From positions 29,328,001 to 29,392,000 of the forward strand of contig CM059432.1 in assembly GCA_030390025.1 (NCBI GenBank): 64,000 bases of DNA. The letters run 5' to 3'. The notes beneath the pieces are model-generated. The model worked only from the letters and a program-made list of their open reading frames with translations. It was not told the DNA's origin and made no database searches. Source of the DNA: Squalus acanthias. Lineage: Eukaryota. This document shows, piece after piece, positions 1-64,000 of the stretch. The position numbers and the translations under genes are program-made. Within the stretch, counting starts at the first letter, position 1, and every line of letters begins with the position of its first letter.

Positions 1-215
1 AATATCATCTCTCAATGTACAAAATATTATCACTCAATGTTCAAAATATCATCTTTAAATGGTCAAAATATCATCTCTTAATGTTCACAATATCATTTCT
101 AAATGTTGAAAATATCATCTCTCAATGTTAAAAATATCATCACTCAATATTCAAAACATCATCTCTCAAAGTTCACAACATCATCTCTCAATGTTCAAAA
201 TATCATCTCTCAATG

Positions 216-904
216 GGTATTGGTGAGACCGCACCTGGAGTACTGCATACAGTTTTGGTGTCCATACTTAAGAAAAGACATACTTGCTCTCGAGGCAGTA
301 CAAAGAAGGTTCACTCGGTTAATTCCGGGGATGAGGGAGTGGACATACGAGGAGAGATTGAGTAGATTGGGACTCTACTCATTGGAGTTCAGAAGAATGA
401 GAGGCGATCTTATTGAAACATATAAGATTGTGAAGGGGCTTGATCGGGTGGGCGTGGTGAGGATGTTCCCAATGATGGGTGAAACTAGAACTAGGGGACA
501 TAATCTTAGAATAAGGGGCTCCTCTTTCAAAACTGAGATGAGGAGAAACTTTTTCACTCAGAGGGTAGTGGGTCTGTGGAATTTGCTACCCCAGGAAGCT
601 GTGGAAGCTACTTCATTAAATAAATTTAAAACAGAAATAGACCGTTTCCTAGAAGTAAAGGGAATCAGGGGTTACGGGGAGCGGGCTGGAAATTGGACAT
701 GAGTTTGAGTTCGGATCGGTCAAGGCCCTGTGGGTGGTGGAGCGGGCCCAGGGACTGAGTGGCCTGGTCCTTCTCCTGCTTCTTGTGTTCTTTAGAGTTG
801 AGGTTGGACCAGATCAGCCATGATCTCATTGAATGGCGGAGCAGGCTCGAGGGGCCGATTGGTCTACTCCTGCTCCTATTTCTTATGTTCTTATGATCTT
901 ATGT
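216..904 (+). mobile_element. 5'-truncated CR1-clade LINE (ORF2 C-terminus, 3' UTR, TCTTATGT tail), copy 1
   Basis: Translation LVRPHLEYCIQFWCPYLRKDI...LERLGLYSLE-like (LSRLGLYSLEFRRMRGDLIETYK)...RTRGH...FFTQRVVGLWN is the typical CR1 ORF2 end; stop at 702. Octamer tail at 881-904. AATG on both sides (212-215, 905-908) is a candidate TSD. Confidence 0.93.
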
Positions 905-3900
905 AATGTTCAAAATATGATCTCTCAATGTTCAAAATAACATCTCTCAATGTTCAAAATATTGACTTTAAATGGTCAAAATATCAACCCTTAATGTTCA
1001 CAATATCATCTCTCAATGTTGAAAATATCATCTCTCAATGTTCAAAATATCACATCTCAATGTTCACAATATCATCTCTCAATGTTCAAAATATCATCTC
1101 TCAATTTTGAAAATATCATCTTTAAACGGTCAAAATATCATCTCTTAATGTTCACAATATCATCTCTCAATGTTGAAAATATCATCTCTCAATGTTCAAA
1201 ATATAATCTCTCAATGTTCAAAATATCATAAATGTTCAAAATATCATCAATGTTAAAAATATCATCTTTAAAATTTCACAATATCATCTCTCAATGTTCA
1301 AAATATCATCAATCTTCAAAATGCCATCTCGCAAGGTTCAAAATATCATCAATGTACAAAATATCATCTGTCAATGTTCAAAATATCATCAATGATCAAA
1401 ATATCATCATTGTTCAAAATATCATCACTCTGTTCAAAATATCATCTCTCAATGTTCAAAACATCATCTCTCAAAGTTCACAATATCATCTCTCAATGTT
1501 CAAAATGTGATCTCTCTGTTCAAAATGTCATCTCTCAATGTTCAAAATATCATCTCTCAATGTTCAAAATATCATCACTCAATCTTCAAAATATCATCTC
1601 TCAATCTGTTAAAACTCTCATCTTTCAATCTGTTCAAAATCTCAGAACTCAATATTCAAAATAACATCACTCAATGTTCAAAATATCATCTCTCAATGTT
1701 CAAAATATCATCAATGAGGAAAATATCATCAATGTTCAAAATAACATCTCTCAATGTTCAAAATATCACCAATGTTCAAAATATCATCTATCAATGTTCA
1801 AAATGTCATCTCTCAATGTTCAAAATATCCTCAATGAGCAAATTATCATCGCTCAATGTTCACAATATCATCAATTTTCCAAATATCATATCTCAATGTT
1901 CAAAATATCATCAAAGTTCAAAATATCATCTCTCCATGTTCAAAATATCATCACTCAATGTTCACAATATCATCTCTCAATGTTCAAAATATCATCTCTT
2001 AATGTTCACATCATCACTCAATGTACAAAATATCATCTCTCAATGTTCAAAATATCATCTCTCAATGTTCAAAATATCAACTCTCAATGTTCAATATGTG
2101 ATCTCTCAATTTTCAAAATATCATCTCTCAATGTTCAAAATATCATCTGTCAATGTTCACAATATCATTTCTCAATGTTCAAAATATCATCAATGTTCAA
2201 AATATCATCACTCAATGTTCAAAATATCATTTCTCAATGTTCAAAATATCAGCAATGTTAAAAATATCATCACTCTGTTCAAAATATCATCTCTCAATGT
2301 TCAAAATATCATCTCTCAATGTTCAAAATATCATCTCTCAATGTTGAAAACATCATCTCTCAATGTTCAAAACATCATCTCTCAAAGTTCAAAATATCAT
2401 CTCTCAATGTACAAAATATCATCTCTCAATGTTAAAAATATCATCAATGTTCCAAATATCATCTCTCAATGTTCAAAATATCATCTCTTAATGTTCACAA
2501 TATAACTTCACAATATTGATAATATCATCTCTCAATGTTCAAAGTATCATCTCTCAATGTTCAAAATATCATCTCTCAATGTTCAAAATATCATCAATGT
2601 TCTAAATATCATCTCGCAATGTTCAAAATATCATCCATGTTCAAAATATCATCTCGCAATGTTTGAAATATCATATCTCAATGTTCACAATATCTTCTCT
2701 CAATGTTCAAAATATCATCAAAGTTCAAAATGCCATCTCCCAATGTTGAAAATATCAATGTTCAAAATGCCATCTTGCAATGTTCCAAATATCATCAATG
2801 TTCAAAATATTATCTCTCAATGTTCAAAATATCATCAATGTTCAAAATATCATATCTCAATGTTCAAAATATCAGCAATGTTCAAAATATCATCTCTCAA
2901 TGTTCAAAATGTGATCTCTCAATTTTCAAAATATCATCACTCAATGTTCAAAATATCATCTCTCAATTTTCAAAATATCATCTCTCAATGTTCAAAATAT
3001 TATCACTCAATGTTCAAAATATCATCTTTAAATGGTCAAAATATCATCTCTTAATGTATACAACATCATTTCTCAATGTTGAAAATATCATCTCTCAATG
3101 TTCAAAATATCATCTCTCAATGTTCAAAATATCATCTCTCAATGTTCAAAATATCATCTCTCAATGTTCAAAATATCATATCTCAATGTTCAAAATATCA
3201 TCTCTCAATGTTCAAAATATCAACTCTCAATGTTCAAAATGTGATCTCTCAATTTTCAAAATATCATCTCTCAATGTTCAAAATATCAACTCCTTAATGT
3301 TCACAATATCATCTCTCAATGTTGAAAATATCATCTCTGAATGTTCAAAATATCATCTCTCAATGTTCAAAAAATCATCAATGTTCAAAATATCATCTCA
3401 CAGTGTTCAAAATTTCATCTCTCAATGTACAAAATATTATCACTCAATGTTCAAAATATCATCTTTAAATGGTGAAAATATCATCTCTTAATGTTCACTA
3501 TCATTTCTCAATGCTGAAAATATCATCTCTCAATGTTCAAAATATCATCACTCAATGTTCAAAATATCATCTCTCAAAGTTCACAACATCATCTCTCAAT
3601 GTTCAAAATATCATCTCTCAATGTTCAAAATGTGATCTCTAAATCTTCACAATATCATCTCTCAATGTTGAAAATATCATCTTTAAATGTTCAAAATGTC
3701 ATCTCTTAATGTTCACAATATCATCTCTCAATGTTCCAAATATCATATCTCAATGTTCACAATATCTTCTCTCAATGTTCAAAATATCATCAATGTTCAA
3801 AATATCATCTCTCAGTGTTCAAAATAGCATAAATGTTCAAAATAACATCAATGTTAAAAATATCATCTTTCAATGTTCACAATATCATCTCTCAATGTTC

Positions 3901-6900
3901 AAAATATCATCAATGTTCAAAATGCCATCTCGCAAGGTTCAAAATATCATCAATGTACAAAATATCATCTGTCAATGTTCAAAATATCATCAATGTTCAA
4001 AATATCATCATTGTTCAAAATATCATCACTCTGTTCAAAATATCATCTCTCAATGTCCAAAACATCATCTCTCAATGTTCAAAACATCATCTCTCAAAGT
4101 TCACAATATCATCTCTCAATGTTCAAAATGTGATCTCTCAATGTTCAAAATATCATCTCTCAATGTTCAAAATATCATATCTCAATGTTCACAATATCAT
4201 CACTCAATGTTCAAAATATCATCTCTCAATCTGTTAAAACTCTCATCTTTCAATCTGTTCAAAATCTCAGCACTCAATATTCAAAATAACATCACTCAAT
4301 GTTCAAAATATCATCTCTCAATGTTCAAAATATCATCAATGTGGAAAATATCATCAATATTCAAAATAACATCTCTCAATGTTCAAAATATCATCAACGT
4401 TCAAAATATCATCTCTCAATATTCAAAATATCATCTCTCAATGTTCAAAATATCCTCAATGATCAAAATATCATCGCTCAATGTTCACAATATCATCAAT
4501 GTTGAAAATATCATCTCTCAATGTTCAAAATATCATCAAAGTTCAAAATATCATCTCTCAATGTTCAAAATATCATCTCTCAATGTTCAAAATATCAACT
4601 CTCAATGTTCAAAATATCATTTCTCAATGTTCAAAATATCAACTCCTTAATGTTCACAATATCATTTCTCAATGTTGAAAATATCAACTCTCAATGTTCA
4701 AAATGTGATCTCTCAATTTTCAAAATACCATCTCTCAATGTTCAAAATATCAACTCCTTAATGTTCACAATATCATTTCTCAATGTTGAAAATATCAACT
4801 CTCAATGTTCAAAATATCATCTCTCAATGTTCAAAATATCATCTTTCTATGTTCAAAATATCACTCAATGTTCAAAATATCATCAATGTGGAAAATATCA
4901 TCAATGTTCAAAATATCATCTCTCAATGTTCAAAATATCATCAACGTTCAAAATATCATCTCTCAATGTTCAAAATGTTATCTCTCAATGTTCAAAATAT
5001 CCTCAATGATCAAAATATCATCTCTCAATGTTCACAATATAATCAATTTGCAAAATATCATCTCTCAATGTTCAAAATATCATCTCTCAAAGTTCACAAT
5101 ATCATCTCTCAATGTTCAAAATGTGATCTCTCAATGTTCAAAATATCATCTCTCAATGTTCAAAATATCATCTCTCAATGTTCAAAATATCATCTCTCAA
5201 TGTTCAAAATATCATCTCTCAATGTTCAAAATATCATCTCTCAATGTTCACAATATCATCACTCAATGTTCAAAATATCATCTCTCAATCTGTTAAAACG
5301 CTCATCTTTCAATCTGTTCAAAATCTCAGCACTCAATATTCAAAATAACATCACTCAATGTTCAAAATATCATCTCTCAATGTTCAAAATATCATCAATG
5401 TGGAAAATATCATCAATATTCAAAATATCATCTCTCAATGTTCAAAATATCATCAACGTTCAAAATATCATCTCTCAATGTTCAAAATGTTATCTCTCAA
5501 TGTTCAAAATATCCTCAATGATCAAAATATCATCTCTCAATGTTCACAATATAATCAATTTGCAAAATATCATCTCTCAATGTTCAAAATATCATCTCTC
5601 AAAGTTCACAATATCATCTCTCAATGTTCAAAATGTGATCTCTCAATGTTCAAAATATCATCTCTCAATGTTCAAAATATCATCTCTCAATGTTCAAAAT
5701 ATCATCTCTCAATGTTCAAAATATCATCTCTCAATGTTCAAAATATCATCTCTCAATGTTCACAATATCATCACTCAATGTTCAAAATATCATCTCTCAA
5801 TCTGTTAAAACGCTCATCTTTCAATCTGTTCAAAATCTCAGCACTCAATATTCAAAATAACATCACTCAATGTTCAAAATATCATCTCTCAATGTTCAAA
5901 ATATCATCAATGTGGAAAATATCATCAATATTCAAAATAACATCTCTCAATGTTCAAAATATCATCAACGTTCAAAATATCATCTCTCAATGTTCAAAAT
6001 GTCATCTCTCAATGTTCAAAATATCCTCAATGATCAAAATATCATCGCTCAATGTTCACAATATCATCAATTTTCCAAATATCATCTCTCAATGTTCAAA
6101 ATATCATCAAAGTTCAAAATATCATCTCTCAATGTTCAAAATATCATCTCTCAATGTTCACAAATCATCTCGCAATGTTTAAAATATCATCTCTCAATGT
6201 TCAAAATATCATCACTCAATGTTCACAATATCATCACTCAATGTTCAATATATCATCAATGTTCAAAATATCATCACTCAATTTTCTAAAATATAATCTT
6301 TCAATGTTCAAAATATCATCTCTCAATGTTCAAATTATCATCTCTTAATGTTCACATCATCTCTCAATGTTCAAAATATCAACTCTCAATGTTCAAAATG
6401 TCAACTCCTTAATGTTCACAATATCATTTCTCAATGTTGAAAATATCATCTCTCAACGTTCAAAATATCATCTCTCAATGTTCAAAATATCATCTTTCAA
6501 TGTTCAAAATATCACTCAATGTTCAAAATATCATCTCTCAATCTGTTAAAAATAACATTACTCAATGTGGAAAATATCATCAATGTGGAAAATATCATCA
6601 ATGTTCAAAATATCATCTCTCAATGTTCAAAATATCATCAACGTTCAAAATATCATCTCTCAATGTTCAAAATGTTATCTCTCAATGTTCAAAATATCCT
6701 CAATGATCAAAATATCATCTCTCAATGTTCACAATATCATCAATTTGCAAAATATCATCTCTCAATGTTCAAAATATCATCAAAGTTCAAAATATCATCT
6801 CTCAATGTTCAAAACATCATCTCTCAAAGTTCACAATATCATCTCTCAATGTTCAAAATGTGATCTCTCAATGTTCAAAATATCATCTCTCAATGTTCAA

Positions 6901-9900
6901 AATATCATCTCTCAATGTTCAAAATATCATCTCTCAATGTTCAAAATATCATCTCTCAATGTTCAAAATATCATCTCTCAATGTTCAAAATATCATCACT
7001 CAATGTTCAAAATATCATCTCTCAATCTGTTAAAACTCTCATCTCTCAATCTGTTCAATATCTCAGCACTCAATATTCAAAATAACATCACTCAATGTTC
7101 AAAATATCATCAATGTGGAAAATATCATCAATATTCAAAATAACATCTCTCCATGTTCAAAATATCATCAACGTTCAAAATATCGTCTCTCAATGTTCAA
7201 AATGTCATCTCTCAATGTTCAAAATATCCTCAATGATCAAAATATCATCGCTCAATGTTCACAATATCATCAATTTTCCAAATATCATCTCTCAATGTTC
7301 AAAATATCATCAAAGTTCAAAATATCATCTCTCAATGTTCAAAATATCAACTCCTTAATGTTCACAATATCATCTCTCAATGTTGAAAATATCATCTCTG
7401 AATGTTCAAAATATCATCTCTCAATGTTCAAAAAATCATCAATGTTCAAAATATCATCTCACAGTGTTCAAAATTTCATCTCTCAATGTACAAAATATTA
7501 TCACTCAATGTTCAAAATATCATCTTTAAATGGTGAAAATATCATCTCTTAATGTTCACTATCATTTCTCAATGTTGAAAATATCATCTCTCAATGTTCA
7601 AAATATCATCACTCAATGTTAAAAATATCATCTCTCAAAGTTCACAACATCATCTCTCAATGTTCAAAATATCATCTCTCAATGTTCAAAATGTGATCTC
7701 TCAATCTTCACAATATCATCTCTCAATGTTGAAAATATCATCTTTAAATGTTCAAAATGTCATCTCTTAATGTTCACAATATCATCTCTCAATGTTCCAA
7801 ATATCATATCTCAATGTTCACAATATCTTCTCTCAATGTTCAAAATATCATCAATGTTCAAAATATCATCTCTCAGTGTTCAAAATAGCATAAATGTTCA
7901 AAATAACATCAATGTTAAAAATATCATCTTTCAATGTTCACAATATCATCTCTCAATGTTCAAAATATCATCAATGTTCAAAATGCCATCTCGCAAGGTT
8001 CAAAATATCATCAATGTACAAAATATCATCTGTCAATGTTCAAAATATCATCAATGTTCAAAATATCATCATTGTTCAAAATATCATCACTCTGTTCAAA
8101 ATATCATCTCTCAATGTCCAAAACATCATCTCTCAATGTTCAAAACATCATCTCTCAAAGTTCACAATATCATCTCTCAATGTTCAAAATGTGATCTCTC
8201 AATGTTCAAAATATCATCTCTCAATGTTCAAAATATCATATCTCAATGTTCACAATATCATCACTCAATGTTCAAAATATCATCTCTCAATCTGTTAAAA
8301 CTCTCATCTTTCAATCTGTTCAAAATCTCAGCACTCAATATTCAAAATAACATCACTCAATGTTCAAAATATCATCTCTCAATGTTCAAAATATCATCAA
8401 TGTGGAAAATATCATCAATATTCAAAATAACATCTCTCAATGTTCAAAATATCATCAACGTTCAAAATATCATCTCTCAATATTCAAAATATCATCTCTC
8501 AATGTTCAAAATATCCTCAATGATCAAAATATCATCGCTCAATGTTCACAATATCATCAATGTTGAAAATATCATCTCTCAATGTTCAAAATATCATCAA
8601 AGTTCAAAATATCATCTCTCAATGTTCAAAATATCATCTCTCAATGTTCAAAATATCAACTCTCAATGTTCAAAATATCATTTCTCAATGTTCAAAATAT
8701 CAACTCCTTAATGTTCACAATATCATTTCTCAATGTTGAAAATATCAACTCTCAATGTTCAAAATGTGATCTCTCAATTTTCAAAATACCATCTCTCAAT
8801 GTTCAAAATATCAACTCCTTAATGTTCACAATATCATTTCTCAATGTTGAAAATATCAACTCTCAATGTTCAAAATATCATCTCTCAATGTTCAAAATAT
8901 CATCTTTCTATGTTCAAAATATCACTCAATGTTCAAAATATCATCAATGTGGAAAATATCATCAATGTTCAAAATATCATCTCTCAATGTTCAAAATATC
9001 ATCAACGTTCAAAATATCATCTCTCAATGTTCAAAATGTTATCTCTCAATGTTCAAAATATCCTCAATGATCAAAATATCATCTCTCAATGTTCACAATA
9101 TAATCAATTTGCAAAATATCATCTCTCAATGTTCAAAATATCATCTCTCAAAGTTCACAATATCATCTCTCAATGTTCAAAATGTGATCTCTCAATGTTC
9201 AAAATATCATCTCTCAATGTTCAAAATATCATCTCTCAATGTTCAAAATATCATCTCTCAATGTTCAAAATATCATCTCTCAATGTTCAAAATATCATCT
9301 CTCAATGTTCACAATATCATCACTCAATGTTCAAAATATCATCTCTCAATCTGTTAAAACGCTCATCTTTCAATCTGTTCAAAATCTCAGCACTCAATAT
9401 TCAAAATAACATCACTCAATGTTCAAAATATCATCTCTCAATGTTCAAAATATCATCAATGTGGAAAATATCATCAATATTCAAAATAACATCTCTCAAT
9501 GTTCAAAATATCATCAACGTTCAAAATATCATCTCTCAATGTTCAAAATGTCATCTCTCAATGTTCAAAATATCCTCAATGATCAAAATATCATCGCTCA
9601 ATGTTCACAATATCATCAATTTTCCAAATATCATCTCTCAATGTTCAAAATATCATCAAAGTTCAAAATATCATCTCTCAATGTTCAAAATATCATCTCT
9701 CAATGTTCACAAATCATCTCGCAATGTTTAAAATATCATCTCTCAATGTTCAAAATATCATCACTCAATGTTCACAATATCATCACTCAATGTTCAATAT
9801 ATCATCAATGTTCAAAATATCATCACTCAATTTTCTAAAATATAATCTTTCAATGTTCAAAATATCATCTCTCAATGTTCAAATTATCATCTCTTAATGT

Positions 9901-12900
9901 TCACATCATCTCTCAATGTTCAAAATATCAACTCTCAATGTTCAAAATGTGATCTCTCAATTTTCAAAATATCATCTCTCAATGTTCAAAATATCAACTC
10001 CTTAATGTTCACAATATCATTTCTCAATGTTGAAAATATCATCTCTCAACGTTCAAAATATCATCTCTCAATGTTCAAAATATCATCTTTCAATGTTCAA
10101 AATATCACTCAATGTTCAAAATATCATCTCTCAATCTGTTAAAAATAACATTACTCAATGTGGAAAATATCATCAATGTTCAAAATATCATCTCTCAATG
10201 TTCAAAATATCATCAACGTTCAAAATATCATCTCTCAATGTTCAAAATGTTATCTCTCAATGTTCAAAATATCCTCAATGATCAAAATATCATCTCTCAA
10301 TGTTCACAATATCATCAATTTGCAAAATATCATCTCTCAATGTTCAAAATATCATCAAAGTTCAAAATATCATCTGTCAATGTTCAAAACATCATCTCTC
10401 AAAGTTCACAATATCATCTCTCAATGTTCAAAATGTGATCTCTCAATGTTCAAAATATCATCTCTCAATGTTCAAAATATCATCTCTCAATGTTCAAAAT
10501 ATCATCTCTCAATGTTCAAAATATCATCTCTCAATGTTCAAAATATCATCTCTCAATGTTCAAAATATCATCACTCAATGTTCAAAATATCATCTCTCAA
10601 TCTGTTAAAACTCTCATCTCTCAATCTGTTCAATATTTCAGCACTCAATATTCAAAATAACATCACTCAATGTTCAAAATATCATCAATGTGGAAAATAT
10701 CATCAATATTCAAAATAACATCTCTCCATGTTCAAAATATCATCAACGTTCAAAATATCGTCTCTCAATGTTCAAAATGTCATCTCTCAATGTTCAAAAT
10801 ATCCTCAATGATCAAAATATCATCGCTCAATGTTCACAATATCATCAATTTTCCAAATATCATCTCTCAATGTTCAAAATATCATCAAAGTTCAAAATAT
10901 CATCTCTCAATGTTCAAAATATCAACTCTCAAGGTTCACAAATCATCTCGCAATGTTTAAAATATCATCTTTCAATGTTCAAAATATCATCACTCAATGT
11001 TCACAATATCATCACTCAATGTTCAATATATCATCAATGTTCAAAATATCATCACTCAATGTTCTAAAATATCATCTTTCAATGTTCAAAATATCATCTC
11101 TCAATGTTCAAATTATCATCTCTTAATGTTCACATCATCTCTCAATGTTCAAAATATCATCTCTCAATGTTCAAAATATCAACTCTCAATGTTCAAAATG
11201 TGATCTCTCAATTTTCAAAATATCATCTCTCAATGTTCAAAATATTAACTCCTTAATGTTCACAATATCATTTCTCAATGTTGAAAATATCATCTCTCAA
11301 CGTTCAAAATATCATCTCTCAATGTTCAAAATATCATCTTTCAATGTTCAAAATATCATCTCTCAATGTTCAAAATATCATCTCTCAATGTTCAAAATAT
11401 CAACTCTCAATGTTCAAAATGTGATCTCTCAATTTTCAAAATATCATCTCTCAATGTTCAAAATATCAACTCCTTAATGTTCACAATATCATTTCTCAAT
11501 GTTGAAAATATCATCTCTCAACGTTCAAAATATCATCTCTCAATGTTCAAAATATCATCTTTCAATGTTCAAAATATCACTCAATGTTCAAAATATCATC
11601 TCTCAATCTGTTAAAAATAACATTACTCAATGTTCAAAATATCATCAATGTGGAAAATATCATCAATGTTCAAAATATCATCTCTCAATGTTCAAAATAT
11701 CATCAACGTTCAAAATATCATCTCTCAATGTTCAAAATGTTATCTCTCAATGTTCAAAATATCCTCAATGATCAAAATATCATCTCTCAATGTTCACAAT
11801 ATCACTCAATTTGCAAAATATCATCTCTCAATGTTCAAAATATCATCTCTCAATGTTCAAAATATCATCTCTCAATGTTCAAAATATCATCAATTTGCAA
11901 AATATCATCTCTCAATGTTCAAAATATCATCAAAGTTCAAAATATCATCTCTCAATGTTCAAAATATCATCTCTCAATGTTCACAATATCATCAATGTTC
12001 AAAATATCGCTCAATGATCAAAATATCAGCTCTCAACGTTCAAAATATCATCAATGTTCAAAATATCATCTCTCAGTGTTCAAAATATCATCTCTCAATG
12101 TACAAAATATCATCTCTCAATGTTCACAATATCATCAATGTTCAAAATAACGCTCAATGATCAAAATATCAGCTCTCAATGTTCAAAATATCATCAATGT
12201 TCAAAATATCATCTCTCAGTGTTCAAAATATCATCTCTCAATCTGTTAAAAATAACATTACTCAATGTTCAAAATATCATCAATGTGGAAAATATCATCA
12301 ATGTTCAAAATATCATCTCTCAATGTTCAAAATATCATCAACGTTCAAAATATCATCTCTCAATGTTCAAAATGTTATCTCTCAATGTTCAAAATATCCT
12401 CAATGATCAAAATATCATCTCTCAATGTTCACAATATCATCAATTTGCAAAATATCATCTCTCAATGTTCAAAATATCATCTCTCAATGTTCAAAATATC
12501 ATCTCTCAATGTTCAAAATATCATCAATTTGCAAAATATCATCTCTCAATGTTCAAAATATCATCAAAGTTCAAAATATCATCTCTCAATGTTCAAAATA
12601 TCATCTCTTAATGTTCACAATATCATCAATGTTCAAAATATCGCTCAATGATCAAAATATCAGCTCTCAATGTTCAAAATATCATCAATGTTCAAAATAT
12701 CATCTCTCAGTGTTCAAAATATCATCTCTCAATGTACAAAATATTATCACTCAATGTTCAAAATATCATCTTTAAATGGTCAAAATATCATCTCTTAATG
12801 TTCACAATATCATTTCTAAATGTTGAAAATATCATCTCTCAATGTTAAAAATATCATCACTCAATATTCAAAACATCATCTCTCAAAGTTCACAACATCA

Positions 12901-12932
12901 TCTCTCAATGTTTAAAATATCATCTCTCAATG

Positions 12933-13621
12933 GGTATTGGTGAGACCGCACCTGGAGTACTGCATACAGTTTTGGTGTCCATACTTAAGAAAAGACATAC
13001 TTGCTCTCGAGGCAGTACAAAGAAGGTTCACTCGGTTAATTCCGGGGATGAGGGAGTGGACATACGAGGAGAGATTGAGTAGATTGGGACTCTACTCATT
13101 GGAGTTCAGAAGAATGAGAGGCGATCTTATTGAAACATATAAGATTGTGAAGGGGCTTGATCGGGTGGGCGTGGTGAGGATGTTCCCAATGATGGGTGAA
13201 ACTAGAACTAGGGGACATAATCTTAGAATAAGGGGCTCCTCTTTCAAAACTGAGATGAGGAGAAACTTTTTCACTCAGAGGGTAGTGGGTCTGTGGAATT
13301 TGCTACCCCAGGAAGCTGTGGAAGCTACTTCATTAAATAAATTTAAAACAGAAATAGACCGTTTCCTAGAAGTAAAGGGAATCAGGGGTTACGGGGAGCG
13401 GGCTGGAAATTGGACATGAGTTTGAGTTCGGATCGGTCAAGGCCCTGTGGGTGGTGGAGCGGGCCCAGGGACTGAGTGGCCTGGTCCTTCTCCTGCTTCT
13501 TGTGTTCTTTAGAGTTGAGGTTGGACCAGATCAGCCATGATCTCATTGAATGGCGGAGCTGGCTCGAGGGGCCGATTGGTCTACTCCTGCTCCTATTTCT
13601 TATGTTCTTATGATCTTATGT
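12933..13621 (+). mobile_element. CR1 LINE 3' fragment, copy 2
   Basis: Same 689 bp, truncation point and flanks as copy 1 (offset 12717). One visible substitution at 13560. Confidence 0.93.
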
Positions 13622-15452
13622 AATGTTCAAAATATGATCTCTCAATGTTCAAAATAACATCTCTCAATGTTGAAAATATCGACTTTAAATGGTCAAAATA
13701 TCAACCCTTAATGTTCACAATATCATCTCTCAATGTTGAAAATATCATCTCTCAATGTTCAAAATATCACATCTCAATGTTCACAATATCATCTCTCAAT
13801 GTTCAAAATATCATCTCTCAATTTTGAAAATATCATCTTTAAACGGTCAAAATATCATCTCTTAATGTTCACAATATCATCTCTCAATGTTGAAAATATC
13901 ATCTCTCAATGTTCAAAATATCATCTCTCAATGTTCAAAATATCATAAATGTTCAAAATATCATCAATGTTAAAAATATCATCTTTAAAATTTCACAATA
14001 TCATCTCTCAATGTTCAAAATATCATCAATCTTCAAAATGCCATCTCGCAAGGTTCAAAATATCATCAATGTACAAAATATCATCTGTCAATGTTCAAAA
14101 TATCATCAATGATCAAAATATCATCATTGTTCAAAATATCATCACTCTGTTCAAAATATCATCTCTCAATGTTCAAAACATCATCTCTCAAAGTTCACAA
14201 TATCATCTCTCAATGTTCAAAATGTGATCTCTCTGTTCAAAATGTCATCTCTCAATGTTCAAAATATCATCTCTCAATGTTCAAAATGTGATCTCTCAAT
14301 GTTCAAAATATCATATCTCAATGTTCACAATATCATCACTCAATGTTCAAAATATCATCACTCAATCTTCAAAATATCATCTCTCAATCTGTTAAAACTC
14401 TCATCTTTCAATCTGTTCAAAATCTCAGAACTCAATATTCAAAATAACATCACTCAATGTTCAAAATATCATCTCTCAATGTTCAAAATATCATCAATGA
14501 GGAAAATATCATCAATGTTCAAAATAACATCTCTCAATGTTCAAAATATCACCAATGTTCAAAATATCATCTATCAATGTTCAAAATGTCATCTCTCAAT
14601 GTTCAAAATATCCTCAATGAGCAAATTATCATCGCTCAATGTTCACAATATCATCAATTTTCCAAATATCATATCTCAATGTTCAAAATATCATCAAAGT
14701 TCAAAATATCATCTCTCCATGTTCAAAATATCATCACTCAATGTTCACAATATCATCTCTCAATGTTCAAAATATCATCTCTTAATGTTCACATCATCAC
14801 TCAATGTACAAAATATCATCTCTCAATGTTCAAAATATCATCTCTCAATGTTCAAAATATCAACTCTCAATGTTCAATATGTGATCTCTCAATTTTCAAA
14901 ATATCATCTCTCAATGTTCAAAATATCATCTGTCAATGTTCACAATATCATTTCTCAATGTTCAAAATATCATCAATGTTCAAAATATCATCACTCAATG
15001 TTCAAAATATCATTTCTCAATGTTCAAAATATCAGCAATGTTAAAAATATCATCACTCTGTTCAAAATATCATCTCTCAATGTTCAAAATATCATCTCTC
15101 AATGTTCAAAATATCATCTCTCAATGTTGAAAACATCATTTCTCAATGTTCAAAACATCATCTCTCAAAGTTCAAAATATCATCTCTCAATGTACAAAAT
15201 ATCATCTCTCAATGTTAAAAATATCATCAATGTTCCAAATATCATCTCTCAATGTACAAAATATTATCACTCAATGTTCAAAATATCATCTTTAAATGGT
15301 CAAAATATCATCTCTTAATGTTCACAATATCATTTCTAAATGTTGAAAATATCATCTCTCAATGTTAAAAATATCATCACTCAATATTCAAAACATCATC
15401 TCTCAAAGTTCACAACATCATCTCTCAATGTTCAAAATATCATCTCTCAATG

Positions 15453-16141
15453 GGTATTGGTGAGACCGCACCTGGAGTACTGCATACAGTTTTGGTGTCC
15501 ATACTTAAGAAAAGACATACTTGCTCTCGAGGCAGTACAAAGAAGGTTCACTCGGTTAATTCCGGGGATGAGGGAGTGGACATACGAGGAGAGATTGAGT
15601 AGATTGGGACTCTACTCATTGGAGTTCAGAAGAATGAGAGGCGATCTTATTGAAACATATAAGATTGTGAAGGGGCTTGATCGGGTGGGCGTGGTGAGGA
15701 TGTTCCCAATGATGGGTGAAACTAGAACTAGGGGACATAATCTTAGAATAAGGGGCTCCTCTTTCAAAACTGAGATGAGGAGAAACTTTTTCACTCAGAG
15801 GGTAGTGGGTCTGTGGAATTTGCTACCCCAGGAAGCTGTGGAAGCTACTTCATTAAATAAATTTAAAACAGAAATAGACCGTTTCCTAGAAGTAAAGGGA
15901 ATCAGGGGTTACGGGGAGCGGGCTGGAAATTGGACATGAGTTTGAGTTCGGATCGGTCAAGGCCCTGTGGGTGGTGGAGCGGGCCCAGGGACTGAGTGGC
16001 CTGGTCCTTCTCCTGCTTCTTGTGTTCTTTAGAGTTGAGGTTGGACCAGATCAGCCATGATCTCATTGAATGGCGGAGCAGGCTCGAGGGGCCGATTGGT
16101 CTACTCCTGCTCCTATTTCTTATGTTCTTATGATCTTATGT
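15453..16141 (+). mobile_element. CR1 LINE 3' fragment, copy 3
   Basis: Apparently identical to copy 1 at offset 15237, including the flanking satellite variants. Confidence 0.93.
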
Positions 16142-19100
16142 AATGTTCAAAATATGATCTCTCAATGTTCAAAATAACATCTCTCAATGTTCAAAATATT
16201 GACTTTAAATGGTCAAAATATCAACCCTTAATGTTCACAATATCATCTCTCAATGTTGAAAATATCATCTCTCAATGTTCAAAATATCACATCTCAATGT
16301 TCACAATATCATCTCTCAATGTTCAAAATATCATCTCTCAATTTTGAAAATATCATCTTTAAACGGTCAAAATATCATCTCTTAATGTTCACAATATCAT
16401 CTCTCAATGTTGAAAATATCATCTCTCAATGTTCAAAATATAATCTCTCAATGTTCAAAATATCATAAATGTTCAAAATATCATCAATGTTAAAAATATC
16501 ATCTTTAAAATTTCACAATATCATCTCTCAATGTTCAAAATATCATCAATCTTCAAAATGCCATCTCGCAAGGTTCAAAATATCATCAATGTACAAAATA
16601 TCATCTGTCAATGTTCAAAATATCATCAATGATCAAAATATCATCATTGTTCAAAATATCATCACTCTGTTCAAAATATCATCTCTCAATGTTCAAAACA
16701 TCATCTCTCAAAGTTCACAATATCATCTCTCAATGTTCAAAATGTGATCTCTCTGTTCAAAATGTCATCTCTCAATGTTCAAAATATCATCTCTCAATGT
16801 TCAAAATATCATCACTCAATCTTCAAAATATCATCTCTCAATCTGTTAAAACTCTCATCTTTCAATCTGTTCAAAATCTCAGAACTCAATATTCAAAATA
16901 ACATCACTCAATGTTCAAAATATCATCTCTCAATGTTCAAAATATCATCAATGAGGAAAATATCATCAATGTTCAAAATAACATCTCTCAATGTTCAAAA
17001 TATCACCAATGTTCAAAATATCATCTATCAATGTTCAAAATGTCATCTCTCAATGTTCAAAATATCCTCAATGAGCAAATTATCATCGCTCAATGTTCAC
17101 AATATCATCAATTTTCCAAATATCATATCTCAATGTTCAAAATATCATCAAAGTTCAAAATATCATCTCTCCATGTTCAAAATATCATCACTCAATGTTC
17201 ACAATATCATCTCTCAATGTTCAAAATATCATCTCTTAATGTTCACATCATCACTCAATGTACAAAATATCATCTCTCAATGTTCAAAATATCATCTCTC
17301 AATGTTCAAAATATCAACTCTCAATGTTCAATATGTGATCTCTCAATTTTCAAAATATCATCTCTCAATGTTCAAAATATCATCTGTCAATGTTCACAAT
17401 ATCATTTCTCAATGTTCAAAATATCATCAATGTTCAAAATATCATCACTCAATGTTCAAAATATCATTTCTCAATGTTCAAAATATCAGCAATGTTAAAA
17501 ATATCATCACTCTGTTCAAAATATCATCTCTCAATGTTCAAAATATCATCTCTCAATGTTCAAAATATCATCTCTCAATGTTGAAAACATCATCTCTCAA
17601 TGTTCAAAACATCATCTCTCAAAGTTCAAAATATCATCTCTCAATGTACAAAATATCATCTCTCAATGTTAAAAATATCATCAATGTTCCAAATATCATC
17701 TCTCAATGTTCAAAATATCATCTCTTAATGTTCACAATATAACTTCACAATATTGATAATATCATCTCTCAATGTTCAAAGTATCATCTCTCAATGTTCA
17801 AAATATCATCTCTCAATGTTCAAAATATCATCAATGTTCTAAATATCATCTCGCAATGTTCAAAATATCATCCATGTTCAAAATATCATCTCGCAATGTT
17901 TGAAATATCATATCTCAATGTTCACAATATCTTCTCTCAATGTTCAAAATATCATCAAAGTTCAAAATGCCATCTCCCAATGTTGAAAATATCAATGTTC
18001 AAAATGCCATCTTGCAATGTTCCAAATATCATCAATGTTCAAAATATTATCTCTCAATGTTCAAAATATCATCAATGTTCAAAATATCATATCTCAATGT
18101 TCAAAATATCAGCAATGTTCAAAATATCATCTCTCAATGTTCAAAATGTGATCTCTCAATTTTCAAAATATCATCACTCAATGTTCAAAATATCATCTCT
18201 CAATTTTCAAAATATCATCTCTCAATGTTCAAAATATTATCACTCAATGTTCAAAATATCATCTTTAAATGGTCAAAATATCATCTCTTAATGTACACAA
18301 CATCATTTCTCAATGTTGAAAATATCATCTCTCAATGTTCAAAATATTATCTCTCCATGTTCAAAATATCTTCTCTCAATGTTCACAACATCATCTCTCA
18401 ATGTTCAAAATGTGAGCTCGCAATTTTCAAAATATCATCTCTCAATGTTGAAAATATCATCTCTCAATGTTCAAAATGCCATCTCGCAATGTTGAAAATA
18501 TCAATGTTCAAAATGCCATCTCGCAATGTTCAAAATATCATCAATGTTCAAAATATCATCTCTCAATGTTCAAAATATCACCTCTCATCGTTCAAAATAT
18601 CCTCAATGTTGTAAATATCATCAATGTTCAAAATATCCTCAAAGTTCAAAATATCATCTCTCAATGTTCAAAATATTATCACTCAAGGTTCAAAATATCA
18701 TCTCTCAATGTTCACAGTATCATCTCTCAATGTTCAAAATATCATCTGTAGAATTCGCAAAATTATCGCGATTTTATAAAAATAAGAAGGAGACATAAAG
18801 TTTCGTATAAACAGCTTTATTTCAGCAGAATGCTGTCAGTTTTCAAAACGGACACAAACAGCCTGTAAAATGTCCGCCACGCCTCGTGGCAGAAAGTTCT
18901 AGACTTTCAGTAGGCAGACAAGATGGCGTTTCAATAAACATTTCAGCAAGATCGGACAGGACTCAGCACATTTGAGATAATGACAAGACATGATGGGTTT
19001 GCATTTTAAACATAAATACTGGAATCGGTCTTCCAGGTGCAAACAAGGGCTATTGTACTGAGCGATCAAGGACCCATCCAAAGACATTAATATGCAAAAT

Positions 19101-19319
19101 CCCCACGGCTCTACGATGAGAGAGCCGTTCGCGGGTACTCACAGCAAGCATTTGGAAGCTCCAAAACCCCTCCAGGGAGACTACTAGCCGGTTCCACAAT
19201 GGGAGAAATATTAACGGGTACTCAGACAGTTACAAGTGTCACCGAAACCCATTAAAGACTGAGATCACCCCATACAAGAAGTTTTGAGCGCCAAAACCTG
19301 ACAAAAGATAGACATTAAG

Positions 19320-19390
19320 ATTGGGCGGGAAAATAGAAATTACAGCACTATAACTGTAAAGTACAACCGTCCATCTCTCTCTTGCTACTC
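19320..19390 (+). promoter_or_regulatory. Candidate LTR core promoter
   Basis: Inverted CCAAT (ATTGG 19320-19324), GC box (GGGCGG 19323-19328), TATA-like TATAAC at 19349 and a CT-rich tract ~25 bp later. A second TATAA lies at ~19661, so the assignment is ambiguous. Confidence 0.3.
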
Positions 19391-19570
19391 TGACTCGCAG
19401 GAAGGCTGCTGAACTCTTATTCTTTTGCCTGACGACTCTGGACTCTGATCCGCTAGGATCAACCTCGTGGCTTGCCGTGAAGATCTGTGGAGAACTGGGC
19501 TGTGAGGCCTGGAGGCAGGCGCACCATCCCGAGGAGTCGGTAAATGGTGTTGGAACCGAAGGCCCGAGAG

Positions 19571-19605
19571 GAGATGAGATGAGATGAAATGAGATGAGAT
19601 GAGAT
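19571..19605. repeat. (GAGAT)n microsatellite inside the LTR
   Basis: Seven units (one GAAAT) in the 5' LTR versus five in the 3' LTR at ~27218-27242. Confidence 0.9.
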
Positions 19606-20392
19606 GAGAAGAAGACTACACATGTCGCCGCGGTTAGTAAGCCCCGACCGCGCCTAAAAATATAAGGACAATTTTCGAATTCTATCGGCTACTCCACAAC
19701 TGGCCCGAGAAGACTATTCTTCGAGTTCTACCGACAACTGGTGTAGGACACAGGAAGACTCTTTTTTTTGAGTAGTATCAGAACTCCGAGGGCAACACAG
19801 ATCTTCATGACAGCAGACGGTCCAGCCTGCTAGCCGGAGCAGAAGTGAGTAAACAAGTGGGGTACAGAGACCCCTGATCAACACGTGGATAGTCAGGTGC
19901 TGCGGTAAAAACATCCGAGCAGAGTTTCGGAATTCTCCGAGTTATCACGAGTGGTGAGCATGAGTCTCGATCCTACAAATCTAGATTAGGACAGGTATTG
20001 ATAGGGGAGGGTTTTATGTTTTAAGGATAATTATAATGTGTGTCCCCTTTTACGATGTGTCGTGCGCTCCTCGTTTCCCTAAACCTAGTTGCATAAATGT
20101 ATGTAAGTTTGTACTGTCATTAATCTGTGCTTATGACATGTATTTCGTAATCTTGAATAATATGCAATAAAGATTTTCCATTTCGCACTATTCAACCGGG
20201 TCTATCTGAGTTTTCTCTGCATTATTGCTCTCGCACCTAAGTCCAGTGTCAGAACCGTAAGGGCGAGTGGGTCGAACCACTCACAGGTGTCTAGTGTTAC
20301 CAGGCTGGCTGGAGACCAGAACAGGCAACAAGGCCTAACCCCGCACTAACACTCAGGCTAAGCACAGAGCCACACGTCACCCCTTACAGATA

Positions 20393-22218
20393 ATGGCGAC
20401 CACAAAGGGACACTGGCAGCGAGAAAATAATGTGTTAGACCCTGGTATGAATGGGCGAAATGTTATGGAAGAGAGAATAGCCGATTATGTTTTTGGAAAA
20501 GTGAATTTGACTAAGAGATGGATAAGTGACCTGCTGGTGGATAAGCGTCCACTAGAGGCAGCCGTGAGGTGGACAGGCAGCAAGGAACATAAAAAAACTG
20601 TAGAGAAAGCGGTCTGGCTGATGTGCTATAAAAGACAAGTCCAGCTTTCGGACCAGGTCATTACAGCGCAGGCAGCTCAGATCAAGGGTTTAGAGGTGGA
20701 AATGGACGAGAAGGTCGCAGGGGGGGCAGCAGCTCATCGCGTCTTTAAATGCGTTGCATCAAGAATGCCAGTTAGTGCCCAACCACTATGAGGCGAAAAT
20801 AGATTACCTCGAGTGCCAGGTCACTGAGGCAAAGTTAAATGAGGGCAGAATAAGGGAACGATGTGCCCGCCTAGCTGCTCAAATAAAAGCCCAGGAAGAG
20901 AGCTTAACGGGGGTTAGGGCGGCATATAAGATGGCCCTCGAGGATAAACATGAGGGGGCCGATCACAGCGTCTGCCAAAGAGAGATAGGGAACCTTAAAG
21001 AGGCCCTGAATAAAGCGCACGGCATGGTGTGCCTTATCAGCCCGTCAGCACACCAGCCGCCGGTGGGTGGGGAATTTCAAAAATCCCTACCGAACAAAGC
21101 AGAGGAGGTATTTGCCACTGTGCCCTCCGCGCCACCCAGCTATTCGGCAACCTGGATAAGGGAGGAAGTGGTAGAAGTAGAGGAAGAGGTCCCCGAGGTA
21201 GTACAGCCCCCTGAAGTAGTAGCGAAGCCGGGACCGTTGTGTCCGGTCACGGGTATCAAAAGGGGCCCGGCCGGAGAAAATGGGGAAGCGGGGAATCTCC
21301 TCAACCAACTTGTGTTGCCTCACAGCTCACACCAGCTGAGGGCTATGATCAGTCACGTACGGAAGCTGGTCCGAGTCAGACGACCCTTCCGTACATTTCA
21401 GGGAGGTAGAGCAGACCGCAGCCATTAACGGCTGCGACGATGGGGAAAAGGCTAGAATGCTGCTGTTCTCCTTAGACAGCTCGATCCTCCAGTGTCTCTC
21501 AGACGCGAGTAAAAGGGGTGATAAGACCTATGAGGAGTTAAGAGATGAGGTCCTAGAAGTGTTGGGGGCGGACGACGAAGGTCCGTTTGTGAGATTGGGA
21601 CAGACTATGCAGATGGAGGGAGAACCCCCGAAGGTTTTCGCCGACAGGCTGTGGCCTGTCTATCAGCGTAGCTGCCCAGGTGCGCCAGCGCGCGACGATC
21701 TGGACGGTGTCGGTTTAGCTCATTGGCTCAGATGTATAGTAGCCAACAGCTTGCCAGCCGTGAGGGAGCAGGCCAAAGCGTGGTTTGATCCCACTAACCC
21801 CGCCAAAACAGAGGAGTCGGTCCTAAATCGACTCACGGTCGGGTACCGTAATACCAGGAGTACGGGAGCACGTCCCCTTAAGGGAAAGGTGCATGAGGCG
21901 CGGCCCACAGCCCCGGCTCAAAAGGAGTGGCATCAGGAGGGAAATCGCGTCCCACAGGCCAGTAATGCTTGTTTCGGATGCGGAAAGACAGGGCACTGGC
22001 GCAAGAACTGCAGGAATCCTTGGAAGGAGTCCAGGGATAAAAATCCCGCAGTCCAAGCCCAGGCGCCTGTCTCTGATAGGGGAGCTGGTGTGCCTATCCA
22101 TCCCGATGCGATCGAATCAATGTTGGGAGCCATGCGCACCCTCATGATTTCGCAAGGAAGGGTGGCAGTCGCTACCGGCCCCGCAGATGCCGCAGCCCCG
22201 TCCAACAGTACCCAATGA
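20393..22218 (+). pseudogene. gag: Gag-like polyprotein (~580-607 aa), broken by two single-base insertions
   Basis: ORFs 20393-20791, 20754-21428 and 21457-22218 join if one G is removed in the G7 run (20720-20726) and one at ~21369. Features: N-terminal coiled coil, PSAPPSY (21123-21143), capsid-like DPSVHFREVE...EKARMLL and MHR-like QMEGEPPKVFADRL, and CFGCGKTGHWRKNC (21970-22011). The true start may be ATG 20447 or 20465 because 20393 overlaps the PBS. Confidence 0.88.
20394..20411 (+). promoter_or_regulatory. Primer-binding site, tRNA-Arg type
   Basis: TGGCGACCACAAAGGGAC lies 5 nt after the LTR. It matches the complement of the vertebrate tRNA-Arg(TCG) 3' end (TGGCGACCACGAAGGGAC, recalled from memory) at 17/18 positions. 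Confidence 0.8.
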
Positions 22219-22222
22219 CTAG
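22213..22222 (+). promoter_or_regulatory. Putative stop-codon readthrough signal CAA-TGA-CTAG
   Basis: The Gag stop TGA (22216-22218) is followed by CTAG, an established leaky-stop context, and by 231 in-frame sense codons. Confidence 0.75.
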
Positions 22223-23297
22223 AGCCCGCGCAGCCTGCCTACCTGTGTCCCTTTAAAAGACATGCACAGGAGGGGGTCTCCTGTAAGGAGGCCAGGTTAA
22301 AAGAGCAGGCCTTACGGGAGGAGAACGCCCGCTTAATGGGGAAAATAGATGGGCTAGAAGCGCAGCTTAGAGACATAAAAGCAGCCTACAGGGTAGCCAG
22401 GAGCAGGGAGTATGAGGATTTAAAACAGAATAGAAATCTGCAGCCTCCAGCAGGTGAGATTTCACAGAATGCACAAGCAGGGGCGGTGGCCTGTGTTAGG
22501 GGAGGGGCCAAACCTGCGAGTGGGGACTCGCAGCCCCGGGTAGGCCCACAGGGCACACAGGCAGGCAAAGCAGCTTGCATCAGGGGAGAGGACATCCTAG
22601 CAAAATGTAGGATCCTTTATTTGGGTTGGGAGTCAGATGAGGAAGAGTTCGAGGAGCTCGACCAAGATAGTGACACAAGCGAAGAGGAGCTGGAATCGGA
22701 GGACGAAAGGGTCGCCCCCGATTCAGGTAAAGGGGAGACAGGGGCTGCAGATAGAGATCCACACAGGGTGGAAGCCGAAGCTGCAGGTCCCGAACGCAGG
22801 GGGGCGGAGCTAGGCGAGGCGGAGCCAGCCGCTGTGGTGGGACCACAGGGCGTGGCGATGGAAGCCTCAGAGCCCGAGCCGCCCGCCTTGAACGTCTTGC
22901 CTCGAATGAGGTAGGGACTGCAAGTGAAGGGCCGCCTACTGGGCCAAGTAGGGCGGTGCCACAAGCTGCAGATCCCGAGTTCAGGGAGGCGGAGTCAGGG
23001 GAGGCGGAGCCAGCGACTGTGGTGGGACCACAGGTCGCCACGGTGGAAGTCTCGGAACCCGGTCCGTCAGTCCTGGAGTTCCTGCCCCCGGTAGTTCCCC
23101 GTAGGTCAAGTCGGAAACCCCAGCCCAGAAAGATGTGGGTAAGTCCCCCGTATGTCCCTAGGCATAGGTCCAGGGCTAAGGCAGCCCAGGGAGAGCCCAG
23201 TCACAGCGCAGCAGCAACAGGCTGCGGCAGACCAAAGGGAGGGGTCAATGCCCTCCCACCATTGGGAGAAGCCTGCGGCAGCAACCGCAGAATTTGA
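22219..23297 (+). CDS. Gag-frame extension in the pol position (coiled coil, acidic/Pro-rich repeats, basic tail); one frameshift at ~22900
   Basis: Open in the gag frame from 22219 to 22914. A -1 shift near 22900 continues into the frame of ORF 22956-23297, which carries the second copy of the same peptide repeat. No protease, RT, RNase H or integrase motif seen. Confidence 0.6.
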
Positions 23298-23587
23298 GTA
23301 GGCCGCCCTGGGAACGGGCGGCACTGTACAGTTATAAGATAAGTGATAAGTTTATAAGTTTATAAGTTCAAGTTTATAGTTTTAAATCAGGTTAAGTTTG
23401 TAGTTTAATTTTAACAGAAAATGGTAAAATGATGGGAGTTTTAGAGATAGGAATAGTTAAAGTCTATCCAGCGCACATGTCTTCTTACGTGAGGCGAGGT
23501 CAGGGGACCCGCTCACCCTTCACAAAAGCCAGAGACTCTTGGGAGGCTGGCTACCTCATTCTATCTGATCACAGGAACCAAGGAAGG

Positions 23588-25939
23588 ATGGAACGGATTC
23601 TGGTAGTGCTCGCGGCAATCGGATGTGGACTGGCCTATCGAGGCCGCACCAAGGATGTCGTGGTGTTTGGATGCTCCGGGGACACGGCCCCCATCACGGT
23701 GGATGGGACCGGAAGGCGAGAGGCTGAGGAGACCGCCACCTACTTCCACAAGGGAAGGTGGCCAGGATGGCTGGGAACGAATTCAACTGAATATTCCAGT
23801 ACATCGGGATTTGCCTATAAAGAGACTTCTTTAATGTGCCCCAAAGTGAGGATCATCGCACCCAGAGTCAGCGTCACCGTCGGCAAATGGATTTGTTTGA
23901 CTTGTAATGGGAATGTCCCATTGAGCCGATGGTGGTGGCTACGAAAGCTGAGCAAAAACATGAGGAACTCTTCGGTCGAGTGGGAGCGACTGGGTAATAA
24001 TACCCATCGGACAATTACGGGGACTTACGGACAATTGAGAGTCTGTTGGGACAAATGGTGGGAACCGGATGAGGGAATTTATGTATGTATGTGGGGGTCA
24101 AAGCACGTTTGCCCCAAAGGCATCTCCATATTTTTCATCAATCAGTGGCAGGATAATGGGAAAGGGATGAGGTGGGATGCAAGCACCAGGGGGTGCGGGG
24201 CTCCATACTCTCTGATCCCGGTAAATGCCACTGAACTCATTACGCGCCCACGCAAGGCCCCACCCACAATTCCGGTGGTTCTAGCTAAGGAAGAAGGGTG
24301 CCCAAAAAGCAGTAAGGGACCCGGGAATGGTTTGGTACTGGTCCCTACAGACCAGCTATTATTTCAGGGGGTACATTATGCGGTGGCCTCAGTGATTTTA
24401 AACCTCACCGAGGTGCGGTTGCCGGAGTGGTGCCCCAAAGAGACGGAACGGTTATATCAGGTCCTGTTGACCAAGATGTTTAGGCAATTTTATGAGTTCG
24501 ATTTCGCGGAAATTGATAAAACAAGTTTGTACACCGCACCACATGAAGTTTTGGGTCAGGTGGGGAGACAAAGAAGGGGTGTTGTGAACGACATGTTCAC
24601 TGCTTTCAATACAGGTACATCTGTGGTCAACGCTCTAGACAGCGTGGAGCTGCAGACCCAGATTAATGGTTTGAAAACTTAATTAAAGGATATTCTTACA
24701 GACGAAAATAAGGTGGTTGGGTCTGGGTTACATGAGGACCAGGCCATGACTCTCCATTTAAAAGAAATCATAGCTGAACTAGAGAAACATGCGCGTACGG
24801 TAAATGCCCTGATCAGGGAAGATCGGAATGCGTCCGATCAGGCTGTGCAGAATGAGGTGTGCGTGCTTTATGGGGCGTGGTTACTGGGCGAGGGCCGCAG
24901 TAATTTGGAGGATTTAAAACAAGGTTTGGTCCCGTCCTGGATAAGTAACAAACACCTGCAGGCGCTCCACCCTTTTCAGAACGCATTAAGTCCGTGCCAG
25001 CTCAGGCTAGCTTCAGAAGCATACCCAGTCCCCGTGGACTGCGGACGATCAAACCACACCATTATGGGTGTAGTTTTACGTATGCCGGTTTTGGGCGACA
25101 CAGCAAAGCCCGCCCCGGTATATCGGGTAGAGAACATTGGTGTCATTCAGGGGGGAGCCCACATTCGCTATGCAGCGGTTCCACCTTACGTCATCCGCTG
25201 GGAGCAAACGATGACAGGTACAGATCTCTCTGGTTGTCGTAGCTGGGGAGCACACATAATCCTGTGTCCCCAGCACTTGAATGCCTTTTTAACACCACAG
25301 TGCGGGTTCAGAACGGCTGGCGCCAAGCCCATGAATTGCACCATGGAGGCAATGGCACAAGATCATGTGCCTCTGCAGGTAGCATACATCGGGGGTGGAA
25401 CATATTGTGTTACCACTGCAGCGCAACACTACCAGCATGGAAACCGGAGCCGGTGTCCGGTGAGTGACAGCAGTTTTTGTTTTAAACCCAGGGCTGAAGT
25501 TCAAGTGGCACAGCAGCGAATTGTCCCGATCCCTGAACCATCCACTGTTCATCTTACAGTAAAAGAGAACTTCACCGACTTGCAGCGATTCGTCGCGCAT
25601 TTCGGATACCTCATTCCCCCTCTCCCTGAACACCTCACCAAGCTTTTGAAAGCCGTCGCGGTATCGCAAAAACATTTTTACACCCTAGAACAAAAGACTG
25701 TCGAGATAGGGACAGAAATTCTAGACATAGTAATTCCACCGTGGTGGGATCTGTTCACCAACATTGAAGTGCCTTCCTGGATTAGAATAGCCTCCCACAT
25801 TTTAGTTGTATGCCAAGTGTTTATTGTGATATACTTATTGGTCGTGCATTGTAAGAGAGGCAAACGCCTCACCAAGAACGAAAACACGGGAGAGTGGCGA
25901 GAGCGTTACGTGCGCGTGCACGAAGAAAGCACCGCGTAA
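23588..25939 (+). pseudogene. env: Env-like class I fusion glycoprotein (783 codons) with one in-frame stop (TAA 24680-24682)
   Basis: ATG in AGGATGG context 14 nt after an acceptor-like pyrimidine tract/CAG (23574). Signal peptide MERILVVLAAIGCGLA, furin site RQRR (24566-24577), fusion-peptide-like GVVNDMFTAFNTG, heptad region, Cys-rich core, about ten N-glycosylation sequons, Trp-rich membrane-proximal region, TM helix (~25787-25851) and a YVRV tail. ORFs 23429-24682 and 24713-25939 share a frame. Confidence 0.88.
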
Positions 25940-26381
25940 ACAGACAAAATGGCGTCACTCCAGTTTTTTCCACGTGCGCCTCGGAATTGTTGTAATCGAT
26001 CGTGATTTTTTTCTCAGAAACTGTAATTAAGTTTGGAACTCTACATGTTTAAGAGTTGGTTTTGATTATTTTGGTTTGGTGTTGTTGAATATGGTTGTTT
26101 GGTTGTATTTTTTTGGTTTTCTTTTTCCTTGAATAAAAAAAATATGCATATGCAGGTGGTGCGAGAGGCATCGGCCTGGTTACACCTGGAAGGAAATACA
26201 CGCGGTGTAAGTTGAAGGCAAATGCTGCCTACGGTGTTATAAGGATGTCATTTTCCTGGGAAATAAGGACGACACGGAGACCCTAGATAGTTTTAAGTTA
26301 TGGGAATTTTTGGATATAGAGAATCGAGATAATATTGCTCACCACAATGTTTCTGATACGATAAGCGGAGTTATTCGCATC

Positions 26382-26393
26382 AACAGGAGGGAC
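26382..26393 (+). promoter_or_regulatory. Polypurine tract
   Basis: AACAGGAGGGAC immediately before the TG of the 3' LTR. Confidence 0.75.
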
Positions 26394-28024
26394 TGTAGAA
26401 TTCGCAAAATTATCGCGATTTTATAAAAATAAGAAGGAGACATAAAGTTTCGTATAAACAGCTTTATTTCAGCAGAATGCTGTCAGGTTTCAAAACGGAC
26501 ACAAACAGCCTGTAAAATGGCCGCCACGCCTCGTGGCAGAAAGTTCTAGACTTTCAGTAGGCAGACAAGATGGCGTTTCAATAAACATTTCAGCAAGATC
26601 GGACAGGACTCAGCACATTTGAGATAATGACAAGACATGATGGGTTTGCATTTTAAACATAAATACTGGAATCGGCCTTCCAGGTGCAAACAAGGGCTAT
26701 TGTACTGAGCGATCAAGGACCCATCCAAAGACATTAATATGCAAAATCCCCACGGCTCTACGATGAGAGAGCCATTCGCAGGTACTCACAGCAAGCATTT
26801 GGAAGCTCCAAAACCCCTCCAGGGAGACTACTAGCCGGTTCCACAATGGGAGAAATATTAACGGGTACTCAGACAGTTACAAGTGTCACCGAAACCCATT
26901 AAAGACTGAGATCACCCCATACAAGAAGTTTTGAGCGCCAAAACCTGACAAAAGATAGACATTAAGATTGGGCGGGAAAATAGGAATTACAGCACTATAA
27001 CTGTAAAGTACAACCGTCCATCTCTCTCTTGCTGGTCTGACTTGCTGGAAGGCTGCTGAACTCTTATTCTTTTGCCTGACGACTCTGGACTCTGATCCGC
27101 TAGGATCAACCTCGTGGCTTGCCGCGAAGATCTGTGGAGAACTGGGCTGTGAGGCCTGGAGGCGGGCGCACCATCCCGAGGAGTCGGTAAACGGTGTTGG
27201 AACCGAAGGCCCGAGAGGAGATGAGATGAGATGAGATGAGATGAGAAGAAGACTACACGTGTCGCCGCAGTTAGTAAGCCCCGACCGCGCCTAAAAATAT
27301 AAGGACCATTTTCGAATTCTATCGGCTACTCCACAACTGGCCCGAGAAGACTATTCTTCGAGTTCTACCGACAACTGGTGTAGGACACAGGAAGACTCTT
27401 TTTTTGAGTAGTATCAGAACTCCGAGGGCAACACAGATCTTCATGACAGCAGACGGTCCAGCCTGCTAGCCGGAGCAGAAGCGAGTAAACAAGTGGGGTA
27501 CAGAGACCCCTGATCAACACGTGGATAGTCAGGTGCTGCGGTAAAAACATCCGAGCAGAGTTTCGGAATTCTCCGAGTTATCACGAGTGGTGAGCATGAG
27601 TCTCGATCCTACAAATCTAGATTAGGACAGGTATTGATAGGGGAGGGTTTTATGTTTTAAGGATAATTATAATGTGTGCCCCCTTTTACGATGTGTCGTG
27701 CGCTCCTCGTTTCCCTAAACCTAGTTGCATAAATGTATGTAAGTTTGTACTGTCATTAATCTGTGCTTATGACATGTATTTCGTAATCTTGAATAATATG
27801 CAATAAAGATTTTCCATTTCGCACTATTCAACTGGGTCTATCTGAGTTTTCTCTGCATTATTGCTCTCGCACCTAAGTCCAGTGTCAGAACCGTAAGGGC
27901 GAGTGGGTCGAACCACTCACAGGTGTCTAGTGTTACCAGGCTGGCTGGAGACCAGAACAGGCAACAAGGCCTAACCCCGCACTAACACTCAGGCTAAGCA
28001 CAGAGCCACACGTCACCCCTTACA
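26394..28024 (+). repeat. 3' LTR (1631 bp)
   Basis: Differs from the 5' LTR by roughly 20 substitutions (counted by eye), two fewer GAGAT units and one fewer T. AATAAA at 27802-27807. Confidence 0.96.
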
Positions 28025-31000
28025 ATCAATGTTCAAAATATCATCTCACAACGTTCACAATATCATCAATGTTCAAAATATCATCTGTCAGTGTTCAAAA
28101 TATCTCTCAATGTAGAAAATATCATCAATATTCAACATATCATCTCTCAATGTTCAAAACTTCAATGTTCAAAATTTCATCGCTCAATTTTCAAAATATC
28201 ATCTCTCAATGTTCAAAATATTATCACTCAATGTTCAAAATATCATCTTTAAATGGTCAAAATATCATCTCTTAATGTTCACAATATAATTTCTCAATAT
28301 TGATAATATCATAACTCAATGTTCAAAATATCAGCAAAGTTCAAAATATCATCTCTAAATGTTCAAAATATCATCTCTCAATGTTCAAAATATCATCACT
28401 CAATGTTCAAAATATCATCTCTCAATTTTCAAAATATCATCTCTCAATGTTCAAAATATTATTACTCAATTTTCAAAATATCATCTTTAAATGGTCAAAA
28501 TATCATCTCTTAATGTACACAATATCATCTCTCAATTTTGAGAACATCATCTCTCAATGTTCAAAATATCATCTCTCAATATATAAAATATCATTTCTCA
28601 ATGTTAAAAATATCATCAATGTTCAAAATATCATCTCTCAATGTTCAAAATAGCATCTCTCAATGTTCAAAATATCATCTCTCAATGTTCAAAAAATCAT
28701 CTCTCAAAGTTCAAAATATCATCTCTCAATGTTCAAAATATCATCTCTCAATTTTCAAAATATCATCTCTCAATGTTCAAAATATTATTACTCAATTTTC
28801 AAAATATCATCTTTAAATGGTCAAAATATCATCTCTTAATGTACACAATATCATTTCTCAATGTTGAAAATATCATCTCTCAATGTTCAAAATATCATCT
28901 CTCCATGTTCAAAATATCATCACTCAATGTTCAAAAAATCATCTCTCAATGTTCAAAATATCATCACTCAATGTTCAAAATATCATCACTCAATTGTTCA
29001 AAATATCATCTCTCAATATTCATAATATCGTCACTCAATGTTCAAAATATCATCTCTCAATGTTTAAAATATCATCAATGTTAAAAATATCATCACTCTG
29101 TTCAAAATATCGTCTCTCAATGTTCAAAATATCATCTCTCAACGTTGAAAACATCATCTCTCAATGTTCAAAATATCATCTCTCAATGTATAAAATATCA
29201 TCTCTCAATGTTAAAAATATCATCAATGTTCCAAATATCATCTCTCAATGTTTAAAATATCATCAATGTTCAAAATATCATCTCTCAATATTCAAAATAT
29301 CATCTCTCATTGTTCAAAATATCCTCAATGTTGTAAATATCATCAATGTTCATATTAGCCTCAAATTTCAAAATATCATCTCTCAATGTTCAAAATATCA
29401 TCAATGTTAAAAATATCATCACTCTGTTCAAAATATCATCACTCAATGTTCAAAATATCATCTCTCAATGTTCAAAATATCATCAATGTTAAAAATATCA
29501 TCACTCTGTTCAAAATATCATCTCTCAATGTTCAAAATATCATCTCTCAATGTTCAAAACATCATCTCTCAAAGTTCAAAATATCATCTCTCAATGTTCA
29601 AAATATCATCTCTCAATGTTAAAAATATCATCAATGTTCCAAATATCATCTCTCAATGTCCAAAATATCATCTCTTAATGTTGACAATATCATTTCTCAA
29701 TATTGATAATATCATATCTCAATGTTCAAAATATCAGCAATGTTCAAAATATCATCTCTCAATGTTCAAAATATCATCTCTCAATGTTCAAAATATCATC
29801 TCTCAATGTTCAAAATATTCTTACTCAATTTTCAATATATCATCTTTAAATGGTCAAAATATCATCTCTTAATGTACACAATATCATTTCTCAATGTTGA
29901 AAATATCATCTCTCAATGTTCAAAATATCATCACTCAATGTTCAAAATATCATCTCTCAATGTTCAAAATATCATCTCTCCATGTTCAAAATATCATCAC
30001 TCAATGTTCAAAAAATCATCTCTCAATGTTCAAAATATCATCACTCAATTGTTCAAAATATCATCTCTCAATTTTCATAATATCGTCACTCAATGTTCAA
30101 AATATCATCTCTCAATGTTCAAAATATCATCAATGTTAAAAATATCATCACTCTGTTCAAAATATCATCTCTCAATGTTCAAAATATCATCTCTCAATGT
30201 TGAGATCATCATCTCTCAATGTTCAAAATATCATCTCTCAATGTTAAAAATATCATCAATGTTCAAAATATCATCTCTCAATGTTCAAAATAGCATCTCT
30301 TACTGTTCACAATATCATTTCTCAATGTTAAAAATATCATCAATGCTCAAAATATCATCTCTCAATGTTTAAAATATCATCAATGTTCAAAATATCTTCT
30401 CTCAATATTCAAAATATCATCTCTCATTGTTCAAAATATCATCTCTCAATGGTGAAAACATCATCTCTCAATGTTCAAAACATCATCTCTCAAAGTTGAA
30501 AATATCATCTCTCAATGTACAAAATATCATCTCTCAATGTTAAAAATATCATCAATATTCCAAATATCATCTCTCAATGGTCAAAATATTATCAATGTTC
30601 AAAATATCATCAATGTTCAAAATATCATCTTTCAATGTTCACAATATCATTTCTCAATGTTGAAAATATCATCTCCCAATGTTCAAAATATCATCTCTCC
30701 ATGTTCAAAATATCATCACTCAATGTTCAAAAAATCATCTCTCAATGTTCAAAATATCATCACTCAATGTTCAAAATATCATCACTCAATTGTTCAAAAT
30801 ATCATCTCTCAATGTTCATAATATCGTCACTCAATGTTCAAAATATCATCTCTCAATGTTCAAAATATCATCTCTCAATGTTGAGATCATCATCTCTCAA
30901 TGTTCAAAATATCATCTCTCAATGTTAAAAATATCATCAATGTTCAAAATATCATCTCTCAATGTTCAAAATAGCATCTCTTACTGTTCACAATATCATT

Positions 31001-34000
31001 TCTCAATGTTAAAAATATCATCAATGCTCAAAATATCATCTCTCAATGTTTAAAATATCATCAATGTTCAAAATATCTTCTCTCAATATTCAAAATATCA
31101 TCTCTCATTGTTCAAAATATCATCTCTCAATGGTGAAAACATCATCTCTCAATGTTCAAAACATCATCTCTCAAAGTTGAAAATATCATCTCTCAATGTA
31201 CAAAATATCATCTCTCAATGTTAAAAATATCATCAATATTCCAAATATCATCTCTCAATGGTCAAAATATTATCAATGTTCAAAATATCATCAATGTTCA
31301 AAATATCATCTTTCAATGTTCACAATATCATCTCTCAATGTTCAAAATATTATTACTCAATTTTCAAAATATCATCTTTAAATGGTCAAAATATCATCTC
31401 TTAATGTACACAATATCATTTCTCAATGTTGAAAATATCATCTCTCAATGTTCAAAATATCATCTCTCCATGTTCAAAATATCATCACTCAATGTTCAAA
31501 AAATCATCTCTCAATGTTCAAAATATCATCACTCAATGTTCAAAATATCATCACTCAATTGTTCAAAATATCATCTCTCAATGTTCATAATATCGTCACT
31601 CAATGTTCAAAATATCATCTCTCAATGTTTAAAATGTCATCAATGTTAAAAATATCATCACTCTGTTCAAAATATCGTCTCTCAATGTTCAAAATATCAT
31701 CTCTCAATTTTGAGAACATCATCTCTCAATGTTCAAAATATCATCTCTCAATATATAAAATATCATTTCTCAATGTTAAAAATATCATCAATGTTCAAAA
31801 TATCATCTCTCAATGTTCAAAATAGCATCTCTCAATGTTCAAAATATTATTACTCAATTTTCAAAATATCATCTTTAAATGGTCAAAATATCATCTCTTA
31901 ATGTACACAATATCATTTCTCAATGTTGAAAATATCATCTCTCAATGTTCAAAATATCATCTCTCTATGTTCAAAATATCATCACTCAATGTTCAAAAAA
32001 TCATCTCTCAATGTTCAAAATATCATCACTCAATGTTCAAAATATCATCACTCAATTGTTCAAAATATCATCTCTCAATATTCATAATATCGTCACTCAA
32101 TGTTCAAAATATCATCTCTCAATGTTTAAAATATCATCAATGTTAAAAATATCATCACTCTGTTCAAAATATCGTCTCTCAATGTTCAAAATATCATCTC
32201 TCAATGTTGAAAACATCATCTCTCAATGTTCAAAATATCATCTCTCAATGTATAAAATATCATCTCTCAATGTTAAAAATATCATCAATGTTCCAAATAT
32301 CATCTCTCAATGTTTAAAATATCATCAATGTTCAAAATATCATCTCTCAATATTCAAAATATCATCTCTCATTGTTCAAAATATCCTCAATGTTGTAAAT
32401 ATCATCAATGTTCATATTAGCCTCAAATTTCAAAATATCATCTCTCAATGTTCAAAATATCATCAATGTTAAAAATATCATCACTCTGTTCAAAATATCA
32501 TCACTCAATGTTCAAAATATCATCTCTCAATGTTCAAAATATCATCAATGTTAAAAATATCATCACTCTGTTCAAAATATCATCTCTCAATGTTCAAAAT
32601 ATCATCTCTCAATGTTCAAAACATCATCTCTCAAAGTTCAAAATATCATCTCTCAATGTTCAAAATATCATCTCTCAATGTTAAAAATATCATCAATGTT
32701 CCAAATATCATCTCTCAATGTCCAAAATATCATCTCTTAATGTTGACAATATCATTTCTCAATATTGATAATATCATATCTCAATGTGCAAAATATCAGC
32801 AATGTTCAAAATATCATCTCTCAATGTTCAAAATATCATCTCTCAATGTTCAAAATATCATCTCTCAATTTTCAAAATATCATCTCTCAATGTTCAAAAT
32901 ATTCTTACTCAATTTTCAATATATCATCTTTAAATGGTCAAAATATCATCTCTTAATGTACACAATATCATTTCTCAATGTTGAAAATATCATCTCTCAA
33001 TGTTCAAAATATCATCTCTCCATGTTCAAAATATCATCTCTCAATGTTCAAAATAGCATCTCTTACTGTTCACAATATCATTTCTCAATGTTAAAAATAT
33101 CATCAATGCTCAAAATATCATCTCTCAATGTTTAAAATATCATCAATGTTCAAAATATCTTCTCTCAATATTCAAAATATCATCTCTCATTGTTCAAAAT
33201 ATCATCTCTCAATGGTGAAAACATCATCTCTCAATGTTCAAAACATCATCTCTCAAAGTTGAAAATATCATCTCTCAATGTACAAAATATCATCTCTCAA
33301 TGTTAAAAATATCATCAATATTCCAAATATCATCTCTCAATGGTCAAAATATTATCAATGTTCAAAATATCATCAATGTTCAAAATATCATCTTTCAATG
33401 TTCACAATATCATCTCTCAATGTTCAAAATATTATTACTCAATTTTCAAAATATCATCTTTAAATGGTCAAAATATCATCTCTTAATGTACACAATATCA
33501 TTTCTCAATGTTGAAAATATCATCTCTCAATGTTCAAAATATCATCTCTCCATGTTCAAAATATCATCACTCAATGTTCAAAAAATCATCTCTCAATGTT
33601 CAAAATATCATCACTCAATGTTCAAAATATCATCACTCAATTGTTCAAAATATCATCTCTCAATGTTCATAATATCGTCACTCAATGTTCAAAATATCAT
33701 CTCTCAATGTTTAAAATGTCATCAATGTTAAAAATATCATCACTCTGTTCAAAATATCGTCTCTCAATGTTCAAAATATCATCTCTCAATTTTGAGAACA
33801 TCATCTCTCAATGTTCAAAATATCATCTCTCAATATATAAAATATCATTTCTCAATGTTAAAAATATCATCAATGTTCAAAATATCATCTCTCAATGTTC
33901 AAAATAGCATCTCTCAATGTTCAAAATATTATTACTCAATTTTCAAAATATCATCTTTAAATGGTCAAAATATCATCTCTTAATGTACACAATATCATTT

Positions 34001-37000
34001 CTCAATGTTGAAAATATCATCTCTCAATGTTCAAAATATCATCTCTCTATGTTCAAAATATCATCACTCAATGTTCAAAATATCATCACTCAATTGTTCA
34101 AAATATCATCTCTCAATATTCATAATATCGTCACTCAATGTTCAAAATATCATCTCTCAATGTTTAAAATATCATCAATGTTAAAAATATCATCACTCTG
34201 TTCAAAATATCGTCTCTCAATGTTCAAAATATCATCTCTCAATGTTGAAAACATCATCTCTCAATGTTCAAAATATCATCTCTCAATGTATAAAATATCA
34301 TCTCTCAATGTTAAAAATATCATCAATGTTCCAAATATCATCTCTCAATGTTTAAAATATCATCAATGTTCAAAATATCATCTCTCAATATTCAAAATAT
34401 CATCTCTCATTGTTCAAAATATCCTCAATGTTGTAAATATCATCAATGTTCATATTAGCCTCAAATTTCAAAATATCATCTCTCAATGTTCAAAATATCA
34501 TCAATGTTAAAAATATCATCACTCTGTTCAAAATATCATCACTCAATGTTCAAAATATCATCTCTCAATGTTCAAAATATCATCAATGTTAAAAATATCA
34601 TCACTCTGTTCAAAATATCATCTCTCAATGTTCAAAATATCATCTCTCAATGTTCAAAACATCATCTCTCAAAGTTCAAAATATCATCTCTCAATGTTCA
34701 AAATATCATCTCTCAATGTTAAAAATATCATCAATGTTCCAAATATCATCTCTCAATGTCCAAAATATCATCTCTTAATGTTGACAATATCATTTCTCAA
34801 TATTGATAATATCATATCTCAATGTGCAAAATATCAGCAATGTTCAAAATATCATCTCTCAATGTTCAAAATATCATCTCTCAATGTTCAAAATATCATC
34901 TCTCAATTTTCAAAATATCATCTCTCAATGTTCAAAATATTCTTACTCAATTTTCAATATATCATCTTTAAATGGTCAAAATATCATCTCTTAATGTACA
35001 CAATATCATTTCTCAATGTTGAAAATATCATCTCTCAATGTTCAAAATATTATTACTCAATTTTCAAAATATCATCTTTAAATGGTCAAAATATCATCTC
35101 TTAATGTACACAATATCATTTCTCAATGTTGAAAATATCATCTCTCAATGTTCAAAATATCATCTCTCCATGTTCAAAATATCATCTCTCAATGTTCAAA
35201 ATATCATCACTCAATGTTCAAAATATCATCTCTCAATGTTCAAAATATCATCTCTCCATGTTCAAAATATCATCACTCAATGTTCAAAAAATCATCTCTC
35301 AATGCTCAAAATATCATCACTCAATTGTTCAAAATATCATCTCTCAATTTTCATAATATCGTCACTCAATGTTCAAAATATCATCTCTCAATGTTCAAAA
35401 TATCATCAATGTTAAAAATATCATCACTCTGTTCAAAATATCATCTCTCAATGTTCAAAATATCATCTCTCAATGTTGAGATCATCATCTCTCAATGTTC
35501 AAAATATCATCTCTCAATGTTAAAAATATCATCAATGTTCAAAATATCATCTCTCAATGTTCAAAACAGCATCTCTTACTGTTCACAATATCATTTCTCA
35601 ATGTTAAAAATATCATCAATGCTCAAAATATCATCTCTCAATGTTTAAAATATCATCAATGTTCAAAATATCTTCTCTCAATATTCAAAATATCATCTCT
35701 CATTGTTCAAAATATCATCTCTCAATGGTGAAAACATCATCTCTCAATGTTCAAAACATCATCTCTCAAAGTTGAAAATATCATCTCTCAATGTACAAAA
35801 TATCATCTCTCAATGTTAAAAATATCATCAATATTCCAAATATCATCTCTCAATGGTCAAAATATTATCAATGTTCAAAATATCATCAATGTTCAAAATA
35901 TCATCTTTCAATGTTCACAATATCATCTCACAATGTTCAAAATATCATCAATGTTCAAAATATCATCACTCTGTTCACAATATCATCTCTCAATGTTCAA
36001 AATGTCATCTCTCAATGTTCAAAATATCATCTTTAAATGCTCAAAATATCATCTCTTAATGTTCACAAAATCATTTCTCAATGTTGAAAATATCATCTCT
36101 CAATGTTCAAAAGATCATCTCTCAAAGATTAAAATAGCACCTCTCAATGTTCAAAATATTATCAATGTTCAAATTATCATCTCGCAATGTTCAAAATATC
36201 ATCAATGTTCAAAATATCATCAATGTTCAAAATATCATCGCGCAATGTTCAAAATATTATCTCTCAATGTTCAAAATATCATCTCGCAATGTTCAAAATA
36301 TCATCTCTCAATGTTCAAAATATCATCTCTCAAAGATTAAAATATCATCCAAGTTCAAAATATAATCTCGCAATGCTTAAAATATCATCAATGTTCAAAA
36401 TATCATCACTCAATGTTCAAAATATCATCTCTCAATGTTCAAAATATTCTTACTCAATTTTCAATATATCATCTCTCAATGGTCAAAATATTATCAATGT
36501 TCAAAATATCATCAATGTTCAAAATATCATCTTTCAATGTTCACAATATCATCTCTCAATGTTCAAAATATTATTACTCAATTTTCAAAATATCATCTTT
36601 AAATGGTCAAAATATCATCTCTTAATGTACACAATATCATTTCTCAATGTTGAAAATATCATCTCTCAATGTTCAAAATATCATCTCTCCATGTTCAAAA
36701 TATCATCACTCAATGTTCAAAAAATCATCTCTCAATGTTCAAAATATCATCACTCAATGTTCAAAATATCATCACTCAATTGTTCAAAATATCATCTCTC
36801 AATGTTCATAATATCGTCACTCAATGTTCAAAATATCATCTCTCAATGTTTAAAATGTCATCAATGTTAAAAATATCATCACTCTGTTCAAAATATCGTC
36901 TCTCAATGTTCAAAATATCATCTCTCAATTTTGAGAACATCATCTCTCAATGTTCAAAATATCATCTCTCAATATATAAAATATCATTTCTCAATGTTAA

Positions 37001-40000
37001 AAATATCATCAATGTTCAAAATATCATCTCTCAATGTTCAAAATAGCATCTCTCAATGTTCAAAATATTATTACTCAATTTTCAAAATATCATCTTTAAA
37101 TGGTCAAAATATCATCTCTTAATGTACACAATATCATTTCTCAATGTTGAAAATATCATCTCTCAATGTTCAAAATATCATCTCTCCATGTTCAAAATAT
37201 CATCACTCAATGTTCAAAAAATCATCTCTCAATGTTCAAAATATCATCACTCAATGTTCAAAATATCATCACTCAATTGTTCAAAATATCATCTCTCAAT
37301 ATTCATAATATCGTCACTCAATGTTCAAAATATCATCTCTCAATGTTTAAAATATCATCAATGTTAAAAATATCATCACTCTGTTCAAAATATCGTCTCT
37401 CAATGTTCAAAATATCATCTCTCAATGTTGAAAACATCATCTCTCAATGTTCAAAATATCATCTCTCAATGTATAAAATATCATCTCTCAATGTTAAAAA
37501 TATCATCAATGTTCCAAATATCATCTCTCAATGTTTAAAATATCATCAATGTTCAAAATATCATCTCTCAATATTCAAAATATCATCTCTCATTGTTCAA
37601 AATATCCTCAATGTTGTAAATATCATCAATGTTCATATTAGCCTCAAATTTCAAAATATCATCTCTCAATGTTCAAAATATCATCAATGTTAAAAATATC
37701 ATCACTCTGTTCAAAATATCATCACTCAATGTTCAAAATATCATCTCTCAATGTTCAAAATATCATCAATGTTAAAAATATCATCACTCTGTTCAAAATA
37801 TCATCTCTCAATGTTCAAAATATCATCTCTCAATGTTCAAAACATCATCTCTCAAAGTTCAAAATATCATCTCTCAATGTTCAAAATATCATCTCTCAAT
37901 GTTAAAAATATCATCAATGTTCCAAATATCATCTCTCAATGTCCAAAATATCATCTCTTAATGTTGACAATATCATTTCTCAATATTGATAATATCATAT
38001 CTCAATGTTCAAAATATCAGCAATGTTCAAAATATCATCTCTCAATGTTCAAAATATCATCTCTCAATGTTCAAAATATCATCTCTCAATTTTCAAAATA
38101 TCATCTCTCAATGTTCAAAATATTCTTACTCAATTTTCAATATATCATCTTTAAATGGTCAAAATATCATCTCTTAATGTACACAATATCATTTCTCAAT
38201 GTTGAAAATATCATCTCTCAATGTTCAAAATATCATCTCTCCATGTTCAAAATATCATCTCTCAATGTTCAAAATATCATCACTCAATGTTCAAAATATC
38301 ATCTCTCAATGTTCAAAATATCATCTCTCCATGTTCAAAATATCATCACTCAATGTTCAAAAAATCATCTCTCAATGCTCAAAATATCATCACTCAATTG
38401 TTCAAAATATCATCTCTCAATTTTCATAATATCGTCACTCAATGTTCAAAATATCATCTCTCAATGTTCAAAATATCATCAATGTTAAAAATATCATCAC
38501 TCTGTTCAAAATATCATCTCTCAATGTTCAAAATATCATCTCTCAATGTTGAGATCATCATCTCTCAATGTTCAAAATATCATCTCTCAATGTTAAAAAT
38601 ATCATCAATGTTCAAAATATCATCTCTCAATGTTCAAAACAGCATCTCTTACTGTTCACAATATCATTTCTCAATGTTAAAAATATCATCAATGCTCAAA
38701 ATATCATCTCTCAATGTTTAAAATATCATCAATGTTCAAAATATCTTCTCTCAATATTCAAAATATCATCTCTCATTGTTCAAAATATCCTCTCTCAATG
38801 GTGAAAACATCATCTCTCAATGTTCAAAACATCATCTCTCAAAGTTGAAAATATCATCTCTCAATGTACAAAATATCATCTCTCAATGTTATAAATATCA
38901 TCAATATTCCAAATATCATCTCTCAATGGTCAAAATATTATCAATGTTCAAAATATCATCAATGTTCAAAATATCATCTTTCAATGTTCACAATATCATC
39001 TCACAATGTTCAAAATATCATCAATGTTCAAAATATCATCACTCTGTTCACAATATCATCTCTCAATGTTCAAAATGTCATCTCTCAATGTTCAAAATAT
39101 CATCTTTAAATGCTCAAAATATCATCTCTTAATGTTCACAAAATCATTTCTCAATGTTGAAAATATCATCTCTCAATGTTCAAAAGATCATCTCTCAAAG
39201 ATTAAAATAGCACCTCTCAATGTTCAAAATATTATCAATGTTCAAATTATCATCTCGCAATGTTCAAAATATCATCAATGTTCAAAATATCATCAATGTT
39301 CAAAATATCATCGCGCAATGTTCAAAATATTATCTCTCAATGTTCAAAATATCATCTCGCAATGTTCAAAATATCATCTCTCAATGTTCAAAATATGATC
39401 ACTCAATGTTCAAAATATCATCCAAGTTCAAAATATAATCTCGCAATGCTTAAAATATCATCAATGTTCAAAATATCATCACTCAATGTTCAAAATATCA
39501 TCTCTCAATGTTTAAAATATCATCTCTCAATGTTCAAAATATCATCACTCAATGTTTAAAATATCATCTCTCAATTTTCAAAATATCGTCTCTCAATGTT
39601 CAAAATATTACTCAATGTTCAAAATATCATCTTTAAATGGTCAAAATATCATCTCTTAATGTACACAATATCATTTCTCAATGTTGAAAATATCATCGCT
39701 CAATGTTCAAAATATCATCTCTCCATGTTCAAAATACCATCAATCAATGTTCAAAAAATCATCTCTCAATGTTCAAAATATCATCACTCAATGTTCAAAA
39801 TATCATCACTCATTTGTTCAAAATAGCATCTCTCAATGTTCATAATATCGTCACTCAATGTTCAAAATATCATCTCTCAATGTTCAAAATATCATCACTC
39901 TGTTCAAAATATCATCTCTCAATGTTCAAAATATCATCTCTCAATGTTGAAAACATCATCTCTCAATGTTCAAAATATCATCAATGTTCCAAATATCATC

Positions 40001-43000
40001 TCTCAATGTTCAAAATATCATCTCTTAATGTTCACAATACCATTTCTCAATGTTAAAAATATCATCAATGTTCAAAATATCATCTCTCAATGTTCAAAAT
40101 AGCATCTCTTAATGATCACAATATCATTTCTCAATGTTAAAAATATCATCAATGTTCAAAATATCATCTCTCAATGTTTAAAATATCATCAATGTTCAAA
40201 ATATCATATCTCAATATTCAAAATATCATCTCTCATTGTTCAAAATATCCTCAATGTTGTAAATATCATCAATGTTCATAGTATCCTCAAATTTCAAAAT
40301 ATCATCTCTCAATGTTCAAAATATCATCAATGTTAAAAATATCATCACTCTTCAAAATATCATCTCTCAATGTTCAAAATATCATCTCTCAATGTTGCGA
40401 ACATCATCTCTCAATGTTCAAAATATCATCTCTCAATGTACAAAATATCATCTCTCAATGTTCAAAATATCATCTCTTAATGTTGACAATATCATTTCTC
40501 AATGTTAAAAATATCATCAATGTTCAAAATATCATCTCTCAATGTTCAAAATAGCATCTCTTAATGTTCACAATATCATTTCTCAATGTTAAAAATATCA
40601 TCTTTAAATGGTCAAAATATCATCTCTTAATGTTGAGATCATCATCTCTCTATGTTCAAAATATCATCTCTCAATGTACAAAATATCATCTCTCAATGTT
40701 AAAAATATCATCAATGTTCAAAATATCATCTCTCAATGTTCAAAATAGCATCTCTTACTGTTCACAATATCATTTCTCAATGTTAAAAATATCATCAATG
40801 CTCAAAATATCATCTCTCAATGTTTAAAATATCATCAATGTTCAAAATATCTTCTCTCAATATTCAAAATATCATCTCTCATTGTTCAAAATATCATCTC
40901 TCAATGGTGAAAACATCATCTCTCAATGTTCAAAACATCATCTCTCAAAGTTGAAAATATCATCTCTCAATGTACAAAATATCATCTCTCAATGTTAAAA
41001 ATATCATCAATATTCCAAATATCATCTCTCAATGGTCAAAATATTATCAATGTTCAAAATATCATCAATGTTCAAAATATCATCTTTCAATGTTCACAAT
41101 ATCATCTCACAATGTTCAAAATATCATCAATGTTCAAAATATCATCACTCTGTTCACAATATCATCTCTCAATGTTCAAAATGTCATCTCTCAATGTTCA
41201 AAATATCATCTTTAAATGCTCAAAATATCATCTCTTAATGTTCACAATATCATTTCTCAATGTTGAAAATATCATCTCTCAATGTTCAAAAGATCATCTC
41301 TCAAAGATTAAAATAGCACCTCTCAATGTTCAAAATATCATCCAAGTTCAAAATATAATCTCGCAATGCTTAAAATATCATCAATGTTCAAAATATCATC
41401 ACTCAATGTTCAAAATATCATCTCTCAATGTTCAAAATATCATCAATGTTAAAAATATCATCACTCTGTTCAAAATATCATCTCTCAATGTTCAAAATAT
41501 CATCTCTCAATGTTGAGATCATCATCTCTCAATGTTCAAAATATCATCTCTCAATGTTAAAAATATCATCAATGTTCAAAATATCATCACTCAATGTTCA
41601 AAATAGCATCTCTTAATGTTCACAATATCATTTCTCAATGTTAAAAATATCATCTTTAAATGGTCAAAATATCATCTCTTAATGTTGAGATCATCATCTC
41701 TCAATGTTCAAAATATCATCTCTCAATGTACAAAATATCATCTCTCAATGTTAAAAATATCATCAATGTTCAAAATATCATCTCTCAATGTTCAAAATAG
41801 CATCTCTTACTGTTCACAATATCATTTCTCAATGTTAAAAATATCATCAATGCTCAAAATATCATCTCTCAATGTTTAAAATATCATCAATGTTCAAAAT
41901 ATCTTCTCTCAATATTCAAAATATCATCTCTCATTGTTCAAAATATCATCTCTCAATGGTGAAAACATCATCTCTCAATGTTCAAAACATCATCTCTCAA
42001 AGTTGAAAATATCATCTCTCAATGTACAAAATATCATCTCTCAATGTTAAAAATATCATCAATATTCCAAATATCATCTCTCAATGGTCAAAATATTATC
42101 AATGTTCAAAATATCATCAATGTTCAAAATATCATCTTTCAATGTTCACAATATCATCTCACAATGTTCAAAATATCATCAATGTTCAAAATATCATCAC
42201 TCTGTTCACAATATCATCTCTCAATGTTCAAAATGTCATCTCTCAATGTTCAAAATATCATCTTTAAATGCTCAAAATATCATCTCTTAATGTTCACAAT
42301 ATCATTTCTCAATGTTGAAAATATCATCTCTCAATGTTCAAAAGATCATCTCTCAAAGATTAAAATAGCACCTCTCAATGTTCAAAATATTATCAATGTT
42401 CAAATTATCATCTCGCAATGTTCAAAATATCATCAATGTTCAAAATATCATCAATGTTCAAAATATCATCGCGCAATGTTCAAAATATTATCTCTCAATG
42501 TTCAAAATATCATCTCGCAATGTTCAAAATATCATCTCTCAATGTTCAAAATATGATCACTCAATGTTCAAAATATCATCCAAGTTCAAAATATAATCTC
42601 GCAATGCTTAAAATATCATCAATGTTCAAAATATCATCACTCAATGTTCAAAATATCATCTCTCAATGTTTAAAATATCATCTCTCAAAGTTCAAAATAT
42701 CATCTCTCAATGTTCAAAATATCATCTCTCAATGTTAAAAATATCATCAATGTTCCAAATATCATCTCTCAATGTTCAAAATATCATCTCTTAATGTTCA
42801 CAATATCATTTCTCAATATTGATAATATCATATCTCAATGTTCAAAATATGAGCAATGTTCATAATATCATCTCTCAATGTTCAAAATATCATCTCTCAA
42901 TGTTAAAAATATCATCAATGTTCCAAATATCATCTCTCAATGTTCAAAATATCATCTCTTAATGTTCACAATATCATTTCTCAATATTGATAATATCATA

Positions 43001-46000
43001 TCTCACTGTTCAAAATATGAGCAATGTTCATAATATCATCTCTCAATGTTCAAAATATCATCTCTCAATGTTCAAAATATCATCACTCAATGTTTAAAAT
43101 ATCATCTCTCAATTTTCAAAATATCGTCTCTCAATGTTCAAAATATTATTACTCAATGTTCAAAATATCATCTTTAAATGGTCAAAATATCATCTCTTAA
43201 TGTACACAATATAATTTCTCAATGTTGAAAATATCATCGCTCAATGTTCAAAATATCATCTCTCCATGTTCAAAATACCATCAATCAATGTTCAAAAAAT
43301 CATCTCTCAATGTTCAAAATATCATCACTCAATGTTCAAAATATCATCACTCAATTGTTCAAAATAGCATCTCTCAATGTTCATAATATCGTCACTCAAT
43401 GTTCAAAATATCATCTCTCAATGTTCAAAATATCATCACTCTGTTCAAAATATCATCTCTCAATGTTCAAAATATCATCTCTCAATGTTGAAAACATCAT
43501 CTCTCAATGTTCAAAATATCATCAATGTTCCAAATATCATCTCTCAATGTTCAAAATATCATCTCTTAATGTTCACAATACCATTTCTCAATGTTAAAAA
43601 TATCATCAATGTTCAAAATATCATCTCTCAATGTTCAAAATAGCATCTCTTAATGTTCACAATATCATTTCTCAATGTTAAAAATATCATCAATGTTCAA
43701 AATATCATATCTCAATATTCAAAATATCATCTCTCATTGTTCAAAATATCCTCAATGTTGTAAATATCATCAATGTTCATAGTATCCTCAAATTTCAAAA
43801 TATCATCTCTCAATGTTCAAAATATCATCAATGTTAAAAATATCATCACTCTTCAAAATATCATCTCTCAATGTTCAAAATATCATCTCTCAATGTTGCG
43901 AACATCATCTCTCAATGTTCAAAATATCATCTCTCAATGTACAAAATATCATCTCTCAATGTTCAAAATATCATCTCTTAATGTTGACAATATCATTTCT
44001 CAATGTTAAAAATATCATCAATGTTCAAAATATCATCTCTCAATGTTCAAAATAGCATCTCTTAATGTTCACAATATCATTTCTCAATGTTAAAAATATC
44101 ATCAATGTTCAAAATATCATCTCTCAATGTTTAAAATATCATCAATGTTCAAAATATCTTCTCTCAATATTCAAAATATCATCTCTCATTGTTCAAAATA
44201 TCATTTCTCAATGGTGAAAACATCATCTCTCAATGTTCAAAACATCATCTCTCAAAGTTGAAAATATCATCTCTCAATGTTCAAAATATCATCTCTCAAT
44301 GTTCAAAATATGATCACTCAATGTTCAAAATATCATCAATGTTGTAAATATCATCAATGTTCATAGTATCCTCAAATTTCAAAATATCATCTCTCAATGT
44401 TCAAAATATCATCAATGTTAAAAATATCATCACTCTGTTCAAAATATCATCTCTCAATGTTCAAAATATCATCTGTCAATGTTGAGAACATCATCTCTCA
44501 ATGTTCAAATTATCATCTCTCAATGTACAAAATATCATCTCTCAATGTTAAAACTATCATCAATGTTCCAAATATCATCTCTCAATGTTCAAAATATCAT
44601 CTCTTAATGTTGACAATATCATTTCTCAATGTTAAAAATATCATCAATGTTCAAAATATCATCTCTCAATGTTCAAAATAGCATCTCTTAATGTTCACAA
44701 TATCATTTCTCAATGTTAAAAATATCATCAATGTTCCAAATATCATCTCTCAATGTTTAAAATATCATCAATGTTCAAAATATCTTCTCTCAATATTCAA
44801 AATATCATCTCTCATTGTTCAAAATATCATCTCTCAATGGTGAAAACATCATCTCTCAATGTTCAAAACATCATCTCTCAAAGTTGAAAATATCATCTCT
44901 CAATGTACAAAATATCATCTCTCAATGTTAAAAATATCATCAATATTCCAAATATCATCTCTCAATGGTCAAAATATTATCAATGTTCAAAATATCATCA
45001 ATGTTCAAAATATCATCTTTCAATGTTCACAATATCATCTCACAATGTTCAAAATATCATCAATGTTCAAATTATCATCACTCTGTTCACAATATCATCT
45101 CTCAATGTTCAAAATGTCATCTCTCAATGTTCACTATATCATCTCTCATTATTCAAAATATCAACTCTCAATGCTCAAAATGTGAGCTCTCAAAGTTGAA
45201 AATATCATCTTTAAATGCTCAAAATATCATCTCTTAATGTTCACAATATCATTTCTCAATGTTGAAAATATCATCTCTCAATGTTCACAATATCATCTCA
45301 CAATGTTCAAAATATCATCAATGTTCAAAATATCATCACTCTGTTCACAATATCATCTCTCAATGTTCAAAATGTCATCTCTCAATGTTCAAATATCATC
45401 TTTAAATGCTCAAAATATCATCTCTTAATGTTCACAATATTCATTTCTCAATGTGAAAATATCATCTCTCAATGTTCAAAAGATCATCTCTCAAAGATTA
45501 AAATAGCACCTCTCAATGTTCAAAATATCATCCAAGTTCAAAATATAATCTCGCAATGCTTAAAATATCATCAATGTTCAAAATATCATCACTCAATGTT
45601 CAAAATATCATCTCTCAATGTTCAAAATATCATCAATGTTAAAAATATCATCACTCTGTTCAAAATATCATCTCTCAATGTTCAAAATATCATCTCTCAA
45701 TGTTGAGATCATCATCTCTCAATGTTCAAAATATCATCTCTCCAATGTTAAAAATATCATCAATGTTCAAAATATCATCTCTCAATGTTCAAAATAGCAT
45801 CTCTTAATGTTCACAATATCATTTCTCAATGTTAAAAATATCATCTTTAAATGGTCAAAATATCATCTCTTAATGTTGAGATCATCATCTCTCAATGTTC
45901 AAAATATCATCTCTCAATGTACAAAATATCATCTCTCAATGTTAAAAATATCATCAATGTTCAAAATATCATCTCTCAATGTTCAAAATAGCATCTCTTA

Positions 46001-49000
46001 CTGTTCACAATATCATTTCTCAATGTTAAAAATATCATCAATGCTCAAAATATCATCTCTCAATGTTTAAAATATCATCAATGTTCAAAATATCTTCTCT
46101 CAATATTCAAAATATCATCTCTCATTGTTCAAAATATCATCTCTCAATGGTGAAAACATCATCTCTCAATGTTCAAAACATCATCTCTCAAAGTTGAAAA
46201 TATCATCTCTCAATGTACAAAATATCATCTCTCAATGTTAAAAATATCATCAATATTCCAAATATCATCTCTCAATGGTCAAAATATTATCAATGTTCAA
46301 AATATCATCAATGTTCAAAATATCATCTTTCAATGTTCACAATATCATCTCACAATGTTCAAAATATCATCAATGTTCAAAATATCATCACTCTGTTCAC
46401 AATATCATCTCTCAATGTTCAAAATGTCATCTCTCAATGTTCAAAATATCATCTTTAAATGCTCAAAATATCATCTCTTAATGTTCACAATATCATTTCT
46501 CAATGTTGAAAATATCATCTCTCAATGTTCAAAAGATCATCTCTCAAAGATTAAAATAGCACCTCTCAATGTTCAAAATATTATCAATGTTCAAATTATC
46601 ATCTCGCAATGTTCAAAATATCATCAATGTTCAAAATATCATCAATGTTCAAAATATCATCGCGCAATGTTCAAAATATTATCTCTCAATGTTCAAAATA
46701 TCATCTCGCAATGTTCAAAATATCATCTCTCAATGTTCAAAATATGATCACTCAATGTTCAAAATATCATCCATGTTCAAATTATAATCTCGCAATGCTT
46801 AAAATATCATCAATGTTCAAAATATCATCACTCAATGTTCAAAATATCATCTCTCAACATTCAAAATATCATCTCTCAATGTTCAAAATATGATCACTCA
46901 ATGTTCAAAATATCATCAATGTTCAAAATAACATCTCTCAATGGTCAAAATATTATCACTCAATGATCAAAATATCATCTCTCAATGTTCAAAACATCAT
47001 CTCTCAAAGTTCAAAATTTCATCTCTCAATGTTCAAAATATCATCTCTCAATGTTAAAAATATCATCAATGTTCCAAATATCATCTCTCAATGTTCAACA
47101 TATCATCTCTTAATGTTCACAATATCATTTCTCAATATTGATAATATCATATCTCAATGTTCAAAATATCAGCAATGTTCATAATATCATCTTTCAAAGT
47201 TCAAAATATCATCTCTCAATGTTCAAAATATCATCACTCAATGTTTAAAATATCATCTCTCAATTTTCAAAATATCATCTCTCAATGTTCAAAATATTAT
47301 TACTCAATGTTCAAAATATCATCTTTAAATGGTCAAAATATCATCTCTTAATGTACACAATATCATTTCTCAATGTTGAAAATATCATCTCTCAATGTTC
47401 AAAATATCATCTCTCCATATTCAAAATATCATCACTCAATGTTCAAAATATCATCTTTAAATGGTCAAAATATCATCTCTTAATGTACACAATATCATTT
47501 CTCAATGTTGAAAATATCATCTCTCAATGTTCAAAATATCATCTCTCCATGTTCAAAATATCATCACTCAATGTTCAAAAAATCATCTCTCAATGTTCAA
47601 AATATCATCACTCAATGTTCAAAATATCATCACTCAATTGTTCAAAATATCATCTCTCAATGTTCATAATATCGTCACTCAATGTTTAAAATATCATCTC
47701 TCAATGTTCAAAATATCATCTCTCAATGTTCAAAATATCATCTCTCAATGTTCAAAATATCATCACTCTGTTCAAAATATCATCTCTCAATGTTCAAAAT
47801 ATCATCTCTCAATGTTGAAAACATCATCTCTCAATGTTCAAAATATCATCAATGTTCCAAATATCATCTCTCAATGTTCAAAATATCATCTCTTAATGTT
47901 CACAATACCATTTCTCAATGTTAAAAATATCATCAATGTTCAAAATATCATCTCTCAATGTTCAAAATAGCATCTCTTAATGTTCACAATATCATTTCTC
48001 AATGTTCAAAATATCATCAATGTTCAAAATATCATCTCTCAATGTTTAAAATATCATCAATGTTCAAAATATCATATCTCAATATTCAAAATATCATCTC
48101 TCATTGTTCAAAATATCCTCAATGTTAAAAATATCATCAATGTTCAAAATATCATCTCTCAATGTTAAAAATATCATCAATATTCCAAATATCATCTCTC
48201 AATGGTCAAAATATTATCAATGTTCAAAATATCATCAATGTTCAAAATATCATCTTTCAATGTTCACAATATCATCTCACAATGTTCAAAATATCATCAA
48301 TGTTCAAATTATCATCACTCTGTTCACAATATCATCTCTCAATGTTCAAAATGTCATCTCTCAATGTTCACTATATCATCTCTCATTATTCAAAATATCA
48401 ACTCTCAATGCTCAAAATGTGAGCTCTCAAAGTTGAAAATATCATCTTTAAATGCTCAAAATATCATCTCTTAATGTTCACAATATCATTTCTCAATGTT
48501 GAAAATATCATCTCTCAATGTTCAAAATATCATCTCTCAAAGATTAAAATAGCACCTCTCAATGTTCAAAATATTATCAATGTTCAAATTATCATCTCGC
48601 AATGTTCAAAATATCATCAATGTTCAAAATATCATCAATGTTCAAAATATCATCGTGCAATGTTCAAAATATTATCTCTCAATGTTCAAAATATCATCTC
48701 GCAATGTTCAAAATATCATCTGTCAATGTTCAAAATACGATCACTCAATGTTCAAAATACCATCAATGTTCAAAATAACATCTCTCGATGGTCAAAATAT
48801 TATCTCTCAATGTTCAAAATATCATCACTCAGTGTTCAAAATATCATCTCTCAATGTTCAAAATATCATCTCTCCATGTTCAAAATATGATCACTCAATG
48901 TTCAAAATATCATCAATGTTCAAAATAACATCTCTCAATGTTCAAAATATCCTTAATGTTCAAAACAACCTCAATGTTCAAAATATCATCTCTCAATGTT

Positions 49001-51497
49001 CAAAATATCATCAATGTTCAAAATATCATCACTCACTCTTCAAAATATCATCTCTTAATATTCAAAATATCATCTCTTAATGTTCAAAATATCATCACTC
49101 AATGTTCAAAATATCACCTCTTAATATTCAAAATATCATCTCTCAATTTTCAAAATGTCATCAATATTCAAAATATCATCTCTCAATGTTCAAATTATCA
49201 TCAATGTTCAAAATATCATCTCTAATGTTTAAAATATCATCTCTCAATGTTCAAAATATCATCAATGTTCAAAATATCATCTCTAATGTTCAAAATATCA
49301 TCAATTCAAAATATCATCAATATTCAAAATATCATCTCTCAATTTTCATAATATCATCAATGTTCAAAATATCATCTCTCAATTTTCATAATATCATCAA
49401 TGTTCAAAATATCATCTCTCAATGTTCAAAACATCATCAGTTTTCAAAATATCATCTCTCAATGTTCAAATTATCATCTCTCAATGTTCAAAACACCATC
49501 ATGTTCAAAATATCATCATGTTCAAAATATCATCTCTCAATTTTCATAATATCTCTCAATGTTCAAAATATCATCACTCAATGTTCAAAATATCATCTCT
49601 CAATGTTCAAAATATCATCACTCAATGTTCAAAATATCATCTCTCAATGTTCAAAATATCTCAATGTTCAAAATATCATCTCTCAATGTTCAAAATATCA
49701 TCAATGTTCAAAATATCGCTCAATGATCAAAATATCAGCTCTCAATGTTCAAAATATCATCAATGTTCAAAATATCATCTCTCAGTGTTCAAAATATCAT
49801 ATCTTAATATTCAAAATATCATCTCTCAATTTTCAAAATGTCATCTCTTAATGTTCAAAATATCATCACTCAATGTTCAAAATATCATCTCTTAATATTC
49901 AAAATATCATCTCTTAATGTTCAAAATATCATCACTCAATGTTCAAAATATCATCTCTTAATATTCAAAATATCATCTCTCAATGTTCAAAATATCATCA
50001 CTCAATGTTCAAAATATCATATCTTAATATTCAAAATATCATCTCTCAATTTTCAAAATGTCATCAATATTCAAAATGTCATCTCTTAATGTTCAAAATA
50101 TCATCACTCAATGTTCAAAATATCATCTCTTAATATTCAAAATATCATCTCTTAATGTTCAAAATATCATCACTCAAAGTTCAAAATATCATCTCTTAAT
50201 ATTCAAAATATCATCTCTCAATTTTCAAAATGTCATCAATATTCAAAATATCATCTCTCAATGTTCAAATTATCATCATTGTTCAAAATATCATCTCTAA
50301 TGTTCAAAATATCATCTCTCAATGTTCAAAATATCAACAATGTTCAAAATATCATCTCTAATGTTCAAAATATCATCAATGATCAAAATATCATCAATGT
50401 TCAAAATATCATCAGTTCAAAATATCATCAATATTCAAAATATCATCTCTCAATTTTCATAATATCATCAATGTTCAAAATATCATCTCTCAATTTTCAT
50501 AATATCTCTCAATGTTCAAAATATCATCACTCAATGTTCAAAATATCATGAGTGTTCAAAATATCATCTCTCAATTTTCAAAATATCATCAGTGTTCAAA
50601 ATATTATCTCTCAATGTTCAAAATATCATCTCTCAGTGTTCAAAATATCATCTCTCAATGTTCAAAATATCATCTCTCAATGTACAAAATATCATCTCTC
50701 AATGTTCAAAATATCATGAGTGTTCAAAATATCATCTCTCAATGTTTAAAATATCATCACTCAATGTTCAAAATATCATCTCTCAATGTTAAAAAAATAT
50801 CATCAATGTTCAAAATATCATCTCTCAATGTTCAAAATATCATCACTCAATGTTCAAAATATCATCTCTGAATGTTCAAAATATCATCTCTCAATGTTCA
50901 AAATATCATGAGTGTTCAAAATATCATCTCTCAATTTTCAAAATATCATCAGTGTTCAAAATATTATCTCTCAATGTTCAAAATATCATCTCTCAATGTT
51001 CAAAATATCATCAGTGTTCAAAATATCATCTCTCAATGTTCAAAATATCATCTCTCAATGTACAAAATATCAGCTCTCAATGTTCAAAATATCATCAGTG
51101 TTCAAAATATCATCTCTCAATGTTCCTAATATCATCTCCCAATGTACAAAATATCATCTCTCAATTTTCAAAATATCATCAGTGTTCAAAATATTATCTC
51201 TCAATGTTCAAAATATCATCTCTCAATGTTCAAAATATCATCAATGTTCAAAATATCATCTCTCAATGTTAAAACTATCATCACTCCATTTTCAAAATCT
51301 CATCAATATTCATAATATCATCACTCAATGTTCAAAACATCATCTCTCAATTATCAAACTATCATCAATGATCAAAATTTCATCTCTCAATGTTAAAAAT
51401 ATCATCACTCCATTTTCAAAATATCATCAATGTTCAAAATATCATCTCTCATTGTTCAAATTATCATCTCTCAATTTTCAAAATATCATCTCTCAAT
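28025..51497. repeat. Satellite DNA array, right part: same 22/18-bp monomer, different set of higher-order blocks
   Basis: Same monomer resumes right after the 3' LTR. Blocks recur at offsets such as 681, 1052, 2038, 2082, 3062, 3073, 3541 and 4191. Array ends at ~51497. Confidence 0.97.
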
Positions 51498-52120
51498 ATT
51501 TGTTTTTTCCCTCTGTTTAAAATACCCGCCAGTAAGTCTGTTTGAATAACCCATCATTTCAGCTGCTTGAAATGCAGTCACTCAGTTCATTTTCTCACAT
51601 CACCGTGACAGTTCAAAAAACATCATACAGTCTATTTAAAATATTCACCACTCAATCTGTTTAAAATGCACGTTACTCAGTCTGTTTGAAGTAGTCATCG
51701 CTTTGTTGGATTAAATATCTCTCAGTCAGTCTATTTAATAAGCTCATCTCTCCATCTGTTGTTTGTACAGTCAGTTTGAAAATTCAATGTCAGTTCAGTT
51801 AAACTACTCGTCACTTATTTTGATTAAAATACTTATCACTGATTGAATATTCATCAATCAGTTTGATTAAAATACCTTTCACTCACTGGGGTAGATCTTG
51901 ATTTTGAACAATATTGTAAAACCTGTGTCAGCAGCCCGTTTTACATCTCCCACGATTTTCATTTTCAGTGAAGCCAATGGAAATAAAAGCCTTTATTCTG
52001 TTTATAATTGTCTTCACTCTGTTTAAACAATGGGGCTCAGTCAGTTGACATTGTTTTAGCTCGCTATTCATTTGGTTTTAAGGGTACGTTAGTCAGTCTG
52101 TTCATATTGATCAGATATTT
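51498..52120. repeat. Degenerate ~25-bp satellite-like transition zone
   Basis: Recurrent CACTCAGTCTGTTTAAAATA-like motifs, related to the CTCAATCTGTT variants found in the array. Confidence 0.5.
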
Positions 52121-52129
52121 GTTTTAAGT

Positions 52130-53340
52130 ATTGGAGAGGTTTAAGCTAATTAAGGAGAGCCAACATGGCTTTGTAAAAGGCTGATCATGTTTAACTAATC
52201 TAATTGAATTTTTTGGTGAAGTAACAGGGAGGATTGATGAAGGGAATGCAATGGATGTTGTCTACATGGATTTTGGAAGGCGTTTGACAAAGTATCACAT
52301 GGAAGGCTGGTTAACAAAATTGAGGCTCATAGAATCGGTGGGTCAGTGGCAGCTTGGATAAGGAATTGGCTTAAGGACAGAAACAGCGAGTTGTGGTAAA
52401 TGGCTGTTTTTCAGACTGGAGGATGGTAGACAGTGGTGTTCCCCAGGGGCCAGTGCTGGGGCCATTGCATTTTTTGATCGACTGCAACAGGACATAGAAA
52501 GGCTAGCAGAATGGGCAAACAAGTGGCAGATGGAATTTAACACAGAGAAGTGTGAGGTGATGTATTTTAGCAGAAGGAACAGGGAGAGTCAATATACACT
52601 TAATGGCACAGCTTTAAAGAGTATGCAGGGACAGAGGGACCTGGGAGTTAATGTGCATAGGTCCCTGAAAATAGCAGGACATATTGAAAGGGTGGTTAGC
52701 AAAGCATATGGGATCTTGGGCTTCATAAATAGAGGTATTGAGTACAAAAGTAAAGAAGTTATGCTGAACCTTTATAAAGCGCTGGTTAGGCCACAACTGG
52801 AGTATTGGGTCCAGTTCTGGTCACCACACTTTAGGAAGGATGTGAAGGCACTTGAGAGGGTGCAGAGGAGATTTACCAGAATGGTTCTGGGGATGGGGGA
52901 TCTTAGCTACAAGGACAGGTTGGAGAAGCTGGATTTGTTTTCATTGGAGCAAAGGAGGTTGAGGGGTGTTTGATGGAGGCATACAAGATTATGACGGGTT
53001 TGGATAGGCTAGATGGGGAAAGGCTGTTCCCACTAGTTGATGGTACAAGGACTAGGGGACACAGATTTAAGGTTTTGGGCAAGAGATACAGGGGGATGTG
53101 AGGAAAACTTTTTTACGCAGCGAGTGGTGAGAACCTGGAACTCGCTGCCGCCGGAAATGGTGGAAACGAGGACACTCAATGTTTTCAAGGGAAGACTGGA
53201 TAGACACTTGAGGGAAATAAACTTGCAGGGCTACCGGGATAGAGAGTGGGAATGGGAATGACTAGATTGCTCTACAGAGAGCCGGCATGAATTCGATGGG
53301 CCGAATGGTCTCCTTCCGTGAAGTTATGACTCTATGACTA
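52130..53340 (+). mobile_element. Decayed CR1 LINE fragment with an internal deletion in the RT core
   Basis: SQHGFVKG, SGVPQG..LGP, KCEVM, ALVRPQLEYWVQFWSP and FFTQRVV motifs. GGGCCGAATGG 3' core and TATGACTC tail. The YIND...FADD segment is missing at ~52476. Confidence 0.88.
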
Positions 53341-53915
53341 TTTGTCACTCAATCTCGCCTTTCGATCGGTCTAATTTACTGACATCTCACTGTGTTCAAC
53401 AGATGCATTGAGTGGGGCCGATTTTCCTCAGCTGGAGTCGTGTCTACAAGTTAACAATGATACGAATCCTCCCTGTGTGGTAATGTATTAACAGCCCCCA
53501 AATTTCCTGGGTCAGGTCATTTTCAACATTAGTTACAGATCCAGGTTCAAACCAGAGCACACAATTGGCTGGAGCAGAAACCCGTGTGGTAGTGATAGTT
53601 TGAAAGGCCTTGGACACGATGCTAAACACTGTTCCAATGAAGCCCAACGTAAGCTCGAGGAACAGCACCTCATCTTTTGATTAGGGACTTTACAGCCTTC
53701 TGGACTCAACATAGAGTTCAACAATTTCAGACCATAACCTCTGCCCCTATCCTTTTTTTTTGCCATTTATTTTATTTATTCTATATTTTTTTTCTCTCTT
53801 CCACATGGTAGCTGTCTCTCCTTCTGCCAGTGCCATTTACACTTCATCTAGAGCCATCTTTTGTTTCTTAACTTGTTGCATTACCATCTCCTTTTGCCTT
53901 GCACCATCTCTTAAT

Positions 53916-54658
53916 GGCCCAGAAATTGATCTCGCTCTGTTCCCGCGGGGGTAAGCCTTCCCCGCGATGTCTCACCTCGCTTATGCTTTTTCTGATCCAG
54001 CTCGCACGAACTTGATGTTCCAGACATCAGCTGTGCTGGGCTTGCGTATCCCAGCGGCATAGTGAATTCGTGCGAGCTGTGGGATCACGTGACTCAGTTA
54101 GAGCCAATGGCAGCACACCATCTTCCATTCATAAGTCTCACAGCATGGCTGTGAGACTTATGAATCTTACACCCCCCCAAAATAACAGCTAAACCTCAAT
54201 TAAATTAAAAAAAAAACCATCACATTAATAAAATAAGTATAGTTAATTAAATTAACCATTTTAAATAAAAAATTAAATTTTTGAAAAAATTTAAAATCTT
54301 TTAAAAAGTTATAAAAATAAACTTACCTGTCTTTAAAGTCTATAAAAAAGATATACCTGTAAAAAAAAATTCAAAAAAATACTTAATTCACTACTTACCT
54401 TCTTAAAAGCGGGTCTTACTCCTCCTTTTTACATTTCCAAAATCTTCCCTACTTACCTGCGCGTCCAAAGCATGAAGTGCACAGCGTGCGCGCAGCCTGT
54501 AGCGCGCACGCGATGCACCCAGGCCCCGCCCCCTTTTCGGAAGAGCAATTGCCGGTTTTCAGCGCATGCGCAGGGCATGCAGAAAACCGGCAATTGGAGT
54601 GGGAATACGCGAGAGTATGCAGTGCGTACTCTCGCGTCCCGGGATCAATTTTCGGCCC
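53916..54658. mobile_element. Non-autonomous Harbinger-type DNA transposon (MITE)
   Basis: Imperfect 19-bp TIRs (GGCCCAGAAATTGATCTCG / CGGGATCAATTTTCGGCCC, 15/19), 3-bp AAT TSD (53913-53915, 54659-54661), AT-rich core and internal hairpins. Confidence 0.8.
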
Positions 54659-54886
54659 AATGTCTCTTAATGTCTCTTAATCTCTCCTGCCTTCCATCTA
54701 GAGCCATCTTTTGTTTCTTAACTTGTCCCATTACCATCTCCTTTTGCCTTGCACCATCTCTTAATGTCTCTTAATCTCTCCTGCCTTCTATCCTATCACA
54801 GACCTTCCCTTTTGTTCTTTCCTCCCCTCCCCCCTTTCCCTGCCCCTGCACTTGCTTAAAAACCTGTTCGATCTCCAGCTTTTTCC

Positions 54887-54923
54887 AGTTCTGACGAAGA
54901 GTCATCGACCTGAAACATTAACT
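54887..54923 (+). ncRNA. Minimal hammerhead-ribozyme motif of the Penelope-like element, probably mutated
   Basis: AGTT-CTGACGA-AGAGTCATCGACCT-GAAAC-ATT-AACT: core boxes, a short stem II and an AGTT/AACT stem I. Confidence 0.6.
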
Positions 54924-54989
54924 CTGTTTCTCTCTCCACAGATGCTGCCTGACCTGCTGAGTATTTCCAGCATTTTCTGTTTTTATTTC

Positions 54990-57456
54990 GAATATAGACT
55001 GGGATAGTAATAGTGTAAAGGGCAGGGAGGGGGAAGAATTTCTGAAGTGTGTTCAGGAGAACTTTCTTAATCAGTATGTTTCCGGCCCAACGAGGAAGGA
55101 GGCATTGCTGGATCTGGTTCTGGGGGATGAAGTAGGTCAAGTGGAGCAAGTGTCAGTAGGTGAACATTTAGGGAACAGTGATCATAGTATCATAAGGTTT
55201 ACAATAGCTATGGAAGAGGACAGGGGGCAATCTAGAGTAAAAATACTTAATTGGAGGAAGGCAAATTTCAGTGGGATGAGAACGGATCTGGCCTGGGTAA
55301 ATTGTAATCAAAGATTGGCAGGCAAAACAGTAGTGAAACAACGAGCTGCCTTTAAAGAGGAAAGAGTTCGGGTACAGTTGAGGCACATTCCTACTAGAGG
55401 GAAAGATAGGGCAACTAAAGTCAGAGCTCCCTGGATGACGAAAGTGATAGAGAATAAGATGAAGCAGAAAAAAGCGCGCATGACAGATGTGAGGTCAAGA
55501 ATACTTCTGAGGATCAGGCTAAATAGAGTAAGTTCAGAGGAGAAGTGAAAAAGAAAATAAGAGGGGCAAAGAGAGGGCATGAGAATAGAATGGCCGCTAA
55601 CATGAAAAGTAATCCAAAAGTCTTCTATTGGCATATAAATAGTAAAAGGGTAGTAAGAGGAGGGGTGGGGCCGATTAGGGATCAAAAAAGGAGACCTACG
55701 CATGGAGGCATAGGGTATGGCTGAGGTATAAAATGAGTACTTTGCATCTGTTTTCACCAAGGAAGAAGAAGATGCCGCCATAGACATAGTGAAGGAGGAA
55801 GTAGAAGAGATACTGGATGAGATAAGAATTGATAAAGATGAGGTACTAGACAGGTTGGCTGTACTTAAAGTAGATAAGTCATCAGGATCGGATGGGATGC
55901 ATCCTTGGATGCTGAGGGAAATGAAGGAAGAAATCGCAGTGGTACTGGCCATTATCTTCCAATCCTCCTTAGAAATAGAGGTGGTGCCAGGGGACTGGAG
56001 AATTGTAAATGTTACACCCTTGTTCAAAAAAGGGTGTAAAGATAAACCCAGCAAATACAGGCCGGTCAGTTTAACCTCAGTAGTGGGGAAGCTTTTAGAA
56101 ACAATAATCAGGGACAAAATTAACAGTCAATTGGACAAGTGTGATTAATTAAGGAAAGCCAGCACGGATTTGTTAAAGGCGGATCGTGTTTAACCAACTT
56201 GATCGAGATTTTTGATGAGGTAGCAGAGAGGGTTGATGAGGGCAATGCGTCTGACGTGGTGTACATGGATTTCCAAAAGCCATTCAACATAGTGCCACAT
56301 AATAGACTTGTCAGCAAAGTTGAAGCCCATGGAATAAAAGGGACAGTGACTGCATGGATACGAAATTGGCTAAGTGACAGGAAACAGAGAGTAGTGGTGA
56401 ACGGTTGTTTTTCAGACTGGAGGAAGATATACAGTGGTGTTCCCCAGGGGTCGGTACTAGGACCACTGCTTTTCTTGATATATATTAATGACTTGGATGT
56501 GGGTGTACAGGGCACAATTTCAAAATTTGCAGATGACACAAAACTTGGAAGTATAGTGAACAGTGAGGAGGATAGTGATAGACTTCAAAAGGACATAGAC
56601 AGGCTGGTGGAATGGGCGGACATGTGGCAGATGAAATTTAACGCAGAAAGTATGAAGCGATACATTTTGGTAGAAAGAATGAGGAGAGGAAATATAAACT
56701 AAAGGGTACAATCCTAAAGGGGGTGCATGAACAGAGACCTAGGGGTATATGTGCACAAATTGTTTAAGGTGGCAGGGCAGGTTGAGAAAGCAGTTAAAAA
56801 AGCATACGGGATCCTGGGCTTCATGAATAGAGGTATAGAGTAAAAAAGCGTGGAAATTATGATGAACCTGTATAAAACACTGGTTCGGCCTCAACTTGAG
56901 TATTGTGTTCAATTCTGGGCACCACACTTTAGGAAGGATGTGATGGCCTTACAGAGGGTGCAGAATAGATTTACGAGAATGATTCCAGGGAAGAGGGACT
57001 TCAGTTACGTGGATAGACTGGAGAAGCTGGGGTTGTTCTCCTTAGAGCAGAGAAAATTGAGAGGTTATTTGATAGAGGTGTTCAAAATCATGAGGGGTCT
57101 GGACAGAGTAGATAGAGAGAAACTGTTCCCATTGGCAGAAGGGTCAAGAACTAGGGGACACCGATTTAAGGTGATTGGCAAAAGAACCAAAGGCAACATA
57201 AGAAAAAACTTTTTTGCTCAGCGAGTGGTTAGCATCTGGAGTGCACTGCCTGATAGGGTGGTGGAGGCAGACTCAATCACGGCTTTCAAAAGGGAGTTGG
57301 ATAATTACCTGAAAGAAAAACATTTGTAGGGCTACGGGAAAAGGGCGGGGAAGTGGGACTAGCTGAGGTGCTCTTGCAGAGAGCCGGCATGGGCTCGACG
57401 GGCCGAATGGCCTTCTTCCGTGCTGTAACCATCTATGATTCCAAGATTCTATGATT
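54990..57456 (+). mobile_element. Decayed CR1 LINE, ~2.5 kb (end of APE endonuclease, RT, 3' UTR)
   Basis: PTR..ALLDLVL, LGNSDH, YRPVSLTSVVGK, GVPQGSVLGPLLFLIYINDL and SKFADDTK motifs. Several stops and frameshifts. GATTCTAT-type tail. Confidence 0.93.
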
Positions 57457-57500
57457 GTAGAGGGGATTTCAACTCCTGGACGATTGGCCAGCAGAACTCT

Positions 57501-58939
57501 ATTTAAAAATGTTGGTAGAGAAAAAACGGGGAATTATAGACCGGTAAGCCTGACATCGGTAGTGGGCAAAATGCTACAGTCCATTATAAAAGATGTAATA
57601 GCAGAGCACTTGGAAAACAGTGACAGGATCGGACAAAGTCAACATGGATTTACAAAAGGGAAATCATGCCTGACTAATCTACTGGAATTTTTTGAGGATG
57701 TAACTGGTAGAATAGATAAAGGAGAAACAGTGGATGTGGTGTATTTGGACTTTCAGAAGGCTTTCGATAACGTCCCGCATAAGAGATTAGCATGCAAAGT
57801 TAAAGCACATGGGATTGGAGGTGAGGTACTGATTTGGATAGAGAACTGGTTGGCAGACAGGATGCAAAGAGTTGGAATAAACGGGTCTTTTTCCGAGTGG
57901 CAGGCAGTGACTAGTGGGGTACCACAGGGATCGGTGCTAGGACCCCAGCTATTCACAATATATATTAATGATCTAGACGAGAGAACTAGATGTAATATCT
58001 CTAAGTTTGCAGACGACACAAAGCTGGGTGGGCGTGTGTGCTGTGAGGAGGATGCAGAGAAACTCCAGTATGATTTGGACAGGTTGGGTGATTGGACAGA
58101 TGCATGGCAGATGCAGTATAATGTGGATAAATGCGAGGTTATCCACTTTGGTGTTAAAAACAGGAAGAAAGATTATTATCTGAACGGCAATAGATTGGGA
58201 AAAGGGGAAGTGCAACGAGATCTGGGAGTCCTTGTGCACCAGTCGCTGAAGGTAAGCATGCAGGTGCAGTAGGCGGTTAAGAAGGCAAATGGTATGTTGG
58301 CCTTCATAGCGAGAGGGTTCGAGTACAGGAGCAAGGATGTCTTGCTGCAGTTGTACAAGGCCTTGGTGAGACCACACCTTGAGTATTGTGTGCAGTTTTG
58401 GTCGCCTTATCTGAGGAAGGATGTTCTTGCCATGGAGGGAGTGCAGCGAAGATTTACCAGACTGATACCTGGGATGGCAGGAATGACGTATGAAGAGAGA
58501 TTGGGTCGATTAGGCTTATATTCGCTAGAGTTTAGAAGAATGAGAGGGGATCTCATTGAAACTTATACAATTCTAACAGGACTAGACAGACTAGATGCAG
58601 GAAGGATGTTCCCGATGGCGGGGGAGTCCAGAACCAGAGGTCACAGTTTAAGGATAAGGGGTAAGCCATTTAGGACTGAGATGAGGAGGAATTTCTTCAC
58701 CCAGAGAGTGGTGAACCTGTGGAATTCTCTACCACAGAAGGCAGTTGAGGCCAATTCATTAAATATATTCAAGAAGGAGATAGATATATTTCTTAAGGCT
58801 AAAGGGATCAAGGTATATGGGGAGAAAGCAGGGACAGGGTACTGAATTTGGATGATCAGCCATGATCGCATTGAATGGCAGAACAGGCTCGAGGGGCCGA
58901 ATGGCCTACTCCTGCTCCTATCTTCTATGTTTCTATGTT
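57501..58939 (+). mobile_element. 5'-truncated CR1 LINE (RT domain to tail) with a single in-frame stop
   Basis: NYRPVSLTS, QHGF, GVPQGSVLGP and KFADDTKL motifs. TAG at 58270-58272, natural stop at 58845, TTCTATGT tail. Confidence 0.94.
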
Positions 58940-59464
58940 CACTCCACGATGTGCGACATTTGGCCCTGACAGGTTCTCTGCCTGGTTGATAGGCTTGGGG
59001 CTTGATCTTTATAGAGGAGGCAGGTTGAGGGCGGGCCCGCTGCTCGGCAGCTTTCGGACCCGCTCCCAGATGCCACCGGCCCGCTGTTCCGATTTTTGCT
59101 TGATTGGCCTCGTTACAGCCGACGTGCGGGTCCCTCCAGGCAACTGCTTGGAGCATGTCAGTTTCTTGCATCTGATGACGCGTTTTTGGAGTAAAAATTT
59201 AAAGAGGCCATGTCCCCTTTGCAAAATATGTACCTGGAATGGCTTGGTGCTGTATTATCTAGAAAGGGGAGTTGACAGCGGCTGGTGTGAACACAAATAA
59301 TTGAATGCAATTGCTGGTCATATTATTCCAGAAAGATATTTATGATTTTTTTAATCTATCACTAGTATGTGACTAAGAATTGAAAAATATGCCAGATGTG
59401 TTCCAATCATTGGCATAGTAAAATTAATGCTTTTTTCTCTTAAAGGTATTGGCTGCTGCAGGAT

Positions 59465-59703
59465 ATGCAGCCCCAAAAACTTAGGCTGCACCCAGATTCA
59501 ATGAGGGCTCCCTCCATGCGCTTGTGGAGGGAGTTAGAGGATGTCAGGAGCGCCTCTTCCCTGGAAACGGAAGGAGGAGGCCTCCTCAGCAAACCAAGGC
59601 AGCTTGGCTGCAAATTGCTGAGGAGGTGAGTTCGAGGTCTGTGTATAGATGCTCATGGGTTCAGTGTCGAAAAAGGTTTAAGAATCTGCTGAGATCACCT
59701 AAA
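59465..59703 (+). pseudogene. Myb/SANT-like DNA-binding domain exon (Harbinger accessory gene remnant)
   Basis: AAPRFNEGSLHALVEGV...LFP...KAAWLQIAEEVSS...SWVQCRKRFKNL fits the Myb/SANT-like (NAIF1/MSANTD-type) pattern. Convergent with a Harbinger transposase. Confidence 0.82.
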
Positions 59704-59880
59704 GTGTGGCCTCTGTGTTCTGAGAAATGGAAGTTCAAGAGTGAGGGCTCAGGGCGAATGCCATGTAGAATGTTGGTGGTGACACTGAGCGCTTTAGTAG
59801 ACAGATGATGCCTGGGGTTTTAAGAATGTCGGACTTATATTCATCTCCATGTGCCAGCTACCTGTGGTTAAAGTGTAAGC

Positions 59881-61146
59881 TTACGCGAATCTGGCATGGA
59901 TGAGTGCATCCCTTGCCTGACGGCCAGCAATGTGGTCGCCTGCTGCTGGATTGACCACATCCGGCCCCGCAAAGCGTTGCTCCCCGTCCTCCTCCTCATC
60001 CTCTTCCTCATCCTCTTCCTCGTCCTCTTCCTCATCCTCTTCCTCATCCTCTTCCTCTTACTCCGAGGAGGCTGTGTGCTGAGCCACTTGTTCATCCGGC
60101 AGTACTAAGCCGCGCTGCTGTGCGATGCTGTGCAGGGCACAGCAGACCATGACGATTCTGGACACCCTAGCTGGCGCATACTGCAAGGCTCCTCCAGATC
60201 TGTCGAGGCATCGGAAGCTCATTTTGCTCGATGATGCTTCTGGTGGATATGTGACTGACATTGTACCGCTCCTCAGTATCGTTTGATGGCCTCCTCATCG
60301 GTGTCATAAGCCACTTTTTCAGGGGATAGCCCTTGTCACCAAGAAGCCATCCTGAAAGTTGATTTGGCGGATGGAAGAGCTGAGGCACAGTAGACTGGCG
60401 CAGGCTGAAGGAGTCATGGCAACTGCCAGGGTACTTTGCGCAAACATGTATGATGATCTTCCTGTGGTTACACACCATCATCAGGGAGTGGAAGCCCTTG
60501 CGATCGACAAATACAGCTGGGTTGTGATAGGGAGCCCTAATGGCTACATATGTGTAGTCAATGACACCCTGCACCATTGGCAAGCCTGCCATATTGGCAA
60601 AGCCAATCGCACGCGCTGTCACACTTGGGCCATCCATGGAGAAGTGTATATAATTGTGGGCCTTTGCAAAGAGGGCATCAGTGACCTGCGTGATGCAGGT
60701 GTGTGCGGCCGACTGGGAGATGCCGCTTATGTCTGCAGCTGATCCCTGGAAGAAGCCCGAAGCAAAGAAGTTGAGTGCGGTGGTGATTTTGACATCCACT
60801 GGTAAGGAGTGTCCACACGCTCCTCTGGGCTCCAGGTGTTGGTGCAGCATTGCGCAGATGTCAGCGACTACATCTCTCTCAAGTCTCAGCCTCCTTTGGC
60901 ACTGCTGCTCAGTCATGCTGAGTAAGCTGATGCTCTGCCTGTAAACCCTGTGTTGGGGTATCTCCTGCGGCAAGATGCAGCCCTGCGCTGAGGCCCTCCA
61001 CCCTGAGCATCATCAGGTGGGTGAGGAGGAGGTTGGCGCTCCTGGTGCTGGTGCTGCTGTTGTGGCTGGTTGTGGTGCTGCCGCGGCTGCTCTTCCTCCG
61101 AATCTGACGACCAGGATGAGAGGATATAAATGGTTCCTATCCCGTA
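59881..61146 (-). pseudogene. PIF/Harbinger DDE transposase (HARBI1-like), decayed
   Basis: [46 protein letters not shown], then after a frameshift [13 protein letters not shown] and CCALH. Acidic tail; stop at 59881. The 5' boundary is approximate. Confidence 0.9.
59986..60058. repeat. 12-bp (CCTCATCCTCTT)n repeat encoding the transposase acidic tail (EEED)n on the minus strand
   Basis: Direct tandem repeat visible in the sequence. Confidence 0.8.
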
Positions 61147-62214
61147 ATTATAGATTTCACTTGAGGCAAGAAGCTTGCAAGCGCACAGTCGAAGTGGCCT
61201 GAAATTATTCCAATCAGGTCACACTGCAGATGGGTGTCAGCTTGAACAGTCAAAGTCAGTAGATTTGCAAAATCTTATCCCAAACCTCCAACAACAAGGT
61301 TGTTGCATTTGAATGTCAGCCATGTTACAGGAGGGCTTTTAAAGTGCTGCACCAAAGACTACAAATCATGTCCTCCAGCAACTCGTCTCCTTGAATCTGA
61401 CCTGTTTCTGACAAGATGGGAAACAGGAGCCAGAAGCAGGAAAATGGGAAACCACTATCAAAATAGGATTAGCAAGGCAGTTAACAGGCTCTTAACTGCC
61501 TTAACTACCTGTCCCACCGGTTCCAGTCGGGTCAGTTTGGGAACGGCTGAACAGTCACTCACGAAAATCGGGTGGGGGCGGGATGGAAGCCATTTTTTCT
61601 ATTTTCCGCTGCCGACCCGCCTCCAAACCCACCTCCTCAGGGCTATTAAAATCGAGCCCTTGGCTTCCAGTCAGGCGGTGAGCCCACCAGGAGGTCACAG
61701 GACCAGGTAGGTAGGTCTGATGTGCGACTCCGGGGGGGTGGGTGGGGGCAGTCCAATTCCCAAACCCGCGGTGGGGCGTCCGATCCTGGGGGCTGTTTGT
61801 ATGGGGGGGTCTGATTGTGGGGGAGTTTGTGGGGCTGAGAAGAAGCACGCCTGCTCCTCCTGGCCCACTTACCTTTCCCCCCGAGGTTGTCCTCGCCTCG
61901 CTGCAGCTGCCGGGTTTCCCAAGGCCCGAGAAACACGGCCAGCCTCAGTAAAACCTGCACAGCAGATTAAATCCGAGGCTTCTAGCCTCATTAACATATT
62001 TAAAATACCAACCCACGTCCTGGGAGCAGTTGGCTACCTGCCCCCCTGTCCCGCCTCAGTAAAACCTGGACGTCAGCGGGTTGAAGCCGGCCTCTCGACA
62101 TGCTTGGAGTTTTTGCCCAAAAACCACCCACCTGCACCCACTCCCACCCACTGGCCCGTGTTAAAATTCCCCCCATGGTTCAAGTTTATGCTCTAATGCA
62201 TTTGCAAACATAAT

Positions 62215-63734
62215 GGCCCTGATTTTGTAGTCGGAGGCTTTCCGTGGGGAAATGCCTCGATCCGCAAATAAAATGCCGGCATACCTGGTGGTCCGGGAGG
62301 TACGGAGACTCGCGGTCCTGGGCCTCTCCGGGTACCCATGGGTAGAGGCCCACGTATCCCAGGGGTGCAGGCAGTTCGCAAGTGCCCGTGGGATCACGTG
62401 GGCCAGCCCAACAAATGAAAAAAGGGGATCCCCATTCATGCTTATACCCCAAAAAGCATGAATTGGAATACCCCAAAAAATACATCTACACATCAAAGAA
62501 AAAAAATTAAATATTTAAAATTAATTAAAATGCCATTTAATTAAATATTTAAAACAAAAATTTGATTTTTTGAAAAATAAATTTCAATGTTTTAAAGGGG
62601 CTAAAAATAAACTTACCTTATTGCACAGGTTTTTTAATGGATAAATGATTGAAAAAAATTATTTTATGTTTTTTTAAACTCTTATGCTTTTTCCAGGCGT
62701 AAGAATTTCACTGGACTCACTGGGCAGAAGTTGGGCAAATAGCCCAACTCTCTGCCCGCGGATGCCCTTTTTCTGGGGATGCGGATGATCTGTCAAGAAA
62801 ACTGACAGATCGCAAAAAGAAGCTTTGCGCACGAAAACCCGAAACTTGCGTTGGCACCACGTATGCCGAGGATGCAGAGAAACTCCAGTATGATTTGGAC
62901 AGGTTGGGTGATTGGGCAGAAGCATGGCAGATGCAATATAATGTAGATAAATGCGAGGTTATCCACTTTGGTGTCAAAAACAGGAAGGCAGATTATTATC
63001 TGAATGGCAATAGATTGGGAGAAGGGGAAGTGCAACGAGACCTGGGTGTCCTTGTGCACCAGTCGCTGAAGGTAAACATGCAGGTGCAGCAGGCGGTTAA
63101 GAAGGCAAATGGTATGTTGGCCTTCGTAGCGAAAGGGTTCGAGTACAGGAGCAAGGATGTCTTGCTGCAGTTGTACAGGGCCTTGGTGAGACCACATCTT
63201 GAGTATTGTGTGCAGTTTTGGTCGCCTTATCTGAGGAAGGATGTTCTTGCCATGGAGGGAGTGCAGCGAAGATTCACCAGGCTGATACCTGGGATGGCAG
63301 GAATGACGTATGAGGAGAGATTGGGTCGATTGGGCTTATACTCGCTGGCTTTTAGAAGAATGAGAGGGGATCTCATTGAAACTTATAAAATTCTAACAGG
63401 ACTAGACAGACTAGATGCAGGAAGGATGTTCCTGATGGCCGGGGAGTCCAGAACCAGGGGTCACAGTCTAAGGATAAGGGGTAAGCCATTTAGGACTGAG
63501 ATGAGGAGGAATTTCTTCACCCAGAGAGTGGTGAACCTGTGGAGTTAGATATATTTCTTAAAGCTAAAGGGATCAAGGGATATGGAGAGAAGGCAGGGAC
63601 AGGGTACTGAATTTGGATGATCAGCCATGATCTCATTGAATGGCAGAGCAGGCTCGAGGGGCTGAATGGCCTACTCCTGCTCCTATCTTCTATGTTTCTA
63701 TGTACGCGCCTGTAGAGGCCATGAATTACGGGCC
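62215..63734. mobile_element. Possible Harbinger-type MITE interrupted by a CR1 insertion
   Basis: Begins AAT|GGCCCTGATTTT and ends AATTACGGGCC. The AT-rich core shares motifs (AAAAATAAACTTACCT) with the MITE at 53916-54658. TSD is imperfect. Confidence 0.5.
62866..63703 (+). mobile_element. 5'-truncated CR1 LINE, same subfamily as 57501-58939
   Basis: Highly similar to 58048-58939, with a ~55-bp internal deletion at ~63543 and a TTCTATGT tail. Confidence 0.93.
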
Positions 63735-64000
63735 AAAATCTTCCATGAATCAGCGTAATCCAGCAATGTAATAGAACGTAACTGTTTATATTTTTCCCTT
63801 GCATGAACAAATATTCCTTGATATATTTAAGAGTGGTAACCTGGTGAAGTTTTATTAATACAGCTGAAAATGGGTTTATCACAAAAAATTAGTCCTCCAC
63901 CTGTGAGTAACCCGATTTTAAATCACTGAAAATGACTCAAAAAGCTATATTGAAACATTTACTAGTGTCATTGGTGTCAGTTTCTTTGTAAATTAAACAT

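Follow-up and report, generated by a model that had tools for sequence, protein, structure and literature searches.

A multicopy, pol-less gag-env provirus family in Squalus acanthias that is likely mobilized by a snakehead-retrovirus-like helper

The provirus at the locus

The window analyzed here is a 64,000-nucleotide stretch of the Squalus acanthias genome (contig CM059432.1, positions 29,328,001 to 29,392,000). It holds an LTR element (18747-28024) that sits inside a 22-bp satellite and splits the array. Pol-bearing relatives of the element, found elsewhere in the genome, are called helpers below. The annotated features were as follows:

905 to ~18746, no strand: left part of the 22-bp satellite array, the insertion target (repeat analysis)
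18747 to 20388, plus strand: 5' LTR, backbone type 1 (LTR comparison)
20393 to 22218, plus strand: gag, with N-terminal coiled coil, acidic/proline region, capsid, and one CCHC knuckle (reading frames, Pfam)
20394 to 20411, plus strand: primer binding site (PBS) for tRNA-Arg(TCG), 1 mismatch (tRNA gene match)
22219 to 22250, plus strand: first 11 protease-frame codons, in frame with gag (helper comparison)
22251 to 22502, plus strand: pol-replacing cassette, long form, coiled coil (helper comparison)
22503 to 23297, plus strand: non-enzymatic acidic, proline-rich pol C-terminal tail, common to helpers (helper comparison)
23588 to 25939, plus strand: env, with signal peptide, N-terminal extension, F-type fusion core carrying an RQRR cleavage site, and TM (reading frame, fold comparison)
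~26382 to 26393, plus strand: short polypurine tract (PPT) (sequence)
26394 to 28024, plus strand: 3' LTR (LTR comparison)
~28025 to 51497, no strand: right part of the 22-bp satellite array (repeat analysis)

The TG...CA LTRs differ by 19 mismatches and 4 gap events (K2P = 0.0118 over 1,632 columns). The PBS starts 5 bases behind the 5' LTR, and an ATG of the gag frame overlaps it. At 17/18 positions, the PBS is complementary to the 3'-terminal sequence of a tRNA-Arg(TCG) gene from the same genome. These data bore out an earlier, sequence-only reading of the window, which had described ~99% identical 1.6-kb LTRs, a PBS, and a PPT. That reading had also called the element young: the LTR divergence is 0.012, and the age itself depends on the shark clock and spans about 3-27 Myr. 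The target-site duplication is imperfect at the window copy (3 shared bases); a clean 4-bp duplication was present in 5/9 copies tested. Segments of the satellite array around the window copy have been recently duplicated. A target preference for the satellite was rejected, with 0/80 other loci holding it in flanks of a few hundred bases.

The gag frame of the window copy is broken twice, near 20.7 kb and 21.36 kb, and env carries one internal stop only (24680-24682), in agreement with the previous description of both genes as repairable by one or two point changes each. The frame following the gag stop has a single break, near 22.9 kb in the tail. The window copy is a dead-on-the-spot member of a non-autonomous subfamily. 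Pfam searches of its seven open frames returned a zinc knuckle (E = 0.0014) and weak matches; no PR, RT, RH, or IN was found, as had been claimed, and there was nothing for the env pieces. For the reported Gypsy-like capsid signature, language-model features gave matches to Retrotrans_gag/Ty3_capsid at 0.93-0.95, a lead only. The predicted capsid model was unusable (pLDDT 42), and a profile search against the PDB matched the knuckle only.

A family with pol replaced by a gag-derived piece

The pol-less junction was matched exactly 1,319 times in the 3.7-Gb genome, over many contigs. For comparison, pol-bearing junctions numbered 1,403 (1,297 + 106) and reversed controls 0; the helper count combines two patterns, the first of which lacked a T variant and matched 9/20 read helpers, after which the T variant was added. 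In 9/10 copies picked by the pol tail, the interval corresponding to window positions 22250-22503 contained ~3.65 kb, and the tenth was 5'-truncated but included RT. The helper pol comprises the Pfam domains RVP, RVT_1, RT_RNaseH tether, RNase_H, H2C2, and rve. Conversely, 40/40 other cassette copies lacked pol (20/20 aligned straight through the junction, with 0 bp of pol in 20/20); since similarity to the window guided the sampling, the figure expresses mutual exclusion of cassette and pol and not a population frequency. Median LTR K2P was 0.011 for both pol-less (n = 24) and pol-bearing (n = 14) copies (p = 0.79). The cassette is present on ~1,300 proviruses, beside ~1,400 pol-type junctions of equal age. 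The same enzyme-destroying lesion recurs across many independent insertions, and a coeval, competent helper with common cis-elements exists, sharing LTR types, PBS, and env with the pol-less copies.

The sequence-only reading had named a one-off post-insertion deletion, with other copies carrying pol, as the finding that would overturn it. Such a deletion, or an assembly artifact in the satellite array, could draw on the recently duplicated array segments around the window copy and its imperfect target-site duplication. The 1,319 exact junctions on many contigs contradict it, as do the unrelated flanks of 40 dispersed copies (satellite at 0/80 other loci); contigs from independent public runs, which contain both the cassette and its 69-bp duplication, likewise speak against it. 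We regard this explanation as having next to no chance of being correct.

In the helpers, ~3.65 kb encoding PR-RT-tether-RH-IN occupies the place of the ~250-bp cassette, which shows 40-51% amino acid identity to gag of its own and sister families. The 1.4 kb between gag and env had been noted for the lack of enzymes. This proved correct, but the segment is not neutral filler: it forms an open frame aligned with that of gag and consisting of 11 protease codons, the gag-derived piece, and the pol tail. Pol was swapped once, in frame, for a coiled-coil segment that derives from gag and adjoins the pol tail. As for the donor, an exact pattern that placed the cassette start in another upstream setting had 0 genome matches. 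Of 150 matches to a sister-family gag probe, 10 were read; the best candidate reached 51% amino acid and 67% nucleotide identity, and the exact donor was not found among them. The cassette gave N/S values of 15/10 vs 25/7 (p = 0.16), and the tail an OR of 1.0. In the read-through product the frame is kept and the amino acid sequence is not, so this product probably acts as a spacer or RNA stabilizer rather than as a new enzyme.

In the window copy, gag terminates in TGA followed by CTAG. Helpers have the context UGA-CUAG, and many pol-less copies UGA-CUGG. A gag C-terminus of their own was present in 22/41 pol-less copies and 0/20 helper loci, and it was in frame with the knuckle in 20/25 copies read. 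A genome pattern combining the helper-type junction with the pol-less gag end, which misses the T variant, had one match, itself a pol-less copy. An apparent frameshift near gag base 260 was common to 5 copies; two other shared "frameshifts," in gag and in the read-through frame, were artifacts of aligning the alternative gag end and the 69-bp duplication.

The helper lineage and its env

Among the viruses sampled, the helper RT was closest to that of snakehead retrovirus (SnRV; 41%, 253 bits), compared with at most 187 bits for foamy, 179 for gamma, and 144 for gypsy sequences. An RT tree of 32 rows, rooted on 10 gypsy-type rows and with Loki, Odin, and epsilon rows absent, placed it on the retrovirus side with support of 100/100. 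These rows are a subset of a 78-row set, which was run as a quick tree and from which 46 near-duplicate or long-branch rows were dropped. A clade with SnRV was neither recovered nor rejected (AU p = 0.19), and a basal position was not rejected either (p = 0.25). The helper layout, LTR-gag-pol-env-LTR with the order PR-RT-RH-IN, is that of Retroviridae, with a tether (PF17917/PF17919) at 470-602 followed by a second RNase H (PF00075) at 650-792. An SnRV-type layout was likewise evident in the coiled-coil gag with one CCHC, the in-frame stop before pol, and the homologous env; gag itself is weakly similar to SnRV gag (best E = 0.008). IMG/VR record L052 was identified as SnRV from its RT, which is identical to the SnRV row of the lokiretrovirus paper's supplement. 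By its sequence, the helper RT is retroviral and SnRV-like.

The predicted env fold matched hPIV3 F in Foldseek (E = 1e-11), and structure alignment related it to NDV F (VIA Z = 11.1, rmsd 22, 322 aligned) and foamy Env (VIA Z = 7.6, rmsd 6.1, 283 aligned). Searched as a profile against PDB sequences, the env alignment had no match under E = 0.08, so the F assignment rests on folds. Env is homologous to SnRV env (profile Prob 88, E = 3e-6). The models support the F-type env of the sequence-only reading. A placement of the lineage outside known retroviruses was not supported: the helper RT is retroviral and F-type Env is common to SnRV, WDSV, WEHV-1, and foamy viruses. In contigs of four public runs that span the whole element, no env splice joint was seen. 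The RNA status of these runs is a guess, and the contigs are not evidence of transcription.

Our initial reading was that of a lokiretrovirus, like zebrafish Bhikhari, which would extend this group to cartilaginous fish; an env-bearing Gypsy element is a related option. The F-type env, the N-terminal coiled coil in gag, the tether plus second RNase H, the Ty3-like capsid features, and the "NYNRIN-like" annotation of the nearest named Pols (automatic names on RT-RH matches) would all suit such an origin. The lokiretrovirus reading was dropped, however, because the RT motif differs from every Loki row: by eye, all 24 RT rows of data set S2, the part of the PMC7947760 supplement compared, have PFG vs LPQGF in the helper, and most have RWP or GWP where helper RT and SnRV read APTV. 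Moreover, the coelacanth match P0005 is not Loki-Lch, and the gag layout recurs in SnRV, whose env is homologous. Gypsy/Metaviridae was rejected on the dual RNase H and the position of RT on the retrovirus side. Together, we consider these origins very improbable.

Recombination, selection, and comparison with known systems

Two LTR/gag/env backbones are common to pol-less and pol-bearing copies: two types emerge in each of the three trees (LTR, gag, and env), and both contain copies of either kind. The backbones are ~82% alike, and each has its own helpers. For the gag capsid, helper monophyly was rejected (AU p = 0.003; 12 changes of state). Between backbones, cassettes are 89-99% alike, compared with 79-84% for the LTR U5, the gag N-terminus, and the tail. 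Since it is found on two backbones, each with its own helpers, the cassette appears to move by recombination.

Most likely, the element represents a non-autonomous subfamily of an SnRV-like ERV in an elasmobranch, in which a gag-derived piece replaced pol and which moves via the helper. Judging from retrovirus biology, pol-less RNA would be packaged with Gag-Pol that helpers produce by reading through the UGA at the gag end, and helper enzymes would reverse-transcribe and integrate it. Template switching with helper RNA could change the backbone of the cassette and refresh the flanking gag and env. Templates with a working gag (by cis-preference in packaging), and perhaps env, might be favored, which may be why lesions in gag and env are not common between copies.

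Selection was assessed from variants shared between pol-less copies and from singletons. For env (39 copies), N/S was 46/204 among shared variants vs 213/83 among singletons; for gag (40 copies), it was 111/188 vs 137/54. No env indel was common to at least 3 copies, vs 26 single frameshifts, and two non-coding controls had 7 and 6 shared frameshifting indels. There was no shared non-CpG stop in gag or env of the pol-less copies. The low dN/dS named as a check in the sequence-only reading has its counterpart in purifying selection on both genes, but the signal may mostly be derived from the helper.

There is a nearly even chance that the pol-less RNA is a pure hitchhiker on helper Gag, Pol, and Env, with conservation arising merely from template switching. 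Most shared gag and env variants also occur in helpers (34 of 250 shared env variants were private to pol-less copies), the two kinds of copies are intermixed in trees, and the cassette, the sole helper-independent coding piece, lacks significant selection. However, shared stops and deletions, as typical of trans-complemented families, were not seen in env here, and the private gag end stays in frame. Among such families, canid CfERV-Fc1 accumulates shared stops and deletions according to the portion of PMC6407205 available, and the bovine D-type has no intact ORF in the corresponding part of PMC10924933.

The private variants also bear on a true satellite virus, the idea of the sequence-only reading, which would make and need its own Gag and Env, borrow only Pol, and reinfect the germline extracellularly. 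Variants that recur among pol-less copies but occur in none of the read helpers were biased to synonymous change in env (N/S 12/22, OR 0.21, p = 5e-5) and gag (28/24, OR 0.46, p = 0.019). The lack of shared non-CpG stops, the in-frame private gag end, and the one genome match for the helper junction with that end, a pol-less copy, point in the same direction. Yet within one backbone type the env signal drops (OR 0.39, p = 0.054, and OR 0.36, p = 0.068), and for gag significance is limited to type 1 (OR 0.18, p = 9e-5; type 2, OR 0.59, p = 0.17). Moreover, the read helpers are 20 of ~1,400, so "private" variants may stem from unread helpers, and gag and env were both uninterrupted in 1/41 copies (some loci incomplete). 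The part of selection private to pol-less copies is suggestive only, and a satellite virus seems a somewhat unlikely account. A bolder version, which we hold to be unlikely, makes the cassette a long-lived selfish module, surviving its parental virus and hopping from one helper backbone to another; the pol-less form would then be a satellite retrovirus with its own F-type Env, its own Gag, and a read-through Gag-coiled-coil-acidic-tail product competing with helper Gag-Pol in the shell, and only the enzymes would be borrowed.

Among defective ERV subfamilies, loss of env or of every gene is the usual outcome. The pol-less form lost the enzymes alone, with gag and env open and a copy number approaching one to one with the helper. 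We take the helper-mobilized subfamily, our preferred reading, to reveal no new class of element. It records a major recent germline invasion of an elasmobranch by a deep-branching SnRV-like retrovirus, and its ~2,700 proviruses form a natural data set for particle-protein selection, helper recombination, and the curbing of ERV invasions. No pol-less gag-env family of SnRV-like viruses or of sharks was found in the literature searched.

By RT (41%), the closest sampled virus is SnRV, with the SnRV-like ERVs described in the available parts of PMC6001957 ("clade Huo") and PMC4422223 (CmiERV lineage I, elephant shark). As in the shark family, SnRV has a gag of ~625 aa with a coiled coil and one CCHC, an in-frame stop before pol, and a similar protease start. 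Its gag ends in UAG-GGCG, whereas the shark family has UGA-CUAG or UGA-CUGG and, unlike SnRV, 1.6-kb LTRs, a long acidic pol tail, and ~2,700 proviruses.

Replacement of a competent element's central segment by an old piece from another retroelement, as found here, also characterizes bovine ERVK[2-1-LTR] C/D, mouse MusD/ETn, and koala KoRV-A/RecKoRV in the sections of PMC10924933 devoted to them. These pairs kept flanking gag and env parts and spread by trans-complementation with pervasive recombination. The defective forms described there have no intact genes, in contrast to the shark form, in which the whole of gag and env was open at insertion and shows purifying selection and the swapped piece is fused in frame behind the gag stop.

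The zebrafish Bhikhari families Bik-1 and Bik-2 are fish ERVs that have no pol but retain an intact gag and, together with a helper, were mobile in recent times, as outlined in bioRxiv 10.1101/2024.03.25.586437. They are lokiretroviruses with gag only; the shark form keeps env. No helper was found for Bik-1, whereas in the shark the helpers equal the defective form in number. Lokiretroviruses share an F-like env with an RXKR-type site, a coiled coil before the capsid, and the tether plus RNase H, but differ in RT signature, and Fig. S1 of PMC7947760 reports them in 0/6 chondrichthyan genomes. A class Ib fusion core is common to foamy Env and paramyxo/pneumovirus F (PDB 1ztm, 3maw, 8rm0), as covered in part of PMC11468914. 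The modeled shark env shares this core at 7-16% sequence identity and has an extra, poorly modeled N-terminal part of ~250 residues. The paramyxovirus F fold in retroviral envelopes thereby extends to SnRV-type Env.

The pol-less element and its surroundings

Sequence comparison revealed an LTR element without pol that interrupts a 22-bp satellite:

18747-28024, pol-less LTR element
18747-20388 and 26394-28024, LTRs, starting with TG and ending with CA
20393-22218, gag, comprising coiled coil, capsid region and a single CCHC knuckle; two breaks
23588-25939, env, with one internal stop

The sequence-only reading had described ~99% identical 1.6-kb LTRs, a PBS, and nearly intact gag and env genes with no enzymes between them, all of which was borne out. 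Between the LTRs there are 19 substitutions and 4 gaps (K2P 0.0118), the PBS (20394-20411) matches a tRNA-Arg(TCG) gene of the same genome at 17 of 18 bases and shares bases with an ATG in the gag frame, and no enzyme family was found in the seven open frames scanned in the element. Among family copies two PBS variants occur, one matching a tRNA-Arg(TCG) gene found in the genome. Target-site duplications of 4 bp were present in 5/9 copies tested, but the window copy has only 3 bases. The description as "young" held for the near identity of the LTRs, but only in relative terms, the window copy being ~3 Myr old at a rate of 2.2e-9 per site and year or ~27 Myr old at 2.2e-10, the value assumed for sharks (PMC4422223).

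The satellite holds the same CR1-like LINE 3' fragment three times (218-904, about 12935-13620, and 15455-16142), and since the flanking satellite is 99.6-100% identical, this points to recent segmental duplication within the array. Judging from translations, we take 51500-64000 to contain nested CR1-type LINE fragments, the decayed frame at 60167-61009 (minus strand) to be a Harbinger-like transposase, and its neighbor at 59485-59808 to be Myb-like.

Two forms of one family and the piece replacing pol

With the gag-env spacer as the query, the 3.7-Gb genome returned two kinds of matches. Nine of ten pol-type copies (the tenth is cut at its 5' side) carry ~3.65 kb between the equivalents of window positions 22250 and 22503, encoding protease, RT, tether, RNase H, and integrase; these helpers are the pol-containing relatives whose existence had been anticipated. 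None of the 40 pol-less copies, half of them retrieved with the spacer and half with the replacing piece, contains pol. Exact junction patterns numbered 1,319 (pol-less) and 1,297+106 (pol-type) genome-wide, so that the pol-less layout is indeed shared by many copies; these counts are lower bounds (36/41 read pol-less copies matched the pattern), a pol-type junction is no proof of a whole pol, and reversed control patterns gave 0 matches. LTR divergence was equal in both forms (medians 0.011; pol-less n=24, pol-bearing n=14; p=0.79) among copies with at least 500 aligned LTR bases. The window element most probably represents a real, multicopy, and mechanistically clear helper-dependent ERV subfamily. 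Tandem provirus arrays with common LTRs and ~7.2-7.7-kb spacing lie at G000:C1:143657928-143673390 and G000:C6:35639492-35654237 in the genome, and a truncated helper copy (L027:2-865) has a host GPCR-like frame, presumably protease-activated-receptor-like, a few kb away.

Past the gag stop TGA-CTAG, which we take to be a read-through context, pol-less copies continue with 11 protease codons, a ~250-bp coiled-coil piece (the cassette), and an acidic, proline-rich tail that in helpers is located behind integrase. Identity of the cassette coiled coil to gag is 40% within the family and 40-51% for sister families in the genome; neither a genome pattern search nor a sister-family gag probe (5,551 first-look candidates) turned up its exact donor. 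The post-gag frame is unbroken in 28/41 pol-less copies, with length variants of 347, 358, and 370 aa all in frame, and amino-acid constraint was not significant (cassette, p=0.16; tail, OR 1.0). Two or more further sister families, more distantly related (L130-L139), are also present in the genome; their capsids are 46-55% identical and their gag likewise ends in UGA-CUAG. L140, a pol-less copy of greater divergence, has its own cassette and gag-end variant, suggesting that the cassette predates the two main backbones.

These backbones are two LTR/gag/env variants: LTR, gag, and env trees each split into two types, with both forms present in each, and helper monophyly in the gag tree was rejected (AU p=0.003). 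Compared across backbones, cassettes show 89-99% similarity, against 79-84% for LTR, gag N-terminus, and tail. Type 2 with the long cassette accounted for 20/40 copies, type 1 with a shorter cassette (pol rejoined at the integrase end) for 17/40, and crossed combinations for 3/40, a pattern sharpened by sampling with different probes for the two samples. The window copy is likewise crossed, its type-1 backbone carrying the long cassette. A special gag C-terminus occurs in 22/41 pol-less copies versus 0/20 helper loci. Between type-1 and type-2 helpers, RT (96% identity) and IN (95%) are shared or conserved, and the flanks have diverged (gag N-terminus, 83%; pol tail, 81%). Recombination by template switching is established in retroviruses, and the simplest reading would be a single old pol replacement followed by recurrent template switching with the helpers active at the time.

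Selection on gag and env

Variants shared among pol-less copies (pre-insertion) were compared with singletons (mostly post-insertion), keeping CpG changes apart. Shared variants comprised 46 nonsynonymous/204 synonymous in env and 111/188 in gag, against singletons of 213/83 and 137/54. No shared non-CpG stops were found in env or gag, compared with 14 and 11 singletons, and no env indel was common to at least three copies, compared with 26 single frameshifts; two noncoding controls had 7 and 6 shared frameshifting indels. With shared variants mostly synonymous and shared stops and env indels absent, gag and env were functional in the templates. Today gag is unbroken in 12/41, env in 7/41, and both in 1/41 pol-less copies, as expected from post-insertion decay.

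Most shared variants are present in helpers too, which is consistent with a pol-less form that hitch-hikes on them. An infectious, satellite virus-like parasite had been proposed, of which a pol-bearing helper and the purifying pattern stood. Variants private to pol-less copies, i.e., absent from the 20 helpers read, are still skewed toward synonymous changes (env, 12/22, p=5e-5; gag, 28/24, p=0.019), as a satellite virus would predict; within single backbone types, however, the env bias is weaker (p=0.054 and 0.068) and that of gag significant in one type only. We regard a satellite virus as rather unlikely, and current data do not separate it from a hitch-hiker.

Lineage and comparison with known systems

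Lokiretroviruses, reported from none of 6 chondrichthyan genomes (PMC7947760), were the first reading, because they have F-like env (PMC7947760) and pol-less members such as Bhikhari (10.1101/2024.03.25.586437). The RT makes this very unlikely: by eye, 24/24 lokiretrovirus supplement rows have PFG where the helper RT has LPQGF (PMC7947760). A viral-contig scan returned one relative, with the RT of the snakehead retrovirus (SnRV) row. Helper RT scored 253 bits (41%) against SnRV, ≤187 against foamy, ≤179 against gamma, and ≤144 against gypsy-type RTs, some of these virus labels being our presumption, and up to 314 bits against unnamed amphibian and coelacanth Pols. The other labels match rows of the PMC7947760 supplement. 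The proposed tree placement succeeded in part: among 32 rows, helper RT fell on the retrovirus side (100/100) in a deep grade lacking resolution, grouping with SnRV was neither recovered nor rejected, and lokiretroviruses were contrasted by motif. SnRV resembles the family in gag layout and in-frame stop, and its env matches the family env profile (Prob 88, E 3e-6); no published statement of an F-fold Env for SnRV was found in the literature searched. Elephant shark is known to carry SnRV-like ERVs (PMC4422223), which also occur across vertebrates (PMC6001957).

Named env relatives come only from skate (76%) and sawshark (54-58%), which makes an elasmobranch host most likely. Modeled with a mean pLDDT of 60 (80-95 in the core), Env matches paramyxo- and pneumovirus F, but also walleye virus and foamy Env (PMC11468914). 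F-type env is thus no ground for placing the family outside Retroviridae, and the proposed misfit with classic ERVs, drawn from this env and a Gypsy-like capsid, was not supported, the RT being retroviral; the Gypsy-like capsid itself is a candidate feature. The N-terminal extension (23588-24300) has predicted beta-strands at residues ~124-177 (pLDDT 50-65). In BFVD, the model also retrieved the Envs of walleye dermal sarcoma virus (E 6e-8) and walleye epidermal hyperplasia virus 1 (E 3e-11), so envelopes with an F fold may be widespread among fish retroviruses.

No description of the pol-less family was found in the literature searched, the comparison being with publications rather than the Dfam/Repbase libraries. 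The junction census, gag origin of the replacing piece, two-backbone mosaic, pol-less-specific gag end, and graded selection test are newly contributed here. In the bovine ERVK C/D pair, MusD/ETn, and RecKoRV, a central segment is likewise swapped for a foreign piece, with spread by complementation and recombination as proposed here (PMC10924933), and canid CfERV-Fc1 works similarly (PMC6407205). Unlike all of these, the pol-less form kept whole gag and env open with no shared lesions, and its foreign piece is fused in frame.

Follow-up and report, generated by a model that had tools for sequence, protein, structure and literature searches.

A provirus in the window, a stretch of 64,000 nucleotides from the spiny dogfish Squalus acanthias (contig CM059432.1), ends its gag gene in CAA-TGA-CTAG, and sequence comparisons indicated that a lokiretrovirus-like element likely inherited this TGA-CTAG as its site of gag-pol readthrough. 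The open frame behind the stop (hereafter X) is, judged by its make-up, a patchwork remnant and not a new gene. A UGA-CUA gag-pol junction that is common to lokiretroviruses and retained in an enzyme-less, env-bearing family appears to be new; families that lack pol but keep a residual fusion frame are already known. Having lost its enzymes while keeping the leaky stop and an open frame behind it, such a family would offer a natural experiment on the reason for translation beyond gag in retroelements, with protein function and RNA fate (NMD escape, cis preference) as the alternatives that it probes.

The provirus, of about 9.3 kb, is seated in a 22-bp satellite and has the gene order gag, X, env (Table 1). 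The two LTRs differ by only 19 mismatches over 1630 aligned columns, suggesting that the insertion is young, and the gag ATG overlaps the TGG of a putative primer-binding site. The copy is dead, with breaks in gag (near 20720 and 21370) and in X (near 22900) and a stop in env at 24680-82. The gag stop is separated from the env region by only 1.08 kb; the distance to the 3' LTR is 4.2 kb from the gag stop and, from the end of X, 3.1 kb of untranslated sequence. The nearest named proteins are P0002 from a skate, 66% identical in the capsid part, and P0007 from a shark. No DNA relatives of the element were found in viral contigs or metagenome contigs, and the stretch was found in no sequencing run recorded as RNA.

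Table 1. Features of the provirus, in coordinates of the window
Feature	Position	Strand	Description
5' LTR	18747..20388	+	TG...CA, 1642 bp, inside the 22-bp satellite
gag	20393..22218	+	N-terminal coiled coil, capsid and CCHC knuckle; split into three pieces here
Readthrough context	22213..22222	+	CAA 22213-15, TGA 22216-18, CTAG 22219-22; likely the old gag-pol junction
Candidate 3' stimulatory RNA structure	22219..22365	+	Weak, window-dependent
X part 1	22219..22284	+	22 codons, no homologue; possible 5' stub of pol, by position only
X part 2	22285..22503	+	About 73 codons (23-95), paralogous to the Gag coiled coil and its trailing hydrophobic motif
X part 3	22504..23297	+	About 263 codons; acidic tail of low complexity, corresponding to what lies behind the integrase C-terminal domain in P0001
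env	23588..25939	+	F-type fusion protein by language-model features
Purine-rich tract	26376..26393	+	Directly ahead of the 3' LTR
3' LTR	26394..28024	+	1631 bp

The status of the gag stop was examined by comparison with homologous proteins and with public sequencing data. All four full-length Gag homologues (P0002, P0003, P0005 and P0006), the most distant pair of which share 46-47% identity, terminate with a Gln at the column of the last Gag residue of the window, and a fifth Gag protein, P0004, is a frameshifted form of 334 aa. Contigs from four public sequencing runs, representing two organisms, cover all 30 bins of 20600-23400. No variant at 22213-22222 was observed in the best 40 of 476 variable places, and its bin was covered in all four runs; position 22263, located in the same bin as the stop, does appear among the best 40 of 476. 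Since the inspection covered these best 40, minor variants at 22213-22222 are possible. A nonsense mutation private to this copy is disfavoured because it would have appeared as a near-fixed entry among the best 40 of 476, and this candidate was rejected on the Gln column in 4/4 homologues together with the variant listing. By these comparisons, TGA-CTAG is the natural terminator of gag; as to the conservation of TGACTAG across copies, on which the initial annotation of this DNA had made its reading depend, no departure from it was seen in the four runs among the best 40 of 476 places.

The nature of the Gag protein was examined on P0002. The model of this protein contains a predicted helix at residues 67-183 and superimposed on the C-terminal domain of the MLV capsid with a Z of 11.8 and an rmsd of 2.3 over 85 aligned residues, at a mean pLDDT of only 48.9. 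A Foldseek search with the same model returned nothing with an E below 0.001. P0002 is predicted to combine a coiled coil with a retroviral/Ty3-type capsid, a feature that is not specific to lokiretroviruses.

At the end of gag, the UGACUA hexamer, an in-frame stop and an open frame behind it were all found, as in type II readthrough. The hexamer defines type II (UGA-CUA/CGG) viral readthrough in the available sections of a recent review (PMC13517186), and four vertebrate genes with measured readthrough share the UGA-CUAG context, from which efficient readthrough was obtained in vertebrate reporter cells, according to the available portion of PMC4132726. The initial annotation had called UGA-CUAG a leaky stop context; this agrees with its standing as a recognised readthrough motif in the consulted parts of both papers and with its presence at lokiretrovirus gag-pol junctions (PMC7947760, in part). 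In alphaviruses, a 3' stimulatory structure accompanies the type II readthrough site, as stated in the accessible text of PMC3159437. Folding of the RNA downstream of the shark stop gave z values of +0.10, -0.34, -1.37, -2.12 and -1.73 for windows of 70, 90, 120, 150 and 185 nt, respectively, and the 100-nt folding window ranked 1/29 with a z of -2.59.

In the copy studied here, a ribosome that starts at the gag ATG would end at 20789-91, short of the TGA, owing to the upstream gag breaks. Variants without the gag breaks were listed in all four runs, and we consider readthrough at TGA-CTAG probable in unbroken copies, as predicted from the sequence context. It had been proposed initially that the element kept the stoichiometric switch and now makes a minor Gag-X fusion; the first part of this proposal gained support from the lokiretrovirus junction context, whereas the second does not hold for this copy, which cannot make the fusion. 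The two gag breaks, as well as the Gag coiled-coil copy within X described below, are absent from the initial annotation.

The lokiretrovirus junctions were taken from the consensus set in the supplement of PMC7947760, of which the portion used here lists 24 entries: 7 with a separate gag, 10 with a single gag-pol ORF and 7 with pol only. Junction letters were inspected in 8 of the 24. A stop closes gag in six of the inspected entries (Bsp, Ofa, Dcl, Lro, Pyo and Sau); in every one of them it is presented as TGA-CTA(G/A), as in the shark element, and in Loki-Sau ten letters are identical to window positions 22213-22. By a hand count on the same supplement, the annotated pol is in frame and stop-free past the TGA in 5/6; for Bsp, the in-frame reading gives a conserved N-terminal segment, and the annotated start of pol lies in another frame. 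The junction reads TGN-CTA-A in Tfu, the seventh entry with a separate gag, and CGA-CTA-A in Pfl, which has a single gag-pol ORF. The main text of neither PMC7947760 nor PMC9040795 mentions readthrough or a stop codon to the extent that these were available, and the accessible sections of the 2026 readthrough review (PMC13517186) do not include lokiretroviruses. No publication on lokiretrovirus readthrough was found in a search with most subscription papers outside its reach; PMC12440569, from its available text, concerns transcriptional read-through. The junction, whose context recurs in frame in distant fish lokiretroviruses, suggests a route for Pol expression in the sister lineage of all retroviruses and, if this is true, a type II signal would join the retroviral recoding repertoire. 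The fuller proposal, that lokiretroviruses make Pol by an unrecognised UGA-CUA readthrough and that the shark family repurposed the switch to dose a Gag-X parasite protein capturing the helper machinery, is unlikely in our estimation.

To describe X, we followed the frame behind the TGA, which is open for 231 codons up to a TAG at 22912-14. The chance of a stop-free run of this length is approximately 2.5e-4 at the local base composition, and the other two forward frames of 22219-23294 contain 19 and 13 stops. A second open frame, 22755-23297, overlaps the first, and joining the two across the break near 22900 yields 227 + 132 = 359 codons. The letters thus bear out the original description of CAA-TGA-CTAG followed by 231 sense codons, or by about 360 with one frameshift repaired, and the first residues of the frame also read as given there.

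From codon 96 onward, X matched P0001, the sole match among 1.84 billion proteins, with identities of 42% and 37-39% on the two sides of the break. The first 50 residues of P0001 are 78% identical to the integrase end of P0007, which carries RNase H and integrase domains, and X and P0001 share a motif and then both stop 22 codons later. The match to P0001, the integrase link between P0001 and P0007 and the homologous stop together showed that the tail of pol, down to its own stop, makes up about three quarters of X. The late PRRSSRKPQP motif, likened in the initial annotation to integrase tails, was confirmed as integrase tail through the P0001/P0007 chain. This part of X also contains an internal duplication (22765-22901 / 22950-23086).

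Part 2 of X aligned with the element's own Gag at 17/43 identical residues (40%; E 5e-6). A profile built from four Gag proteins recognised the same part with an E of 6e-7, a score that 0/1000 heptad-preserving shuffles reached, and the spacing from the coiled coil to the hydrophobic motif is 33 aa in X versus 34 aa in Gag. At the DNA level, the coiled coil of X and gag are 56, 58 and 40% identical at codon positions 1, 2 and 3, respectively. A contig of run X6 bridges the junction between the coiled coil and the tail. The predicted complex of the Gag and X coiled coils scored 0.09. X was also considered as the lokiretroviral smc gene, and this candidate was rejected: it precedes gag in the entries labelled smc, and in the shark element the coiled coil that matches is part of Gag.

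Enzyme domains were sought in X and in the element as a whole. No RT-sized frame was found within the element, no enzyme domain (protease and RT included) was found in X by Pfam, in which X had no significant family at all, and a tblastn search of the whole element with P0007 gave a best E of 0.31, with no remnant. Protease and RT were queried through Pfam only, and RNase H and integrase also through the P0007 search. A remnant of protease or RT in X is unlikely because there is neither a Pfam match nor room for it. No homologue of the whole of X was found at a similar length. The initial idea of a non-enzymatic ORF replacing pol stood as far as the lack of enzymes is concerned, but about three quarters of X is better described as a retained end of pol and about one fifth as a copy of the Gag coiled coil that has diverged.

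The coiled coil could instead be a native spacer that opens the pol of the helper, so that X would be the product of a single in-frame deletion, or X could be expressed separately, starting at an internal ATG or from a spliced transcript. Long pre-protease spacers are present in the pol of the Dcl and Lro lokiretroviruses (PMC7947760, in the portion available), an in-frame ATG with a G at +4 occurs at 22336, and the protein search, viral contigs and metagenome contigs yielded no relative with pol and RT for alignment. However, the spacers of Dcl and Lro in that portion appear by eye to be proline-rich and not coiled coils, and the ATG at 22336 falls within the coiled-coil block, the frame being already open and homologous ahead of this ATG. 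We regard both forms of this explanation as quite improbable.

To assess whether the frame of X is kept, we examined the length variants listed in the four sequencing runs. Among those listed, all four variants in X that were seen in at least two runs are multiples of 3 (3, 3, 39 and 69 nt), compared with 0/3 in the spacer just behind X, one of these being hand-counted. The 69-nt variant is an in-frame duplication of the X coiled coil and was present in two runs. By a naive one-in-three rule, the chance of four frame-keeping variants out of four is approximately 0.01, a figure weakened by shared descent and by 13 further entries. Eight length variants were listed in single runs only, with three in frame, three out of frame and two crossing the break. 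A variant without the 22900 break was listed in runs X2, X6 and X8, and not in X1. Conservation of the open frame across copies, which the initial annotation had made a condition of its reading, was observed for the recurrent length variants and was not observed for the three single-run variants that break the frame.

The substitutions gave a different type of information. Synonymous changes accounted for 3/12 in X, against a fraction of about 0.29-0.30 expected at random, and for 10/25 in gag. These counts come from 37 of the best 40 of 476 variable places, three near the breaks having been dropped, and they make a weak test since the entries are mostly changes peculiar to this copy. The absence of a synonymous excess in X fits an effect of translation in cis and fits equally well no selection at all. 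A residual open frame without enzyme domains is carried in many related copies, as reflected in the 476 variable places in 4/4 runs. We consider selection for an open X frame somewhat more probable than its absence.

We tentatively favour an explanation in which the readthrough site was inherited, the family is enzyme-less and the frame of X is kept for the effect of its translation on the element's own RNA in cis; this may be so, at slightly under an even chance. A family of a lokiretrovirus-like element would have lost its enzyme domains and retained the leaky gag-pol stop, and the product of its unbroken copies would be Gag for the most part, with a few percent as Gag-X, composed of Gag, the coiled-coil copy and the old integrase tail. 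Ribosomes running through X would then stabilise or favour the element RNA in cis (NMD escape), and the family would need a pol-bearing helper for its mobilisation. Readthrough at a level of a few percent shields mRNAs with long 3'UTRs from NMD, and an extra stop right after the readthrough signal abolishes this protection, as reported in the available part of PMC5360307. Any such protection would be partial here because 3.1 kb of untranslated RNA remains after X. A frame that stays open while its residues show no visible constraint is in keeping with an advantage of translation as such, and if the frame is under selection, the chances are evenly divided on whether this cis effect, rather than a function of the protein, is the main thing selected.

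The site and frame might also have been inherited by chance from a founder deletion and amplified by a helper, with any Gag-X tolerated as junk. In line with this, X has no synonymous excess, its tail is of low complexity, some single-run variants disrupt its frame, and the present copy spread or persisted with X broken; moreover, the zebrafish elements Bik-1 and Bik-2 multiply on gag alone according to the accessible text of bioRxiv 2024.03.25.586437. Against it, both borrowed pieces of X sit in their native reading frame, which random junctions would give in about 1 in 9 cases (a figure to be read with the fact that X was noticed because it is open), and the recurrent length variants keep the frame in X and not in the spacer. 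A neutral relic of this kind seems to us rather unlikely, though a serious possibility.

A function of the protein itself would predict that Gag-X is a minor component of the particle, in which the coiled coil and the acidic tail aid co-assembly or competition for helper Gag-Pol. The coiled-coil copy diverged from Gag in the manner of coding sequence, as judged from the identities at the three codon positions, the 69-nt duplication extends it in frame, the hydrophobic motif is retained at nearly the spacing of Gag, and a fixed minor ratio would suit a role in the particle. The codon-position pattern could, however, predate the transfer and have arisen in the donor gag, and the listed substitutions in X are mostly non-synonymous. 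We consider selection on the protein unlikely and continue to prefer the effect of translation in cis.

The Env protein was examined separately. It has a hydrophobic N-terminus, an RQRR site at 24566 and a hydrophobic C-terminal segment. A feature search returned Baculo_F clusters at 0.94-0.96 and Fusion_gly at 0.90, with a recognition value below the mark; there was no Pfam match and no sequence match in the PDB, and a single-sequence fold model reached a pLDDT of 35.5, too low for use in a structure search.

Taken together, Gag, Env and the junction, without RT, make the element look like a deleted lokiretrovirus-like element with an apparently F-type env rather than a plain Gypsy element. 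Lokiretroviruses, as described in the available portion of PMC7947760, share with it the layout LTR-gag-(pol)-env and an N-terminal coiled coil in Gag ('smc'); their Env is related to Mononegavirales F proteins and has a basic cleavage site, to which the RQRR site and the F-like features of the shark Env may correspond. Unlike them, the shark element lacks protease, RT, tether, RNase H and integrase, with only the post-integrase tail left, and its Gag has a CCHC knuckle and is followed, after the stop, by the coiled-coil copy. The missing pol domains fit a deleted member of the group, and descent from lokiretroviruses is compatible with them. For the lokiretrovirus trait of an integrase closest to CGIN1/NYNRIN there is an indirect chain from the X tail to P0001 and on to P0007, a protein named 'NYNRIN-like' at its source and carrying the RNase H domain PF00075. 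The host also differs: cartilaginous fish are absent from the hosts in the abstract of PMC7947760, and the accessible parts of PMC10435555 and bioRxiv 2023.10.26.564294 contain nothing on lokiretroviruses of these fish.

Several known systems resemble the shark element in part. Mouse IAP 1-delta-1 is likewise a non-autonomous ERV with an internal deletion, an open gag-pol fusion frame and mobilisation by a helper, and translation of its fusion ORF acts in cis, according to the available text of PMC6466679. In contrast to IAP 1-delta-1, described there as one continuous fusion with a deletion in gag and pol, the shark element has a whole gag and would require the leaky stop; it also keeps env and has a built-in copy of the Gag coiled coil. 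Zebrafish Bhikhari Bik-1 and Bik-2 are young, pol-less, partner-dependent relatives of lokiretroviruses with a coiled-coil Gag, as the accessible part of bioRxiv 2024.03.25.586437 reports. However, Bik-1 is there a single gag ORF, both pol and env are missing from Bik-2, that part mentions no further frame after a leaky stop, and the Gag of Bik-1 carries a glycine-rich patch where the shark element has a CCHC knuckle. Gag-Pol readthrough in gamma- and epsilonretroviruses is comparable in its in-frame stop after the Gag knuckle and its minor fusion ratio, but the retroviral contexts given in the consulted sections of PMC13517186 are UAG-G, UGA-AGA, UGA-CGA and UGA-AGU, none of them UGA-CUA. The type II UGA-CUA motif is shared with alphaviruses and vertebrate genes (PMC13517186 and PMC4132726, both in part), whereas the downstream frame of the shark element is without enzymes.

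Outside the provirus, a second env had been suspected at 58-63 kb of the window; it proved to be an artefact of summed tblastx scores and was gone on re-examination. The same region holds LINE-type RT frames.

In the available part of the lokiretrovirus consensus supplement (PMC7947760), the Loki-Pfl entry, which is annotated as a single continuous gag-pol ORF, carries CGA-CTA-A at the gag-pol junction, versus TGA-CTA in others. This sequence suggested that some of the continuous gag-pol entries in that part of the supplement may conceal the same readthrough-type site.

The first eight residues of the Gag encoded in the window were identical to those of P0002, the skate Gag homologue. At the start of gag, the TGG that opens a putative primer-binding site is overlapped by the ATG of the gene. 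In X, the open frame behind the gag stop, two in-frame tandem duplications were observed in other copies of the element, among contigs of four public sequencing runs: one repeats 69 nt within the coiled coil, the other 39 nt near the end of the frame. Ahead of its cleavage site, Env has a long portion of about 325 aa with a high content of Trp and Cys.

The element is inserted in a very long 22-bp satellite with a strong strand skew, and a stretch from the start of the window was found again at about 15.2 kb. The flanks adjoining the LTRs have only three letters in common; these could represent a short target-site duplication of a retrovirus-like element, a call that is uncertain because satellite surrounds the insertion. 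Elsewhere in the window, several decayed reverse-transcriptase frames, which we take to be LINE-type, were observed, as was a frame that by eye resembles a transposase, presumably of the Harbinger type.

Window positions of the features described
Feature	Positions
Satellite	1-18746 and 28026-51500
LTR-adjoining flanks	18739-18746 / 28025-28032
gag ATG with the overlapping putative primer-binding site	20393-20411
X, 69-nt duplication (corresponding positions)	22303-22370
X, 39-nt duplication (corresponding positions)	23211-23247
Env ahead of cleavage site	23588-24565
Reverse-transcriptase frames	52362-63548
Transposase-like frame	60167-61009

Follow-up and report, generated by a model that had tools for sequence, protein, structure and literature searches.

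The window analysed here, a 64,000-nucleotide stretch of the Squalus acanthias genome, contains a 9.3 kb LTR element (18747-28024) inserted within a 22-bp satellite (table 1). From 5' to 3' the element consists of an LTR, a PBS-like site, gag, a TGA-CTAG stop context, an in-frame open reading frame termed ORF X, env and a second LTR. The two LTRs align with 1,612 matches, 19 mismatches (14 of them transitions) and 11 gap columns, a divergence of 19 in 1,631 aligned bases (1.2%), which indicates a young insertion. A (GAGAT)n microsatellite lies within the LTR at 19570-19610 and in the matching stretch of the 3' LTR, and its length differs between the two. The flanks of the element read as a 3-bp ATC duplication; this is unusual for an LTR element, and within repeat DNA the reading is ambiguous. 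We take the PBS-like 18-mer to match the 3' end of tRNA-Arg. The first gag ATG overlaps this site (20393-20411), and the skate Gags P0001, P0003 and P0005 begin with the same residues. No protease, reverse transcriptase (RT) or integrase was found in the element, either in the list of open reading frames or by Pfam search: the gag stop and env lie 1.4 kb apart, and the interval holds no PR, RT, tether, RH or IN domain. An Rfam search across the element gave no match. Paired LTRs, a PBS and no pol characterize non-autonomous LTR elements, and the element is a pol-less variant of a non-autonomous retrovirus-like element, real and unusual. This copy carries two frame breaks in gag, one in the tail of X and one in env.

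Table 1. Features of the LTR element, in coordinates of the window.
Feature	Position	Strand	Remarks
5' LTR	18747..20388	+	TGTA...TACA; aligned to 3' LTR
gag	20393..22218	+	helical/coiled-coil N-terminal domain, spacer, capsid, one CCHC, TGA stop
PBS-like 18-mer	20394..20411	+	5 nt past 5' LTR; overlaps gag ATG at 20393
Coil copy 1	20826..20936	+	end of Gag's long N-terminal helix; then H-x2-C and further helix
CCHC knuckle of gag (one)	21967-22014	+	
gag stop	22216..22222	+	TGA-CTAG context
ORF X	22219..22914	+	231 codons, no in-frame stop; in frame with gag
Stub, 23 codons	22219..22287	+	in frame with gag, start of ORF X
Coil copy 2	22288..22398	+	within ORF X; predicted single helix, X residues 22-72
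G-x-(V/A)-x-C short repeats in X (two)	22474, 22558	+	
Acidic tract of X	22630-22689	+	
Long repeat 1 of X	22765-22901	+	
X tail, probable	22950..23297	+	other frame; frame break lies between the two long repeats
Long repeat 2	22950-23086	+	in probable X tail
Basic motif PRRSSRKP	23097	+	in probable X tail
env, F-type	23588..25939	+	signal peptide, heptad region, TM; one stop interrupts this copy
RQRR furin-type site of env	24566-24577	+	
3' LTR	26394..28024	+	aligned to 5' LTR

The gag gene of this copy is split over three frames (20339-20791, 20694-21428 and 21349-22218). Uninterrupted relatives of 588 aa are present in the skate Rhinoraja longicauda (P0001/P0005), and P0001 is 66% identical to the capsid ORF. 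The relatives recovered include P0001 and P0003-5 from this skate, P0007 from Scyliorhinus torazame and P0009 from Rhincodon typus; compared as proteins, the Gags of these three species belong to the same family as that of the element. A structure model of the skate Gag predicts long N-terminal helices at residues 64-125 and 133-182, with pLDDT blocks of 63-89. Foldseek with this model returned the MLV capsids 6hwx/6hww at the top (E 0.02-0.06), followed by the HTLV-1 and HIV capsids, all weak matches (E 0.02 or worse) from a model with a pLDDT of 51. The H-x2-C motif that follows the Gag coil is invariant in 8 of 8 and 10 of 10 aligned Gag rows and absent from X. A match to Rab11-FIP3 (E 0.09) and matches to Smc proteins were set aside as generic coil likeness, and a 33-residue match in a Planctomycete MAG was judged to be chance. 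Neither a genomic context for the relatives nor an autonomous relative was found in viral contigs or metagenomes.

Downstream, env gave no match in Pfam or PDB sequence searches. Its nearest Atlas clusters were Baculo_F (0.96) and Fusion_gly (0.90), with all 10 best family matches in agreement and a weak recognition value of 1642. Its layout of signal peptide, furin site, fusion peptide, heptad region and TM fits the paramyxo/pneumovirus-F-like env of lokiretroviruses, a layout that does not separate these from errantivirus-type F env. In run X2 summed contig depth rises at about 23210 and stays above the level of gag and X to the end of env; the other runs show the same less evenly. This excess might reflect further subfamilies that share env and differ upstream, contig depth being unreliable as a measure of copy number.

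ORF X runs for its full 231 codons with no stop, as against 13 stops in each of the other two plus frames, and its codon GC pattern resembles that of gag. Set by eye beside the Pol starts of lokiretroviruses, the 23-codon stub at its beginning is probably the start of a lost pol. The comparison takes in a protease-site pattern, C|P; in a competing, loose alignment part of the stub pairs with the Gag sequence that precedes the coil. A structure model of the coil that follows predicts a helix at residues 22-72, with core pLDDT above 90. We read 22950..23297 as the probable tail of X, since no other pair of frames lets the two long repeats encode homologous protein. Over this tail, on the opposite strand, lies an open frame of 206 codons (22580-23200, minus strand) with no Pfam match, which is probably a shadow of GC-rich coding DNA. 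Searches for homologues of X of near length found none among 1,728 candidates, X residues 1-135 matched none of 573 candidate proteins of 406-2,000 aa in a weak search, and every match in an Atlas search with X scored under 0.9.

The initial annotation had seen in ORF X a second, diverged copy of Gag's own coiled coil. The two translations are indeed as quoted there and align without gaps at 16 identities in 37 residues, with an ungapped BLOSUM62 score of 73. The underlying DNA is identical at 60 of 111 positions, or 23, 22 and 15 of 37 at the three codon positions, the third being the least alike. The copies match at zero offset only, the score of 73 falling to 5 at an offset of +7 and to -2 at -7. 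This argues against generic heptad likeness, which would score at other offsets. Of 5,000 whole shuffles of X, 2 attained the local score between the two ORFs (77); four local-window shuffles, 5,000 rounds each, gave no such case. The coil-to-coil score of 73 was attained by none of 20,000 shuffles that kept heptad positions, in each of two designs. The similarity, for which shuffled controls had been proposed as a check, is significant against all of these. The strongest test used a profile of eight Gag relatives, built without any sequence of the window and hence independent of copy 1: X matched it at 25.6 bits, whereas none of 6,000 shuffles exceeded 10.4. The X coil scores on the Gag family profile with the A-A-Y-(K/R) motif aligned in register, and hhalign joined X residues 17-71 to Gag at P=1.7e-6. 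Compared with natural coils, copy 2 scored 17.7 bits on copy 1, the two highest-scoring natural proteins in PDB reaching 13.0 and 11.4. A designed repeat protein in PDB scored 21 bits with copy 2 as the sum of eight stretches, none worth more than 4 bits, and a PDB search with copy 1 gave no match at E<=10.

We conclude that copy 2 is almost certainly derived from gag. Chance or coiled-coil convergence could be entertained for a segment as short as 37-55 residues with a single-sequence E of 0.04-0.05 at PDB size, but the single register, the heptad shuffles, the natural-coil control and the independent profile all speak against it, the profile largely refuting it, and we regard it as extremely improbable. 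Two further resemblances, a QPP motif and an acidic tract said to follow both coils, fared less well. Both QPPs exist but sit 45 and 20 residues past the shared AAY and are not homologous, nor is QPP conserved among the related Gags. The acidic tracts (8 of 20 against 13 of 20 residues D or E) are not homologous either. Alignment of the regions downstream of the coils scores 26, compared with a shuffle mean of 32, and 1,885 of 2,000 shuffles reach 26. Of the long helical stretch in Gag, copy 2 represents the final third alone, and it lacks the invariant H-x2-C.

As to its origin, the suggestion had been a duplication of old date or recombination with a gag paralogue, and both the tree and the profiles agree with this, leaning towards another gag lineage or a duplication that predates the split from the skate Gags. 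In a coil tree of 11 rows and 43 columns, from which P0012 (no coil) and P0003 and P0005 (near-duplicates of P0001/P0004) were left out, copy 1 joined the skate-like Gags P0001/P0004/P0006 at 96/96, and copy 2 fell outside this group beside P0007/P0008/P0011 with weak support (73/79). AU tests rejected neither sisterhood of the two copies (p=0.07) nor a grouping of copy 2 and the skate-like Gags (p=0.31). X scored 22.6 bits on a shark-like and 7.9 bits on a skate-like profile, a comparison that somewhat favours the more diverse shark-like set; the copy 1 frame ranks the profiles the other way (77 and 212). Of 37 residues, copy 2 shares 16 with copy 1, 13-16 with shark Gags and 12-13 with skate-like Gags. 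Synonymous sites between the two copies are saturated (pS 0.77 versus pN 0.37). From these sequence comparisons we favour, with moderate confidence, a coil that was captured from a different gag lineage or duplicated very long ago over one from a recent self-duplication, and copy 2 is probably not a recent self-copy. A fairly recent tandem duplication of the element's own gag coil, followed by fast change, could draw on the higher identity of copy 2 to copy 1 than to skate-like Gags, on the AU value of 0.07 and on the fact that local coil duplications do occur (an 18-aa insert in P0002; a 69-nt joint in a contig of run X8). The saturated silent sites, the position of copy 2 in the best tree and on the profiles, and its C-terminal DI.AAY(R/K)VA, which is the shark-type version, make such an event very unlikely.

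All 30 bins, X included, were covered in 4 of 4 runs used, out of 20 listed (organisms A, B and D), with many variants in X and gag; X DNA is present in other individuals and species. Both indels within X among the rows listed (12 of 126) are of 3 nt, and in one contig of run X8 a 69-nt piece of the coil, 23 codons long, is duplicated in frame. Of 817 loose ends 24 are listed, and no listed piece spans both the gag stop and the beginning of the coil with 31 letters on each side. The expectation that the segment be kept in frame in other copies is borne out in part, by coverage and by the listed indels within X and not by a bridging piece at the gag-X junction; X looks to be kept in frame across copies. 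Differences in the short internal repeat of X, which like the coil pair was chosen by protein likeness, are mostly silent (p=0.007). No significant constraint is apparent in the long repeat, for which DNA similarity was the basis of choice (pS 0.33, pN 0.22, p=0.14). Between the coils a low pN/pS is expected regardless if the piece diverged while still part of a gag elsewhere. That X is kept by selection on the protein is about an even call.

The sequence behind the gag stop, UGA-CUAG, corresponds to a leaky stop context described in the accessible part of bioRxiv 2021.04.18.440353. Folding of the RNA after the stop revealed no significant hairpin (z -1.4; 18 of 200 shuffles). Judged from the stop context and the shared frame, X is likely to be made by readthrough as Gag-X. 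The best overall explanation, which we hold tentatively and at a little under even probability, is a lokiretrovirus-like pol-less element with a captured or anciently duplicated coil, whose Gag-X would pair with Gag coils. Pol would have been lost from a lokiretrovirus-like LTR element of cartilaginous fish, and its position behind the leaky UGA-CUAG would have been taken by X, made up of a short pol stub, a piece of Gag coil and a low-complexity tail. The coil piece may have come from another gag lineage, through a template switch among RNAs packaged together, or from a duplication predating the split from the skate Gags. Readthrough would yield a minority of Gag-X in place of Gag-Pol, the Gag part could carry Gag-X into particles, and the added helix might pair there with Gag coils, the element's own or a helper's, and act as a tether. 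Alternatively, a helper protease might cut the coil out and so create a competitor. Short of such a cut the readthrough product would leave the coil on the C-terminus of Gag, and to call it free, as had been done, would not hold for the product as made. That X acts by pairing with Gag coils is possible but doubtful. Complex prediction for the Gag coil region (107 aa) and the X coil (53 aa), run with no controls and no alignment, gave 0.17 twice with a mark of 0.34 and speaks neither for nor against pairing. More specifically, Gag-X might be the adaptor of a parasite, a pol-less, env-keeping, high-copy family of a loki-like retrovirus that has turned the readthrough signal of Gag-Pol to the making of Gag-X, and whose captured coil pairs with the Gag/Gag-Pol of the donor lineage and either draws in helper enzymes or damps the helper; this we consider unlikely.

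Two other accounts accept the gag origin of the coil. The same capture may have left X as a passenger with no protein function, its coding signature a relic of its gag past and its spread that of a young family. The small distance between the LTRs (1.2%) would fit this, as would the long repeat with no significant constraint, the fragmentary copy 2 without H-x2-C, the lack of any X-like protein in protein searches and the fact that X is broken in this copy, as are gag and env. Against it count the 231 open codons across several differently derived pieces, the listed X indels in multiples of three, including the 69-nt repeat, and the silent-site excess in the short internal repeat, and we place this account on the unlikely side. 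Alternatively, X could be an old accessory gene: autonomous members would have carried it between integrase and env, as a gag-derived ORF of ancient date or as the tail of Pol, and deletion of pol would have moved it up to the gag stop. Copy 2 is about equidistant from all Gags (12-16 of 37), and the basic PRRSSRKP tail resembles what we take to be Gypsy-type Pol ends, both of which would suit such a gene. So would the whale shark gene model P0009, where an env-like N-terminus follows closely on a coil of Gag type: its alignment to X spans some 115 residues and scores 78, compared with 66 when the coil is taken by itself. P0009 could be an X-like frame ahead of env, or else a gene model in which a normal gag exon was spliced. 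The weak search with X residues 1-135 among 573 candidates of 406-2,000 aa, which gave no match, counts against an old accessory gene, as do Loki Pol ends, which stop soon after the integrase C-terminal motif in the part of PMC7947760 available. Its probability is small.

The closest overall likeness of the element is to lokiretroviruses, as far as these are described in the accessible portion of PMC7947760. Common to both are the LTR-gag-(pol)-env order, an N-terminal coiled coil (in some lokiretroviruses, as 'smc-gag-pol' in their data; on Gag here) and an F-like env with a furin site. The loki capsid is nearest to MLV 6HWW in their result, and MLV capsids head the weak fold matches here. 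The 5-nt spacer before TGG is found in Loki-Sri as well (PMC7947760). Lokiretroviruses differ in having pol (PR, RT, tether, RH and IN), whereas the element has ORF X instead, and the CCHC knuckle present here was not seen in the Loki Gag ends of Bsp, Ofa and Sau; no second coil is described for them in that portion of the text (PMC7947760). By its sequence the element resembles lokiretroviruses in build, but we do not file it as one because RT, the gene that defines them and is placed there as sister to sampled retroviruses (PMC7947760), is absent, and because the zinc knuckle is unseen in the three published Loki Gag ends. A missing pol bars full membership, though it is what would be expected of a non-autonomous derivative. 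Since Smc matches to the coil are generic here, our data suggest that the loki 'smc gene', the 5' part of one smc-gag-pol frame (PMC7947760), may be Gag's N-terminal coil and not a captured SMC.

Nearest in kind are BHIKHARI Bik-1 and Bik-2 of zebrafish, non-autonomous loki-type elements with a coiled-coil and capsid Gag, no pol and young copies, in the accessible text of PMC12067270. They keep gag only (Bik-2 without pol and env), whereas the element here keeps env and has X; in Bik-1 the Gag coil is required for membrane association (PMC12067270). Ty1 copy-number control by p22/p18 offers a precedent for interference, an element-encoded Gag fragment acting on Gag, in the accessible parts of PMC4599808 and PMC8458377. 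However, p22 is made from a subgenomic RNA and represents the C-terminal half of the element's own gag (PMC4599808, PMC8458377), and here a separate diverged coil stands at the pol position. In the open-access literature, as distinct from Repbase/Dfam, we found no report of pol replaced by a copy of the Gag coil, and the accessible parts of PMC13524379, PMC12440569 and bioRxiv 2021.11.23.469661 describe no such element. The arrangement bears on the question of how non-autonomous retroelements that keep gag and env obtain RT and integrase from a distant helper, to which an in-frame helper-type coil in place of pol would, if true, be a concrete and testable answer. Should X prove functionless, the element would still be a pointer to loki-like retroviruses among skates and sharks; the survey in the accessible portion of PMC7947760 had found 0 of 6 cartilaginous fish genomes positive.

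The 22-bp satellite array, with higher-order units, extends on both sides of the element, over 1-18746 and 28025-51497 of the window. Three copies of a LINE 3' fragment (284-1183, 13001-13900 and 15521-16420), presumably CR1, are 99.7% alike including their satellite flank, indicating recent block duplications of the array. Further fragments of LINE-like elements, which we assume to be of CR1 type, lie at 54961-58845 and 62703-63548, with an RVT_1 match (E 3.5e-33) at 57439-58272. This RT at 57.4 kb was considered as the missing pol and rejected, as it belongs to a separate LINE-like element. A DDE_Tnp_4 transposase fragment, presumably Harbinger-like, occupies 60167-61009 on the minus strand (E 6e-16).

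Follow-up and report, generated by a model that had tools for sequence, protein, structure and literature searches.

The locus described here raises the question of how a retroviral envelope protein comes to carry what reads as an immunoglobulin (Ig) domain at its N-terminus, and what such a domain would do in that position. The locus lies within a window (the whole stretch of DNA that was analysed) of 64,000 nucleotides from Squalus acanthias, positions 29,328,001 to 29,392,000 of contig CM059432.1 in assembly GCA_030390025.1. All coordinates given below are positions within the window and all features lie on the forward (+) strand. The explanation preferred here, to which we assign a probability of roughly 0.62, is that a genuine Ig head sits on an env of F-type layout, that this head is likely to bind a receptor and that it is an old and modular feature of the env family.

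The source element and its family

The Squalus acanthias element is a copy from which pol has been deleted and whose env has a stop codon. It belongs to a young ERV family that is very abundant, with at least 112 near-identical copies. The 5' LTR was placed at 18746-20062 and the 3' LTR at 26393-27698, both as minimum extents. Direct repeats at 18746-19045, 19576-19768 and 19763-20062 have a second set 7,636-7,647 nt downstream with 97-99% identity, and colinearity with a full-length sibling copy begins at 18747. Gag (20339-22218) is distributed in the window copy over three reading frames, at 20339-20791, 20694-21428 and 21349-22218, and includes a CCHC zinc knuckle (Pfam zf-CCHC, E = 0.0014); in the sibling copy L031, gag is a single frame of 451 codons.

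A remnant of pol occupies 22219-23297. Alignment of the window with L031 by blastn was confined to 18747-22250 and 22503-23764, so that the remnant comprises the first 30 nt or so of pol, approximately 253 nt (22251-22502) with no match in L031, and the C-terminal end of integrase (22503-23297). Approximately 3.66 kb of pol has been lost from the window copy. The pol of L031 has 1,496 codons encoding PR, RT, tether, RNase H and IN, with Pfam matches to RVT_1, RT_RNaseH_2/RT_RNaseH, RNase_H and rve. The nearest PDB matches of the family pol were about equal, namely Ty3 (E = 7.6e-71), XMRV/MLV RT (1.4e-68) and foamy PR-RT (2.4e-63). Contigs of four runs cover the element; contigs of this kind cannot reveal transcripts.

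Organisation of the env reading frame

The env frame extends from stop to stop over 23396-25939 with one in-frame TAA at 24680-24682, and contains all of the Ig residues quoted in an earlier, sequence-only reading of the window. Candidate start codons are the ATGs at 23429, 23477 and 23588. The first of these is lost in most copies, while the sequence from 23477 onward is retained in 15 of 16. A hydrophobic segment at 23597-23635, recognised by eye in the translation, is a putative signal peptide or signal-anchor. It is followed by an N-terminal subdomain of 67 residues with two Cys (23639-23839), which could be aligned only in close relatives (skate, sawshark and further records) and for which AlphaFold confidence was below 50. 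The Ig-superfamily domain of V/I type occupies 23840-24145, equivalent to env residues 84-185 when numbered from codon 23591. A linker at 24146-24298, partly Pro-rich in translation and bearing one N-glycosylation sequon, has no alignable counterpart in distant relatives.

The conserved pre-furin part of the surface subunit (24299-24565) has as its first motif C-P-x(8)-G-L, which was present in all ten full-length relatives examined. An R-Q-R-R furin-type site (24566-24577) and a candidate fusion peptide together span 24566-24640, and in the relatives read the equivalent place is occupied by a basic R/K-x-K/R-R site. The remainder of the transmembrane subunit (24641-25936) was read from the translation as a long helical region, a Cys-rich region, a second helical region (25622-25729), a membrane anchor (25778-25846) and a short tail; five Cys columns are invariant or nearly so among 15 relatives. 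The surface subunit is thus ordered as hydrophobic leader, 67-residue subdomain, Ig domain and conserved core, followed by the furin site and fusion peptide. The placement proposed in the sequence-only reading, after a hydrophobic leader and ahead of the conserved pre-furin part and the furin site, agrees with this translation.

A basic site, fusion peptide, long helical region, Cys-rich region, second helix and anchor can be read from the translation one after another, in the order of F-type proteins. The part of env from the short conserved pre-furin segment to the membrane anchor would accordingly be laid out as an F-type class I fusion protein. The language-model neighbours of the transmembrane half were Baculo_F clusters at 0.94-0.96 (20 of 30 matches, 208 shared features) and a Fusion_gly cluster at 0.90. 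These neighbours give indirect support to the label 'F2-like' that had been given to the region downstream of the Ig domain, although the label found no counterpart in sequence searches of Pfam or the PDB. Neither Fusion_gly (PF00523) nor Baculo_F (PF12259) was matched at E ≤ 10 by the window env or by 15 relatives, Pfam searches with the whole env and the 15 relatives returned no envelope family, and env had no Pfam match of the TLV_coat or GP41 type. A 15-row profile of the whole env gave just four weak and irrelevant matches against the PDB.

Sequence evidence for an Ig domain

An Ig domain was sought as a Trp approximately 10-14 residues after the B-strand Cys, with the F-strand Cys 55-75 residues after the B-strand Cys and in the context D-x-G-x-Y-x-C. 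The window domain has this spacing and this F-strand context. The canonical B-strand Cys (23903-23905) ends the motif G-K-W-I-C-L-T-C, is kept in 12 of 15 aligned segments and, in profile alignments, falls on the B-strand Cys of VEGFR1 D3 and of JAML. A WWW cluster (23930-23938) lies 9-11 residues further on. Its middle Trp corresponds to the conserved C-strand Trp and aligns to the Ig Trp, in a column without variation in alignment A2 and with almost none in A5. The F-strand motif D-E-G-I-Y-V-C (24068-24088) ends in a Cys (codon 24086-24088) located 61 residues past the B-strand Cys; solved Ig domains have their F-strand Cys at the aligned position.

Single-sequence searches gave little. No match at E ≤ 10 was obtained when the N-terminal half of env was compared with the PDB by phmmer, and the window sequence alone matched no Ig model of Pfam significantly. 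The best of these, Ig_3 (PF13927), was reached at E = 0.17 and 12.8 bits, against a gathering cut-off of 30 bits that is an operational threshold of one model and not a property of the fold. The same model was matched by seven of nine member segments at E ≤ 10, the best segment of a relative scoring 3.9e-4.

Profiles were more informative. With five rows (the window and four close relatives), the V domain of CRTAM was matched in the PDB along the full length of the domain (E = 0.0037 and 0.008), and eight of the 12 chains at E ≤ 10 belonged to the Ig-superfamily; the other four did not. A nine-row profile of positionally equivalent segments returned 1,766 chains at E ≤ 10, the best 60 of which were all Ig-superfamily members (E = 5.3e-7 to 2.8e-3), headed by VEGFR1 (5.3e-7), JAML (2.2e-6) and CRTAM (2e-5). 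The last of these is the best single-domain chain and spans profile positions 13-108, with Cys, Trp and Cys matching the canonical residues. The distant segments in the nine- and 15-row alignments were chosen by position and by eye, and the five-row control is much weaker. ESM features of the domain lay nearest to the ig, V-set and I-set clusters (0.92-0.94), and the UniRef title of one relative, P0017, is 'Ig-like domain-containing protein'.

Predicted fold

An AlphaFold model of the domain (126 residues, 15 alignment rows) comprised seven strands and was of medium confidence, with a pLDDT of 60 and a pTM of 0.53. Both signature Cys residues lie inside predicted strands, at model positions 31-37 and 91-99. 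A model of the whole N-terminal half (363 residues, eight rows) was dropped at a pLDDT of 32. Foldseek against the PDB matched the domain model to entries of antibody, T-cell receptor (TCR) or VNAR type with E-values of 0.015-0.05, TMq of 0.35-0.48 and TMt of 0.25-0.51. The top match of an exhaustive structural aligner was TREM-1 (Z = 6.6, rmsd 3.0 over 92 residues), followed by NKp44, TREM2, the Fc-mu receptor and catshark CD8-alpha with Z between 5.6 and 5.8. No match reached a Foldseek E of 0.001 or a Z of 8, and values of Z below 8 can reflect a common arrangement. Since differences in Z within 1 are ties, the identity of these immune-receptor neighbours has no specific meaning. With regard to the two-sheet beta-sandwich of seven to nine strands that characterises Ig domains, the model has seven strands and V-type Ig neighbours, but at a pLDDT of 60, a best Foldseek E of 0.015 and a best Z of 6.6.

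Profiles, language-model features and the fold neighbours of this medium-confidence model concur with the V/I-set character first proposed from the sequence, and indicate that 23840-24145 encodes a genuine V/I-set domain of the Ig-superfamily.

Conservation and selection

In all 30 genomic copies read, the six Cys, the WWW cluster and the G, Y and C of the F strand were unchanged. Among 16 gapless copies (120 pairs), dN/dS was 0.12 for env overall and 0.27 for the Ig segment. The higher value of the Ig segment results from a low dS (0.037), and amino-acid variability among copies was not above that of the rest (dN of 0.0099 vs 0.0125 overall). Copies had been selected for this comparison as those whose protein best matched the N-terminal half, a choice that biases dN downward in that half and not in the transmembrane half. 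The substitution pattern indicates that env of this family evolved under purifying selection.

Between close pairs, identities of the 150 residues upstream of the core and of the core itself were 81/86, 69/79, 61/76, 80/91 and 75/87%. The head was the less identical part in five of five pairs and, on these comparisons, evolves faster than the core.

Function of the head

Attachment is normally left by F-type fusion proteins to a second protein or to a binding module that has been added to them. The Ig domain would form the membrane-distal head of the Env surface subunit and, because F-type cores lack an intrinsic receptor-binding part, would most likely be the receptor-binding module through which entry is initiated. 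That it probably binds the host cell in this capacity we infer from its position and by analogy.

It is rather unlikely that a real Ig head serves instead in immune evasion or mimicry, for instance through engagement of a host immune receptor or ligand, or in shielding the prefusion core, with the receptor being bound by another part such as the 67-residue subdomain or the linker. In favour of this it may be said that immune modulation is a common function of viral Ig-like proteins, that among viral folds the model comes closest to UL6, a cytomegalovirus membrane protein (E = 4.7e-3), that innate immune receptors (TREM-1, NKp44, TREM2, CD300-type) are its nearest solved neighbours and that the window lineage does have an extra N-terminal subdomain. 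However, these neighbours are tied and thus unspecific, and the 67-residue subdomain occurs only in close relatives, which leaves the Ig head as the sole shared module outside the core. An env without a separate attachment protein also needs a binding module, for which the head is the conserved candidate.

Receptor binding by the Ig head would have partial parallels in other viruses. The surface subunit of the gamma-type Env of MLV and FeLV has an N-terminal beta-sandwich head that binds the receptor, and its transmembrane subunit carries a C-x6-CC motif and an immunosuppressive domain. The likeness lies in the position of the head at the N-terminus of the surface subunit. The present env differs in its Ig signature, the MLV/FeLV receptor-binding domain having, to our knowledge, neither the Cys-Trp-Cys nor the D-x-G-x-Y-x-C signature, and in the absence of C-x6-CC, there being no adjacent Cys pair in its transmembrane subunit. 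Host-like Ig domains are also present on viral surface glycoproteins such as herpes simplex gD, with its V-like core, the cytomegalovirus RL11 family and the poxvirus haemagglutinin. These proteins (gD, RL11/UL6 and the haemagglutinin, whose domains bind host molecules) resemble the present env in having an Ig-type domain as part of a surface protein. They belong, however, to large DNA viruses and act on their own in attachment or immune modulation, whereas in the present env the domain is the N-terminal module of a fusion protein of retroviral type. With baculovirus F and errantivirus (gypsy) Env the present env shares a furin site followed directly by the fusion peptide, although its hosts are vertebrates whereas theirs are insects; we know of no Ig head in that family.

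In class Ib F-like proteins the core carries its own receptor-binding module at a variable site, being an insertion in foamy Env and the N-terminal S1 in the coronavirus spike (Fernandez et al. 2024, PMC11468914). The concept of an F-like core with an added binding module would be common to these proteins and to the present env; the likeness is one of concept, and foamy Env had no sequence match to this env.

The lokiretroviruses are a further point of comparison. In the paper by Wang & Han (2020, PMC7947760), lokiretroviruses are listed in five vertebrate classes, cartilaginous fish not being among them, neither 'immunoglobulin' nor 'Ig-like' appears in the text, and a salmonid env is reported to match Pfam Fusion_gly at 2.2e-7. 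In contrast to that env, none of 15 members of the present family matches Fusion_gly at E ≤ 10. The two groups share gag, pol (with tether and RNase H) and env, together with their occurrence in amphibians and a lobe-finned fish. Their Env proteins would share a signal peptide, basic cleavage site, fusion peptide, coiled-coil region and anchor, and are not of the ordinary retroviral type. The tether and second RNase H that serve as a criterion for lokiretroviruses are found in L031, although ordinary retroviruses have both too. The architecture was unfamiliar to the sequence-only reading, and the literature gave the same impression: no published account of an Ig-headed env was found when papers on env diversity in sharks, anamniotes and invertebrates were searched for Ig terms.

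Distribution, age and origin of the head

The same head, at the same position and with 10-28% identity to that of the window, is present in related envs from sharks, a skate and frogs. Distant full-length relatives align with the window env only from residue 206-236 onward, that is, over the core, and still have an Ig-type segment just upstream of it. In two relatives, P0016 and P0025, a Cys-rich segment with no match to the Ig profile stands in place of the Ig head; these related envs lack the domain, a possibility raised when the sequence was first read. With the N-terminus of P0016 as query, no match to the Cys-rich module was obtained in the present genome. Other Ig-headed env lineages are present there (38 matches, best 78% identity), and three loci examined among these matches were all proviral, directly after integrase, and not host genes.

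Global pairwise identity between heads was discarded as a test of relatedness: scores of 17-35% were likewise obtained with the unrelated Cys-rich module, so that the measure does not discriminate. P0047, a bacterial repeat protein of 5,014 residues with a high content of G, A, S and D, was rejected as a relative. Its match to env residues 21-87, made up of 16 stretches (E = 7.5e-7), was treated as a repeat artefact for that reason.

The presence of the head in diverged shark, skate and frog envs and the Cys-rich alternative in two relatives therefore indicate that the Ig head is an old and modular feature of the env family rather than a recent capture. An ultimate origin in a host Ig-superfamily gene is plausible, but any capture must be old, since same-position heads are found in other envs and the genome itself has one or more older env lineages with such a head. 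The suggestion of a captured host domain, if understood as a capture by this element, is consequently not supported. Uptake of a host Ig-superfamily exon by the element itself, or by direct ancestors of it within the host lineage, is very unlikely: the faster evolution of the head, variation of the N-terminal module between some lineages and the general view of canonical Ig signatures in viral proteins as host-derived would fit such an event, but the diverged same-position heads, the older lineages, the proviral nature of all three loci inspected and the lack of any solved Ig domain as a near relative (best single-domain E = 2e-5) speak against it. Least probable is a beta-rich, Cys- and Trp-rich stretch that is not Ig and mimics the motif by chance, for which the Pfam E of 0.17 for the window alone, the medium model confidence with sub-threshold fold scores and the four of 12 five-row matches outside the Ig-superfamily could be cited, but against which three kinds of evidence (profiles, language-model features and fold neighbours) agree on the Ig-superfamily and the Cys-Trp-Cys triad is retained across env lineages at approximately 25% identity.

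Implications for the env family

Taken jointly, the data would allow a wider reading, which we regard as possible though doubtful. The env family would be a distinct F-type retroviral branch in which a host Ig V domain was captured long ago as a receptor-binding head, inherited through cartilaginous fishes, a lobe-finned fish and amphibians, its place being taken in some lineages by a Cys-rich module. The window lineage would have been infectious very recently in a cartilaginous fish, also mobilising gag-env derivatives that lack pol.

The family is unusual in being very young and abundant, with env under purifying selection, in a host group from which no lokiretrovirus-like elements have been reported. 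The evolution of viral entry includes the question of how binding modules come to be acquired and swapped, and here a retroviral env seems to use an ordinary N-terminal Ig-superfamily domain as its binding module. The head is small, unbroken in the window copy and expressible alone, and the natural variants in several vertebrate classes, together with the alternative module in some relatives, make the question testable.

Structure of the provirus

The Ig-type segment of the env surface subunit (the head; 23840-24145, residues 84-185 counted from the codon at 23591) is carried by an LTR element set within AT-rich satellite, with GC content rising from approximately 27% in the satellite to 50-56% within the element. 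The LTRs, direct repeats of 97-99% identity, lie at 18746-20062 and 26393-27698. Between them, gag occupies 20339-22218 in three frames, with a CCHC knuckle detected at E 0.0014, followed by a short stretch at 22219-23297 and by env at 23396-25939, a single long frame whose sole in-frame stop is a TAA at 24680-24682. Elsewhere in the genome, a full-length sibling copy carries a gag of 451 codons and, past a stop but still in frame with it, a pol of 1496 codons encoding protease, reverse transcriptase, a degraded RNase H, RNase H and integrase. Alignment of the window to this copy was confined to 18747-22250 and 22503-23764; approximately 3.66 kb of pol is deleted and 253 bases without a match occupy its place. 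The partial alignment, the split gag and the env TAA therefore mark the element as a pol-deleted provirus in which gag is frameshifted and env interrupted once by a stop. The integrase-end remnant holds a 137-nt direct repeat of 75% identity (22765-22901 and 22950-23086).

The surrounding satellite (1-18700 and 28000-52000; GC 26-29%, GC skew about -0.55) has copies 22 nt apart, and its + strand can be read through in uninterrupted open frames of the M-F-K-I-S-S-L-N-V-Q-N-I-I-S type. By eye, several reverse transcriptase-like ORFs resembling LINE fragments were evident at 52000-64000, as was a transposase-like ORF at 60167-61009 (- strand).

Organisation of the env N-terminal half

Translation of the env frame showed the residues and positions quoted in the sequence-only reading to be correct to the base: G-K-W-I-C-L-T-C with its Cys codon at 23903, W-W-W at 23930-23938 and D-E-G-I-Y-V-C with its Cys codon at 24086, 61 residues past the first. 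Two elements precede the head: a hydrophobic segment of 13 residues (23597-23635) and a stretch of 67 residues containing two Cys (23639-23839), the latter found only in close relatives (skate, sawshark and other records). Downstream, a partly Pro-rich linker leads to a conserved segment that opens with C-P-x(8)-G-L at 24299, from which the env core extends, and to an R-Q-R-R site at 24566-24577 followed by a candidate fusion peptide. The lineage of the window has four additional Cys in or around the head (residues 83, 102, 152 and 174), and all six were invariant in 30 of 30 copies; given where they lie in the sequence, pairing between strands B and E and between pre-A and G would be possible.

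The B strand at 23894-23905 reads C-L-T-C, a C-x-x-C as in gamma-type surface subunits, whereas the C-x6-CC partner found in the transmembrane subunit of gamma-type Env is absent from that of the window; the first Cys of C-L-T-C is limited to the window's lineage. Ahead of the hydrophobic segment, a 38-residue stretch starting with ATG (23477-23590) is retained in 15 of 16 copies, unlike the ATG at 23429. Foamy viruses keep a leader peptide, and by analogy this stretch may be a retained leader of that kind. In two frog relatives (P0071 and P0073) the Ig head is preceded by approximately 40 residues together with a hydrophobic segment and a basic K-R-S site.

Assignment of the head to the immunoglobulin fold

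The window sequence alone gave a sole, non-significant Pfam match to Ig_3 (E 0.17; 12.8 bits, the cut-off being 30), and phmmer of the N-terminal half against the PDB yielded no match at E≤10. Close relatives in skate and sawshark share 54-75% identity across the N-terminal half, and distant full-length relatives occur in sharks and frogs. A profile was built from nine positionally equivalent segments, the distant ones being picked by position and eye. Against the PDB it matched 1766 sequences at E≤10, the best 60 of which were all members of the Ig superfamily, with its Cys, Trp and Cys aligned opposite the canonical Ig residues. The best E values, for VEGFR1 (5.3e-7) and JAML (2.2e-6), belong to multi-domain chains, each score being a sum across domains; a single-domain CRTAM chain gives the least ambiguous value (2e-5), covering almost the entire profile. 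Because the distant segments were hand-picked, a control profile was restricted to the window and four close relatives. It retained the CRTAM V domain as its top two matches (E 0.0037 and 0.008), and 8 of its 12 matches at E≤10 were Ig-superfamily, the other four being of other kinds. Pfam Ig_3 was matched at E≤10 by seven of the nine segments (best 3.9e-4), the bamboo-shark relative is named 'Ig-like domain-containing protein' in UniRef, and the language-model features of the head lay nearest the ig, V-set and I-set clusters (0.92-0.94).

A structure model of the whole N-terminal half was not usable (pLDDT 32). A shorter model, of 126 residues and built on a 15-row alignment, gave a pLDDT of 60, a pTM of 0.53 and seven strands, both canonical Cys falling inside strands (31-37 and 91-99). 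The best Foldseek PDB rows, judged from entry titles, were mostly antibody, T-cell-receptor and shark VNAR complexes (E 0.015-0.05, TMq 0.35-0.48, TMt 0.25-0.51). In an exhaustive alignment search the top structure was TREM-1, superposed over 92 residues at rmsd 3.0 (Z 6.6); NKp44, TREM2, the Fc-mu receptor and catshark CD8-alpha came next, along with other similar V-type domains, and 48 chains reached Z≥5 but none Z≥8. No single fold score from these models is strong. Since profiles, language-model features and fold neighbours agree, the Ig reading first proposed from the sequence is well supported, and the head is very probably an Ig domain (probability approximately 0.9).

Age and exchange of the head

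Distant full-length relatives align to the window env only from residue 206-236 onward and still bear an Ig-type segment of their own immediately before the C-P...G-L motif; these include bamboo shark, catshark, three frogs and further records. Across the aligned heads a G and the Trp show little or no variation, and both canonical Cys are present in 12 of 15 rows, one frog group having neither. Whether related envs swap the domain had been raised as a check, and two relatives, from houndshark and sawshark, indeed carry in its place a Cys-rich segment of similar length that did not match the head profile. The bamboo-shark head, used as query, found 38 places in the window's own genome (best identity 78%, many with stops); the three inspected each lay immediately after an integrase C-terminus. 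They represent other Ig-headed envs in more degraded proviruses (L032 3033-3965; L033 2904-3764, - strand; L034 2687-3493, - strand), 35-78% identical to the bamboo-shark head. The presence of heads in distant relatives and in other lineages of the genome thus indicates an old, exchangeable module of the env family, and the earlier proposal of a captured host domain does not hold as a recent capture. No near relative of the head was found among solved Ig domains, and an ancient origin from a host gene is plausible.

Env pieces also occur within public host gene models (P0004, P0012 and P0039). The last ~230 residues of a sawshark 'zinc finger protein ZFP2-like' are env head, a 673-residue gene-model protein starts with env residues 172-424, and a horn-shark 'fbxo15 isoform' model includes an env-family part. 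These are probably annotation chimeras, the alternative being exonisation of env.

Copy number and selection

The env N-terminal half was found at no fewer than 112 genomic places at 94-100% identity, counting those scored from 7947 first-look candidates, and 97 of the 112 matches were stop-free. Sixteen copies were gapless across all 782 codons, nine of them without a stop. Mean pairwise env dN/dS among the 16 was 0.12 (dS 0.10), and an equal ratio was obtained for the transmembrane half, which was not used in picking copies. We therefore infer that most env divergence accrued under selection, fitting spread by infection.

At the gag-env junction, 40 places were scored with a query that favours the deleted form: nine were colinear, 17 were colinear as two abutting pieces and the remaining 14 matched downstream of the deletion only. 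The window's junction is thus common to 26 of the 40, 17 of these with a small length variant. That the pol-less gag-env form is itself multi-copy suggests that full-length copies mobilise it in trans.

Comparison with described viruses and possible role of the head

By architecture, the nearest described group is the lokiretroviruses (PMC7947760). The parts of that paper covered here report a Pfam F-protein match for the lokiretrovirus env, which was not seen in the present env family; they list no cartilaginous fish and never mention an Ig domain. Mention of an Ig domain was likewise absent from the covered parts of a lokiretrovirus follow-up (PMC9040795), of preprints on anamniote envs and invertebrate env-carrying elements and of a 2026 structural review. 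Literature searches on retroviral envs bearing Ig domains produced no relevant paper.

Outside the head, the env sequence resembles an F-type class I fusion protein. In the language-model comparison, the transmembrane half lay closest to Baculo_F clusters (0.94-0.96, accounting for 20 of 30 matches), with a Fusion_gly cluster at 0.90; Pfam and PDB sequence searches with 15 relatives and a 15-row whole-env profile gave no confirmation of an F-type core. Fernandez et al. (PMC11468914), in the part covered, describe fusion cores of this type as scaffolds that take up receptor-binding modules at various sites. By this analogy receptor binding would fall most plausibly to the head, which is shared, outermost and exchangeable. 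Consistent with such a role, identity over the 150 residues ahead of the core was 5-15 points below that of the core in five of five close pairs. Among copies in the genome, head dN (0.0099) was not above that of the rest of env, which counts against a simple arms-race picture; head dN/dS was 0.27 versus 0.08-0.13 elsewhere in env, raised because dS is low rather than dN high. Head dS (23840-24145) was 0.037, approximately 3x below the rest of env (0.08-0.14), and could reflect sampling or an overlapping RNA signal. An old, modular head on a retroviral env family of apparent F type supersedes the picture of a captured host domain.
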